Source: Heterodontus francisci
Taxonomy: Eukaryota
Reading direction: 5' to 3'
Assembly (NCBI RefSeq): GCF_036365525.1
Contig: NC_090413.1
Location: forward strand, 29,554,266 to 29,618,265
Length of the DNA: 64,000 nt
The notes beneath the pieces are model-generated. The model saw nothing but the letters and a program-made list of their open reading frames with translations. It was not told the origin of the DNA and searched no databases. A program made the position numbers and the translations under genes. This document shows, piece by piece, positions 1 through 64,000 of the stretch. Position 1 is the first letter of the stretch. Each line of letters begins with the position of its first letter.

Positions 1-129
1 TCTTGGATTAGTTTTTTATCTCTCCTGTGCTTTACTACACTAATGCTGGGATTAGTTTTGTATCTCTCCTGTGCTGTACTACACTAATTCTGGGATTAGT
101 TTTGTATCTCTCCTGTGCTGTACTACACT

Positions 130-3077
130 CAGCATGATAGAGCCTCCCTCAAATGGCTCGGAACGCATACTGTCCATCCGACTGCTCACCACCTCTGGTC
201 CAGTACAGCATCTATGCTCCAACACTCTGTTCCGCACCTGAAGCTAAAGACCAGTTCTATGAACAACTCCATAACATCATTAGCAGCATCCCCAACACCG
301 AACACCTATTCCTGCTGGGGGACTTTAATGCCAGGGTTGGGGCCGACCATGACTCATGGCCCTCCTGCCTTGGGCGCTATGGCGTTGGAAGGATGAATGA
401 GAACGGGCAGAGACTGCTTGAGTTGTGTACCTATCATAACCTCTGCATCACCAACTCGTTCTTTCACACTAAACCCTGTCACCAGGTTTCATGGAGGCAC
501 CCAAGATCACGTCGTTGGCACCAGCTAGACCTCATTGTCACAAGGCGAGCCGCCTTAAACAGTGTTCAAATCACACGCAGCTTCCACAGTGCGGACTGCG
601 ACACCGACCACTCCCTGGTGTGCAGCAAGGTTAGACTCAGACCAAAGAAGTTGCATCATTCCAAGCAGAAGGGCCACCCGCGCATCAACACGAGCAGAAT
701 TTCTCACCCACAGCTGTTACAAAAATTTCAAAATTCACTTGTAACAGCCCTTCAAAACACTCCCACAGGGGATGCTGAGACCAAGTGGGCCCACATCAGA
801 GACGCCATCTATGAGTCAGCTTTGACCACCTACGGCAAAAGTGCGAAGAGAAATGCAGACTGGTTTCAATCTCATAATGAAGAGCTGGAACCTGTCATAG
901 CCGCTAAGCGCATTGCACTTTTGAACTACAAGAAAGCCCCCAGCGATTTAACATCCGCAGCACTTAAAGCAGCCAGAAGTACTGCACAAAGAACAGCTAG
1001 GCGTTGCGCAAACGACTACTGGCAACACCTATGCAGTCATATTCAGCTGGCCTCAGACACCGGAAACATCAGAGGAATGTATGATGGCATGAAGAGAGCT
1101 CTTGGGCCAACCATCAAGAAGATCACCCCCCTCAAATCTAAATCGGGGGACATAATCACTGACCAACGCAAACAGATGGACCGCTGGGTTGAGCACTACC
1201 TAGAACTGTACTCCAGGGAGAATGCTGTCACTGAGACTGCCCTCAATGCAGCCCAGCCTCTACCAGTCATGGATGAGCTGGACATACAGCCAACCAAATC
1301 GGAACTCAGTGATGCCATTGATTCCCTAGCCAGCGGAAAAGCCCCTGGGAAGGACAGCATTACCCCTGAAATAATCAAGAGTGCCAAGCCTGCTATACTC
1401 TCAGCACTACATGAACTGCTATGCCTGTGCTGGGACGAGGGAGCAGTACCCCAGGACATGCGCGATGCCAACATCATCACCCTCTATAAAAACAAAGGTG
1501 ACCGCGGTGACTGCAACAACTACCGTGGAATCTCCCTGCTCAGCATAGTGGGGAAAGTCTTTGCTCGAGTCGCTCTGAACAGGCTCCAGAAGCTGGCCGA
1601 GCGCGTCTACCCTGAGGCACAGTGTGGCTTTCGTGCAGAGAGATCGACTATTGACATGCTGTTCTCCCTTCGTCAGATACAGGAGAAATGCCGTGAACAA
1701 CAGATGCCCCTCTACATTGCTTTCATTGATCTCACCAAAGCCTTTGACCTCGTCAGCAGACGTGGTCTCTTCAGACTACTAGAAAAGATCGGATGTCCAC
1801 CAAAGCTACTAAGTATCATCACCTCATTCCATGACAATATGAAAGGCACAATTCAACATGGTGGCTCCTCATCAGAGCCCTTTCCTATCCTGAGTGGTGT
1901 GAAACAGGGCTGTGTTCTCGCACCCACACTTTTTGGGATTTTCTTCTCCCTGCTGCTTTCACATGCGTTCAAATCCTCTGAAGAAGGAATTTTCCTCCAC
2001 ACAAGATCAGGGGGCAGGTTGTTCAACCTTGCCCGTCTAAGAGCGAAGTCCAAAGTACGGAAAGTCCTCATCAGAGAACTCCTCTTTGCTGACGATGCTG
2101 CTTTAACATCTCACACTGAAGAATGCCTGCAGAGTCTCATCGACAGGTTTGCGTCTGCCTGCAATGAATTTGGCCTAACCATCAGCCTCAAGAAAACGAA
2201 CATCATGGGGCAGGATGTCAGAAATGCTCCATCCATCAATATTGGCGACCACGCTCTGGAAGTGGTTCAAGAGTTCACCTACCTAGGCTCAACTATCACC
2301 AGTAACCTGTCTCTAGATGCAGAAATCAACAAGCGCATGGGTAAGGCTTCCACTGCTATGTTCAGACTGGCCAAGAGAGTGTGGGAAAATGGCGCACTGA
2401 CACGGAACACAAAAGTCCGAGTGTATCAGGCCTGTGTCCTCAGTACCTTGCTCTACGGCAGCGAGGCCTGGACAACGTATGCCAGCCAAGAGCGACGTCT
2501 CAATTCATTCCATCTTCGCTGCCTTCGGAGAATACTTGGCATCAGGTGGCAGGACTATATCTCCAACACAGAAGTCCTTGAAGCGGCCAACATCCCCAGC
2601 TTATACACACTACTGAGTCAGCGGCGCTTGAGATGGCTTGGCCATGTGAGCCGCATGGAAGATGGCAGGATCCCCAAAGACACATTGTACAGCGAGCTCG
2701 CCACTGGTATCAGACCCACCGGCCGTCCATGTCTCCGTTATAAAGACGTCTGCAAACGCGACATGAAATCGTGTGACATTGATCACAAGTCGTGGGAGTC
2801 AGTTGCCAGCATTCGCCAGAGCTGGCGGGCAGCCATAAAGACAGGGCTAAATTGTGGCGAGTCGAAGAGACTTAGTAGTTGGCAGGAAAAAAGACAGAGG
2901 CGCAAGGGGAGAGCCAACTGTGCAACAGCCCCAACAAACAAATTTCTCTGCAGCACCTGTGGAAGAGCCTGTCACTCCAGAATTGGCCTTTATAGCCACT
3001 CCAGGCGCTGCTTCACAAACCACTGACCACCTCCAGGCGCGTATCCATTGTCTCTCGAGATAAGGAGGCCCAAAAGA
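130..3077 (+). mobile_element. RTE-clade non-LTR retrotransposon (BovB-like), 5'-truncated, copy 1
   Basis: Single ORF with APE endonuclease motifs (IYAPT, GDFNA, LDLI, TDH), RT motifs (QCGFR, GVKQGCVLAP, LFADD, YLG) and a C-terminal CxxC...HxxxC finger. Short 3' UTR ends ...GGCCCAAAAGA. 8-bp TSD ACTACACT at 122-129 and 3078-3085. Confidence 0.93.
153..3026 (+). CDS. RTE LINE endonuclease/reverse transcriptase ORF (957 aa; the first ~18 aa are probably out of frame with the ancestral ORF)
   Basis: ORF track shows an uninterrupted EN-RT-Zn finger frame. The N-terminal APE motifs (WNV/QET) are missing because of 5' truncation. Confidence 0.85.
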   Translation: MARNAYCPSDCSPPLVQYSIYAPTLCSAPEAKDQFYEQLHNIISSIPNTEHLFLLGDFNARVGADHDSWPSCLGRYGVGRMNENGQRLLELCTYHNLCITNSFFHTKPCHQVSWRHPRSRRWHQLDLIVTRRAALNSVQITRSFHSADCDTDHSLVCSKVRLRPKKLHHSKQKGHPRINTSRISHPQLLQKFQNSLVTALQNTPTGDAETKWAHIRDAIYESALTTYGKSAKRNADWFQSHNEELEPVIAAKRIALLNYKKAPSDLTSAALKAARSTAQRTARRCANDYWQHLCSHIQLASDTGNIRGMYDGMKRALGPTIKKITPLKSKSGDIITDQRKQMDRWVEHYLELYSRENAVTETALNAAQPLPVMDELDIQPTKSELSDAIDSLASGKAPGKDSITPEIIKSAKPAILSALHELLCLCWDEGAVPQDMRDANIITLYKNKGDRGDCNNYRGISLLSIVGKVFARVALNRLQKLAERVYPEAQCGFRAERSTIDMLFSLRQIQEKCREQQMPLYIAFIDLTKAFDLVSRRGLFRLLEKIGCPPKLLSIITSFHDNMKGTIQHGGSSSEPFPILSGVKQGCVLAPTLFGIFFSLLLSHAFKSSEEGIFLHTRSGGRLFNLARLRAKSKVRKVLIRELLFADDAALTSHTEECLQSLIDRFASACNEFGLTISLKKTNIMGQDVRNAPSINIGDHALEVVQEFTYLGSTITSNLSLDAEINKRMGKASTAMFRLAKRVWENGALTRNTKVRVYQACVLSTLLYGSEAWTTYASQERRLNSFHLRCLRRILGIRWQDYISNTEVLEAANIPSLYTLLSQRRLRWLGHVSRMEDGRIPKDTLYSELATGIRPTGRPCLRYKDVCKRDMKSCDIDHKSWESVASIRQSWRAAIKTGLNCGESKRLSSWQEKRQRRKGRANCATAPTNKFLCSTCGRACHSRIGLYSHSRRCFTNH

Positions 3078-6065
3078 ACTACACTAATTCTTGGATTGGT
3101 TTTGTATCTCTCCTGTTCTTTACTACACTAATTCTTGGATTAGTTTTGTATCTCTCCTGTGCTGTACTACACTAATTCTTGGATTAGTTTTGTATCTCTC
3201 ATGTGCTGTACTACACTAATTCTTGGATTAGTTTTGTATCTCTCCTGTGCTGTACTACACGAATTCTTGGATTAGTTTTGTATCTCTCCTGTGCTGTACT
3301 ACACTAATTCTGGGATTAGTTTTGTATCTCTCCTGTGCTTTACTACACTAATTCTGGGATTAGTTTTGTATCTCTCATGTGCTGTACTACACTAATTCTG
3401 GGATTAGTTTTGTATCTCTCCTGTGGTTTACTACACTAATTCTGGGATTAGTTTTGTATCTCTCCTGTGCTTTACTACACTAATTCTGGGATTAGTTTTG
3501 TATCTCTCGTGCTGTACTACACTAATTCTTGGATTAGTTTTGTATCTCTCATGTGCTGTACTACACTAATTCTGGGATTAGTTTTGTATCTCTCCTGTGG
3601 TTTACTACACTAATTCTGGGATTAGTTTTGTATCTCTCCTGTGCTGTACTACACTAATTCTTGGATTAGTTTTGTATCTCTCATGTGCTGTACTACACTA
3701 ATTCTGGGATTAGTTTTGTATCTCTCCTGTGCTTTACTACACTAATTCTGGGATTAGTTTTGTATCTCTCGTGCTGTACTACACTAATTCTTGGATTAGT
3801 TTTGTATCTCTCCTGTGGTTTACTACACTAATTCTGGGATTAGTTTTGTATCTCTCCTGTGCTTTACTACACTAATTCTGGGATTAGTTTTGTATCTCTC
3901 CTGTGCTTTACTACACTAATTCTGGGATTAGTTTTGTATCTCTCATGTGCTGTACTACACTAATTCTGGGATTAGTTTTGTATCTCTCGTGCTGTACTAC
4001 ACTAATTCTGGGATTAGTTTTGTGTATCTCATGTGCTGTACTACACTAATTCTGGGATTAGTTTTGTATCTCTCATGTGCTGTACTACACTAATTCTTGG
4101 ATTAGTTTTGTATCTCTCCTGTGCTTTACTACACTAATTCTGGGATTAGTTTTGTATCTCTCCTGTGCTTTACTACACTAATTCTGGGATTAGTTTTGTA
4201 TCTCTCCTGTGCTTTACTACACTAATTCTGGGATTAGTTTTGTATCTCTCGTGCTGTACTACACTAATTCTGGGATTAGTTTTGTTTCTTTCCTGTGCTT
4301 TACTACACTAATTCTGGGATTAGTTTTGTATCTCTCCTGTGCTTTACTATACTAATTCTGGGATTAGTTTTGTATCTCTCGTGCTGTACTACACTAATTC
4401 TTGGATTAGTTTTGTATCTCTCCTGTGCTGTACTGCACTAATTCTTGGATTAGTTTTGTATCTCTCCTGTGCTTTACTACACTAATTCTGGGATTAGTTT
4501 TGTATCTCTCCTGTGCTGTACTGCACTAATTCTTGGATTAGTTTTGTATCTCTCCTGTGCTGTACGACACTAATTCTGGGATTAGTTTTGTATCTCTCCT
4601 GTGCTGTACTGCACTAATTCTTGGATTAGTTTTGTATGTCTCCTGTGCTTTACGACACTAATTCTTGGATTAGTTTTGTATCTCTCCTGTGCTTTACGAC
4701 ACTAATTCTTGGATTAGTTTTGTATCTCTCCTGTGCTGTACTACACTCATTGTGGGATTAGTTTTGTATCTCTCCTGTGCTTTACGACACTAATTCTTGG
4801 ATTAGTTTTGTATCTCTCCTGTGCTTTACGACACTAATTCTTGGATTAGTTTTGTATCTCTCCTGTGCTGTACTACACTCATTGTGGGATTAGTTTTGTA
4901 TCTCTCCTGTGCTTTACGACACTAATTCTTGGATTAGTTTTGTATCTCTCCTGTGCTGTACTACACTAATTGTGGGATTAGTTTTGTATCTCTCCTGTGC
5001 TGTACTACACTAATTCTTGGATTAGTTTTGTTTCTCTCCTGTGCTGTACTACACTAATTCTTGGATTAGTTTTGTTTCTCTCCTGTGCTTTACGACACTA
5101 ATTCTTGGATTAGTTTTGTTTCTCTCCTGTGCTGTACTACACTAATTCTGGGATTAGTTTTGTATCTCTCCTGTGCTGTACTACACTAATTCTGGGATTA
5201 GTTTTGTATCTCTCCTGTGCTGTACTACACTATTTCTGGGATTAGTTTTGTATCTTTCCTGTGCTGTACTACACTATTTCTGGGATTAGTTTTGTATCTC
5301 TCCTGTGCTGTACTGCACTAATTCTGGGATTAGTTTTGTATCTCTCGTGCTGTACTACACGAATTCTGGGATTAGTTTTGTATCTCTCCTGTGCTGTACG
5401 ACACTAATTCTTGGATTAGTTTTGTATCTCTCCTGTGCTTTACTGCACTAATTCTTGGATTAGTTTTGAATCTCTCCCGTGCTGTACTACACTAATTCTG
5501 GGATCAGTTTTGTATCTCTCCTGTGCTTTACTACACTAATTCTTGGATTAGTTTTGTATCTCTCCTGTGCTTTACTACACTAATGCTGGGATTAGTTTTG
5601 TATCTCTCCTGTGCTGTACTACACTAATTCTTGGATTGGTTTTGTATCTCTCCTGTTCTTTACTACACTAATTCTTGGATTAGTTTTGTATCTCTCCTGT
5701 GCTGTACTACACTAATTCTTGGATTAGTTTTGTATCTCTCATGTGCTGTACTACACTAATTCTTGGATTAGTTTTGTATCTCTCCTGTGCTGTACTACAC
5801 TAATTCTTGGATTAGTTTTGTATCTCTCCTGTGCTGTACTACACTAATTCTGGGATTAGTTTTGTATCTCTCCTGTGCTTTACTACACTAATTCTGGGAT
5901 TAGTTTTGTTTCTCTCATGTGCTGTACTACACTAATTCTTGGATTAGTTTTTTATCTCTCCTGTGCTTTACTACACTAATGCTGGGATTAGTTTTGTATC
6001 TCTCCTGTGCTGTACTACACTAATTCTGGGATTAGTTTTGTATCTCTCCTGTGCTGTACTACACT

Positions 6066-9013
6066 CAGCATGATAGAGCCTCCCTCAAATGGCTCGGAAC
6101 GCATACTGTCCATCCGACTGCTCACCACCTCTGGTCCAGTACAGCATCTATGCTCCAACACTCTGTTCCGCACCTGAAGCTAAAGACCAGTTCTATGAAC
6201 AACTCCATAACATCATTAGCAGCATCCCCAACACCGAACACCTATTCCTGCTGGGGGACTTTAATGCCAGGGTTGGGGCCGACCATGACTCATGGCCCTC
6301 CTGCCTTGGGCGCTATGGCGTTGGAAGGATGAATGAGAACGGGCAGAGACTGCTTGAGTTGTGTACCTATCATAACCTCTGCATCACCAACTCGTTCTTT
6401 CACACTAAACCCTGTCACCAGGTTTCATGGAGGCACCCAAGATCACGTCGTTGGCACCAGCTAGACCTCATTGTCACAAGGCGAGCCGCCTTAAACAGTG
6501 TTCAAATCACACGCAGCTTCCACAGTGCGGACTGCGACACCGACCACTCCCTGGTGTGCAGCAAGGTTAGACTCAGACCAAAGAAGTTGCATCATTCCAA
6601 GCAGAAGGGCCACCCGCGCATCAACACGAGCAGAATTTCTCACCCACAGCTGTTACAAAAATTTCAAAATTCACTTGTAACAGCCCTTCAAAACACTCCC
6701 ACAGGGGATGCTGAGACCAAGTGGGCCCACATCAGAGACGCCATCTATGAGTCAGCTTTGACCACCTACGGCAAAAGTGCGAAGAGAAATGCAGACTGGT
6801 TTCAATCTCATAATGAAGAGCTGGAACCTGTCATAGCCGCTAAGCGCATTGCACTTTTGAACTACAAGAAAGCCCCCAGCGATTTAACATCCGCAGCACT
6901 TAAAGCAGCCAGAAGTACTGCACAAAGAACAGCTAGGCGTTGCGCAAACGACTACTGGCAACACCTATGCAGTCATATTCAGCTGGCCTCAGACACCGGA
7001 AACATCAGAGGAATGTATGATGGCATGAAGAGAGCTCTTGGGCCAACCATCAAGAAGATCACCCCCCTCAAATCTAAATCGGGGGACATAATCACTGACC
7101 AACGCAAACAGATGGACCGCTGGGTTGAGCACTACCTAGAACTGTACTCCAGGGAGAATGCTGTCACTGAGACTGCCCTCAATGCAGCCCAGCCTCTACC
7201 AGTCATGGATGAGCTGGACATACAGCCAACCAAATCGGAACTCAGTGATGCCATTGATTCCCTAGCCAGCGGAAAAGCCCCTGGGAAGGACAGCATTACC
7301 CCTGAAATAATCAAGAGTGCCAAGCCTGCTATACTCTCAGCACTACATGAACTGCTATGCCTGTGCTGGGACGAGGGAGCAGTACCCCAGGACATGCGCG
7401 ATGCCAACATCATCACCCTCTATAAAAACAAAGGTGACCGCGGTGACTGCAACAACTACCGTGGAATCTCCCTGCTCAGCATAGTGGGGAAAGTCTTTGC
7501 TCGAGTCGCTCTGAACAGGCTCCAGAAGCTGGCCGAGCGCGTCTACCCTGAGGCACAGTGTGGCTTTCGTGCAGAGAGATCGACTATTGACATGCTGTTC
7601 TCCCTTCGTCAGATACAGGAGAAATGCCGTGAACAACAGATGCCCCTCTACATTGCTTTCATTGATCTCACCAAAGCCTTTGACCTCGTCAGCAGACGTG
7701 GTCTCTTCAGACTACTAGAAAAGATCGGATGTCCACCAAAGCTACTAAGTATCATCACCTCATTCCATGACAATATGAAAGGCACAATTCAACATGGTGG
7801 CTCCTCATCAGAGCCCTTTCCTATCCTGAGTGGTGTGAAACAGGGCTGTGTTCTCGCACCCACACTTTTTGGGATTTTCTTCTCCCTGCTGCTTTCACAT
7901 GCGTTCAAATCCTCTGAAGAAGGAATTTTCCTCCACACAAGATCAGGGGGCAGGTTGTTCAACCTTGCCCGTCTAAGAGCGAAGTCCAAAGTACGGAAAG
8001 TCCTCATCAGAGAACTCCTCTTTGCTGACGATGCTGCTTTAACATCTCACACTGAAGAATGCCTGCAGAGTCTCATCGACAGGTTTGCGTCTGCCTGCAA
8101 TGAATTTGGCCTAACCATCAGCCTCAAGAAAACGAACATCATGGGGCAGGATGTCAGAAATGCTCCATCCATCAATATTGGCGACCACGCTCTGGAAGTG
8201 GTTCAAGAGTTCACCTACCTAGGCTCAACTATCACCAGTAACCTGTCTCTAGATGCAGAAATCAACAAGCGCATGGGTAAGGCTTCCACTGCTATGTTCA
8301 GACTGGCCAAGAGAGTGTGGGAAAATGGCGCACTGACACGGAACACAAAAGTCCGAGTGTATCAGGCCTGTGTCCTCAGTACCTTGCTCTACGGCAGCGA
8401 GGCCTGGACAACGTATGCCAGCCAAGAGCGACGTCTCAATTCATTCCATCTTCGCTGCCTTCGGAGAATACTTGGCATCAGGTGGCAGGACTATATCTCC
8501 AACACAGAAGTCCTTGAAGCGGCCAACATCCCCAGCTTATACACACTACTGAGTCAGCGGCGCTTGAGATGGCTTGGCCATGTGAGCCGCATGGAAGATG
8601 GCAGGATCCCCAAAGACACATTGTACAGCGAGCTCGCCACTGGTATCAGACCCACCGGCCGTCCATGTCTCCGTTATAAAGACGTCTGCAAACGCGACAT
8701 GAAATCGTGTGACATTGATCACAAGTCGTGGGAGTCAGTTGCCAGCATTCGCCAGAGCTGGCGGGCAGCCATAAAGACAGGGCTAAATTGTGGCGAGTCG
8801 AAGAGACTTAGTAGTTGGCAGGAAAAAAGACAGAGGCGCAAGGGGAGAGCCAACTGTGCAACAGCCCCAACAAACAAATTTCTCTGCAGCACCTGTGGAA
8901 GAGCCTGTCACTCCAGAATTGGCCTTTATAGCCACTCCAGGCGCTGCTTCACAAACCACTGACCACCTCCAGGCGCGTATCCATTGTCTCTCGAGATAAG
9001 GAGGCCCAAAAGA
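6066..9013 (+). mobile_element. RTE-clade non-LTR retrotransposon, copy 2 (duplicate of 130-3077, offset 5936)
   Basis: Identical translation, same truncation point, same TSD ACTACACT at 6058-6065 and 9014-9021, same flanking satellite variants. Confidence 0.93.
6089..8962 (+). CDS. RTE LINE endonuclease/reverse transcriptase ORF, copy 2 (957 aa)
   Basis: Protein identical to 153..3026 in the ORF track. Confidence 0.85.
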   Translation: MARNAYCPSDCSPPLVQYSIYAPTLCSAPEAKDQFYEQLHNIISSIPNTEHLFLLGDFNARVGADHDSWPSCLGRYGVGRMNENGQRLLELCTYHNLCITNSFFHTKPCHQVSWRHPRSRRWHQLDLIVTRRAALNSVQITRSFHSADCDTDHSLVCSKVRLRPKKLHHSKQKGHPRINTSRISHPQLLQKFQNSLVTALQNTPTGDAETKWAHIRDAIYESALTTYGKSAKRNADWFQSHNEELEPVIAAKRIALLNYKKAPSDLTSAALKAARSTAQRTARRCANDYWQHLCSHIQLASDTGNIRGMYDGMKRALGPTIKKITPLKSKSGDIITDQRKQMDRWVEHYLELYSRENAVTETALNAAQPLPVMDELDIQPTKSELSDAIDSLASGKAPGKDSITPEIIKSAKPAILSALHELLCLCWDEGAVPQDMRDANIITLYKNKGDRGDCNNYRGISLLSIVGKVFARVALNRLQKLAERVYPEAQCGFRAERSTIDMLFSLRQIQEKCREQQMPLYIAFIDLTKAFDLVSRRGLFRLLEKIGCPPKLLSIITSFHDNMKGTIQHGGSSSEPFPILSGVKQGCVLAPTLFGIFFSLLLSHAFKSSEEGIFLHTRSGGRLFNLARLRAKSKVRKVLIRELLFADDAALTSHTEECLQSLIDRFASACNEFGLTISLKKTNIMGQDVRNAPSINIGDHALEVVQEFTYLGSTITSNLSLDAEINKRMGKASTAMFRLAKRVWENGALTRNTKVRVYQACVLSTLLYGSEAWTTYASQERRLNSFHLRCLRRILGIRWQDYISNTEVLEAANIPSLYTLLSQRRLRWLGHVSRMEDGRIPKDTLYSELATGIRPTGRPCLRYKDVCKRDMKSCDIDHKSWESVASIRQSWRAAIKTGLNCGESKRLSSWQEKRQRRKGRANCATAPTNKFLCSTCGRACHSRIGLYSHSRRCFTNH

Positions 9014-12000
9014 ACTACACTAATTCTTGGATTGGTTTTGTATCTCTCCTGTTCTTTACTACACTAATTCTTGGATTAGTTTTGTATCTCTCCTGTGCTG
9101 TACTACACTAATTCTTGGATTAGTTTTGTATCTCTCATGTGCTGTACTACACTAATTCTTGGATTAGTTTTGTATCTCTCCTGTGCTGTACTACACGAAT
9201 TCTTGGATTAGTTTTGTATCTCTCCTGTGCTGTACTACACTAATTCTGGGATTAGTTTTGTATCTCTCCTGTGCTTTACTACACTAATTCTGGGATTAGT
9301 TTTGTATCTCTCATGTGCTGTACTACACTAATTCTGGGATTAGTTTTGTATCTCTCCTGTGGTTTACTACACTAATTCTGGGATTAGTTTTGTATCTCTC
9401 CTGTGCTTTACTACACTAATTCTGGGATTAGTTTTGTATCTCTCGTGCTGTACTACACTAATTCTTGGATTAGTTTTGTATCTCTCATGTGCTGTACTAC
9501 ACTAATTCTGGGATTAGTTTTGTATCTCTCCTGTGGTTTACTACACTAATTCTGGGATTAGTTTTGTATCTCTCCTGTGCTGTACTACACTAATTCTTGG
9601 ATTAGTTTTGTATCTCTCATGTGCTGTACTACACTAATTCTGGGATTAGTTTTGTATCTCTCCTGTGCTTTACTACACTAATTCTGGGATTAGTTTTGTA
9701 TCTCTCGTGCTGTACTACACTAATTCTTGGATTAGTTTTGTATCTCTCCTGTGGTTTACTACACTAATTCTGGGATTAGTTTTGTATCTCTCCTGTGCTT
9801 TACTACACTAATTCTGGGATTAGTTTTGTATCTCTCATGTGCTGTACTACACTAATTCTGGGATTAGTTTTGTATCTCTCGTGCTGTACTACACTAATTC
9901 TGGGATTAGTTTTGTGTATCTCATGTGCTGTACTACACTAATTCTGGGATTAGTTTTGTATCTCTCATGTGCTGTACTACACTAATTCTTGGATTAGTTT
10001 TGTATCTCTCCTGTGCTTTACTACACTAATTCTGGGATTAGTTTTGTATCTCTCCTGTGCTTTACTACACTAATTCTGGGATTAGTTTTGTATCTCTCCT
10101 GTGCTTTACTACACTAATTCTGGGATTAGTTTTGTATCTCTCGTGCTGTACTACACTAATTCTGGGATTAGTTTTGTTTCTTTCCTGTGCTTTACTACAC
10201 TAATTCTGGGATTAGTTTTGTATCTCTCCTGTGCTTTACTATACTAATTCTGGGATTAGTTTTGTATCTCTCGTGCTGTACTACACTAATTCTTGGATTA
10301 GTTTTGTATCTCTCCTGTGCTGTACTGCACTAATTCTTGGATTAGTTTTGTATCTCTCCTGTGCTTTACTACACTAATTCTGGGATTAGTTTTGTATCTC
10401 TCCTGTGCTGTACTGCACTAATTCTTGGATTAGTTTTGTATCTCTCCTGTGCTGTACGACACTAATTCTGGGATTAGTTTTGTATCTCTCCTGTGCTGTA
10501 CTGCACTAATTCTGGGATTAGTTTTGTATCTCTCCTGTGCTGTATTACACTAATTCTGGGATTAGTTTTGTATCTCTCCTGTGCTTTACGACACTAATTC
10601 TGGGATTAGTTTTGTATCTCTCCTGTGCTGTACTACACTAATTCTGGGATTGGTTTTGTATCTCTCCTGTGCTGTACTACACTAATTCTTGGATTGGTTT
10701 TGTATCTCTCCTGTTCTTTACTACACTAATTCTTGGATTAGTTTTGTATCTCTCCTGTGCTGTACTACACTAATTCTTGGATTAGTTTTGTATCTCTCCT
10801 GTGCTGTACTACACTAATTCTTGGATTAGTTTTGTATCTCTCATGTGCTGTACTACACTAATTCTTGGATTAGTTTTGTATCTCTCCTGTGCTGTACTAC
10901 ACTCATTCTTGGATTAGTTTTGTATCTCTCCTGTGCTTTACTACACTAATTCTGGGATTAGTTTTGTATCTCTCCTGTGCTTTACTACACTAATTCTGGG
11001 ATTAGTTTTGTATCTCTCCTGTGCTTTACTACACTAATTCTGGGATTAGTTTTGTATCTCTCCTGTGCTTTACTACACTAATTCTGGGATTAGTTTTGTA
11101 TCTCTCCTGTGCTTTACTACACTAATTCTGGGATTAGTTTTGTATCTCTCCTGTGCTTTACTACACTAATTCTGGGATTAGTTTTGTATCTCTCCTGTGC
11201 TTTACTACACTAATTCTGGGATTAGTTTTGTATCTCTCCTGTGCTTTACTACACTAATTCTGGGATTAGTTTTGTATCTCTCGTGCAGTACTACACTAAT
11301 TCTTGGATTAGTTTTGTATCTCTCCTGTGCTTTACTACACTAATTCTGGGATTAGTTTTGTTTCTTTCCTGTGCTTTACTACACTAATTCTGGGATTAGT
11401 TTTGTATCTCTCCTGTGCTGTACTACACTAATTCTGGGATTAGTTTTGTGTCTCTCCTGTGCTGTACTACACTAATTCTGGGATTAGTTTTGTATCTCTC
11501 GTGCTGTGCTACACTAATTCTTGGATTAGTTTTGTATCTCTCCTGTGCTTTACTACACTAATTCTGGGATTAGTTTTGTATCTCTCGTGCTGTACTACAC
11601 TAATTCTTGGATTAGTTTTGTATCTCTCCTGTGCTTTACTACACTAATTCTGGGATTAGTTTTGTTTCTTTCCTGTGCTTTACTACACTAATTCTGGGAT
11701 TAGTTTTGTATCTCTCCTGTGCTTTACTACACTAATTCTGGGATTAGTTTTGTATCTCTCCTGTGCTTTACTACACTAATTCTGGGATTAGTTTTGTATC
11801 TCTCGTGCTGTACTACACTAATTCTGGGATTAGTTTTGTTTCTTTCCTGTGCTTTACTACACTAATTCTGGGATTAGTTTTGTATCTCTCCTGTGCTTTA
11901 CTATACTAATTCTGGGATTAGTTTTGTATCTCTCGTGCTGTACTACACTAATTCTTGGATTAGTTTTGTATCTCTCCTGTGCTGTACTGCACTAATTCTT

Positions 12001-15000
12001 GGATTAGTTTTGTATCTCTCCTGTGCTTTACTACACTAATTCTGGGATTAGTTTTGTATCTCTCCTGTGCTGTACTGCACTAATTCTTGGATTAGTTTTG
12101 TATCTCTCCTGTGCTGTACGACACTAATTCTGGGATTAGTTTTGTATCTCTCCTGTGCTGTGCTGCACTAATTCTGGGATTAGTTTTGTATCTCTCCTGT
12201 GCTGTATTACACTAATTCTGGGATTAGTTTTGTATCTCTCCTGTGCTTTACGACACTAATTCTGGGATTAGTTTTGTATCTCTCCTGTGCTGTACTACAC
12301 TAATTCTGGGATTAGTTTTGTATCTCTCCTGTGCTGTACTACACTAATTCTTGGATTAGTTTTGTATCTCTCCTGTGCTGTACGACACTAATTCTGGGAT
12401 TAGTTTTGTATCTCTCCTGTGCTGTACTACACTAATTGTGGGATTAGTTTTGTATCTCTCCTGTGCTGTACTACACTAATTCTGGGATTAGTTTTGTATC
12501 TCTCCTGTGCTGTACTACACTAATTCTGGGATTAGTTTTGTATCTCTCCTGTGCTGTACTACACTATTTCTGGGATTAGTTTTGTATCTCTCCTGTGCTG
12601 TACTGCACTAATTCTGGGATTAGTTTTGTATCTCTCCTGTGCTGTACTACACTAATTCTGGGATTAGTTTTGTATCTCTCCTGTGCTGTACTACACGAAT
12701 TCTGGGATTAGTTTTGTATCTCTCCTGTGCTGTACTACACTAATTCTGGGATTAGTTTTGTATCTCTCCTGTGCTGTACTGCACTAATTCTTGGATTAGC
12801 TTTGTTTCTCTCCTGTGCTGAACGACACTAATTCTGGGATTAGTTTTGTATCTCTCCTGTGCTGTACTGCACTAATTCTGGGATTAGTTTTGTTTCTCTC
12901 CTGTGCTGTACTACACCAATTCTGGGATTAGTTTTGTTTCTATCCTGTGCTGTACTACACCAATTCTGGGATTAGTTTTGTTTCTCTCCTGTGCTGAACG
13001 ACACTAATTCTGGGATTAGTTTTGTATCTCTCCTGTGCTGAACGACACTAATTCTGGGATTAGTTTTGTTTCTCTCCTGTGCTGAACGACACTAATTCTT
13101 GGATTAGTTTTGTATCTCTCCTGTGCTTTACTACACTAATTCTTGGATTAGTTTTGTATCTCTCATGTGCTTTACTACACTAATTCTTGGATTAGTTTTG
13201 TATCTCTCCTGTGCTGTACTACACTAATTCTGGGATTAGTTTTGTATCTCTCCTGTGCTGCACTACACTAATTCTTGGATTAGTTTTGTATCTCTCCTGT
13301 GCTGTCCGACACTAATTCTGGGCTTAGTTTTGTATCTCTCCTGTGCTGTACTCCACTAATTCTGGGATTAGTTTTGTATCTCTCCTGTGCTTTCCGACAC
13401 TAATTCTGGGCTTAGTTTTGTATCTCTCCTGTGCTGTACTACACTAATTCTGGGATTAGTTTTGTATCTCTCCTGTGCTGTCCGACACTAATTCTGGGCT
13501 TAGTTTTGTATCTCTCCTGTGCTGTACTACACTAATTCTGGGATTAGTTTTGTATCTCTCCTGTGCTGTCCGACACTAATTCTGGGCTTAGTTTTGTATC
13601 TCTCCTGTGCTGAACGACACTAATTCTGGGATTAGTTTTGTTTCTCTCCTGTGCTGAACGACACTAATTCTTGGATTAGTTTTGTATCTCTCCTGTGCTG
13701 TACTACACTAATTCTGGGATTAGTTTTGTATCTCTCCTGTGCTGTACTACACTAATTCTGGGATTAGTTTTGTATCTCTCCTGTGCTTTACTACACTAAT
13801 TCTGGGATTAGTTTTGTATCTCTCCTGTGCTGTACGACACTAATTCTTGGATTAGTTTTGTATCTCTCATGTGCTGTACTACACTAATGCTGGGATTAGT
13901 TTTGTATCTCTCCTGTGCTGTACGACACTAATTCTTGGATTAGTTTTGTATCTCTCCTGTGCTTTACTACACTAATTCTGGGATTAGTTTTGTATCTCTC
14001 CTGTGCTTTAGTACACTAATTCTGGGATTAGTTTTGTATCTCTCCTGTGCTTTACTACACTAATTCTTGGATTAGTTTTGTTTCTCTCCTGTGCTTTACT
14101 ACACTAATTCTGGGATTAGTTTTGTATCTCTCCTGTGCTTTACTACACTAATTCTTGGATTAGTTTTGTATCTCTCCTGTGCTCTACTACACTAATTCTT
14201 GGATTAGTTTTGTATCTCTCCTGTGCTGTACTACACTAATTCTGGGATTAGTTTTGTATCTCTCCTGTGCTGTACGACACTAATTCCGGGCTTAGTTTTG
14301 TATCTCTCCTGTGCTTTACTACACTAATTCTGGGATTAGTTTTGTATCTCTCCTGTGCTGTACTACACTAATTCTGGGCTTAGTTTTGTATCTCTCCTGT
14401 GCTGTACTACACTAATACTGGGATTAGTTTTGTATCTCTCCTGTGCTGTACTACACTAATTCTGGGATTAGTTTTGTTTCTCTCCTGTGCTGTACTACAC
14501 TAATTCTTGGATTAGTTTTGTTTCTCTCCTGTGCTGTACTACACTAATTCTGGGATTAGTTTTGTTTCTCTCCTGTGCTGTACTACCCTAATTCTTGGAT
14601 TAGTTTTGTTTCTCTCCTGTGCTGTACTACACTAATTCTTGGATTAGTTTTGTATCTCTCCTGTGCTGTACTACACTAATTCTTGGATTAGTTTTGTATC
14701 TCTCCTGTGCTGTACTACACTAATTCTTGGATTAGTTTTGTTTCTCTCCTGTGCTGTACTACACTAATTCTTGGATTAGTTTTGTATCTCTCCTGTGCTT
14801 TACTACACTAATTCTTGGATTAGTTTTGTATCTCTCCTGTGCTGTACTACACTAATTCTTGGATTAGTTTTGTATCTCTCCTGTGCTTTACTACACTAAT
14901 TCTGGGATTAGTTTTGTTTCTCTCCTGTGCTGTACTACACTAATTCTTGGATTAGTTTTGTATCTCTCCTGTGCTTTACTACACTAATTCTTGGATTAGT

Positions 15001-18000
15001 TTTGTATTTCTCCTGTGCTTTACTACACTAATTCTTGGATTAGTTTTGTATCTCTCCTGTGCTTTACTACACTAATTCTGGGATTAGTTTTGTTTCTTTC
15101 CTGTGCTTTACTACACTAATTCTGGGATTAGTTTTGTATCTCTCCTGTGCTTTACTACACTAATTCTGGGATTAGTTTTGTATCTCTCCTGTGCTTTACT
15201 ACACTAATTCTGGGATTAGTTTTGTATCTCTCGTGCTGTACTACACTAATTCTGGGATTAGTTTTGTTTCTTTCCTGTGCTTTACTACACTAATTCTGGG
15301 ATTAGTTTTGTATCTCTCCTGTGCTTTACTATACTAATTCTGGGATTAGTTTTGTATCTCTCGTGCTGTACTACACTAATTCTTGGATTAGTTTTGTATC
15401 TCTCCTGTGCTGTACTGCACTAATTCTTGGATTAGTTTTGTATCTCTCCTGTGCTGTACTGCACTAATTCTTGGATTAGTTTTGTATCTCTCCTGTGCTG
15501 TACGACACTAATTCTGGGATTAGTTTTGTATCTCTCCTGTGCTGTGCTGCACTAATTCTGGGATTAGTTTTGTATCTCTCCTGTGCTGTATTACACTAAT
15601 TCTGGGATTAGTTTTGTATCTCTCCTGTGCTTTACGACACTAATTCTGGGATTAGTTTTGTATCTCTCCTGTGCTGTACTACACTAATTCTGGGATTAGT
15701 TTTGTATCTCTCCTGTGCTGTACTACACTAATTCTTGGATTAGTTTTGTATCTCTCCTGTGCTGTACGACACTAATTCTGGGATTAGTTTTGTATCTCTC
15801 CTGTGCTGTACTACACTAATTCTGGGATTAGTTTTGTATCTCTCCTGTGCTGTACTACACTAATTCTGGGATTAGTTTTGTATCTCTCCTGTGCTGTACT
15901 ACACTAATTCTGGGATTAGTTTTGTATCTCTCCTGTGCTGTACTACACTATTTCTGGGATTAGTTTTGTATCTCTCCTGTGCTGTACTGCACTAATTCTG
16001 GGATTAGTTTTGTATCTCTCCTGTGCTGTACTACACTAATTCTGGGATTAGTTTTGTATCTCTCCTGTGCTGTACTACACGAATTCTGGGATTAGTTTTG
16101 TATCTCTCCTGTGCTGTACTACACTAATTCTGGGATTAGTTTTGTATCTCTCCTGTGCTGTACTGCACTAATTCTTGGATTAGCTTTGTTTCTCTCCTGT
16201 GCTGAACGACACTAATTCTGGGATTAGTTTTGTATCTCTCCTGTGCTGTACTGCACTAATTCTGGGATTAGTTTTGTTTCTCTCCTGTGCTGTACTACAC
16301 CAATTCTGGGATTAGTTTTGTTTCTCTCCTGTGCTGTACTACACTAATTCTGGGATTAGTTTTGTTTCTCTCCTGTGCTGAACGACACTAATTCTGGGAT
16401 TAGTTTTGTATCTCTCCTGTGCTGAACGACACTAATTCTTGGATTAGTTTTGTATCTCTCCTGTGCTTTACTACACTAATTCTTGGATTAGTTTTGTATC
16501 TCTCATGTGCTTTAATACACTAATTCTTGGATTAGTTTTGTATCTCTCCTGTGCTGTACTACACTAATTCTGGGATTAGTTTTGTATCTCTCCTGTGCTG
16601 CACTACACTAATTCTTGGATTAGTTTTGTATCTCTCCTGTGCTGTCCGACACTAATTCTGGGCTTAGTTTTGTATCTCTCCTGTGCTGTACTCCACTAAT
16701 TCTGGGATTAGTTTTGTATCTCTCCTGTGCTTTCCGACACTAATTCTGGGCTTAGTTTTGTATCTCTCCTGTGCTGTACTACACTAATTCTGGGATTAGT
16801 TTTGTATCTCTCCTGTGCTATCCGACACTAATTCTGGGATTAGTTTTGTATCTCTCCTGTGCTGTACTACACTAATTCTGGGATTAGTTTTGTATCTCTC
16901 CTGTGCTGTCCGACACTAATTCTGGGCTTAGTTTTGTATCTCTCCTGTGCTGTACTACACTAATTCTGGGATTAGTTTTGTATCTCTCCTGTGCTGTACT
17001 ACACTAATTCTGGGATTAGTTTTGTATCTCTCCTGTGCTGTACTACACTAATTCTTGGATTAGTTTTGTATCTCTCCTGTGCTTTACTACACTAATTCTG
17101 GGATTAGTTTTGTTTCTCTCCTGTGCTGTACTACACTAATTCTTGGATTAGTTTTGTATCTCTCCTGTGCTTTACTACACTAATTCTTGGATTAGTTTTG
17201 TATTTCTCCTGTGCTTTACTACACTAATTCTTGGATTAGTTTTGTATCTCTCCTGTGCTTTACTACACTAATTCTGGGATTAGTTTTGTTTCTTTCCTGT
17301 GCTTTACTACACTAATTCTGGGATTAGTTTTGTATCTCTCCTGTGCTTTACTACACTAATTCTGGGATTAGTTTTGTATCTCTCCTGTGCTTTACTACAC
17401 TAATTCTGGGATTAGTTTTGTATCTCTCGTGCTGTACTACACTAATTCTGGGATTAGTTTTGTTTCTTTCCTGTGCTTTACTACACTAATTCTGGGATTA
17501 GTTTTGTATCTCTCCTGTGCTTTACTATACTAATTCTGGGATTAGTTTTGTATCTCTCGTGCTGTACTACACTAATTCTTGGATTAGTTTTGTATCTCTC
17601 CTGTGCTGTACTGCACTAATTCTTGGATTAGTTTTGTATCTCTCCTGTGCTTTACTACACTAATTCTGGGATTAGTTTTGTATCTCTCCTGTGCTGTACT
17701 GCACTAATTCTTGGATTAGTTTTGTATCTCTCCTGTGCTGTACGACACTAATTCTGGGATTAGTTTTGTATCTCTCCTGTGCTGTGCTGCACTAATTCTG
17801 GGATTAGTTTTGTATCTCTCCTGTGCTGTATTACACTAATTCTGGGATTAGTTTTGTATCTCTCCTGTGCTTTACGACACTAATTCTGGGATTAGTTTTG
17901 TATCTCTCCTGTGCTGTACTACACTAATTCTGGGATTAGTTTTGTATCTCTCCTATGCTGTACTACACTAATTCTTGGATTAGTTTTGTATCTCTCCTGT

Positions 18001-21000
18001 GCTGTACGACACTAATTCTGGGATTAGTTTTGTATCTCTCCTGTGCTGTACTACACTAATTCTGGGATTAGTTTTGTATCTCTCCTGTGCTGTACTACAC
18101 TAATTCTGGGATTAGTTTTGTATCTCTCCTGTGCTGTACTACACTAATTCTGGGATTAGTTTTGTATCTCTCCTGTGCTGTACTACACTATTTCTGGGAT
18201 TAGTTTTGTATCTCTCCTGTGCTGTACTGCACTAATTCTGGGATTAGTTTTGTATCTCTCCTGTGCTGTACTACACTAATTCTGGGATTAGTTTTGTATC
18301 TCTCCTGTGCTGTACTACACGAATTCTGGGATTAGTTTTGTATCTCTCCTGTGCTGTACTACACTAATTCTGGGATTAGTTTTGTATCTCTCCTGTGCTG
18401 TACTGCACTAATTCTTGGATTAGCTTTGTTTCTCTCCTGTGCTGAACGACACTAATTCTGGGATTAGTTTTGTATCTCTCCTGTGCTGTACTGCACTAAT
18501 TCTGGGATTAGTTTTGTTTCTCTCCTGTGCTGTACTACACCAATTCTGGGATTAGTTTTGTTTCTCTCCTGTGCTGTACTACACTAATTCTGGGATTAGT
18601 TTTGTTTCTCTCCTGTGCTGAACGACACTAATTCTGGGATTAGTTTTGTATCTCTCCTGTGCTGAACGACACTAATTCTGGGATTAGTTTTGTTTCTCTC
18701 CTGTGCTGAACGACACTAATTCTTGGATTAGTTTTGTATCTCTCCTGTGCTTTACTACACTAATTCTTGGATTAGTTTTGTATCTCTCATGTGCTTTAAT
18801 ACACTAATTCTTGGATTAGTTTTGTATCTCTCCTGTGCTGTACTACACTAATTCTGGGATTAGTTTTGTATCTCTCCTGTGCTGCACTACACTAATTCTT
18901 GGATTAGTTTTGTATCTCTCCTGTGCTGTCCGACACTAATTCTGGGCTTAGTTTTGTATCTCTCCTGTGCTGTACTCCACTAATTCTGGGATTAGTTTTG
19001 TATCTCTCCTGTGCTTTCCGACACTAATTCTGGGCTTAGTTTTGTATCTCTCCTGTGCTGTACTACACTAATTCTGGGATTAGTTTTGTATCTCTCCTGT
19101 GCTATCCGACACTAATTCTGGGATTAGTTTTGTATCTCTCCTGTGCTGTACTACACTAATTCTGGGATTAGTTTTGTATCTCTCCTGTGCTGTCCGACAC
19201 TAATTCTGGGCTTAGTTTTGTATCTCTCCTGTGCTGTACTACACTAATTCTGGGATTAGTTTTGTATCTCTCCTGTGCTGTACTACACTAATTCTGGGAT
19301 TAGTTTTGTATCTCTCCTGTGCTGTACTACACTAATTCTGGGATTAGTTTTGTATCTCTCCTGTGCTGTACTACACTAATTCTGGGATTAGTTTTGTATC
19401 TCTCCTGTGCTTTACTACACTAATTCTGGGATTAGTTTTGTATCTCTCCTGTGCTGTACGACACTAATTCTTGGATTAGTTTTGTATCTCTCCTGTGCTG
19501 TACTACACTAATGCTGGGACTAGTTTTGTATCTCTCCTGTGCTGTACGACACTAATTCTTGGATTAGTTTTGTATCTCTCCTGTGCTTTACTACACTAAT
19601 TCTGGGATTAGTTTTGTATCTCTCCTGTGCTTTAGTACACTAATTCTGGGATTAGTTTTGTATCTCTCCTGTGCTTTACTACACTAATTCTTGGATTAGT
19701 TTTGTTTCTCTCCTGTGCTTTACTACACTAATTCTGGGATTAGTTTTGTATCTCTCCTGTGCTTTACTACACTAATTCTTGGATTAGTTTTGTATCTCTC
19801 CTGTGCTCTACTACACTAATTCTTGGATTAGTTTTGTATCTCTCCTGTGCTGTACTACACTAATTCTGGGATTAGTTTTGTATCTCTCCTGTGCTGTACG
19901 ACACTAATTCCGGGCTTAGTTTTGTATCTCTCCTGTGCTTTACTACACTAATTCTGGGATTAGTTTTGTATCTCTCCTGTGCTGTACTACACTAATTCTG
20001 GGCTTAGTTTTGTATCTCTCCTGTGCTGTACTACACTAATACTGGGATTAGTTTTGTATCTCTCCTGTGCTGTACTACACTAATTCTGGGATTAGTTTTG
20101 TTTCTCTCCTGTGCTGTACTACACTAATTCTTGGATTAGTTTTGTTTCTCTCCTGTGCTGTACTACACTAATTCTGGGATTAGTTTTGTTTCTCTCCTGT
20201 GCTGTACTACACTAATTCTTGGATTAGTTTTGTTTCTCTCCTGTGCTGTACTACACTAATTCTTGGATTAGTTTTGTATCTCTCCTGTGCTGTACTACAC
20301 TAATTCTTGGATTAGTTTTGTATCTCTCCTGTGCTGTACTACACTAATTCTTGGATTAGTTTTGTTTCTCTCCTGTGCTGTACTACACTAATTCTTGGAT
20401 TAGTTTTGTATCTCTCCTGTGCTTTACTACACTAATTCTTGGATTAGTTTTGTATCTCTCCTGTGCTGTACTACACTAATTCTTGGATTAGTTTTGTATC
20501 TCTCCTGTGCTTTACTACACTAATTCTGGGATTAGTTTTGTTTCTCTCCTGTGCTGTACTACACTAATTCTTGGATTAGTTTTGTATCTCTCCTGTGCTT
20601 TACTACACTAATTCTTGGATTAGTTTTGTATTTCTCCTGTGCTGTACTACACTAATTCTTGGATTAGTTTTGTATCTCTCCTGTGCTTTACTACACTAAT
20701 TCTTGGATTAGTTTTGTATCTCTCCTGTGCTTTACTACACTAATTCTTGGATTACTTTTGTATCTCTCCTGTGCTGTACTACACTAATTCTGGGATTAGT
20801 TTTGTATCTCTCCTGTGCTGTACTACACTAATTCTGGGATTAGTTTTGTATCTCTCCTGTGCTGTACTACACTAATTCTGGGATTAGTTTTGTATCTCTC
20901 ATGTGCTTTACTACACTAATTCTTGGATTAGTTTTGTATCTCTCCTGTGCTGTACTACAGTAATTCTGGGATTAGTTTTGTATCTCTCCTGTGCTTTACT

Positions 21001-24000
21001 ACACTAATTCTGGGATTAGTTTTGTATCTCTCCTGTGCTGTACTACACTAATTCTGGGATTAGTTTTGTATCTCTCCTGTGCTGTACTACAGTAATTCTG
21101 GGATTAGTTTTGTATCTCTCCTGTGCTGTACTACACTATTTCTTGGATTAGTTTTGTATCTCTCCTGTGCTGTACTACACTAATTCTTGGATTAGTTTTG
21201 TATCTCTCCTGTGCTGTACTACACTAATTCTTGGATTAGTTTTGTATCTCTCCTGTGCTGTACTACACTAATTCTTGGATTAGTTTTGTTTCTCTCCTGT
21301 GCTGTACTACACTAATTCTTGGATTAGTTTTGTATCTCTCCTGTGCTGTACTACACTAATTCTTGGATTAGTTTTGTATCTCTCCTGTGCTGTACTACAC
21401 TAATTCTTGGATTAGTTTTGTTTCTCTCCTGTGCTGTACTACACTAATTCTTGGATTAGTTTTGTATCTCTCCTGTGCTGTACTACACTAATTCTGGGAT
21501 TAGTTTTGTATCTCTCCTGTGCTGTACTACACTAATTCTGGGATTAGTTTTGTATCTCTCCTGTGCTGTACTACACTAATTCTGGGATTAGTTTTGTATC
21601 TCTCCTGTGCTGTACTACACTAATTCTGGGATTAGTTTTGTATCTCTCCTGTGCTGTACTACACTAATTCTTGGATTAGTTTTGTTTCTCTCCTGTGCTG
21701 TACTACACTAATTCTTGGATTAGTTTTGTTTCTCTCCTGTGCTGTGCTACACTAATTCTTGGATTAGTTTTGTATCTCTCCTGTGCTGTACTACACTAAT
21801 TCTTGGATTAGTTTTGTATCTCTCCTGTGCTGTACTACACTAATTCTTGGATTAGTTTTGTTTCTCTCCTGTGCTGTACTACACTAATTCTTGGATTAGT
21901 TTTGTATCTCTCCTGTGCTTTACTACACTAATTCTTGGATTAGTTTTGTATCTCTCCTGTGCTGTACTACACTAATTCTTGGATTAGTTTTGTATCTCTC
22001 CTGTGCTTTACTACACTAATTCTGGGATTAGTTTTGTTTCTCTCCTGTGCTGTACTACACTAATTCTTGGATTAGTTTTGTATCTCTCCTGTGCTTTACT
22101 ACACTAATTCTTGGATTAGTTTTGTATTTCTCCTGTGCTGTACTACACTAATTCTTGGATTAGTTTTGTATCTCTCCTGTGCTTTACTACACTAATTCTT
22201 GGATTAGTTTTGTATCTCTCCTGTGCTTTACTACACTAATTCTTGGATTACTTTTGTATCTCTCCTGTGCTGTACTACACTAATTCTGGGATTAGTTTTG
22301 TATCTCTCCTGTGCTGTACTACACTAATTCTGGGATTAGTTTTGTATCTCTCCTGTGCTGTACTACACTAATTCTGGGATTAGTTTTGTATCTCTCATGT
22401 GCTTTACTACACTAATTCTTGGATTAGTTTTGTATCTCTCCTGTGCTGTACTACAGTAATTCTGGGATTAGTTTTGTATCTCTCCTGTGCTTTACTACAC
22501 TAATTCTGGGATTAGTTTTGTATCTCTCCTGTGCTGTACTACACTAATTCTGGGATTAGTTTTGTATCTCTCCTGTGCTGTACTACAGTAATTCTGGGAT
22601 TAGTTTTGTATCTCTCCTGTGCTGTACTACACTATTTCTTGGATTAGTTTTGTATCTCTCCTGTGCTGTACTACACTAATTCTTGGATTAGTTTTGTATC
22701 TCTCCTGTGCTGTACTACACTAATTCTTGGATTAGTTTTGTATCTCTCCTGTGCTGTACTACACTAATTCTTGGATTAGTTTTGTTTCTCTCCTGTGCTG
22801 TACTACACTAATTCTTGGATTAGTTTTGTATCTCTCCTGTGCTGTACTACACTAATTCTTGGATTAGTTTTGTATCTCTCCTGTGCTGTACTACACTAAT
22901 TCTTGGATTAGTTTTGTTTCTCTCCTGTGCTGTACTACACTAATTCTTGGATTAGTTTTGTATCTCTCCTGTGCTGTACTACACTAATTCTGGGATTAGT
23001 TTTGTATCTCTCCTGTGCTGTACTACACTAATTCTGGGATTAGTTTTGTATCTCTCCTGTGCTGTACTACACTAATTCTGGGATTAGTTTTGTATCTCTC
23101 CTGTGCTGTACTACACTAATTCTGGGATTAGTTTTGTATCTCTCCTGTGCTGTACTACACTAATTCTTGGATTAGTTTTGTTTCTCTCCTGTGCTGTACT
23201 ACACTAATTCTTGGATTAGTTTTGTTTCTCTCCTGTGCTGTGCTACACTAATTCTTGGATTAGTTTTGTATCTCTCCTGTGCTGTACTACACTAATTCTT
23301 GGATTAGTTTTGTTTCTCTCCTGTGCTGTACTACACTAATTCTGGGATTAGTTTTGTATCTCTCCTGTGCTGTGCTACACTAATTCTTGGATTAGTTTTG
23401 TATCTCTCCTGTGCTGTACCACACTAATTCTGGGATTAGTTTTGTTTCTCTCCTGTGCTGAACTACACTAATTCTTGGATTAGTTTTGTTTCTCTCCTGT
23501 GCTGTACTACACTAATTCTTGGATTAGTTTTGTTTCTCTCTTGTGCTGTATTACACTAATTCTGGGCTTAGTTTTGTATCTCTCCTGTGCTTTACTGCAC
23601 TAATTCTTGGATTAGTTTTGTATCTCTCCTGTGCTTTACTACACTAATTCTTGGATTAGTTTTGTATCTCTCCTGTGCTGTACTACACTAATTCTGGGAT
23701 TAGTTTTGTATCTCTCCTGTGCTGTACTGCACTAATTCTTGGATTAGTTTTGTATCTCTCCTGTGCTTTACTGCACTAATTCTTGGATTAGTTTTGTATC
23801 TCTCCTGTGCTGTACTGCACTAATTCTTGGATTAGTTTTGTATCTCTCCTGTGCTGTACTGCACTAATTCTTGGATTAGTTTTGTATCTCTCCTGTGCTT
23901 TACTACACTAATTCTGGGATTAGTTTTGTATCTCTCCTGTGCTGTACTACACTAATTCTTGGATTAGTTTTGTATCTCTCCTGTGCTGTACTACACTAAT

Positions 24001-24934
24001 TCTTGGATTAGTTTTGTATCTCTCCTGTGCTGTACTACACTAATTCTTGGATTAGTTTTGTTTCTCTCCTGTGCTGTACTACACTAATTCTGGGATTAGT
24101 TTTGTATCTCTCCTGTGCTGTACTACACTAATTCTTGGATTAGTTTTGTATCTCTCCTGTGCTGTACTACACTAATTCTGGGATTAGTTTTGTATCTCTC
24201 CTGTGCTGTACTACACTAATTCTGGGATTAGTTTTGTATCTCTCCTGTGCTGTACTACACTAATTCTGGGATTAGTTTTGTATCTCTCCTGTGCTGTACT
24301 ACACTAATTCTGGGATTAGTTTTGTATCTCTCCTGTGCTGTACTACACTAATTCTGGGATTAGTTTTGTTTCTCTCCTGTGCTTTACTGCACTAATTCTG
24401 GGCTTAGTTTTGTTTCTCTCCTGTGCTGTACTACACTAATTCTTGGATTAGTTTTGTATCTCTCCTGTGCTTTACTGCACTAATTCTGGGATTAGTTTTG
24501 TATCTCTCCTGTGCTGTACTCCAGTAATTCTGGGATTCGTTTTGTTTCTGTCCTGTGCTGTACTCCAGTAATTGTGGGATTAGTTTTGTTTCTGTCCTGT
24601 GCTGTACTACACTAATTCTGGGATTAGTTTTGTTTCTGTCCTGTGCTGTACTACACTAATTCTGGGATTAGTTTTGTTTCTGTCCTGTGGTATCCTATGA
24701 TTCCACAGAAGGTTTGGTCTTATTTACAAAGAGGGTGACGTCTGGTCTGAGCGGGAACTATCTGTTAAATTCCAGATAGTCGAGTGCAAGGAGCTGACAC
24801 GCTCATCCTGTCTCAATGAGAGAAGCACACAGGAATGTGCCATTGAAAAAGGCTCTCATTCCTTCCCTTAATCAGAAACTCCAATCCAGGAATACGAAGA
24901 TATCGAACGTGACCCAGGCTTTTGTGTGAGATCA

Positions 24935-25610
24935 TCATCTCAGGAGCAGGAGGGCGGCCATTTGGCCCGAGTCTGCTCCGCCACTGAATTCCATCTTGGC
25001 TGATCTGTACCTGAAATCCATTTCCCCACCTTTACTCCATATCCCTTGATACCTTTAACCACCAAAATATCTTGGAAAAACCAGATGTCCCTCGGCTTTT
25101 TGGGGGAACATTTCCAGCTTTTTCTCTCCCATTTGTGTGAGGAACAGCTTCCTGACATCACCCCTGAATGACCTGGCTTGAATTTTGTTCTGCACTCCCC
25201 CTCACCAGAGGAAATAGTTTCTCTCTATCTTCCTCATTGAATCCTTTTAGCATTTTAAACACACCAATCAGATCACCCCTCTGCCTTCCAAATTCAAGGG
25301 GTACAAGCCTGGTTCATGGAACTTCTCATCATCATTTAACCCTTTTACCTCCAGTAACATTCTGGTGAATCGGTGCTGCACCCCTACCTGAGGTGCTGTG
25401 GCCAGTTGGTGAAGCCTTCCCTTTGTGTTCCAGCTCTTTAAGATGAAGATCAACACCCCATTAGCCTTTCAAATTAATTTTTGTACCTGATTTCTGTACT
25501 TGCATCTCTAAATCTCTTTGCTCATCGACACTTCCCCCATTGAGAAAATATTCCGATTTATCATTCCATGATGTGAAGTGGATGACCTCACACTTGTGCA
25601 CATTGTAATA
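24935..25610 (-). mobile_element. Degraded CR1 LINE 3' fragment
   Basis: Reverse-strand CR1 3' tail (CAGGAG...GGCCATTTGGCCC...CTGCTCCGCCA) followed by remnants of the RT C-terminus (RFTRML, KGIKGYG). Confidence 0.65.
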
Positions 25611-25959
25611 ATGAGGAAATTTTAACTCTTATGCTCGTCTGCGTGACAAACATTGTGATTAAAATGAGAAGAGGACCTTTGACTACAATCAGGGCTGTTT
25701 TGTTCATCAGCAGGGGACACACGCATAGAAATAAATGGTGTCAGTACTAGACCTGGTTCTGGGTAACGGAACGATGAAACCTGAAGAGAACAGCCGGGAA
25801 ATAAAAACCACATCTTAATTTGGTTCATATTGAAATGAATAAAAAGGAGTACAAGATGGGGACATGGGCTGAGTCCAATGAGAGGAGGAAGTACCCAGAT
25901 TAACTGGCTGGAAGAAGTGGTGAACTCACAGTGGAGGAAAGCTAGGGTCAAAGACTGGG

Positions 25960-26430
25960 GTTTATGAAGAAACAGGAGAGTTTAGGCATAAAAAGAGACC
26001 AAGGGATAATATAGCAGAAAACTGAGAAATATAGAGGATGAAATATATGAGACACAGATTAACAGGAGTATAAAAAATACTGACCATTGTGTGATGTGAA
26101 ATTGTCAAACCACGTGAATAAATAGCTGGTTAAAGGAGTGGGATCATTTGGAGGGAATAGTGGAGATTCTTACTGAGTGTATTATCTCTATTGTTTGAAG
26201 GAGGGGCACGGGAATTGTCGAAGAGGAGGTGTGGGACACTTGCTGAAACAAAATACTCAAAAACCAGCAGAATTAAATAATGTGGGACTCTTGTTTGTGA
26301 AGCTTCACAGCTTTTGAGAAAATCACTGCAGATGGAGGAGGCATTGTTGTATTGATAGATTTATAACCTCCCACAAAGGAGACTTGTCAAAAATTAAGGC
26401 ATTTGATAGTAAAGAGAAATTGTTAGAAAG
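25960..26430 (+). mobile_element. Highly degraded CR1-like LINE fragment
   Basis: A-rich decayed ORF2-like sequence resembling other CR1 copies in the window. No intact frame. Confidence 0.4.
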
Positions 26431-27974
26431 CACAGAGGTTGTTTCCACATTGTTGGGATGTGGGCTAAAGTAACATCTGTACAGCAGGAGTCATTGGGCA
26501 GAGTGGACATGTTTGTCACTGAGTCAGAGTTTGCTGAAGTTGTTTAAGTTTGGAGGTTGGTGCCTGGTTAATTGGCTTCTGGGTGACCAAGCCCTCACTG
26601 GACACTGGAAAGAAAACTGCGAGAGCTCGAAGATCCTGTCCCAATGGTTATAATTCCATCCTCAGCTTCCCATACAATTTATCAGGCACATCCTTCTTCC
26701 TATTCCTGACAGATGGAATGATGTGGGTTGTTTGAGGACTGGGGTGAGGAGTCGTGCATCACTGAGTTTCAGTTCAGGCCATTTTAACCCTCAAGCCACA
26801 CAATTCACCTTCCTTCTCACTGCACAGCTGAGGCCGATATCCCCGAGGTTGCTGCGGTAACCCACTGATGCAAAGTTGCGATGGTGTTCACTCCCTCATT
26901 CACTGGATGCAGCTGTCGCTAGCCTGGATCAGATAAGGCACTCTGTCTGTTAGAGACCAGAACTGTTGCTGCATCTCTGCTGCTGTGAGACCCAAAAGAA
27001 TCTGTGGTTTGGTTTGTGGGCTGGGAACAGAGATCAGCCCCTGGACAGTGGGAACAATCCCAACCCCCACCGACTGTGGGGACAGAACCTCCTCCCCCCA
27101 GGTGCTGAGGTCAGGGCTGAGCCACACTCCCCTTGTGCCCATTGCCCCATAATGAGCATGTGTAGACGCCTCTGGCAGCTGCTGCTTTGCTCAGGGACCC
27201 AAAGCGGGGCGTTCACAGGTGGAAACATTCCTCATGACCCAGAAAGGGTGATTTGTGTGGGGATTAAGCAGAGACAGCCGCTGAGAGATTTACGAGCACA
27301 GTCTGCAGGAATACACCAGGAAAATGTAACAAACATTTCAAAGCATTGCAGATATCAAAAGCACATTGTGTCTGATGGATGCCTGTGGGAAGCATCCTCT
27401 TCAAACTGTGTCCACAGAAGCAGTCTCTGTCCACCCTCCTCCCGCTGGGAGTCTCTGTCTCCCCCAGCTCAGGGGTAAGTCCCTCCACCCACTGCTCCCC
27501 ACCCCTGAGCCATGCAGACTAAAACTATCCCAGCTTTCATTCCCAGCCTGAGCTGACACTGACTCCCATGGTCCCTGGATTAGCCGGGAACCTGCTGCTG
27601 ATCTTATCCTGTCACTCCTGACAGGCATGTTTGTTCTGGGTATGAATTGCCAACAAGATTGGGCTTTTTTCTGATGCCACCTGTCGTTCAATAGCCTGCT
27701 GTGACACTGTGTGTCAGGGTTGTTTGGTCACGGTTTCGCATCCAGTGCCTGAGGAAATGGTCGCAGCATGACCCAGTGCTGAGGGGTAAAGAGCAGAAAC
27801 ATTTCCATTGATAACAGCAACTTTAACCTGCCGTCACTTCATAGCCAATGAAGTACTTCAGAAATACAGACACCATACCAATGTAGTGAAATGTGCCAAC
27901 CAAACTGTGCACCCAGTACGGCTGTGTGCTGGATCATGTACCCACCACAGCTGTGTATACAGATATAGTTTCAG

Positions 27975-28590
27975 GGGATGTGGGCATCGCTGGCAAGGCC
28001 AGCATTTATTGTCCAACCCTAATTGCCCTTGAAAAGGTGGTGGTGAGCTGCCTTTTTGAAACGCTGCAGTCCTTGGGGACTTCAACAGTGAAGGAACGGC
28101 GATATAGTTCCAAGTCAGGATGGTGTGTGACTTGGAGGGGAACTTGCAGGTGGTGGTGTTCCCATGCATTTTCTGCCCTTCTAGTTGGTAGAGGTCGCGG
28201 GTTTGGAAGGTGCTGTTGAAGGAGCCTTGGTGTGTTGCTGCAGTGCATCTTGTAGATGGTACACACTGCTGCCACTGTGCGTCGGTGGTGGAAGGAGTGC
28301 CAGTCAAGCGGGCTGTTTTGTCCTGGATGGTGTTGTCTTGAGTGTTGAAGCTGCACCCATCCAGGCAAGTGGAGAGTCCATCACACTGCTTGTAGATAGT
28401 TGACAGGCTTTGGGGAATCAGGAGATGTTGCTAACTGCAGAATTTCCAGTCCCTGACCTGCTCTTGTAGCCACAGTGTTTATGTGGATGATCCAGTTAAG
28501 TTTCCCATCAATCGTGACCCACAGGATGTTGAAGGTTTCAACGATGGCAGTGCCTTTGGGAGATGGTTATTGCTTGGCACTTGTATGGCA
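27975..28590 (-). mobile_element. 3' end of a CR1/L2-superfamily LINE (family also at 32620-33312 and 63625-64000)
   Basis: Encodes ...[15 protein letters not shown]...[18 protein letters not shown]. Terminal GGATGTGGGCATCGCTGGCAAGGCCAGCATTTATTG is shared with the other two copies. Confidence 0.75.
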
Positions 28591-28592
28591 CG

Positions 28593-28875
28593 AATACAAA
28601 CATACGAAATAGTAGCAGGAGTAGGCCACTCAGCCCTACGAGCCTGCTCCGCCATTCAACAAGATCATGGTTGATCTGATTGTAACCTCAACTCCACATT
28701 CCCGCCTACCCCCGATAACCTTTCACCCCCTTGCTTATCAAGAATCTATCTACCTCTGCCTTACAAATATTCAGAGACTCTGCTTCCCCTGCCTTTTGAG
28801 GAAGAGAATTCCAAAGACTCACAACTCTCAGAGAAAAAATTTCTCCTCATCTCTGTCTTAAATGGGCGACCCATT
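28593..28875 (-). mobile_element. CR1 LINE 3' tail fragment
   Basis: GCAGGAGTAGGCCACTCAGCCC...GAGCCTGCTCCGCCATTCAACAAGATCATGG is a typical CR1 3' end in reverse orientation. Confidence 0.7.
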
Positions 28876-29526
28876 TTCAGACCAAACTTGATTGTTGTCC
28901 AGGTGTTGCTGCATGGCGGCACGGACTTTTTCGTTATGACAGGTCCCGTGCACAGCGCAGATTGTTGATGGGTTAGTTTGGATCATAGGCTGAAGCATCT
29001 GGAATGGGAATTAAACCCACAACCCCATACCACTGAGCCACAGCAGAGACCCTTGTAGGGAAGTTTAAAAACAGGCAGGAGGGAGCATGAAGCAACAACC
29101 CCATGTGAGCAGCAGTCAGATGTCAGGCCCTGTGCTGCCTCTTCTGGTATGTGCAGCTACTGCTCTCCTGCACCTGATGAATCATCGGCTGGGAGCAGGG
29201 ATGAGTTTTGCTTTGCTCACGTTTACCATCATTGCTGCAACACTGAGGTATTTGGACCAGCTGATACCCGGCAGCTCACTGGCTAGTCATGCCAGGAATG
29301 TCGTATGAAATATGTGTCAGTGTGAGGATGTGGGGTACAGATGCGCTTTAAATACTCTAATTCACTGATTCCATCACAAATATCCTGCAGCTGTGAAGGA
29401 AGAGCCATGAAAGTAGATGAAGAATTTTGAGTGAGCAATCCGGTAGCCCCTCTCTCTGCTCAGTCACCTTGATAAGTTTTGTTTTGGCGGTGGGGGGGGG
29501 AATATTTCCACATACTCGGCCGGATA

Positions 29527-30647
29527 ATGACATTCTCTCTGCTGTTGGTGTTTTTGATCGTTTTTCTTGTTGATCAGACAGAGGAGGAATCTCCAGACAC
29601 TGATGTCGCACCTCAGTATCTGCCGGGTAAGCGAGATGCATGCACTGACTCTGACAGATTCACTTCACTCAGTTAAGTTGCTTAAAAGCATTTTTCTAGG
29701 AGTCTGTGTATGCAGTAAACCTGTGGGTAATTACTGAGTGACAGCTCGTAGGGATGCCGAACCTGCAAAGTACTTTGCTCTCTGCAAAGATTAATCCTAG
29801 TAAAATATAATCCAAGTAAAGTTTAGCTATTTTGTTTTAAACTGGCTGCCACTATTAGTCTCAGAACCTGGGCTGCGGAGGGATTCTGGCCCAGGGCTCC
29901 CCCTCCATATGACTGGTAGAAAATGCCTGAGGATCCATGGTAATGCCACACAAGAGAAAAGCCCACAGCGAGTCCGGGCTCACACTCGACCAATGGCCAC
30001 AGCTGAGATCCCAGGTGTCCCATCTGACACTTTCCCCCAGTGGCTGTCTCTCTAGTGGGGGGGGGGGTGGTGTTGGAGTGCCTCCTCTCTTTCTCTCCCC
30101 CCCCCCCCCCCCCCATTCTAACAATTAATGCATTTCTTGAAAGGAAAATCAAATGACATTTTCTCCATTTCTTTCAGGGAAAAGGGCCATCCTTCTAAGA
30201 GTCTCCCACACGCGCTCAGATGGGGAATTCACAATTTCACCATTGCCCACATCAGTCTCGTCACTTGAACTGCAGTCAAACCCGGGAAGAGCACGGAGGA
30301 AACGGAAAATGTCTGTGACCAGGAAAGGAGAGGAGTGGGAGGAGAGGAACTGCAGGCTTAGGGCCCTCCAGCTCCGCGTGCAGGACCTTGGTCTAGGCTA
30401 CCAGTCAGATGAAATCGTTCTCTTCAAGTACTGCAGCGGCAGCTGTCCCCTGGCCAGGACCAACCACGACCTGACCCTTTCCTTGTTGCTGCGTAAAACC
30501 AGCCTCCTCAACCTGTCCCAGGAGAAGATTGTCAGTGACCCATGCTGTCGCCCCACACAGTTCAAAGACGTCACCTTCCTGGACATCAACAACCACTGGC
30601 ACACAGTGGAGAAACTCTCAGCCTCTGAGTGCAGCTGCATCGGGTAA
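29527..30647 (+). CDS. PSPN: GDNF-family ligand, persephin (prepro-protein ~189 aa); coding exons 29527-29626 and 30178-30647
   Basis: Exon 1 encodes a hydrophobic signal (MTFSLLLVFLIVFLV) and ends CCGG|GTAAG. The acceptor TTTCTTTCAG|GG joins in phase 1. Exon 2 has a furin site RARRKR (30288-30305) and the GFL cystine knot (C..LGLGY.SDE..LFKYCSGSC...PCCRP..FLD..LSASECSCIG). PSPN rather than ARTN is inferred from the convergent adjacency to ALKBH7, as in mammals. Confidence 0.85.
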
Positions 30648-31401
30648 CTGTCTGAGCAAGGGACGGGGTGGGGTGAAGAGACAAAGTTCCCAGGACAATC
30701 AGGACCAAACCTGGACTAAAATGGAGGCAAAACCCTGATCAGGTTGAGGGGGAACAGGACAGTCTACAGATTCAGAACAGCAACAGAACTGCCTCACTGG
30801 GAAAATCCCCAAATCTGTGTTCAAGCAAATTACTGCTTTAAGATTGTGTTCAGGTTGAGGTGGATGGGAGACAGTTTTGTTGAATTGAATTGTTCTGAAG
30901 AGTGCCTCTATTGAGATGAGACATTAACAGTCTGCTTGCTTACTCTCCTCTGTGTGTGTCGCTCCCTCTCTGAATCCTGCCCCCTTTCTACCATTCACAC
31001 TGATGCAGGGAGGTGTCAGTAACATGGAGCGGGTAAGAATTAACTGGTTTTATCCGCTCAGAGTTTTGTTGCCTTGTGTAGTGGTCTGTCTTTAAAGCTT
31101 CCTTTGCTGTTCGTTACCCCATCTATTATAGTGTACAAAAGTATAACTTTTGGCCAAGCATTGGGGAGGGGGGGGGATTGCAGGGAGGATGGGTGGGGTT
31201 GGCCCGTTAGCATATTACACCTTTTCTCTTGCTGAACGCTGTACAAAAATGATGCGTGCATCGATTGGAAGCAGGGTTCTATACATTTAAAGATTTAATT
31301 TTACAAAAGCAGTGTGTGTAATTGAGAGGAGGGGGCTGGGTTAGGCTGCACTGGTCCTCAGCATCGGAGGCTGAGATTGGCAATTGTTTGTGGAACCAGA
31401 A

Positions 31402-31474
31402 ATATTTATGTAACTAAATTATTTATTTATTTTAAAGACTTTGCTGTTAGAAATGCTTCAACTTATAAAATAAA
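31402..31474. promoter_or_regulatory. 3'-end signals: AU-rich ATTTA cluster and AATAAA (+, 31469-31474) for PSPN; AATAAA on - strand (31422-31431) for ALKBH7
   Basis: ATATTTATG...TTATTTATTTATTTT and AAATAAAA read directly between the two convergent stop codons. Use of these sites is not shown. Confidence 0.5.
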
Positions 31475-31625
31475 AATTCAAATACAAGTTGCTGAATGAT
31501 GTCACAGAGACTGAGAGAAGGGAGCAGCAAGTAACCCAACAAAACATCAAGAAATATAAATATCAGTTTACTTAATTTCTGTGGAACATGAGATCAGTGC
31601 AGATTACCATTGATACAGTCAGACC

Positions 31626-34600
31626 TCACTCAGCCGGTGACTGGCTCAGGGACAAGTTCCTGCAGATTATGGAAATGCGCCGTTCACGAGGCACCTTTTG
31701 TCCCCCAAAAAATGACTCTTCCTCTGGCAGGATCTGGTGGCTGAATCTGTATCGAGCAGCTCCCCTGAGACAAAGACACAATGTGCTGGTTAGTGAAGCC
31801 AAAGATCTGCATCAGACCGTTAGATGCATCACAGCTACACACACAGGCCTGACTGCTTCAATACCCACCTCAGGATGTAGGCAGACCGTCGCTGCAGCAA
31901 TAAATCCACTTGATCTGCATCATTGTTTTCACTCAACAACCGCATCACACTCTCCGACAACAGGCACAGGCCAGCAATCGTATCCCCGCAGAACTACAAG
32001 AGAGGGGGGGTGGAAGAGAGAGAGAGGCTTCAGCAGACAGACACAGTCTTTAACCACACACCCCCCCCCCCAGCTCTCAAAGAGCAATTCACTCAGTTCC
32101 ATTCCTCCGCTTTCTCCCTGTATCCCTGCACATTCTTCCTTTTCATATAACTGTCTAATTCCCTTTTGAATGCTTCAGTTGAACCTGCCTCCACCACGTT
32201 CTCAGGCAGCGCATTCCAGACCTTAACCACTCGCTGCGTGGAAATTTTTTTCCTCATGTCACTTTTGCTTCTCTTACCAAATAATTTCAATCTGTGTCCT
32301 CTCGTTCTCGATCCTTTCATGAGTGGGAACAGTTTCTCTCCAGACCCCTCATGATTTTGAATATCTCTTTCAAATTACCTCTCAGCCTTCTCTTCAAGGA
32401 AAACAGTCCTAACTTCTCCAAGCTATCATGATAACTGAAATTCCTCATCCCTGGAACAATTCTCGTGAATCTTTTCTGCACTCTCTCCAATGCCCTCACG
32501 TCTTTCCTAAAGGGTGGCGCCCAGAACTGGACACAATACTCCAGCTCAGGCCGAACTAGTGTCCTACACAAGTTCAACATAACTTCCTTGCTCTTGTACT
32601 GTATGCCCCTATCAATAAATGACCATCTCCCCTTGACGTTCAACGGCATTATCATCACTGAATCCCCCACTATCAACATCCTGGGGGGGTCACCATTGAC
32701 CAGAAACTTAACAGGACCACATAAATACCGTGGCTACAAGAGCAGGTCAGAGGCTGTGAATTCTGCGGCGAGTAACTCACCTCCTGACTCCCCAAAGTCT
32801 GTCCACCATCTACAAGGCACAAGTCAGAAGTGTGATGGAATATTCTCCACTTGCCTGGATGGGTGCAGCTCCAACAACACTCAAGAAGCTCGACACCATC
32901 CAGGGCAAAGCAGCCGCTTGATTGGCACCCCATCCACAAACATTTACTCCCTCCACCACCAACGCACAGTGGCAGCAGTGTGTACCATCTACAAGATGCA
33001 CTGCAGCAACTCACCAACAGCACCTTCCAAACCCGTGACCTCTACCACCTAGAAGGACAAGGGCAGCAGTTGCATGGGAACACCACCACCTGCAAGTTCC
33101 CCTCCAAGTCACACACCATCCTGACTTGGAGCTATATCGCTGTTCCTTCACTGTGACTGGGTCAAAATCCTGGAACTCCCTCCTAACAGCACTGTGGGTG
33201 TACCTACCCCAAATGGACTGCAGCACTTCAAGAAGGCAGCTCACCATCACCTTCTCAAGGGCAATTAGGGACGGGCAATAAATGCTGGCCTGGCCAGTGA
33301 CACTTACATCCCCAGATGTGGAGGCAGAGGGCATGAGTGAGATACTGAATGAGTGTTTTGCATCTGTCTTCACAAAGAAGAGGAAGAAATTAATTTTGCA
33401 GTAGAGAAGGAGGGAGTCGAGATAGTTTAGAGGATAAAAATACATAGAAAGGATTTGATAAATAGGTTGACATCACTCAAAGTTAACAAGTCACCCGATC
33501 CAGATGGGATCCATCCTAGATTGCAGTGGGAAATACAGGTGGCAATAGAAGCTGGAGTGACCACAATCTTTCAATCCTCCTTGAAGATAAGGGTGGTGCC
33601 AAAGGAATGCAAACATTACACCCCTGTTCAACAGAAGGGGAGAGGTATAAAGTTGGTAACTACAGGCCAAGCAGTCTAACACCAGTGGTGGGAAAACTCC
33701 TACTGACCACCGTCAAGGAAAAAATTAATTCTTTCTTTCTTGCAGAAGCAGTGGTTAATGAGGGACCGCCATCAGGAACTTGCTAAAGACCAATCGTGTC
33801 TCACTGACCTGTTTGAGTTCTGTGATGAAGTAGCAGAGGGGGTTGATGTAGGCAGTACAGTATATTTGTATATATGACTTTCAAAAGGCATTTGATAAAA
33901 TATTATATAACAGCCTTACATGGAAAACAGAAGCACATAGGATTAAGTCCATATATACAAATATACTGCACTGCCTACATCAACCCCCTCTGCTACTTCA
34001 TCAAGGAACTCAAACAGGTCAGTGAGACACGATTGGTCTTTAGCGAGGTCCTGCTGGCTGTTTCCCACCAACCGCTGCTTCTCCAATAAAAACAGTGGTA
34101 ACTTTGGATTTGGACTAAGGTTTAGAAGGCAGAGAGTAGTGGTAAACATGTTTTTCTGACTGGGGAGAGATATGCAGTGGGCCCTCAGGGGTCGGTGTTA
34201 GGATGGTTTCTTTTCTGGTGATATATAAATGACCTGGACGTGGGTCAGGGTGTACATTATCAAAGTTTACAGATGATAGAAAACTTGGCAACATAGTAAG
34301 TAGTGAAGAGCATCATGGCTGCCTTCGGGACGACACAGAGACTGGTGAAATGGGCAGATAGATGGCAGATTCAGATTAATGTGGTGGGTAAGTGTGAAGT
34401 GATGCACAATGGGAGAAACAGGATGGAGAAGCGGTTTAATCTAAATGGTGCTACTTTGAGGGGGTGGGGCAACGGTGCAAGAGCAGAGGAACTCAAGGCT
34501 GCAAATTCACAAACCCTTTGAAGCTGGCAGGGCAGGTTGAGAAGGCAGTTAAGAAAGTGTATGGAACACTTGGCTTTGCAAATAGGTGCATTGAAGACAA

Positions 34601-36638
34601 AAACAAGGAAGTTGTGCTAAACCTTTATAAAACACTGGTTCAGCCTCAGTTGGAGTATTGGGTACATTTCTGGACATCACACATTAGGAAGGATGTCAAA
34701 GCCTTCGAGAGGGTGATACCAGAGATGAGAGAGTTCAGTTTGACTTGATGGAGGCAATCAAAATCATGAAGGATTTTGATAGAGTAAATAAGAAACTCTG
34801 GTGGCATAAGGGTCAGGCACCAGAGGGACACAGATTTAAGATGATTGGCAAAAGAGCCAGAGGCAACATGAGGAAATAAATTTTAAGCAGCAAGTTGTTG
34901 TGATCTGGAACGCGTTGCCTGAAAGGGCGATGGAAGCAGATGCATTAGTAACTTTCAAAAGGGAATTGGAGAAATACTTTAAAGGGAATCAAACATAGCA
35001 AGCCTGTGATCGCAGTTGGTGAGGTGTCAAACATTAACAGTTGTCTGTCACTCACCTTCACACTGTCTACATGGGGACTGATGAAACCAGTCTGATCAAG
35101 ATCCAGCACATGTACCATTGAGAGCTGGGGGACCCCTGGGGGAAATGCGATAGCCCGCAGCCGCTGCAGAATGGTTTCATTCTGCTTAGTCCAATGTAAT
35201 TTTTCTATCTCACGATATCCATGGATTGCCTTGTGTCAAACAAACACATTGAAAAATCAATTAAAATCCAGCACCATCTACAGCTGACATCCTTCTCAAA
35301 GATAAAAGGATGACAACACCCAGGAATACATCGGTCACACATTCTCAGCTTTCATCACTACTTCCAAAGATATTTTCATTGTTACTAAGAATTAATTGCT
35401 ATGTCGAATAACACTTCCACACTTAACACAATGTTAGAAATTAAACATGATAAATCATGAGAAAGTCGGTGCAAATGCATTGAAGCAATGTTACATCAAA
35501 GGGCAGCACAGTGGCGCAGTGGTTAGCACCGCAGCCTCACAGCTCCAGCGACCCAGGTTCAATTCTGGGTACTGCCTGTGTGGAGTTTGCAAGTTCTCCC
35601 TGTGTCTGCGTGGGTTTCCTCCGGGTGCTCCGGTTTCCTCCCACATGCCAAAGACTTGCAGGTTGATAGGTTAATTGGCCATTATAATTGCCCCTAGTAT
35701 AGGTAGGTGGTAGGGAAATATAGGGACAGGTGGGGATGTGGTAGGAATATGGGATTAATGTAGGATTAGTATAAATGGGTGGTTGATGGTCGGCACAGAC
35801 TCGGTGGGCCGAAGGGCCTGTTTCAGTGCTGTATCTCTAAAACTAAAAAAAAACAATGAAACAGGAACTTCTCACTCAGCTAAAGGTCAAACACCTGTAC
35901 AAAGAAATCTCCATTTATAAGTGTTCCATCAGTTCATCTATTAATGTCTTAAAAAGCTGCAGACATTGAGAACTTTTCAAATGTATTCAGCCTGGTAAGA
36001 AACACAGAATTAATTTTGCGCACAGCAAGATCCCACAACAGCAGTGTAATAACTAATCAGATTATCTGCTTTTGTGGTAATGGTTGAGGAACAAAATTGC
36101 CCCCAGGATAATGGGGAGAACTCCCCTGTTCTTCCAATAGCAGTTCTGGGATTTTTCATATCCACCCGAAGGGCAGACGGGGCCTCGGTTTAACGTCTCA
36201 TCTGAAAGACGGCACTGCGGCGCTCCCTCGGTACTGACCCTCCGACAGTGCGGCGCTCCCTCGGTACTGACCCTCCGACAGTGCGGCGCTCCCTCGGTAC
36301 TGACCCTCCGACAGTGCGGCGCTCCCTCGGTACTGACCCTCCGACAATGCGGCGCTCCCTCGGTACTGACCCTCCGACGCTCCCTCAGGCCCTCGTTGGG
36401 AGTTTGAGTTGCGGCCTACCTGGTCCCAGTGCTCCCGCTGGTATCGTTGCCGCCTAAGCCTTGGCTCCAACTCTTGGAGCAGCGCCGCCTCTTCCTCCGG
36501 GCTGACGAACTCGGGTCGCAGCTCCACATCCCGGGAAATCCGCTGCAGCAGCTCAGGGCTGGAGGAGAGAATGAGCGGGAGGCCCGAGGCTCCGGGAGGC
36601 CTGAACCAGCGGCAGCTCCGCCTCAAGGGCGCCGCCAT
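31626..36638 (-). CDS. ALKBH7: AlkB homolog 7, mitochondrial Fe(II)/2-OG dioxygenase; exons 36638-36420, 35229-35056, 31993-31869, 31764-31626
   Basis: Spliced translation MAAPLRRSC...[15 protein letters not shown]...[38 protein letters not shown]...[42 protein letters not shown] contains HxD...H and the C-terminal R..R motifs. All introns are GT-AG with consistent phases. Confidence 0.95.
32075..32615 (-). mobile_element. CR1 LINE 3' fragment in ALKBH7 intron 2
   Basis: Minus-strand translation [15 protein letters not shown]...[10 protein letters not shown] and TRGHRLKL...[10 protein letters not shown]. Confidence 0.85.
32620..33312 (+). mobile_element. 3' end of a CR1/L2-superfamily LINE
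   Basis: [17 protein letters not shown]-like and [18 protein letters not shown] translation. Ends GGGCAATAAATGCTGGCCTGGCCAG...CACTTACATCCC. Confidence 0.75.
33313..34990 (+). mobile_element. Degraded CR1 LINE (RT region to 3' end) with an internal inverted duplication
   Basis: [41 protein letters not shown] remnants. Inverted arms at 33744-33880 and 33945-34082. Confidence 0.8.
35501..35852 (+). mobile_element. tRNA-derived SINE (HE1/V-SINE type)
   Basis: Pol III A box TGGCGCAGTGG and B box GGTTCAATTC. V-domain-like TGCGTGGGTTTCCTCCGGGTGCTCCGGTTTCCTCCCAC. CR1-type 3' tail GGGCCGAAGGGCCTGTTTCAGTGCTGTATCTCT plus A-rich end. Confidence 0.88.
35995..36385 (-). mobile_element. Deu-domain SINE (SacSINE1/AmnSINE1-like) fragment with ~5 tandem 33-bp repeats (36218-36385)
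   Basis: Reverse complement reads GTGCCGTCTTTCAGATGAGACGTTAAACCGAGGCCCCGTCTGCCC...GGGGAGTTCTCCCC..., the Deu core as remembered. Unit CGGCGCTCCCTCGGTACTGACCCTCCGACAGTG is repeated. Confidence 0.75.
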
Positions 36639-36845
36639 CTTGGAGCAGCACGGCATTGTGGGATAGGTGCATGACTCAGACAACCTTTCGTGACCTCTAA
36701 CCCTTGAACCTGATCTATTTGCTGCAGGTTAATTCTTCAGCTTTTTCCTTGGGTGAAGATAAAATAGTTCATTTCCCCAGTGGAGGGATCCTCCCTTCAC
36801 CCCCTCCCCACGAAGGTAATTGAGGGGCGGCGGCGGGGGGGGGGG
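36630..36845 (-). promoter_or_regulatory. Putative ALKBH7 proximal promoter/5' UTR
   Basis: YY1-type CCGCCATCTT over the ATG, AP-1 TGACTCA at 36672-36678, GC box near 36824, CpG-rich exon 1. Confidence 0.4.
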
Positions 36846-37679
36846 TTAATGGGAGAATGAAGTTGATGTGAGACCTGCCATAGTCTTAGTGAATGACAGA
36901 GCAGATTCGAGGAGCTGATTTGTTTCCTCCACCTCTTTCTCCTCCTTCTGAAGGGACTGGCCAGTCTCCAGTAGCTCAGCTGAGGGCTGCTCTGTGAGCA
37001 GTTCTCTCAGACTCAAAGGAATAGTTTGACAAGGGTTCATTGAAATCCAAACACACAGCCCTCAATCACCTCTCATTTCGGTCTGGAATATATTTGCTGC
37101 GGACAGCGACCCTCCCCGTATCGGTGAAACATTCCAGACAACACACAACTTCTCTGACATCGCAACCATTCCATGAGCTCGAAGCACCCCATTCCTCCTG
37201 CCAGCCTACAGAGGAAGAGGCAACTGGCTATGCGCCCATATGTGGCATCACTGCAGAGCCCAAGCCCATCCCCAGCCTAGGTCACTCAATGCCAATTCAC
37301 TCAGTGATACTGCGTCCCTCCTGAGATCAGCTAACCTAATCCAGAGGAGCAGGAGTCGGAGTCACAATTAAAAGATGCAAAATAATTGGAAATATCCATC
37401 AGAGCTGCTAAATTCGGTTTTATTCAGAATCCTGAGGAAGTTATTTGTTTGACAATGCCACAGGCTTCTCCTCCCAGCTTCATACAACTCAAACCATGTC
37501 CAGGATTGGCCCATTGCTGGGATGTCAGGTGCAGCACAGCCGCTCAATCTCAATGGGAGAGTGGGTCCGGGGGGGCTGCTGGGTCGGGGGGGGCTGGTGC
37601 CGGTGTTGGGGGGGGGGGGGAGGATGGGAGGGTTTGGCTTACCCCTGTTACAGTCCATTATCAGGGGGTGGGGGATGGG

Positions 37680-37870
37680 CATGACCCCGTTACCTTGGTG
37701 GTGGGGGAGGGGCGTGACCCCATTACCATGGCAGCGGGCAGAGGGGTGTGACCCCCGTTACCATGGCAGCGGGCAGAGGGGCGTGACCCCTGTTACCATG
37801 GCAGCGGGCGGAGGTGTGTGACCCCGTTACCATGGCAGTGGGCGGAGGGACGTGACCCCGTTACCATGGC
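37680..37870. repeat. ~34-bp tandem repeat (~6 copies) overlapping the WDR83OS stop codon and 3' UTR
   Basis: GTGACCCCGTTACCATGGCAGCGGGCAGAGGGGC-type units. The last unit contains the CCA TGG TAA (P-W-stop) codons on the minus strand. Confidence 0.85.
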
Positions 37871-40800
37871 GGTGACATAGGCTGCGGGTTCTGCAGGTAT
37901 GACATCACGACTGCTGAAATCGACAACCTGAAAAACAAAGAGGTGAAAGGTCAGGGGTGATGGCAGTAAGTGATCACAAACCAAACAGCAGCTTCTCCCT
38001 CGCCCTTCATATTCCCCTGTCCCTCATCCCAAAACAATCTCTTACATTCCTCCCCAAGGCCCCATTACTCCCAGCCCTGCTGTCGGGAGGTCAGTGCCAA
38101 GGGAGCGCCGCACTGCCGAGGGGCAGTCTTTCGAGTGAGACATTAAACCGAGGCCTCATCTTCCCTCTCAGGTGGATGAGAGTGGAAGATTGCATTGGAT
38201 ATATTTGGAGGTTCTTCCTGGTGTCCTGGGGCCGATATTTATCACTCAATCGGCATCATCACAAAACAGATGATCTGGTCATTTATCTCATTGCTGTTTG
38301 TGGGAGCTTCCTGTGCAGACTGTGGCACTTCCTGCGTTACAACACTGCTCTAACCCTGCGTTACAACGCTGCCCTAACCCTGCGTTACAACGCTGCCCTA
38401 ACCCTGCGTTACAACGCTGCCCTAACCCTGCGTTACAACGCTGCCCTAACCCTGCGTTACAACGCTGCCCAATCCCTGCGTTACAACTCGGCCCTATCCC
38501 TGCGTTACAACTCGGCCCTAACCCTGCGTTACAACACTGCCCAATCCCTGCGTTACAACACTGCCCTAACCCTGCGTTACAACTCGGCCCTAACCCTGCG
38601 TTACAACTCGGCCCTAACCCTGCGTTACAACTCGGCCCTAACCCTGCGTTACAACTCGGCCCTAACCCTGCGTTACAACTCGGCCCTAACCCTGCGTTAC
38701 AACTCTGCCCTAACCCTGCGTTACAACTCTGCCCTAACCCTGCGTTACAACTCTGCCCTAACCCTGCGTTACAACTCTGCCCTAACCCTGCGTTACAACA
38801 CTGCCCTAACCCTGCGTTACAACACTGCCCTAACCCTGCGTTACAACTCGGCCCTAACCCTGCGTTACAACACTGCCCAATCCCTGCGTTACAACTCGGC
38901 CCTAACCCTGCGTTACAACACTGCCCAATCCCTGCGTTACAACACTGCCCTATCCCTGCGTTACAACAATGCCCTATCCCTGCGTTACAACAATGCCCTA
39001 TCCCTGCGTTACAACACTGCCCAATCCCTGCGTTACAACACTGCCCAATCCCTGCGTTACAACACTGCCCAATCCCTGCGTTACAACACTGCCCAATCCC
39101 TGCGTTACAACACTGCCCTAACCCTGCGTTACAACTCGGCCCTAACCCTGCGTTACAACTCGCCCCTAACCCTGCGTTACAACTCGCCCCTAACCCTGCG
39201 TTACAACTCGGCCCTAACCCTGCGTTACAACTCGGCCCTAACCCTGCGTTACAACTCTGCCCTAACCCTGCGTTACAACTCTGCCCTAACCCTGCGTTAC
39301 AACTCTGCCCAATCCCTGCGTTACAACTCTGCCCAATCCCTGCGTTACAACTCTGCCCAATCCCTGCGTTACAACTCTGCCCAATCCCTGCGTTACAACT
39401 CTGCCCAATCCCTGCGTTACAACACTGCCCTAACCCTGCGTTACAACTCTGCCCTAACCCTGCGTTACAACTCTGCCCAATCCCTGCGTTACAACACTGC
39501 CCTAACCCTGCGTTACAACTCTGCCCTAACCCTGCGTTACAACTCTGCCCTAACCCTGCGTTACAACTCTGCCCTAACCCTGCGTTACAACTCTGCCCTA
39601 ACCCTGCGTTACAACTCTGCCCTAACCCTGCGTTACAACTCTGCCCTAACCCTGCGTTACAACTCGGCCCTAACCCTGCGTTACAACTCGGCCCTAACCC
39701 TGCGTTACAACTCGGCCCTAACCCTGCGTTACAACTCGGCCCTAACCCTGCGTTACAACTCGGCCCTAACCCTGCGTTACAACTCGGCCCTAACCCTGCG
39801 TTACAACTCGGCCCTAACCCTGCGTTACAACTCGGCCCTAACCCTGCGTTACAACGCTGCCCAATCCCTGCGTTACAACGCTGCCCAATCCCTGCGTTAC
39901 AACGCTGCCCAATCCCTGCGTTACAACGCTGCCCAATCCCTGCGTTACAACGCTGCCCTAACCCTGCGTTACAACGCTGCCCTAACCCTGCGTTACAACG
40001 CTGCCCTAACTCTGCGTTACAACGCTGCCCTAACCCTGCGTTACACCGCTGCCCTAACCCTGCGTTACAACGCTGCCCTAACCCTGCGTTACAAGTCTGC
40101 CCTAACCCTGCGTTACAAGTCTGCCCTAACCCTGCGTTACAAGTCTGCCCTAACCCTGCGTTACAACTCTGCCCTAACCCTGCGTTACAACACTGCCCAT
40201 ACCCTGCGTTACAACACTGCCCTAACCCTGCGTTACAACACTGCCCTAACCCTGCGTTACAACACTGCCCTAACCCTGCGTTACAACACTGCCCTAACCC
40301 TGCGTTACAACACTGCCCTAACCCTGCGTTACAACTCTGCCCTAACCCTGCGTTACAACTCTGCCCTAACCCTGCGTTACAACACTGCCCTAACCCTGCG
40401 TTACAACACTGCCCTAACCCTGCGTTACAACACTGCCCTAACCCTGCGTTACAACACTGCCCTGACCCTGCGTTACAACTCTGCCCTAACCCTGCGTTAC
40501 AACTCTGCCCTAACTCTGAGTTACGACAGTGACTACATTTTAAGAAAAAAGTGCTTTGTGACATGCTGAGATAGAGTCATAGAGAGATACAGCACCAAAA
40601 CAGGCCCTTCGGCCCACTTACATGAAGCTGCTCATCATTTGTTTTGTGTCTTCGGAGCTGCGGGAGTTTGCAAAGCTGATAAAAGAGCAGTAAACAGCAA
40701 TCCAGGCACACCACTTCAACTGGGAGAGACAGGAAGGAGAGAGAGAGCAGTCAGAGCCCAGGCACTGCAAATCCAGCCCCAATCAGACCCCGTCCCCCAA

Positions 40801-43800
40801 CCCCATCAGACACAGCCCCCGAAACACAGGCCCCGCCCCCAGACCCCACCCCGGAACCACTGGCCCCCTCCCCCGAACCACTGGCACCCTCCCCCATCAG
40901 GCCCCAACACCAGATCAAGAAAGGATAAATCAGCATGGGATCCTGCTTTATTCAGAGAGTGTTGTGGGTATCAGGATCAGCCCAGTGACATTCACTGTGA
41001 AGCAGATCAGAGAGAGTGAGCACTCAGCGCCACTACTCAGGAAGAATGAACATGTTCAGGAGCAGAGAGAACAAAGGGTGACGATAGGACAGGAGTACCT
41101 TTAACATCAGGCCACACATACTGAAGATCATCCCCAGCAGGTTCATATAGTCAGGAGTTGGGTCCTCGAGAGTTGGGTTATTATCGCTGGCAGGCGGTTT
41201 GTACCTGGAATAAATTACACAGATTGAGCTCAAACACAAACAGCAAAACCTTCCTTAAATCTGGAATTAAACACTGACAGATCTGTACCCACCAGTACTG
41301 TACCCCATTATTATACAGTGACAGACCTGTACCCATCAGTACTGAACCCCAGAATTATACAGTGACAGACCTGTACCCACTAGTACTGAACCCCAGTATT
41401 ATACAGTGACAGACCTGTACCCATCAGTACTGAACCCCAGTGTTATACAGTGACAGACCTGTACCCATCAGTACTGAACCCCAGAATTATACAGTGACAG
41501 ACCTGTACCCATCAGTACTGAACCCCAGAATTATACAGTGACAGACCTGTACCCACTAGTACTGAACCCCAGTATTATACAGTGACAGACCTGTACCCAC
41601 CAGTACTGAACCCCAGTGTTATACAGTGACAGACCTGTACCCATCAGTACTGAACCCCAGAATTATACAGTGACAGACCAGTACCCATCAGTATTATAAC
41701 AGTGTTATAGAGTGACAGACCTGTCCCCACCAGTACTGAACACCAGAATTATACAGTGACAGACCAGTACCCATCAGTATTATAACACAGTGTTATAGAG
41801 TGACAGACCTGTACCCACTAGTACTGAACCCCAGTATTATACAGTGACAGACCAGTACCCATCAGTATTATAACACAGTGTTATAGAGTGACAGACCTGT
41901 CCCCACCAGTACTGAACACCAGTATTACGCAGTGACAGACCTGTACCCATCAGTACTGAACCCCAATATTATACAGTGACAGACATGAACCCACCAGTAC
42001 TGTACCCCAGGGTTATACAGAAACAGACCCAGTCCCCACCAGTACTGTATCCAGTGTTCTACAGTGACAGACCTGTACCCACCAGTACTGTACACCAGTG
42101 CTATACAGTGACAGACCTGTCCCCACCAGTACTGTACACCAAGTGTTAAACAGTGACAGACCCGACCCCACCAATACTGTACCCCAGTGTTATACAGTGA
42201 CAGACCCGTCCCACCAGTACTGTTCCACAGTGTTATACAGTGACAGACCCGTCCGCCCCAGTACTGTACCCGTGTTATACAGTGACAGACCTGTCGCCAC
42301 CAGTACTGTACACCAGTGTTATACAGTGACAGACCTGTCTCCTCCAGTACTGTACCAGTGTTACAGGGTGACAGAACCGTCCCCACCAGTACAGTACCCC
42401 AGTGTTATACAGTGACAGACCTGTACCCGCCAGTACTGAACGCCAGTGATATTGAGTGACAGACCTGTCCCCACCAGTACTATACCCCAGTGTTATACAG
42501 TGACAGACCTGTACCCGCCAGTACTGAACGCCAGTGATATTGAGTGACAGACCCAGTCCCCACCAGTACTGTACCCGTGTTATACAGTGACAGACCCGTC
42601 CCCACCAGTACTGTATCCCAGTGTTATTGAGTGACAGACCCAGTCCGCACCAGTACTGTAACCCTGTGTTATACAGTGACAGACCTGACCCCACCAGTAC
42701 TGTACCCCAGTGTTATACAGTGACAGACCTGTCCCCACCAGTACTGTACCCCAGTGTTATACAGTGACATACCTGTCCCCACCAGTACTGTACACCAGTG
42801 TTATACAGTGACAGACCTGTCCCCACCAGTACTGTACACCAGTGTTATACAGTGACAGACCTGTACCCACCAGTATTGTACCCCAGTGTTATACAGTGAC
42901 AGACCCGTCCCCACCAGTACTGTACACCAGTGTTATACAGTGACAGACCTGTACCCACCAGTATTGTACCCCAGTGTTATACACTGACAGACCTGTCCCC
43001 ACCAGTACTGTACCTCAGTGTTATACAGTGACAGACCCGTCCCCACCAGTACTGTACCCCAGTGTTATACAGTGACAGACCTGTCCCCACCAGTACTGTA
43101 CCCCAGTGTTACACAGTGACAGACCCGTCCCCACCAGTACTGTACCCCAGTGTTATACAGTGACATACCTGTCCCCACCAGTACTGTACACCAGTGTTAT
43201 ACAGTGACAGACCTGTCCCCACCAGTATTGTACCCCAGTGTTATACAGTGACAGACCTGTCCCCACCAGTACTGTACACCAGTGTTATACAGTGACAGAC
43301 CCGTCCCCACCAGTATTGTACCCCAGTGTTATACAGTGACAGACCTGTCCCCACCAGTATTGTACCCCAGTGTTATACAGTGACAGACCTGTCCCCACCA
43401 GTACTGTACCCCAGTGTTATACAGTGACATACCTGTCCCCACCAGTACTGTACACCAGTGTTATACAGTGACAGACCTGTCCCCACCAGTACTGTACCCC
43501 AGTGTTATACAGTGACATACCTGTCCCCACCAGTACTGTACACCAGTGTTATACAGTGACAGACCCGTCCCCACCAGTATTGTACCCGTGTTATACAGTG
43601 ACAGACCTGTCCCCACCAGTATTGTACCCCAGTGTTATACAGTGACATACCTGTCCCCACCAGTACTGTACCCCAGTGTTATACAGTGACATACCTGTCC
43701 CCACCAGTACTGTACACCAGTGTTATACAGTGACAGACCCGTCCCCACCAGTATTGTACCCCAGTGTTATACAGTGACATACCTGTCCCCACCAGTACTG

Positions 43801-46800
43801 TACACCAGTGTTATACAGTGACAGACCTGTCCCCACCAGTATTGTACCCCAGTGTTATACAGTGACACACCTGTCCCCACCAGTACTGTACAGCAGTGTT
43901 ATACACTGACAGACCCGTCCCCACCAGTATTGTACCCCAGTGTTATACAGTGACAGACCTGTCCCCACCAGTATTGTACCCCAGTGTTATACAGTGACAG
44001 ACCTGTCCCCACCAGTACTGTACCCCAGTGTTATACAGTGACAGACCTGTCCCCACCAGTATTGTACCCCAGTGTTATACAGTGACAGACCTGTCCCCAC
44101 CAGTACTGTACCCCAGTGTTATACAGTGACATACCTGTCCCCACCAGTACTGTGCACCAGTGTTATGCAGTGACATACCTGTCCCCACCAGTACTGTACC
44201 CCAGTGTTATACAGTGACATACCTGTCCCCACCAGTACTGTACACCAGTGTTATAGTGACAGACCTGTCCCCACCAGTACTGTACCCCAGTGTTATACAG
44301 TGACATACCTGTCCCCACCAGTACTGTACCCCAGTGTTATACAGTGACATACCTGTCCCCACCAGTACTGTACACCAGTGTTATACAGTGACAGACCTGT
44401 CCCCACCAGTACTGTACACCAGTGTTATACAGTGACAGACCTGTCCCCACCAGTACTGTACACCAGTGTTATACAGTGACAGACCTGTACCCACCAGTAT
44501 TGTACCCCAGTGTTATACAGTGACAGACCCGTCCCCACCAGTACTGTACACCAGTGTTATACAGTGACAGACCTGTACCCACCAGTATTGTACCCCAGTG
44601 TTATACACTGACAGACCTGTCCCCACCAGTACTGTACCCCAGTGTTATACAGTGACAGACCCGTCCCCACCAGTATTGTACCCCAGTGTTATACAGTGAC
44701 AGACCTGTCCCCACCAGTACTGTACACCAGTGTTATACAGTGACAGACCCGTCCCCACCAGTACTGTACACCAGTGTTATACAGTGACAGACCTGTACCC
44801 ACCAGTATTGTACACCAGTGTTATACAGTGACAGACCTGTACCCACCAGTATTGTACACCAGTGTTATACAGTGACAGACCTGTCCCCACCAGTACTGTA
44901 CACCAGTGTTATACAGTGACAGACCTGTACCCACCAGTATTGTACCCCAGTGTTATACACTGACAGACCTGTCCCCACCAGTACTGTACCCCAGTGTTAT
45001 ACAGTGACAGACCCGTCCCCACCAGTATTGTACCCCAGTGTTATACAGTGACAGACCTGTCCCCACCAGTACTGTACACCAGTGTTATACAGTGACAGAC
45101 CCGTCCCCACCAGTATTGTACCCCAGTGTTATACAGTGACAGACCTGTCCCCACCAGTATTGTACCCCAGTGTTATACAGTGACAGACCTGTCCCCACCA
45201 GTACTGTACACCAGTGTTATACAGTGACAGACCCGTCCCCACCAGTATTGTACCCCAGTGTTATACAGTGACAGACCTGTCCCCACCAGTATTGTACCCC
45301 AGTGTTATACAGTGACAGACCTGTCCCCACCAGTACTCTACCCCAGTGTTATACAGTGACATACCTGTCCCCACCAGTACTGTACACCAGTGTTATACAG
45401 TGACAGACCTGTCCCCACCAGTACTGTACCCCAGTGTTATACAGTGACATACCTGTCCCCACCAGTACTGTACAGCAGTGTTATACAGTGACAGACCTGT
45501 CCCCACCAGTACTGTACCCCAGTGTTATACAGTGACAGACCTGTCCCCACCAGTATTGTACCCCAGTGTTATACAGTGACAGACCTGTCCCCACCAGTAC
45601 TGTACCCCAGTGTTATACAGTGACATACCTGTCCCCACCAGTACTGTACACCAGTGTTATACAGTGACATACCTGTCCCCACCAGTACTGTACCCCAGTG
45701 TTATACAGTGACATACCTGTCCCCACCAGTACTGTACCCCAGTGTTATACAGTGACATACCTGTCCCCACCAGTACTGTACACCAGTGTTATACAGTGAC
45801 AGACCTGTCCCCACCAGTATTGTACCCCAGTGTTATACAGTGACAGACCTGTTCCCACCAGTACTGTACCCCAGTGTTATACAGTGACATACCTGTCCCC
45901 ACCAGTACTGTACACCAGTGTTATACAGTGACATACCTGTCCCCACCAGTACTGTACCCCAGTGTTATACAGTGACATACCTGTCCCCACCAGTACTGTA
46001 CACCAGTGTTATACAGTGACATACCTGTCCCCACCAGTACTGTACCCCAGTGTTATACAGTGACATACCTGTCCCCACCAGTACTGTACCCCAGTGTTAT
46101 ACAGTGACATACCTGTCCCCACCAGAACTGTACACCAGTGTTATACAGTGACACACCTGTCCCCACCAGTACTGTACCCCAGTGTTACACAGTGACAGAC
46201 CCGTCCCCACCAGTACTGTACCCCAGTGTTATACAGTGACATACCTGTCCCCACCAGTACTGTACACCAGTGTTATACAGTGACAGACCTGTCCCCACCA
46301 GTATTGTACCCCAGTGTTATACAGTGACACACCTGTCCCCACCAGTACTGTACAGCAGTGTTATACACTGACAGACCCGTCCCCACCAGTATTGTACCCC
46401 AGTGTTATACAGTGACAGACCTGTCCCCACCAGTATTGTACCCCAGTGTTATACAGTGACAGACCTGTCCCCACCAGTACTGTACCCCAGTGTTATACAG
46501 TGACATACCTGTCCCCACCAGTACTGTGCACCAGTGTTATACAGTGACATACCTGTCCCCACCAGTACTGTACCCCAGTGTTATACAGTGACATACCTGT
46601 CCCCACCAGTACTGTACACCAGTGTTATACAGTGACAGACCTGTCCCCACCAGTACTGTACCCCAGTGTTATACAGTGACATACCTGTCCCCACCAGTAC
46701 TGTACCCCAGTGTTATACAGTGACATACCTGTCCCCACCAGTACTGTACACCAGTGTTATACAGTGACAGACCTGTCCCCACCAGTACTGTACACCAGTG

Positions 46801-49800
46801 TTATACAGTGACAGACCTGTACCCACCAGTATTGTACCCCAGTGTTATACAGTGACAGACCCGTCCCCACCAGTACTGTACACCAGTGTTATACAGTGAC
46901 AGACCTGTACCCACCAGTATTGTACCCCAGTGTTATACACTGACAGACCTGTCCCCACCAGTCCTGTACCCCAGTGTTATACAGTGACAGACCCGTCCCC
47001 ACCAGTATTGTACCCCAGTGTTATACAGTGACAGACCTGTCCCCACCAGTACTGTACACCAGTGTTATACAGTGACAGACCCGTCCCCACCAGTACTGTA
47101 CACCAGTGTTATACAGTGACAGACCTGTACCCACCAGTATTGTACACCAGTGTTATACAGTGACAGACCTGTACCCACCAGTATTGTACACCAGTGTTAT
47201 ACAGTGACAGACCTGTCCCCACCAGTACTGTACACCAGTGTTATACAGTGACAGACCTGTACCCACCAGTATTGTACCCCAGTGTTATACATTGACAGAC
47301 CTGTCCCCACCAGTACTGTACCCCAGTGTTATACAGTGACAGACCCGTCCCCACCAGTATTGTACCCCAGTGTTATACAGTGACAGACCTGTCCCCACCA
47401 GTACTGTCCACCAGTGTTATACAGTGACAGACCCGTCCCCACCAGTATTGTACCCCAGTGTTATACAGTGACAGACCTGTCCCCACCAGTATTGTACCCC
47501 AGTGTTATACAGTGACAGACCTGTCCCCACCAGTACTGTACCCCAGTGTTATACAGTGACATACCTGTCCCCACCAGTACTGTACACCAGTGTTATACAG
47601 TGACAGACCTGTCCCCACCAGTACTGTACCCCAGTGTTATACAGTGACATACCTGTCCCCACCAGTACTGTACACCAGTGTTATACAGTGACAGACCTGT
47701 CCCCACCAGTACTGTACCCCAGTGTTATACAGTGACAGACCTGTCCCCACCAGTATTGTACCCCAGTGTTATACAGTGACAGACCTGTCCCCACCAGTAC
47801 TGTACCCCAGTGTTATACAGTGACATACCTGTCCCCACCAGTACTGTACACCAGTGTTATACAGTGACAGACCTGTCCCCACCAGTACTGTACACCAGTG
47901 TTATACAGTGACAGACCCGTCCCCACCAGTATTGTACCCCAGTGTTATACAGTGACAGACCTGTCCCCACCAGTATTGTACCCCAGTGTTATACAGTGAC
48001 AGACCTGTCCCCACCAGTACTGTACCCCAGTGTTATACAGTGACATACCTGTCCCCACCAGTACTGTACACCAGTGTTATACAGTGACAGACCTGTCCCC
48101 ACCAGTACTGTACACCAGTGTTATACAGTGACAGACCTGTCCCCACCAGTATTGTACCCCAGTGTTATACAGTGACACACCTGTCCCCACCAGTACTGTA
48201 CAGCAGTGTTATACACTGACAAACCCGTCCCCACCAGTATTGTACCCCAGTGTTATACAGTGACATACCTGTCCCCACCAGTACTGTACACCAGTGTTCT
48301 CCAGTGACAGACCCGTCCCCACCAGTATTGTACCCCAGTGTTATACAGTGACAGACCTGTCCCCACCAGTATTGTACCCCAGTGTTATACAGTGACATAC
48401 CTGTCCCCACCAGTACTGTACACCAGTGTTATACAGTGACATACCTGTCCCCACCAGTACTGTACCCCAGTGTTATAGTGACATACCTGTCCCCACCAGT
48501 ACTGTACACCAGTGTTATACAGTGACAGACCCGTCCCCACCAGTACTGTACACCAGTGTTATACAGTGACAGACCTGTCCCCACCAGTACTGTACCCCAG
48601 TGTTATACAGTGACATACCTGTCCCCACCAGTACTGTACACCAGTGTTATACAGTGACAGACCCGTCCCCACCAGTACTGTACCCCAGTGTTATACAGTG
48701 ACAGACCTGTCCCCACCAGTACTGTACCCCAGTGTTATACAGTGACATACCTGTCCCCACCAGTACTGTACACCAGTGTTATACAGTGACATACCTGTCC
48801 CCACCAGTATTGTACCCCAGTGTTATACAGTGACAGACCTGTCCCCACCAGTACTGTACCCCAGTGTTATACAGTGACAGACCCGTCCCCACCAGTACTG
48901 TACCCCAGTGTTATACAGTGACAGACTTGTCCCCACCAGTATTGTACCCCAGTGTTATACAGTGACATACCTGTCCCCACCAGTACTATACCCCAGTGTT
49001 ATACAGTGACAGACCTGTCCCCACCAGTACTGTACCCCAGTGTTATGCAGTGACAGACCCGTCCCCACCAGTATTGTACCCCAGTGTTATACAGTGACAG
49101 ACCTGTCCCCACCAGTATTGTACATCAGTGTTATACAGTGACAGACCTGTACCCACCAGTATCGTACACCAGTGTTATACAGTGACAGACCTGTCCCCAC
49201 CAGTATTGTACCCCAGTGTTATACAGTGACATACCTGTCCCCACCAGTACTGTACACCAGTGTTATACAGTGACATACCTGTCCCCACCAGTACTGTACA
49301 CCAGTGTTATACAGTGACAGACCCGTCCCCACCAGTACTGTACACCAGTGTTATACAGTGACAGACCTGTCCCCACCAGTACTGTACCCCAGTGTTATAC
49401 AGTGACATACCTGTCCCCACCAGTACTGTACACCAGTGTTATACAGTGACAGACCCGTCCCCACCAGTACTGTACCCCAGTGTTATACAGTGACAGACCT
49501 GTCCCCACCAGTACTGTACCCCAGTGTTATACAGTGACAGACCCGTCCTCACCAGTACTGTACCCCAGTGTTATACAGTGACATACCTGTCCCCACCAGT
49601 ATTGTACCCCAGTGTTATACAGTGACAGACCTGTCCCCACCAGTATTGTACCCCAGTGTTATACAGTGACAGACCCGTCCCCACCAGTACTGTACCCCAG
49701 TGTTATACAGTGACATACCTGTCCCCACCAGTACTGTACACCAGTGTTATACAGTGACAGACCCGTCCCCACCAGTACTGTACACCAGTGTTATACAGTG

Positions 49801-51822
49801 ACAGACCTGTCCCCACCAGTATTGTACCCCAGTGTTATACAGTGACAGACCTGTCCCCACCAGTACTGTACCCCAGTGTTATACAGTGACAGACCCGTCC
49901 CCACCAGTACTGTACCCCAGTGTTATACAGTGACAGACCCGTCCCCACCAGTACTGTACCCCAGTGTTATACAGTGACATACCTGTCCCCACCAGTACTG
50001 TACACCAGTGTTATACAGTGACAGACCCGTCCCCACCAGTACTGTACACCAGTGTTATACAGTGACAGACCTGTCCCCACCAGTATTGTACCCCAGTGTT
50101 ATACAGTGACAGACCCGTCCCCACCAGTACTGTACCCCAGTGTTATACAGTGACATACCTGTCCCCACCAGTACTGTACACCAGTGTTATACAGTGACAG
50201 ACCCGTCCCCACCAGTACTGTACCCCAGTGTTATACAGTGACAGACCTGTCCCCACCAGTACTGTACACCAGTGTTATACAGTGACAGACCTGTCCCCAC
50301 CAGTATTGTACCCCAGTGTTATACAGTGACAGACCTGTCCCCACCAGTACTGTACACCAGTGTTATACAGTGACAGACCTGTCCCCACCAGTACTGTACC
50401 CCAGTGTTATAGTGACAGACCTGTCCCCACCAGTACTGTACCCCAGTGTTATACAGTGACAGACCTGTCCCCACCAGCACTGTACCCCAGTGTTATACAG
50501 TGACAGACCTGTCCCCACCAGTACTGTACTCCAGTGTTATACAGTGACAGACCCGTCCCCACCAGTACTATACCTCAGTGTTATACAGTGACAGACCTGT
50601 CCCCACCAGTACTGTACACCAGTGTTATACAGTGACAGACCTGTCCCCACCAGTACTGTACCCCAGTGTTATACAGTGACAGACCTGTACCCACCAGTAC
50701 TGTACACCAGTGTTATACAGTGACAGACCTGTCCCCACCAGTACTGTACACCAGTGTTATACAGTGACAGACCTGTCCCCACCAGTATTGTACCCCAGTG
50801 TTATACAGTGACAGACCTGTCCCCACCAGTATTGTACACCAGTGTTATACAGTGACAGACCTGTCCCCACCAGTATTGTACCCCAGTGTTATACAGTGAC
50901 AGACCCGTCCCCACCAGTACTGTACCCCAGTGTTATACAGTGACAGACCCGTCCCCACCAGTACTGTACACCAGTGTTATACAGTGACAGACCCGTCCCC
51001 ACCAGTATTGTACCCCAGTGTTATACAGTGACATACCTGTACCCACCAGTACTGTACACCAGTGTTATACAGTGACAGACCTGTCCCCACCAGTACTGTA
51101 CACCAGTGTTATACAGTGACATACCTGTCCCCACCAGTACTGTACACCAGTGTTATACAGTGACAGACCTGTCCCCACCAGTACTGTACACTAGTGTTAT
51201 ACAGTGACAGACCTGTCCCCACCAGTATTGTACACCAGTGTTATACAGTGACAGACCTGTCCCCACCAGTACTGTACACCAGTGTTATACAGTGACAGAC
51301 CTGTCCCCACCAGTACTGTACACTAGTGTTATACAGTGACAGACCTGTCCCCACCAGTATTGTACACCAGTGTTATACAGTGACATACCTGTACCCACCA
51401 GTACTGTACACCAGTGTTATACAGTGACAGACCTGTCCCCACCAGTACTGTACCCCAGTGTTATACAGTGACAGACCTGTCCCCACCAGTATTGTACACC
51501 AGTGTTATACAGTGACAGACCTGTCCCCACCAGTACTGTACACTAGTGTTATACAGTGACAGACCTGTCCCCACCAGTATTGTACACCAGTGTTATACAG
51601 TGACAGACCTGTCCCCACCAGTACTGTACACTAGTGTTATACAGTGACAGACCTGTCCCCACCAGTATTGTACACCAGTGTTATACAGTGACAGACTCTG
51701 TTCCCCACAGTTAATGTACCCCAGTGTTATACAGTGACAGACTCTGTTCCCCACAGTTAATGAACCCAATTCCAGTCTGGGCCTCACCGCAGGATTTTGT
51801 TCGGCCTTCGCTGATCCGCCAT
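37861..51822 (-). CDS. WDR83OS: PAT complex subunit Asterix (WDR83 opposite strand), 101 aa; exons 51822-51788, 41204-41099, 40719-40622, 37927-37861
   Basis: Spliced translation [105 protein letters not shown] introns; 306 nt in frame. Candidate AATAAA at 37419-37424 (-). Confidence 0.96.
38079..40570 (+). mobile_element. Deu-domain SINE split by the 24-bp minisatellite
   Basis: 38079-38340 has GCAGTCTTTCGAGTGAGACATTAAACCGAGGCC...ATTGCTGTTTGTGGGAGCTT...TTCCTGCGTTACAAC. It resumes at ~40520 with TTACGACAGTGACTACATTT...GTGCTTTGTGACATGCTGAG. Confidence 0.7.
38332..40520. repeat. 24-bp minisatellite (ACCCTGCGTTACAACTCTGCCCTA, ~90 copies) in WDR83OS intron 3
   Basis: Period is visible directly and as 8-aa repeats in the ORF track. 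Variant units occur in homogeneous blocks. Confidence 0.97.
41275..51765. repeat. 44-bp satellite (CCAGTGTTATACAGTGACAGACCTGTCCCCACCAGTACTGTACC, ~235-240 copies) filling WDR83OS intron 1
   Basis: Direct periodicity. Internal palindromes CAGTACTG and GACAG-AC-CTGTC. Units are more diverged at both ends. Confidence 0.97.
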
Positions 51823-51881
51823 GTTGCTCTTGACCCCTGGATGAGCTTGAACCGGAAGCGAATTTGTGTCGGGCCAGTGTG
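51823..51881. promoter_or_regulatory. Bidirectional promoter/5' UTR region of WDR83OS and WDR83
   Basis: 59 bp between divergent ATGs. ETS/GABP-like ACCGGAAGCG at 51851-51860. YY1-like CCGCCATGTT over the WDR83OS ATG. CpG-rich. Confidence 0.7.
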
Positions 51882-54800
51882 ATGGCGTTACCGGCGCCGC
51901 GGCCTGAGTCTCCCCGGTTCCCGCGGCGGCGGCTCCGGACTCTGTCGTGCGGACAGGGCGCGGTGCGGGCGGTGCGGTTTAACGGTAAAAAGCCGGCAGC
52001 GTCCCCGGGTCTCAGAACCCCCGGCACCTCTCAGTGCACGGGTCTGCCTACAGCGCCCCCAGCGGCTGGAGGACCTCAACCCCTCCTCCTGCAACCTTCC
52101 TCTTCCCCCTCCCACCAACCCCCAATCTCCCCTCCCCTCCCCCCTCCCCTCACCTCCCCTCACCTCATCCCCCGCCCCTCCCCTCATCCCCCTCCCCTCA
52201 TCCCCCTCCCCTCATCCTCATCCCCCTCCCCGTCCCCTCATCCCCCNNNNNNNNNNNNNNNNNNNNNNNNNNNNNNNNNNNNNNNNNNNNNNNNNNNNNN
52301 NNNNNNNNNNNNNNNNNNNNNNNNNNNNNNNNNNNNNNNNNNNNNNNNNNNNNNNNNNNNNNNNNNNNNNNNNNCCCTCCCCTCACCTCATCCCCCTTTC
52401 CCCCAATCTCCCCCCTCTTCCCCCAATCTCCCCCCTCTTCCCCAATCTCCCCCCTCTTTCCCCCCTCTTTCCCCAATCTCCCCCCTCTTCCCCCTCCCAC
52501 AAACCCCCTTCCCCCTCCCTCAACCCCCCAATCTCCTATTCCCTCCCCTCATCCCCCAATTTCCCCCTCTTCCCCCTCCCACAAACCCCCTTTCCCCCTC
52601 ATCCCCTCCCTCAACCCCCCAATCTCCTATTCCCTCCCCTCATCCCCCAATTTCCCCCTCTTCCCCCTCCCACAAACCCCCTTTCCCCCTCATCCCCTCC
52701 CTCAACCCCCCAATCTCCCATTCCCTCCCCTCATCCCCCTTTCCCCCAATCTCCTATTCCCTCCTCTCATCCCCCTCTCCCCCAATCTCCCCCCTCTTCC
52801 CCCTCCCACAAACCCCCTTTCCCCCTCCCCCTCCCCCTCCCTAAACCCCCCAATCTCCCATTCCCTCCCCTCATCCCCTCCGCCCTCCCTCATCCCCTCC
52901 GCCCTCCCTCATCCCCCTCTCCCCCCCCCTCATCCCCCTCTCCCCCCCATCCCCCTCCCTCATCCCCATCCCCCCAAATACCCCCTCTCCTGTCTCAAAT
53001 CTCCCTTCTCCCCAAATCAACTCCACCTCCCCTCAATCCAATGGCCTAACTCTATGCAAGGCCACAGGAGATGCACTCCTGCTGTATACTATAGATATTT
53101 GTATATGTTTCCTGCTTGTTGAGTGTTGTTTAGAGACAGTATATTTGCTATTTGTGATATTTTCTGTTTCTCTGCCCAGTGGATGGTAATTATTGTCTGA
53201 CCTGCGGCAGTGACAAATCCCTGAAGCTCTGGAATCCACATCGAGGAACTCTTCTGAAGACCTACTCTGGCCATGGATACGAGGTTCTGGATGCTGCTGG
53301 GTAAGAGGTTCTGTGTCACTGCACACACTGATCCCAATTTACAGACCCTGCCACAGGATGGATGACGCCTCCTGTAGATCAACACAGCCCTCAGTCAGAT
53401 GTTCTCTGCTTTCTCCCCTCTATCTGGTGCTGACTTGTGGCTGCCCTCCTGCTTCTAGCCCTCGAGCCCAAGTCTATTCAGATACATCTCTGCAGACACA
53501 GCTTTTGCAGCAGGTCACTGAAAGAGCTGGCACAGATGTGATAGGCTAAATAGCCTCCTGTGCTGCCATTCTCCAACTCTTGTACGTTTCTATTGGTTTT
53601 GATTTTGCTGTGACCCTAGACCCCCTGACCTTTGCCTTGGGGTCAGCTGGTCTACAGCTCCCTGACCTTTGCTGTTGTGGAGCAGAGTGTGGGGTGTGCC
53701 ATTGGGCTGAGCTGTTTGTGACCTTCTGCTACAGGTCCCTTCAATTCTTCCATAGTTCTGACCTCTCACCTCTCTCAGGTCCTGTGATAACAGCCAGGTC
53801 TGCTCGTGTGGAGCCGATAAAACCGTCATCCTATGGGACGTGGCGACGGGACAGCTGCTCCGGAAATTCCGGGGTCACGGAGGGGTAAGAAGGCTTTGTT
53901 TGTTAAATAACAGATCCTGTGGTTATCGATGCTTACCTGGGCTGGAATAGTGCCCGGGGGAGGGAAGGAGGTCAATGATGACGGCAGGGCGCGGGGATGT
54001 TATGAGGCAACTCACAGACTGTGTGCCCCCTCCTGTGCTGTGGTGTTTTGATCAGTGACTCTGCCTTCAGTCTTCACACCCCCACTTCATACAGCCCTTG
54101 TACTCCCTCCCCACCTTCAGAATTCTGAGACCGAGCTGTAGTATGGTACCTTCACTCTCCCCTGCCTTCCCCCCCACCGCACTGCTCACTGAATCCCCTC
54201 CCCCCCGCCACTGCTCACTGAATCTTCCCCCCCTCCACTGCTCACTGAATTCCACCTCCCCCCCAGCCCACCCTGCTCACCTGAATCTTCCCCCTGCCCC
54301 CCCGCTGCTCACTGACATCCTCCCCCCCACCCCCCAGCCACTGCTCACTGAATCTCCCCCCCCCCACTGCTCACTTAATCTCCGCCCCCCCCCCACCACT
54401 GCTCACTGTCATCTCTCCCACCCCCCACCTTCCAACATCACTCATGATTTCTCTTTTTTTTACAGAAAGTGAACTGTGTTCAATTCAACGAGGAGTCAAC
54501 TGTCATCATTTCAGGTGGGAAAGAGAATCGAATGTGGGCTTTCAGTGGGCTCCTGTCACCGGTAAAATTCAATCATGTGGGGGGTTGGATTTTGGGATGA
54601 AAGTGTCTGACTGTGACTGCTTTCAGCACATTTCACAATCCTGAATTCAAATCAGTCTGTGCTGTGATTGACTTCACCATAATTAATATGGTGGGCAGGA
54701 TCAGCAAGTGGGGGTCAGTGAGTAATAGGCAGGGGTCGGGGTGGGGGTGTCAGTGAGTAATAGGCAGGGGTCGGGGATGGCGGGTCAGTGAGTAGTGGGC

Positions 54801-57627
54801 AGGGGTCGGGGCGTAGGTCAGTGAGTAGTGGGCAGGGGTCGGGTCGGGTCAGTGAGTAGCGGGCAGGGGTCGGGCCAGGGTCAGTGAGTAGCGGGCAGGG
54901 GTCGGGCCGGGGTCAGTGAGTAATAGGCAGGGGTCGGGGTGGTGGGTCAGTGAGTAGCGGGCAGGGGTCGGGGTGGGGGGGGGGTCAGTGAGTAGCGGGC
55001 AGGGGTCGGAGTGGGGGGGGGTCAGTGAGTAGTGGGCAGGGGTCGGGTGGGCAGGGGTCGGGGTGGGGGGTCAGTGAGTAGTGGGCAGGGGTCGGGGTGG
55101 GGGGTCAGTGAGTAGTGGGCAGGGGTCGGGGTGGGGGGGTCAGTGAGTAATGGGCAGGGGTCGGGGGTGGCGGGTCAGTGAGTAGTGGGGCAGGGGTCGG
55201 GGCGTAGGTCAGTGAGTAGCGGGCAGGGGTGGGGGGGGGTCAGTGAGTAGCGGGCAGGGGTCGGAGTGGGGGGGGGTCAGTGAGTAGTGGGCAGGGGTCG
55301 GGGGTGGCGGGGGTCAGTGAGTAGCGGGCAGGGGTCGGGGTGTAGGTCAGTGAGTAGCGGGCAGGGGTCGGGTCGGGCCGGGGTCAGTGAGTAGCGGGCA
55401 GGGGTCGGGCCGGGGTCAGTGAGTAGCGGCAGGGGTCGGGTCGGGCCGGGGTCAGTGAGTAGCAGGCAGGAGTCGGGCCGGGGTCAGTGAGTAGCGGGCA
55501 GGGGTCGGGCCGGGGTCAGTGAGTAGCGGGCATGCCAGTTCTCTGCAGAGCAATCCAGTCAGTCCCACTCCCCGCTCTATCCCCATAGCCATGCAAGTTT
55601 ATTTCCTTAAGTGTCCAATTTCCTTTTTAAATTATTGTCTCTGCTTCCACCACCCTCGTGGGCAGCGAGTTCCAGGTCATTACCACTCACTGTGTAAAAG
55701 AAGTTCTTGCTCACATTCCCCCCTAGTCCTTGTACCATTAGTTCATGGGAACAGCTTTTCCTTGTCTAATTTATCTAAGCCTATCATAATCTTGTACACT
55801 TCTATAAAATCTCCCCTCAATCTCCTTTGTTCTGAGGAGAACAATCCCAGCTTTTCCAACCTAACCTTGTAATTAAAATCCCCCATCCCTGGAATTATTC
55901 TGGTAAACTCCTTTCCACCCTCTTAAGGACCCTCTCATCCTTCCTGAAGTGTGGTGACCAGAACTGGATGTAATACTCTAGTTGGAACCTAACCAGAGCT
56001 TTTATAAAGGTTCAGCACGACTTCCCTGCTTTTGTAATCAATGCCTTTATGACTCCCAAGATCCCATATGCTTTACTAACTAATCTCTCGACATGTCCTG
56101 CCACCTTCAAAGATCGATGCATGTTCACCCCCAGGTCCCTCTGTTCCTGCACACTTCTTAGAACTGTGCCATTAAGTATATATTACCTCTCCCTATTCCT
56201 TCTGGCAAAATGCATCACCTCACACTTCTCTGTTTTAAATCTGTCCGTCACTTGTCGGCCCATTTTGCTAGCCTATTCTAGCGTAAGAAATCAGACAGTA
56301 CAGCACAGGAACAGGAATCATCCATTTTGCCCCTTAAGCCTATTGCACTGTTGTTACGAAGATGCTTCCATTTTTAATATTTTTTGAAGACTTGTGGTCA
56401 AAAGACTGTGGAAATACCTGAGGAGATGCTGGACTAGTTTTTTTTTTAAAGGGCATTGGAAGGACACTTGGGACTTTGTTTAAAAACAAACACTTACTGA
56501 AAGTCATATGTCTTAAACTAAGTAAACAGCTGGAGCCTTGCTGACTATTGGAGTTGTATACAGAGAAGTGACATGTCCAGATTTATGGTGGTCAAGATGT
56601 GGTTTGGTTTTTGGATATTGTTTGGAGTTCAGTTGGGGTGTAAACCTGCTAAGAGAGAGAGGCAACCAGCTCACCCTGTTCCACATCTTTGAAAAACCCT
56701 GAGAATCCAGTGTGAGAACTGGAGAAACTGATGCAGCATTTCTCCTGGAAGACTTTCTCTTGACATCTCCTGAGTGAACTGCTTCTGAAAAGATCCCAGT
56801 GACAACTGCATGTGTATCCGTGTGTGTTGAGTTATTTACAAGGGAATATATTTATACTTCCATATTTCAACCAGTGTGTTAATAAGCTTTGCATCTTTAT
56901 TGAATAAGTCTTGTTTTATCATTTAATAATTCTGTTGTTTATTAAAGAAACCTGGTTGGCGGATTTTTATTTTGAAACTAAAATAAAATATATAATTGGC
57001 CGTATTGGTAACTGGGTAAAACATTTAATTATGTTTTGACCACTAGGAGAAATGTAACTAGAGAAAGACAGTGCATTCCTTCATCTCGGTTCTAACACTG
57101 TTCGATCGGATCCTTTCAGCTTAATTCACCAACTCTACTGCTTTTAGTGAGAGTTTGCTGCAGGTTGCAATCTCCACACTTATTTATAGTTTGACTTATG
57201 TGGTAGTTCGAGCTCAGTCAACAGTGCACTCTTTAACTGACCGAAGATTCTGATTGCAGGTTCCATTGACACTTCGGTTCGATGTTGGGACTGTCGCTCA
57301 CGAGGCATCACAGCCCATTCAAATCTTAGATGAAGCAAAGGATGGGATTTCCAGTGTGAAGGTTTCAGACCATGAAATTCTGTCAGGGTGAGCAAACAGA
57401 GGGCAGCAATAATTGCAAGAGCAATGTAACAACTAGAAACTCACACACAGATACACACCAAAACTCTTTGCTGTGCAAGAGTAGGTGATGTGAAGTTTTA
57501 TGAGTGAGTCTTGTGTAACAGAGATTTGCTTTGCATAGTAACAGCTTTCTATTGTTTTAGGTCTGTTGATGGCGAGTTCGGAGATATGACCTGCGGATGG
57601 GACAGTTGTTTGTAGATTTCATTGGAA
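51882..57627 (+). CDS. WDR83: WD repeat-containing protein 83 (MORG1), partial; exons 51882-51984, 53180-53300, 53779-53884, 54466-54514, 57260-57387, 57561-57627; apparent +1 and -1 indels in exons 5 and 6; later exons not in window
   Basis: MALPAPRP...CGQGAVRAVRFN/VDGNYCLTCGSDKSLKLWNP...GHGYEVLDAAG/SCDNSQVCSCGADKTVILWDV...FRGHGG/KVNCVQFNEESTVIISG/SIDTSVRCWDCRSR..QPIQILDEAKDGISSVKVSDHEILSG/SVDG.RVRRYDLRMGQLFVDFIG matches MORG1 as remembered. GT-AG introns. Confidence 0.93.
52080..53030. repeat. C-rich polypyrimidine low-complexity/tandem region in WDR83 intron 1, containing an N gap (52247-52374)
   Basis: CCCCTCATCCCC and CCCCAATCTCCC units; 128 Ns. Confidence 0.85.
54170..54420. repeat. 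C-rich minisatellite (CCACTGCTCACTGAATC + C-run) in WDR83 intron 3
   Basis: About 8 CTGCTCAC-containing units. Confidence 0.8.
54710..55530. repeat. G-rich minisatellite (GGGTCAGTGAGTAGCGGGCAGGGGTCGGG...) in WDR83 intron 4, G-quadruplex-prone
   Basis: About 24 units of ~30-36 bp with multiple G3+ runs. Confidence 0.9.
55531..56280 (-). mobile_element. CR1 LINE 3' fragment
   Basis: Reverse-strand CR1 RT C-terminus/3' UTR (GTGGTGACCAGAACTGG, TGCATCACCTCACACTT). Confidence 0.75.
56352..57097. mobile_element. Solo LTR (746 bp) with 4-bp TSD
   Basis: Begins TGTTA and ends TAACA. Flanked by CTGT at 56348-56351 and 57098-57101. Internal AATAAA at ~56982. Interrupts a CR1 tail fragment. Confidence 0.75.
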
Positions 57628-57713
57628 GTAAGTGCTGGACAAGAGGGCCTGTGTTTAATACCAGTAAGATGGAATTCTAGCATTTCAGCTCAGACTGAGG
57701 GCGTATGTCTCTA

Positions 57714-57913
57714 NNNNNNNNNNNNNNNNNNNNNNNNNNNNNNNNNNNNNNNNNNNNNNNNNNNNNNNNNNNNNNNNNNNNNNNNNNNNNNNNNNNNNNN
57801 NNNNNNNNNNNNNNNNNNNNNNNNNNNNNNNNNNNNNNNNNNNNNNNNNNNNNNNNNNNNNNNNNNNNNNNNNNNNNNNNNNNNNNNNNNNNNNNNNNNN
57901 NNNNNNNNNNNNN
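57714..57913. other. Assembly gap (200 N)
   Basis: N run; the round size suggests a scaffolding join. Confidence 0.98.
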
Positions 57914-58955
57914 TTGAAAAGTGAGGACAAGGGGAACCCTGTCATGGTTCTGGGAGGGAGGGGAAGGGGTGAGGGTAGAGGTGCGGGGAATGGGTCGGAC
58001 ACAGTTGAGGGGCCCTGTCAACTACAGTGGGGGGAAATCCTCGGTTGAGGAAAAAGGTCATATCAGAAGCACCGTCATGGAAGGTAGCATCATCAGAGCA
58101 GATGCGTCGGAGACGGAGAAACTGGGAGAATGGAATGGAGTCCTTACAGGAGGTAGGGTGTGAAGAAGTGTAGTCGAGGTAGCTGTGGGAGTCGGTGGGC
58201 TTATAATGGATATTAGTAGACAACCTATCCCCAGAGCTGGAGACAGAGAAGTCGAGGAAGGGAAGGGAAGTGTCAGAGATGGACCATGTAAAGGTGAGAG
58301 AAGGGTGGAAATTGGAAGCAAAGTTGATTAAGTTTTCCAGTTCAGGGCAGGAGCAGGAAACAGCACCGATACAGTCATCAATGTACCGGAAAAAGAGTTG
58401 GGGGAGGGGGCCTGAGTAGGACTGGAACAAAGAATGCTCGACATATCCCACAAAAAGACAGGCATAACTAGGACCCATGCGGGTACCCATAGCGACACCT
58501 TTTACTTGAAGGAAGTGCGTGGAGTTGAAGGAGAAGTTGTTCAATGTGAGAACAAGTTCAGCCAGGCGGAGGAGGGTGGTGGTGGATGGGGACTGGTTGG
58601 GCCTCTGTTCCAGGAAGAAGCGGAGAGCCCTCAAACCATCCTGGTGGGGGATGGAGGTGTCGAGAGATTGGACGTCCATAGTGAAGAGGCGGCGGTTGGG
58701 ACCAGGAAACTGGAAATTGTCAAAATGACGTAGGGCGTCAGAAGAGTCACGGATGTAGGTGGGAAGAGACTGGACCAGTGGAGAAAAGATAGAGTCTAGA
58801 TAGGAAGAAATAAGTTCAGTGGGGCAAGAGCAGGCTGACACAATGGGTCTGCCGGGACAGTCCCGTTTGTGGATTTTGGGAAGGAGGTAGAAGCGGGCTG
58901 TCCGGGGTTGTGGGACTATGAGGTTGGAAGCTGTAGAGGGAAGATCTCCAGAGGA
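57914..58955 (-). mobile_element. Penelope-like element, reverse transcriptase fragment
   Basis: ORF 57942..58841 has MDVQSL.TSIPH, GVAMGTRMGPSYA, RYIDD, LPFLD and YKPT...YLDYTSSHP, which are PLE RT motifs. Truncated by the gap. Confidence 0.88.
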
Positions 58956-59218
58956 GATCTACTTGTGCTGCTGCCTTCAGTGATCTATGGACAAGTACAC
59001 CAAGGATGCCACAATCCATTGTATAGTCCCTTGCCTTGTTAGTCCTCCCAAAGTGCATCACCTCACACTTCTCAGGATTAAATTCCATTTGCTACTGCTC
59101 CACCCATCTTAATAGCCCATCTATATCGTCCTGTAATCTAAGGCTTTCCTCCTCACTATTTACCGACACCACCAATTTTCATGTCGTCTGCGAACTTACT
59201 GATCATACTTCGTATATT

Positions 59219-59971
59219 TTGGAAGGTCGAATTTGAATGCAGAATACAGGCTTAAAGACAGGATTCTTGGCAGTGTGGAGGAACAGAGGGATCTTGGGGT
59301 CCACGTCCATAGATCCCGCAAAGTTGCCACCCAAGTTGATAGGGTTGTTAAGAAGGCGTATGGGGTGTTGGCTTTCATTAACAGGGGGATTGAGTTTAAG
59401 AGCCGTGAGGTTATGCTGCAGCTCTATAAAGCCCTGGTTAGACCACACTTGGAATATTGTGTTCAGTTCTGGTCGCCTCATTATAGGAAGGATGTGGAAG
59501 CTTTAGAGAGGGTGCAGAGGAGATTTACCAGGATGCTGCCTGGACTGGAGGGCATGTCCTATGAAGAAAGATTGAGGGAGCTAGGGCTTTTCTCATTGGA
59601 GCGAAGAAGGATGAGAGGTGACTTGATAGAGGGGTACAGGATGATGAGAGGCATAGATAGAGTGGATAGCCAGAGACTTTTTCCCAGGGCGGAAAGGGCT
59701 ATCACCAGGGGGCATAATTTTAAGGTGATTGGAGGAAGGTTTAGGGGAGATGTCAGAGGTAGGTTCTTTACACAGAGAGTGGTGGGTGTGTGGAATGCAC
59801 TGCCAGCGGTGGTAGTAGAAGCAGATACATTAGGGACATTTAAGCGACTCTTGGATAGGTATATGGATGATAGTAGAATGAAGGGTATGTAGGTACTTTG
59901 ATCTTAGAGTAGGTTAAAGGGTCGGCACAACATCGTGGGCCGAAGGGCCTGTACTGTGCTGTTCTATGTTC
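59219..59971 (+). mobile_element. Younger 5'-truncated CR1 LINE nested in the older CR1
   Basis: Open frame 59233-59892 ([19 protein letters not shown]...TRGH...VWNALP). 3' tail GGGCCGAAGGGCCTGTACTGTGCTGTTCTATGTTC. Candidate TSD TATATT at 59213-59218 and 59972-59977. Confidence 0.88.
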
Positions 59972-60305
59972 TATATTCACATCTAAATTAATGTACACTA
60001 CAACCAGTAAGAGTCCCAGCACCAATCCCTGCAGTACCCCACTGGTCATAGGCCTCCATTCACAAAAACAACCCTCGACCATCACTCTCTGCCTCCTGCC
60101 ACTAAGCCATGCGGGACCTCATCAAAAGCCTTACTGAAGACCATGTAGACGACATCAACTGCTTTACCCTCATCTGCACCTCTAGTCACCTTGAAAAATT
60201 CAATCAAATTTGTTAGACACGATCTCCCCCTGACAAAGCTGTGCTGACTATCCCTGATTAATCCCTGCCTCTCCAACTAGAGTAATCCTGTTTCAGAACA
60301 GGATA

Positions 60306-60645
60306 GGGTGGCAGTGGCGCAGTGGTTAGCACCACAGCCTCACAGCTCCAGCGACCCGGGTTCAGTTCTGGGAACTGCCTGTGCGGAGTTTGCAAGTTCT
60401 CCCTGTGTCTGCGTGGGTTTCTGCCGGGTGCTCCGGTTTCCTCCCACCTCCAAAAGACTTGCAGGTTGATAGGTAAATTGGCCATTGTAAATTGCCCCTA
60501 GTGTAGGTAGGTGGTAGGAGAATGGTGGGGATTTGGTAGAGAATATGGGGTTAATGTAGGATTAGTATCGATGGGTGGTTGTTGGTCGGCACAGACTCGG
60601 TGGGCCGAAGGGCCTGTTTCAGTGCTGTATCTCTAAATAAATAAA
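60306..60645 (+). mobile_element. tRNA-derived SINE (HE1/V-SINE type), second copy, nested in CR1
   Basis: Closely similar to 35501-35852, with A/B boxes and a CTCTAAATAAATAAA tail. Confidence 0.88.
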
Positions 60646-63159
60646 GAATTTTTTCCAATAATTTCCCTACCACTGATGTTAGACTCACCGGCCTGTAATT
60701 ACCTGGTTTATCCCTGCTACCGTTCTTGAATAATGGTACCACATTCGCTGTCCTCCAGTCCTCTGGTACCTCTCCTGTGGCCAGAGAGGATCTGAAAATT
60801 TGTGTGTCAGAGCCCCCGCTATCTCCTCCCATGCCTCACATCGCAGGCTGGGATACATCTCATCTGGGCCTGGGGATTTATCCACCTTTAAGCCCACTAA
60901 TACAGCTAATACTTCCTCCCTTTCAATGCTAATTTGATCAAGTATATCACAATCCCCCTCCCTGATCTCTACAGCTACATCGTCCCTCTCCATAGTGAAC
61001 ACAGATGAAAAGTAATCATTCAACACTTCACCTACGTCCTCCGACTCCACACACAGATTGCCTCTTTGATCCCTAATGGGCCCCACTTTTTCCCTGGTTA
61101 TCCTTTTGCCCCACCATACTTATAAAACACATTGGGATTTTCCTTTAACATGTCTGCCAATGAGATTTTTCATGCCCCCTCTTTGCTCTCCTAATTACTT
61201 TTTTTTTTAAGTACTCCCCTACACTTTCTATACTCCAAGGCCTCCGCTGTTTTCAGCACTCTGAATCTGCCATTCGCCTCCTTTTTTTTCCCCTTATCCA
61301 ATCTTCTATATCCCTTGACCTGTTGGTCCTACTCTTCACCTTTACAGGAACATGCTGCACTTGAACCCTCACAATTTCCCTACTAAATGACTCCCACTGG
61401 TCTGATGTAGACTTTCCTATAAGAAGCTGCTCCCAGTTCACTTTAGCCAGATCTTGTTTCATCATACTGAAATCAGCCTTCCCCCAATTCAGTACCTTTA
61501 TTTCCAGTCCATTTTTGTCCTTTTCCATAACTACCTTAAATTGTTCAGAGTTATGGTCAGTATCCTCAAAATGCTCCCCCACTGCCACTTCTACCCCTTG
61601 TCCAGCTTCATTCCCTAGGATTAAGTCCAGTACCGCCCCTCCGTGCTGGCTCAAAAAGCTCTCCTGAATGCACTTGAAGAATTCTGCCCCCTTTAAGCTT
61701 TTTGCACTAATACTATCCCCTCTAATATAGGGGAAGTTGAAATCCCCTATTATTGCACCTCTGAGATTTGCCTACATATCTGCTCCTCTACCACTGCCTG
61801 ACTGTTTGGAGGCCTGTAGTACACTCCCAGCCAAGTGACAACCCCCTTTTTGTTTTAGTTCTACCTGTATGGCCTCATTTGAGGAACCTTCTAAGATATC
61901 ATCCCTCCTTACTGCAGTAATTGTCTCCTTGATCAACAGTGCAATACCACCTCCTCTTTTACCCCCTCCCCTATCACGTCTGAAGATTCTATACCCTGGG
62001 ATATTAAGCTGCCAGTCCTGCCCTTCCCTCAACCATGTCTCAGTAATAGCAATATCATATTCCCATGTGTTAATCAACGCCCTCAATTCATCTGCCTTAC
62101 TAGTAAGACTCCTTGTGCTAAAATAGATACAATCCAGCCTTGCATTATTTGCCTGAGCCTTAACAGATCTACATTTACTCTGACCTCCGGACTGACTTAG
62201 CTTCACATTTATATTTGATTGTACATCACCCCCATCTCCCTGCCAAATTAGTTAGAACCGCCCCTACCACACCAACAGTAATAGCAAACCTCCCAGCAAG
62301 GATGTTGGTCCCTTTCTGGTTCAGGTGCAACCCGTCCATCTTATACAGATCCCACCTTCACCAGAAACAGGCCCAGTGATCCAAGAATCTAAACCCTCCC
62401 TCGTGCACCATTTCCCCAACCATGCATTCATCTGCTCTAACCTCCTATTCATATACTCACTAGCCCATGGTACCAGATGAAACCTAGAGATTACAACCTT
62501 TGAGGTCCTACTTTTTAATGTCTACCTATGTCATTGGTACCAACGTGGACCATGACCTCCAGCTGTGCACCCTCACCCTCCAGAATACTTTGTAGCTGCT
62601 CAGTGATATCCAAGACCTTTGCACCAGGGAGGCAACATACTATCCTGGAATCACGTCTGCGACCACAGAAAAGCTTATCTGTTCCTCTAGCCATAGAATT
62701 CCCTACCACTATTGCTCTCTTGTCCTTTTTTCTCCATCCCAGCACAGCCGAGTAAGCCATGACAATCCTTTCCTGACTCTCAGTGCATTCTCCAGAGGAA
62801 CCCTCTCTCTCTCATCGGTACTCAGAACTGAATACCAGTTAGAAAGTGGGATGTCCTCTGGGGACTCCTGCGCTACCTACCCTGACTTCTTTGTCCATCC
62901 GGCAGCCACCCCCCAACTGTGCTTGCCTAAGCACCGGCTTGACTACCTCACTAGTCCTGCACCTCACGGATGTGCCACAGTGACTCCAGCCGCCGCTCGA
63001 GCTCCGAAACCCGAAGCTCAAACTTCTGCAACCGGAGACACTTTCTGCAGACATGTTCGCCACGGTCACATGGCCCCTCTCTACAAATAATCATAGCTCA
63101 CAGGCACAGCAAGCGTGGGGTTCAGGTTTATCCTTTTTAAAATGAGGCAATCCTAAAAT

Positions 63160-63575
63160 TAGAACATTAACAGAAGCAGGAGCAGAGCCTACAGCCCATC
63201 GAACCTCCTCTGCCATTTAATAAGATCATAGCTGATCTCATCTTGGCCTCAATGCCACCTTCCTGCCTGATTCCCTTAACACTCACCTTCCCTCTAGTTC
63301 AAGAATGTCTATCTTAACCTTGAAGATCTTCAATGACTCAGCCTCCACAGCTGTCTGGTGTAGAGAATTCCAAAGATTTACCCCCTCATCTCAGTATTAA
63401 ATGGACAGCCCCTTATTCTGAATCTGTACCCCTCGTTTTATTTCCTCATGAGGGGAAACATCCTGTTGCCATCTATCTTGTCCAGCCCCCTCAGAATTGT
63501 ATGTTTCAATAAGATCACCTCATTCTTCTGATACGACAACCCCTTCAGCCTAGGAATCAACCTAGATTGCATCCT
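63160..63575 (-). mobile_element. CR1 LINE 3' tail fragment
   Basis: AGCAGGAGCAG...GCCATTTAATAAGATCATAGCTGATCT...; minus-strand remnant RLIPRLKGLSY. Confidence 0.7.
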
Positions 63576-63624
63576 GCCATAGTGGAAATGGAGTGCTTTT
63601 TTAAAACAAAATCCATTAATGAGA

Positions 63625-64000
63625 TTTGGGCCTCGCTGGTAAGGCCAGTACTGCGAATTCCCAATTGCCCCCAAGAAGATGGTGTGTCATCTTGAATTGC
63701 TGCAGTCCATCTGGTGGTGAAGGTATACGCACAGTGCTGCTGGGTAGTTACAAGATTTTGACCCAGTGAGTGAAGAAACGGTTATACTTTCAATTCAGTA
63801 TAGTATGGGACTTGGAGGGGTACTTGCAGGTGGTGGTGTTCCCATATGTCTGCTGCCCTTGTTCTTCTAGGTGGTAGGGGTCATATGTTTGGAAGGTGCT
63901 GTCGAAGGAGCCTTGGCAAGTTGCTGCAGCAAGCTTGTAGATGGTACACACTATGCTACTGTGCGCTAGTGGTGGATGGGGTGTCAATCAAGTAGGCTGC
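63625..64000 (-). mobile_element. 3' end of a CR1/L2-superfamily LINE (third copy), runs off window
   Basis: [17 protein letters not shown] translation, homologous to 27975-28590. Confidence 0.72.

Follow-up and report, generated by a model that had tools for sequence, protein, structure and literature searches.

Two identical copies of an RTE-like LINE lie within a tandem array of 44-bp monomers in Heterodontus francisci, and the locus raises the question of whether the element inserted twice or whether a single insertion was later copied together with its host repeat. The stretch of DNA analysed in this study (the window) comprised 64,000 nucleotides (G000:C43:29,554,266-29,618,265); negative coordinates continue the window numbering upstream, with position 0 counted. 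As detailed below, one in-register unequal exchange very probably duplicated a 5.9-kb, LINE-carrying block of the 108-kb array.

The two LINE copies derive from one insertion

The two copies and their diagnostic features are as follows.

129-3077, plus strand: RTE-like LINE copy 1, 2,949 bp, 5′-truncated so that the family ORF starts at codon 96, with a 51-nt 3′ UTR
6065-9013, plus strand: RTE-like LINE copy 2, identical in sequence to copy 1
122-129, plus strand: target-site duplication ACTACACT, 5′ copy (twin at 6058-6065)
3078-3085, plus strand: target-site duplication ACTACACT, 3′ copy (twin at 9014-9021)
199-207, near 204, plus strand: private 8-nt deletion, which shifts the frame in comparison with the other members of the family (its twin lies near 6140)

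Both copies lie on the plus strand inside the array, and they are identical at all 2,949 of 2,949 bp. They also share the same 5′ truncation, the same target-site duplication and the same private 8-nt deletion. The length of the target-site duplication is given as 6-8 bp, since the outermost letters of ACTACACT could be the element's own. Moreover, when 28 letters spanning the private deletion were searched against the 6.0-Gb assembly, two matches were obtained, both at this locus, which is far more than chance would explain. Because the truncation, the target duplication and the private deletion are all common to both copies, the pair represents one insertion, most likely copied later at the DNA level.

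The original prediction, made from the letters of the window, had noted two copies with identical protein, 5′ truncation and target duplication, and the identity was found to extend to the DNA throughout the 2,949 bp. Its proposal of a single retrotransposition followed by duplication at the DNA level was supported, and a chimeric monomer was found at the breakpoint (described below). The same prediction spoke of an insertion "amplified" as a tandem repeat and allowed for further copies to the left of the window. The copy number is two, the private-deletion word being found twice genome-wide; no further copy of the element was found in the 159.8 kb upstream, which includes the remainder of the array, and the array as a whole carries exactly two.

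The duplicated units meet in a chimeric monomer

The boundaries of the duplicated units were established by comparing the two copies together with their flanks.

-1324 to 4611 (within the window, 1-4611), plus strand: duplicated unit 1, 5,936 bp
4612-10503, plus strand: duplicated unit 2, 5,892 bp; identity with the right flank of unit 1 continues to 10513
3837-3924, plus strand: two identical adjacent monomers (starts 3837 and 3881) where unit 2 has one, giving a 44-bp length difference
4579-4622, plus strand: chimeric 44-bp junction monomer, with the crossover within 4612-4621

Units 1 and 2 adjoin exactly, head to tail. Positions 1-3900 equal positions 5937-9836 exactly at an offset of 5,936; past the extra monomer, identity returns at an offset of 5,892 (3863-4621 versus 9755-10513, 759 bp). 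The left flanks agree in each successive monomer as far as -1324/4612, beyond which they are divergent. The flank shared around the LINE, compared monomer by monomer, amounts to 1.4 kb on the left and 1.5 kb on the right. The sharing of the left flank and that of the right flank both stop in the same monomer. In this junction monomer, position 33 shows the variant found in the 10471 monomer, and position 44 shows the one found in the -1357 monomer. Because the hybrid carries variants of both partner monomers, the exchange was located in 4612-4621. Four 31-mers in the junction monomer were unique within the 224 kb examined. The breakpoint sits in the host repeat, the periodicity of the array is preserved, and the exact overlap between the two sides of the junction is just 10 bp. 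Neither a tail, nor a new target duplication, nor a loss of period was found at 4579-4622.

Coordinates given in the original prediction proved correct within 1-2 bases, the shared flank reaching 4621/10513 (about 4620/10512 had been given), although its duplicated block began at window position 1 and the true start lies 1,324 bp upstream. The two units had further been said to differ by one 44-bp monomer, and the alignment placed the extra monomer in unit 1. That description holds inside the window, but not outside it: global alignment of the complete units revealed one 44-bp indel and, in addition, 10 in-register mismatches, all within -304 to -84. These 10 mismatches fit exactly a single tract of ~220-250 bp shifted by +44. 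Three other shift models were tried, and these were wrong at 11, 9 and 1 positions, respectively. Once both register events are counted, 0 point substitutions separate the units in ~5.9 kb.

Several sequence variants had been proposed as markers of the shared flanks. The ordered run of variants was unique, whereas several of the single markers recur in the array: the GGATTGG...TTCTTT monomer was counted 5 times, TAATGCTGGG 9 times and GTTTTTTATC 3 times. Two occurrences each were counted for GTGTATCTC and for the complete monomer at 5/5941.

Duplication is frequent in the host array

The array that carries the LINE pair extends well beyond the window on its left side.

-83,616 to 24,689: whole 44-bp array, 108.3 kb, ~2,300 monomers
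3078-6064, plus strand: array between the LINE copies, ~68 monomers
9014-24689, plus strand: right arm of the array, ~357 monomers

When a 34-letter monomer word was searched genome-wide, all 1,080 matches fell in the examined stretch around the locus (1,080 of 1,080). At this word stringency, the 44-bp array would be a single-locus array; it had been called a satellite, and the repeat behaves as a 108-kb array between genes at a single locus, not as a dispersed satellite family. With regard to the origin of the monomer, no match longer than 14 bp was found in ~115 kb of the surrounding non-array DNA.

Within the array, 53 exact matches of at least 500 bp were detected, the longest being 6,130 bp at an offset of 10,200 and lacking the LINE. 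Chaining yielded 10 duplicated blocks of at least 2 kb, 7 of them in tandem. The LINE block was third in size, behind two blocks of 10.1 and 7.2 kb that are both LINE-free. A 10.1-kb tandem duplication occupies -43,666 to -23,300 and includes the 6,130-bp exact match. Given that duplicated blocks of at least 3 kb cover 45% of the array outside the LINE block, the LINE was likely a passenger of array duplication. It should be borne in mind that this duplication and the background duplications were all read from one assembly, and that the background would share its errors.

The sole other insertion in the array is a 3′ fragment of ~1.1 kb (about -15,090 to -13,950), which we take from its motifs to be CR1-like; its (ATTCTA)n-type tail merges into the TAATTC of the monomer. 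This fragment is single-copy. An insertion in this array has a reasonable chance of being copied with it, and because the CR1-like fragment stayed single, passenger duplication (one of two insertions) is likely but not obligatory.

The element is predicted to be dead on arrival

The coding capacity of the window copies was compared with that of other members of the family.

141-3026, plus strand: 961-codon stop-to-stop frame (twin at 6077-8962), first ATG at 153

This frame opens with ~21 out-of-frame codons, which are followed by the C-terminal half of an endonuclease and then by a complete RT. Among the 9 other family copies fetched, the closest was an intact copy, L007 (G000:C35:31030500-31036500, minus strand), which is flanked by a TA run and is 99.6% identical to the window copy, differing from it by 3 substitutions and the 8-nt deletion. 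L007 has a single ORF of 1,063 aa with endonuclease (PF03372) and RT (PF00078); the ORF search covered the sequence downstream of its ~0.5-kb leader. The window copy starts at codon 96, 286 nt into this ORF; it has no 5′ UTR, and the first 95 codons are missing. Accordingly, PF03372 scored 18.8 bits in the window copy (profile 119-207) versus 45.7 in L007 (1-207), with a cut-off of 24.5, whereas the RT match (PF00078, 114 bits, profile 5-205) was unchanged. The window copy is also without the N-terminal endonuclease motifs WNV and LQET, to which we presumptively ascribe catalytic roles. When the endonuclease part of L007 was compared with the PDB, 0 matches were returned at E 0.1, and because of this the catalytic-residue labels remain our assumption.

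With no 5′ UTR, 95 endonuclease codons gone and a frameshift, the LINE copy is predicted to be unable to move by itself, that is, dead on arrival, despite its open RT frame. The open RT frame had been stressed in the original prediction; the RT domain is indeed open, but the description is misleading for an element with a codon-96 start, a frameshift and an endonuclease below the cut-off. The open frame reflects the youth of the copy (0.1% from the C35 copy).

As for classification, the anatomy typical of RTE elements, with an APE-type endonuclease and RT in a single ORF, was found in L007, and the 51-nt 3′ UTR ending in AAAAGA, the 5′ truncation and the 6-8-bp target duplication make up an RTE-type end. 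A cluster comparison of the element matched only unnamed EN+RT clusters. We presume its motifs to be those of RTE, and the element is termed "RTE-like" on the strength of its anatomy and of these motifs.

Other copies of the family

Automatic target-duplication calls were available for 6 other family copies; part of these were chance matches, and only the TA run of L007 was used. Ahead of its 5′ end, L007 contains an extra ~108-nt piece of its own endonuclease region, which ends within a few bases of the site of the 8-nt deletion in the window copy. The extra piece and the deletion, two cases only, could possibly reflect template jumping at a recurrent RNA break. An inverted part, resembling twin-priming inversions, was present in 3 of the 9 other family copies (L012, L013 and L014). 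L013 (C748) and L014 (C251) have both the inversion and its flanks in common, and they may be a single locus represented twice.

On G000:C5, four stretches (L026-L029) lie 0.2-3.2 Mb apart at 201.7-204.9 Mb. Throughout the 9 kb compared, their identity is 99.2-99.5%, and an older (88%) family copy is present in all 4 of 4, so that these stretches appear to form a young, multi-copy segmental duplication. Because the C5 blocks hold family copies in DNA that is 99.2-99.5% identical, passive copying of the family would have occurred there, too. Two further family matches lie on C5 at 206.45 and 205.99 Mb.

The array lies between genes

To the left of the array, ~31 kb away, lies a GTF2F1-like gene whose PF05793 matches end near -115 kb. 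The features to the right are as follows.

30141-30647, plus strand: last exon of a GDNF-family gene (PF00019), 5.5 kb right of the array
36198-36728, minus strand: ALKBH7-like exon
38331-40524: unrelated array, 91 copies of a 24-bp unit, without stops in three frames
41267-51754: unrelated array, another 44-bp unit, 239 copies
About 51850-51990, plus strand: WDR83-like first exon
57942-58958, minus strand: frame of 338 codons that matches RT weakly (E 0.001), beside a 200-N run (57714-57913)

From gene order, we take the GDNF-family exon to be persephin; the ALKBH7-like and WDR83-like names are likewise our presumptive assignments, and these exons, together with the upstream GTF2F1, presumably follow an order resembling that of human 19p13. 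The motifs of the frame at 57942-58958 are what we assume to be Penelope-like. The 44-bp array would thus lie between genes, whether in an intergenic position or in an untranslated intron, and the two unrelated arrays apparently lie within or between genes. In sharks, the short chromosomes are reported to have more GC, more genes and more tandem repeats (PMC10620051). The present region, where numerous unrelated arrays occur both inside the window and upstream of it, looks like such a chromosome.

Alternative origins of the tandem pair

An assembly artefact, in which two haplotypes with one LINE each were placed in tandem, is the alternative that best survives, and it is unlikely. The region is highly repetitive, and the units differ by monomer register and by no point substitution, as two alleles might. 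Against this, no N was found from -159.8 kb to 52,246, so that there is no gap between or near the units, and the 10-bp junction overlap would not suffice for two haplotypes to be joined by an exact-overlap assembler. Typical long reads exceed 5.9 kb, the length of the unit. Eight sequencing runs came into question, namely four contig-only runs of one sample that may be the source and four raw-read runs of other samples (1 capture, 3 RAD). Four of the eight were compared with 95-420; the ~2,300 contig pieces obtained were swamped by other family copies and monomers, and among the 16 listed none informs copy number or presence in other individuals. In two contig runs, the junction (4597-4652, at 100% identity) gave no match, nor did the common monomer words, so that this outcome carries no weight as evidence of absence. 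As reported in PMC9516828, false duplications most often show half depth and a gap between the duplicates. The gap-free sequence and the 10-bp overlap favour a real event, without proving it.

Far less probable is an RNA-mediated copy, for which the insertion and its flanks would have been transcribed and reinserted next door by the enzyme of another copy (transduction). The family is young and includes the member with a complete 1,063-aa ORF, but this origin is at odds with the structure of the junction, which is a clean in-register hybrid with no tail, new target duplication or truncation; landing exactly head to tail would also be required. Equally doubtful is the idea that the LINE itself promoted or benefited from the duplication, either through selfish amplification by array turnover or through selection for RT dosage. 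Both copies do keep an open RT frame that has an ATG at 153. The breakpoint, however, falls within the repeat, ~1.5 kb away from the element, and duplications of greater size are seen where the array carries no LINE. The element also lacks a 5′ UTR and retains half of the endonuclease, and its youth accounts for the open frame. Finally, the array offers ~2,300 near-identical target sites, and transposon dimers are known to arise through repeated insertion (PMC5932611). Two independent insertions into one and the same monomer position, by an element preferring this repeat, are nevertheless already refuted by the common private deletion, the common truncation and 0 differences in 2,949 bp, and by the 1.4-kb and 1.5-kb flanks common to both copies. 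No 44-bp-type repeat was found in the flanking sequence printed for the 9 other members of the family.

A model for the duplication and its meaning

Returning to unequal exchange as the preferred explanation, we propose that events took place in three steps. A recently active member of the family inserted once, with its 8-bp target duplication. Two monomers 5.9 kb apart (the one at -1357 and that at the site now numbered 10471), identical at 42 of 44 positions, would then have paired out of register, and exchange within the 10-bp window would have created the chimeric monomer 4579-4622. Here, the breakpoint was read directly, and the mechanism is what we infer from it; sister-chromatid crossover, homolog crossover and template switching during break repair cannot be told apart. 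Lastly, two monomer-register events would have set the units apart with no point substitution, namely the gain or loss of one monomer and the copying of one ~220-250-bp tract in unit 1 one monomer out of register. These events could have arisen after the duplication, or they could have been allelic differences.

Taken together, these data describe what looks like a real but ordinary passenger duplication of a predicted-dead LINE in a fast-turning tandem array, which is a known process. The locus reveals no new mechanism. It is, instead, a base-resolved record of passenger copying, in which the insertion site, the crossover window and the later register shifts are all readable, and it illustrates that identical LINE copies need not imply recent retrotransposition. 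Array turnover here amounts to two monomer-register events versus zero point mutations in 5.9 kb. A bolder reading, which we consider rather improbable, is that a LINE-plus-repeat macrosatellite is being born here, in gene-dense surroundings, and has so far reached two copies. Unit numbers in other individuals would then be 0, 1, 2 or many, and read-through transcription of the array could provide an RT without endonuclease from the ATG at 153. If this were true, the LINE would serve as a natural barcode with which to time the turnover of the array.

Comparison with known systems

As described for RTE-clade LINEs such as Bov-B (PMC13295347), endonuclease and RT are found in one ORF, and the short target duplication starts with A after a T. 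Unlike in that account of Bov-B, no T-stretch lies ~10 nt upstream of the target (the nearest is at ~20 nt), and there is no clear microsatellite tail.

The closest parallels reported are satellites with embedded elements (bioRxiv 10.64898/2026.09.17.752431). In the bPorHoc1.190 satellite of Porphyrio hochstetteri, 11 LINEs are stated to have been duplicated post-integration, and a satellite of Anoplius nigerrimus contains 5 Gypsy elements with identical TSDs. As in these cases, one integration followed by host recombination left copies on the same strand with identical target duplications and flanks, and the Porphyrio case shares with this locus a LINE in a vertebrate tandem array. In contrast to the 5-11 copies described there, the present locus has 2, and its crossover was mapped to 10 bp. 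Those arrays are centromeric, whereas here a 108-kb array occupies a single locus between genes; its gene neighbours, its size and its single locus would argue against a centromeric location.

R2 in Drosophila rDNA provides a second comparison. Among 386 R2 truncations reported (PMC3542110), 335 were single, 41 double, 9 triple and 1 quadruple, and the 51 of 386 present in at least two copies were duplicated by crossover. There, as here, a private 5′ truncation tags an insertion duplicated by crossovers, copy numbers are mostly low, and truncated copies are dead on arrival. R2 is, however, site-specific in a functional gene array, whereas the element described here is not site-specific and lies in an array without known function.

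Hybrid units at breakpoints have been described for CEN178 in Arabidopsis mutation-accumulation lines, where whole units were spontaneously duplicated in tandem (10.1101/2025.06.02.657473). Those insertions keep periodicity, copy neighbouring units and form hybrid units, as was found here; they differ in being centromeric, in having a 178-bp unit and in adding 1-31 units, and the part of that report concerned with the duplications mentions no transposon. Human composite repeats and macrosatellites likewise combine transposon and satellite units in tandem, likely through unequal crossing over (10.1101/2021.07.12.451456). They are defined there by at least 3 component repeats in arrayed units; with 2 components and 2 units, the pair of LINE and 44-bp repeat falls outside this definition, and human composite repeats stand as the many-copy end of the process.
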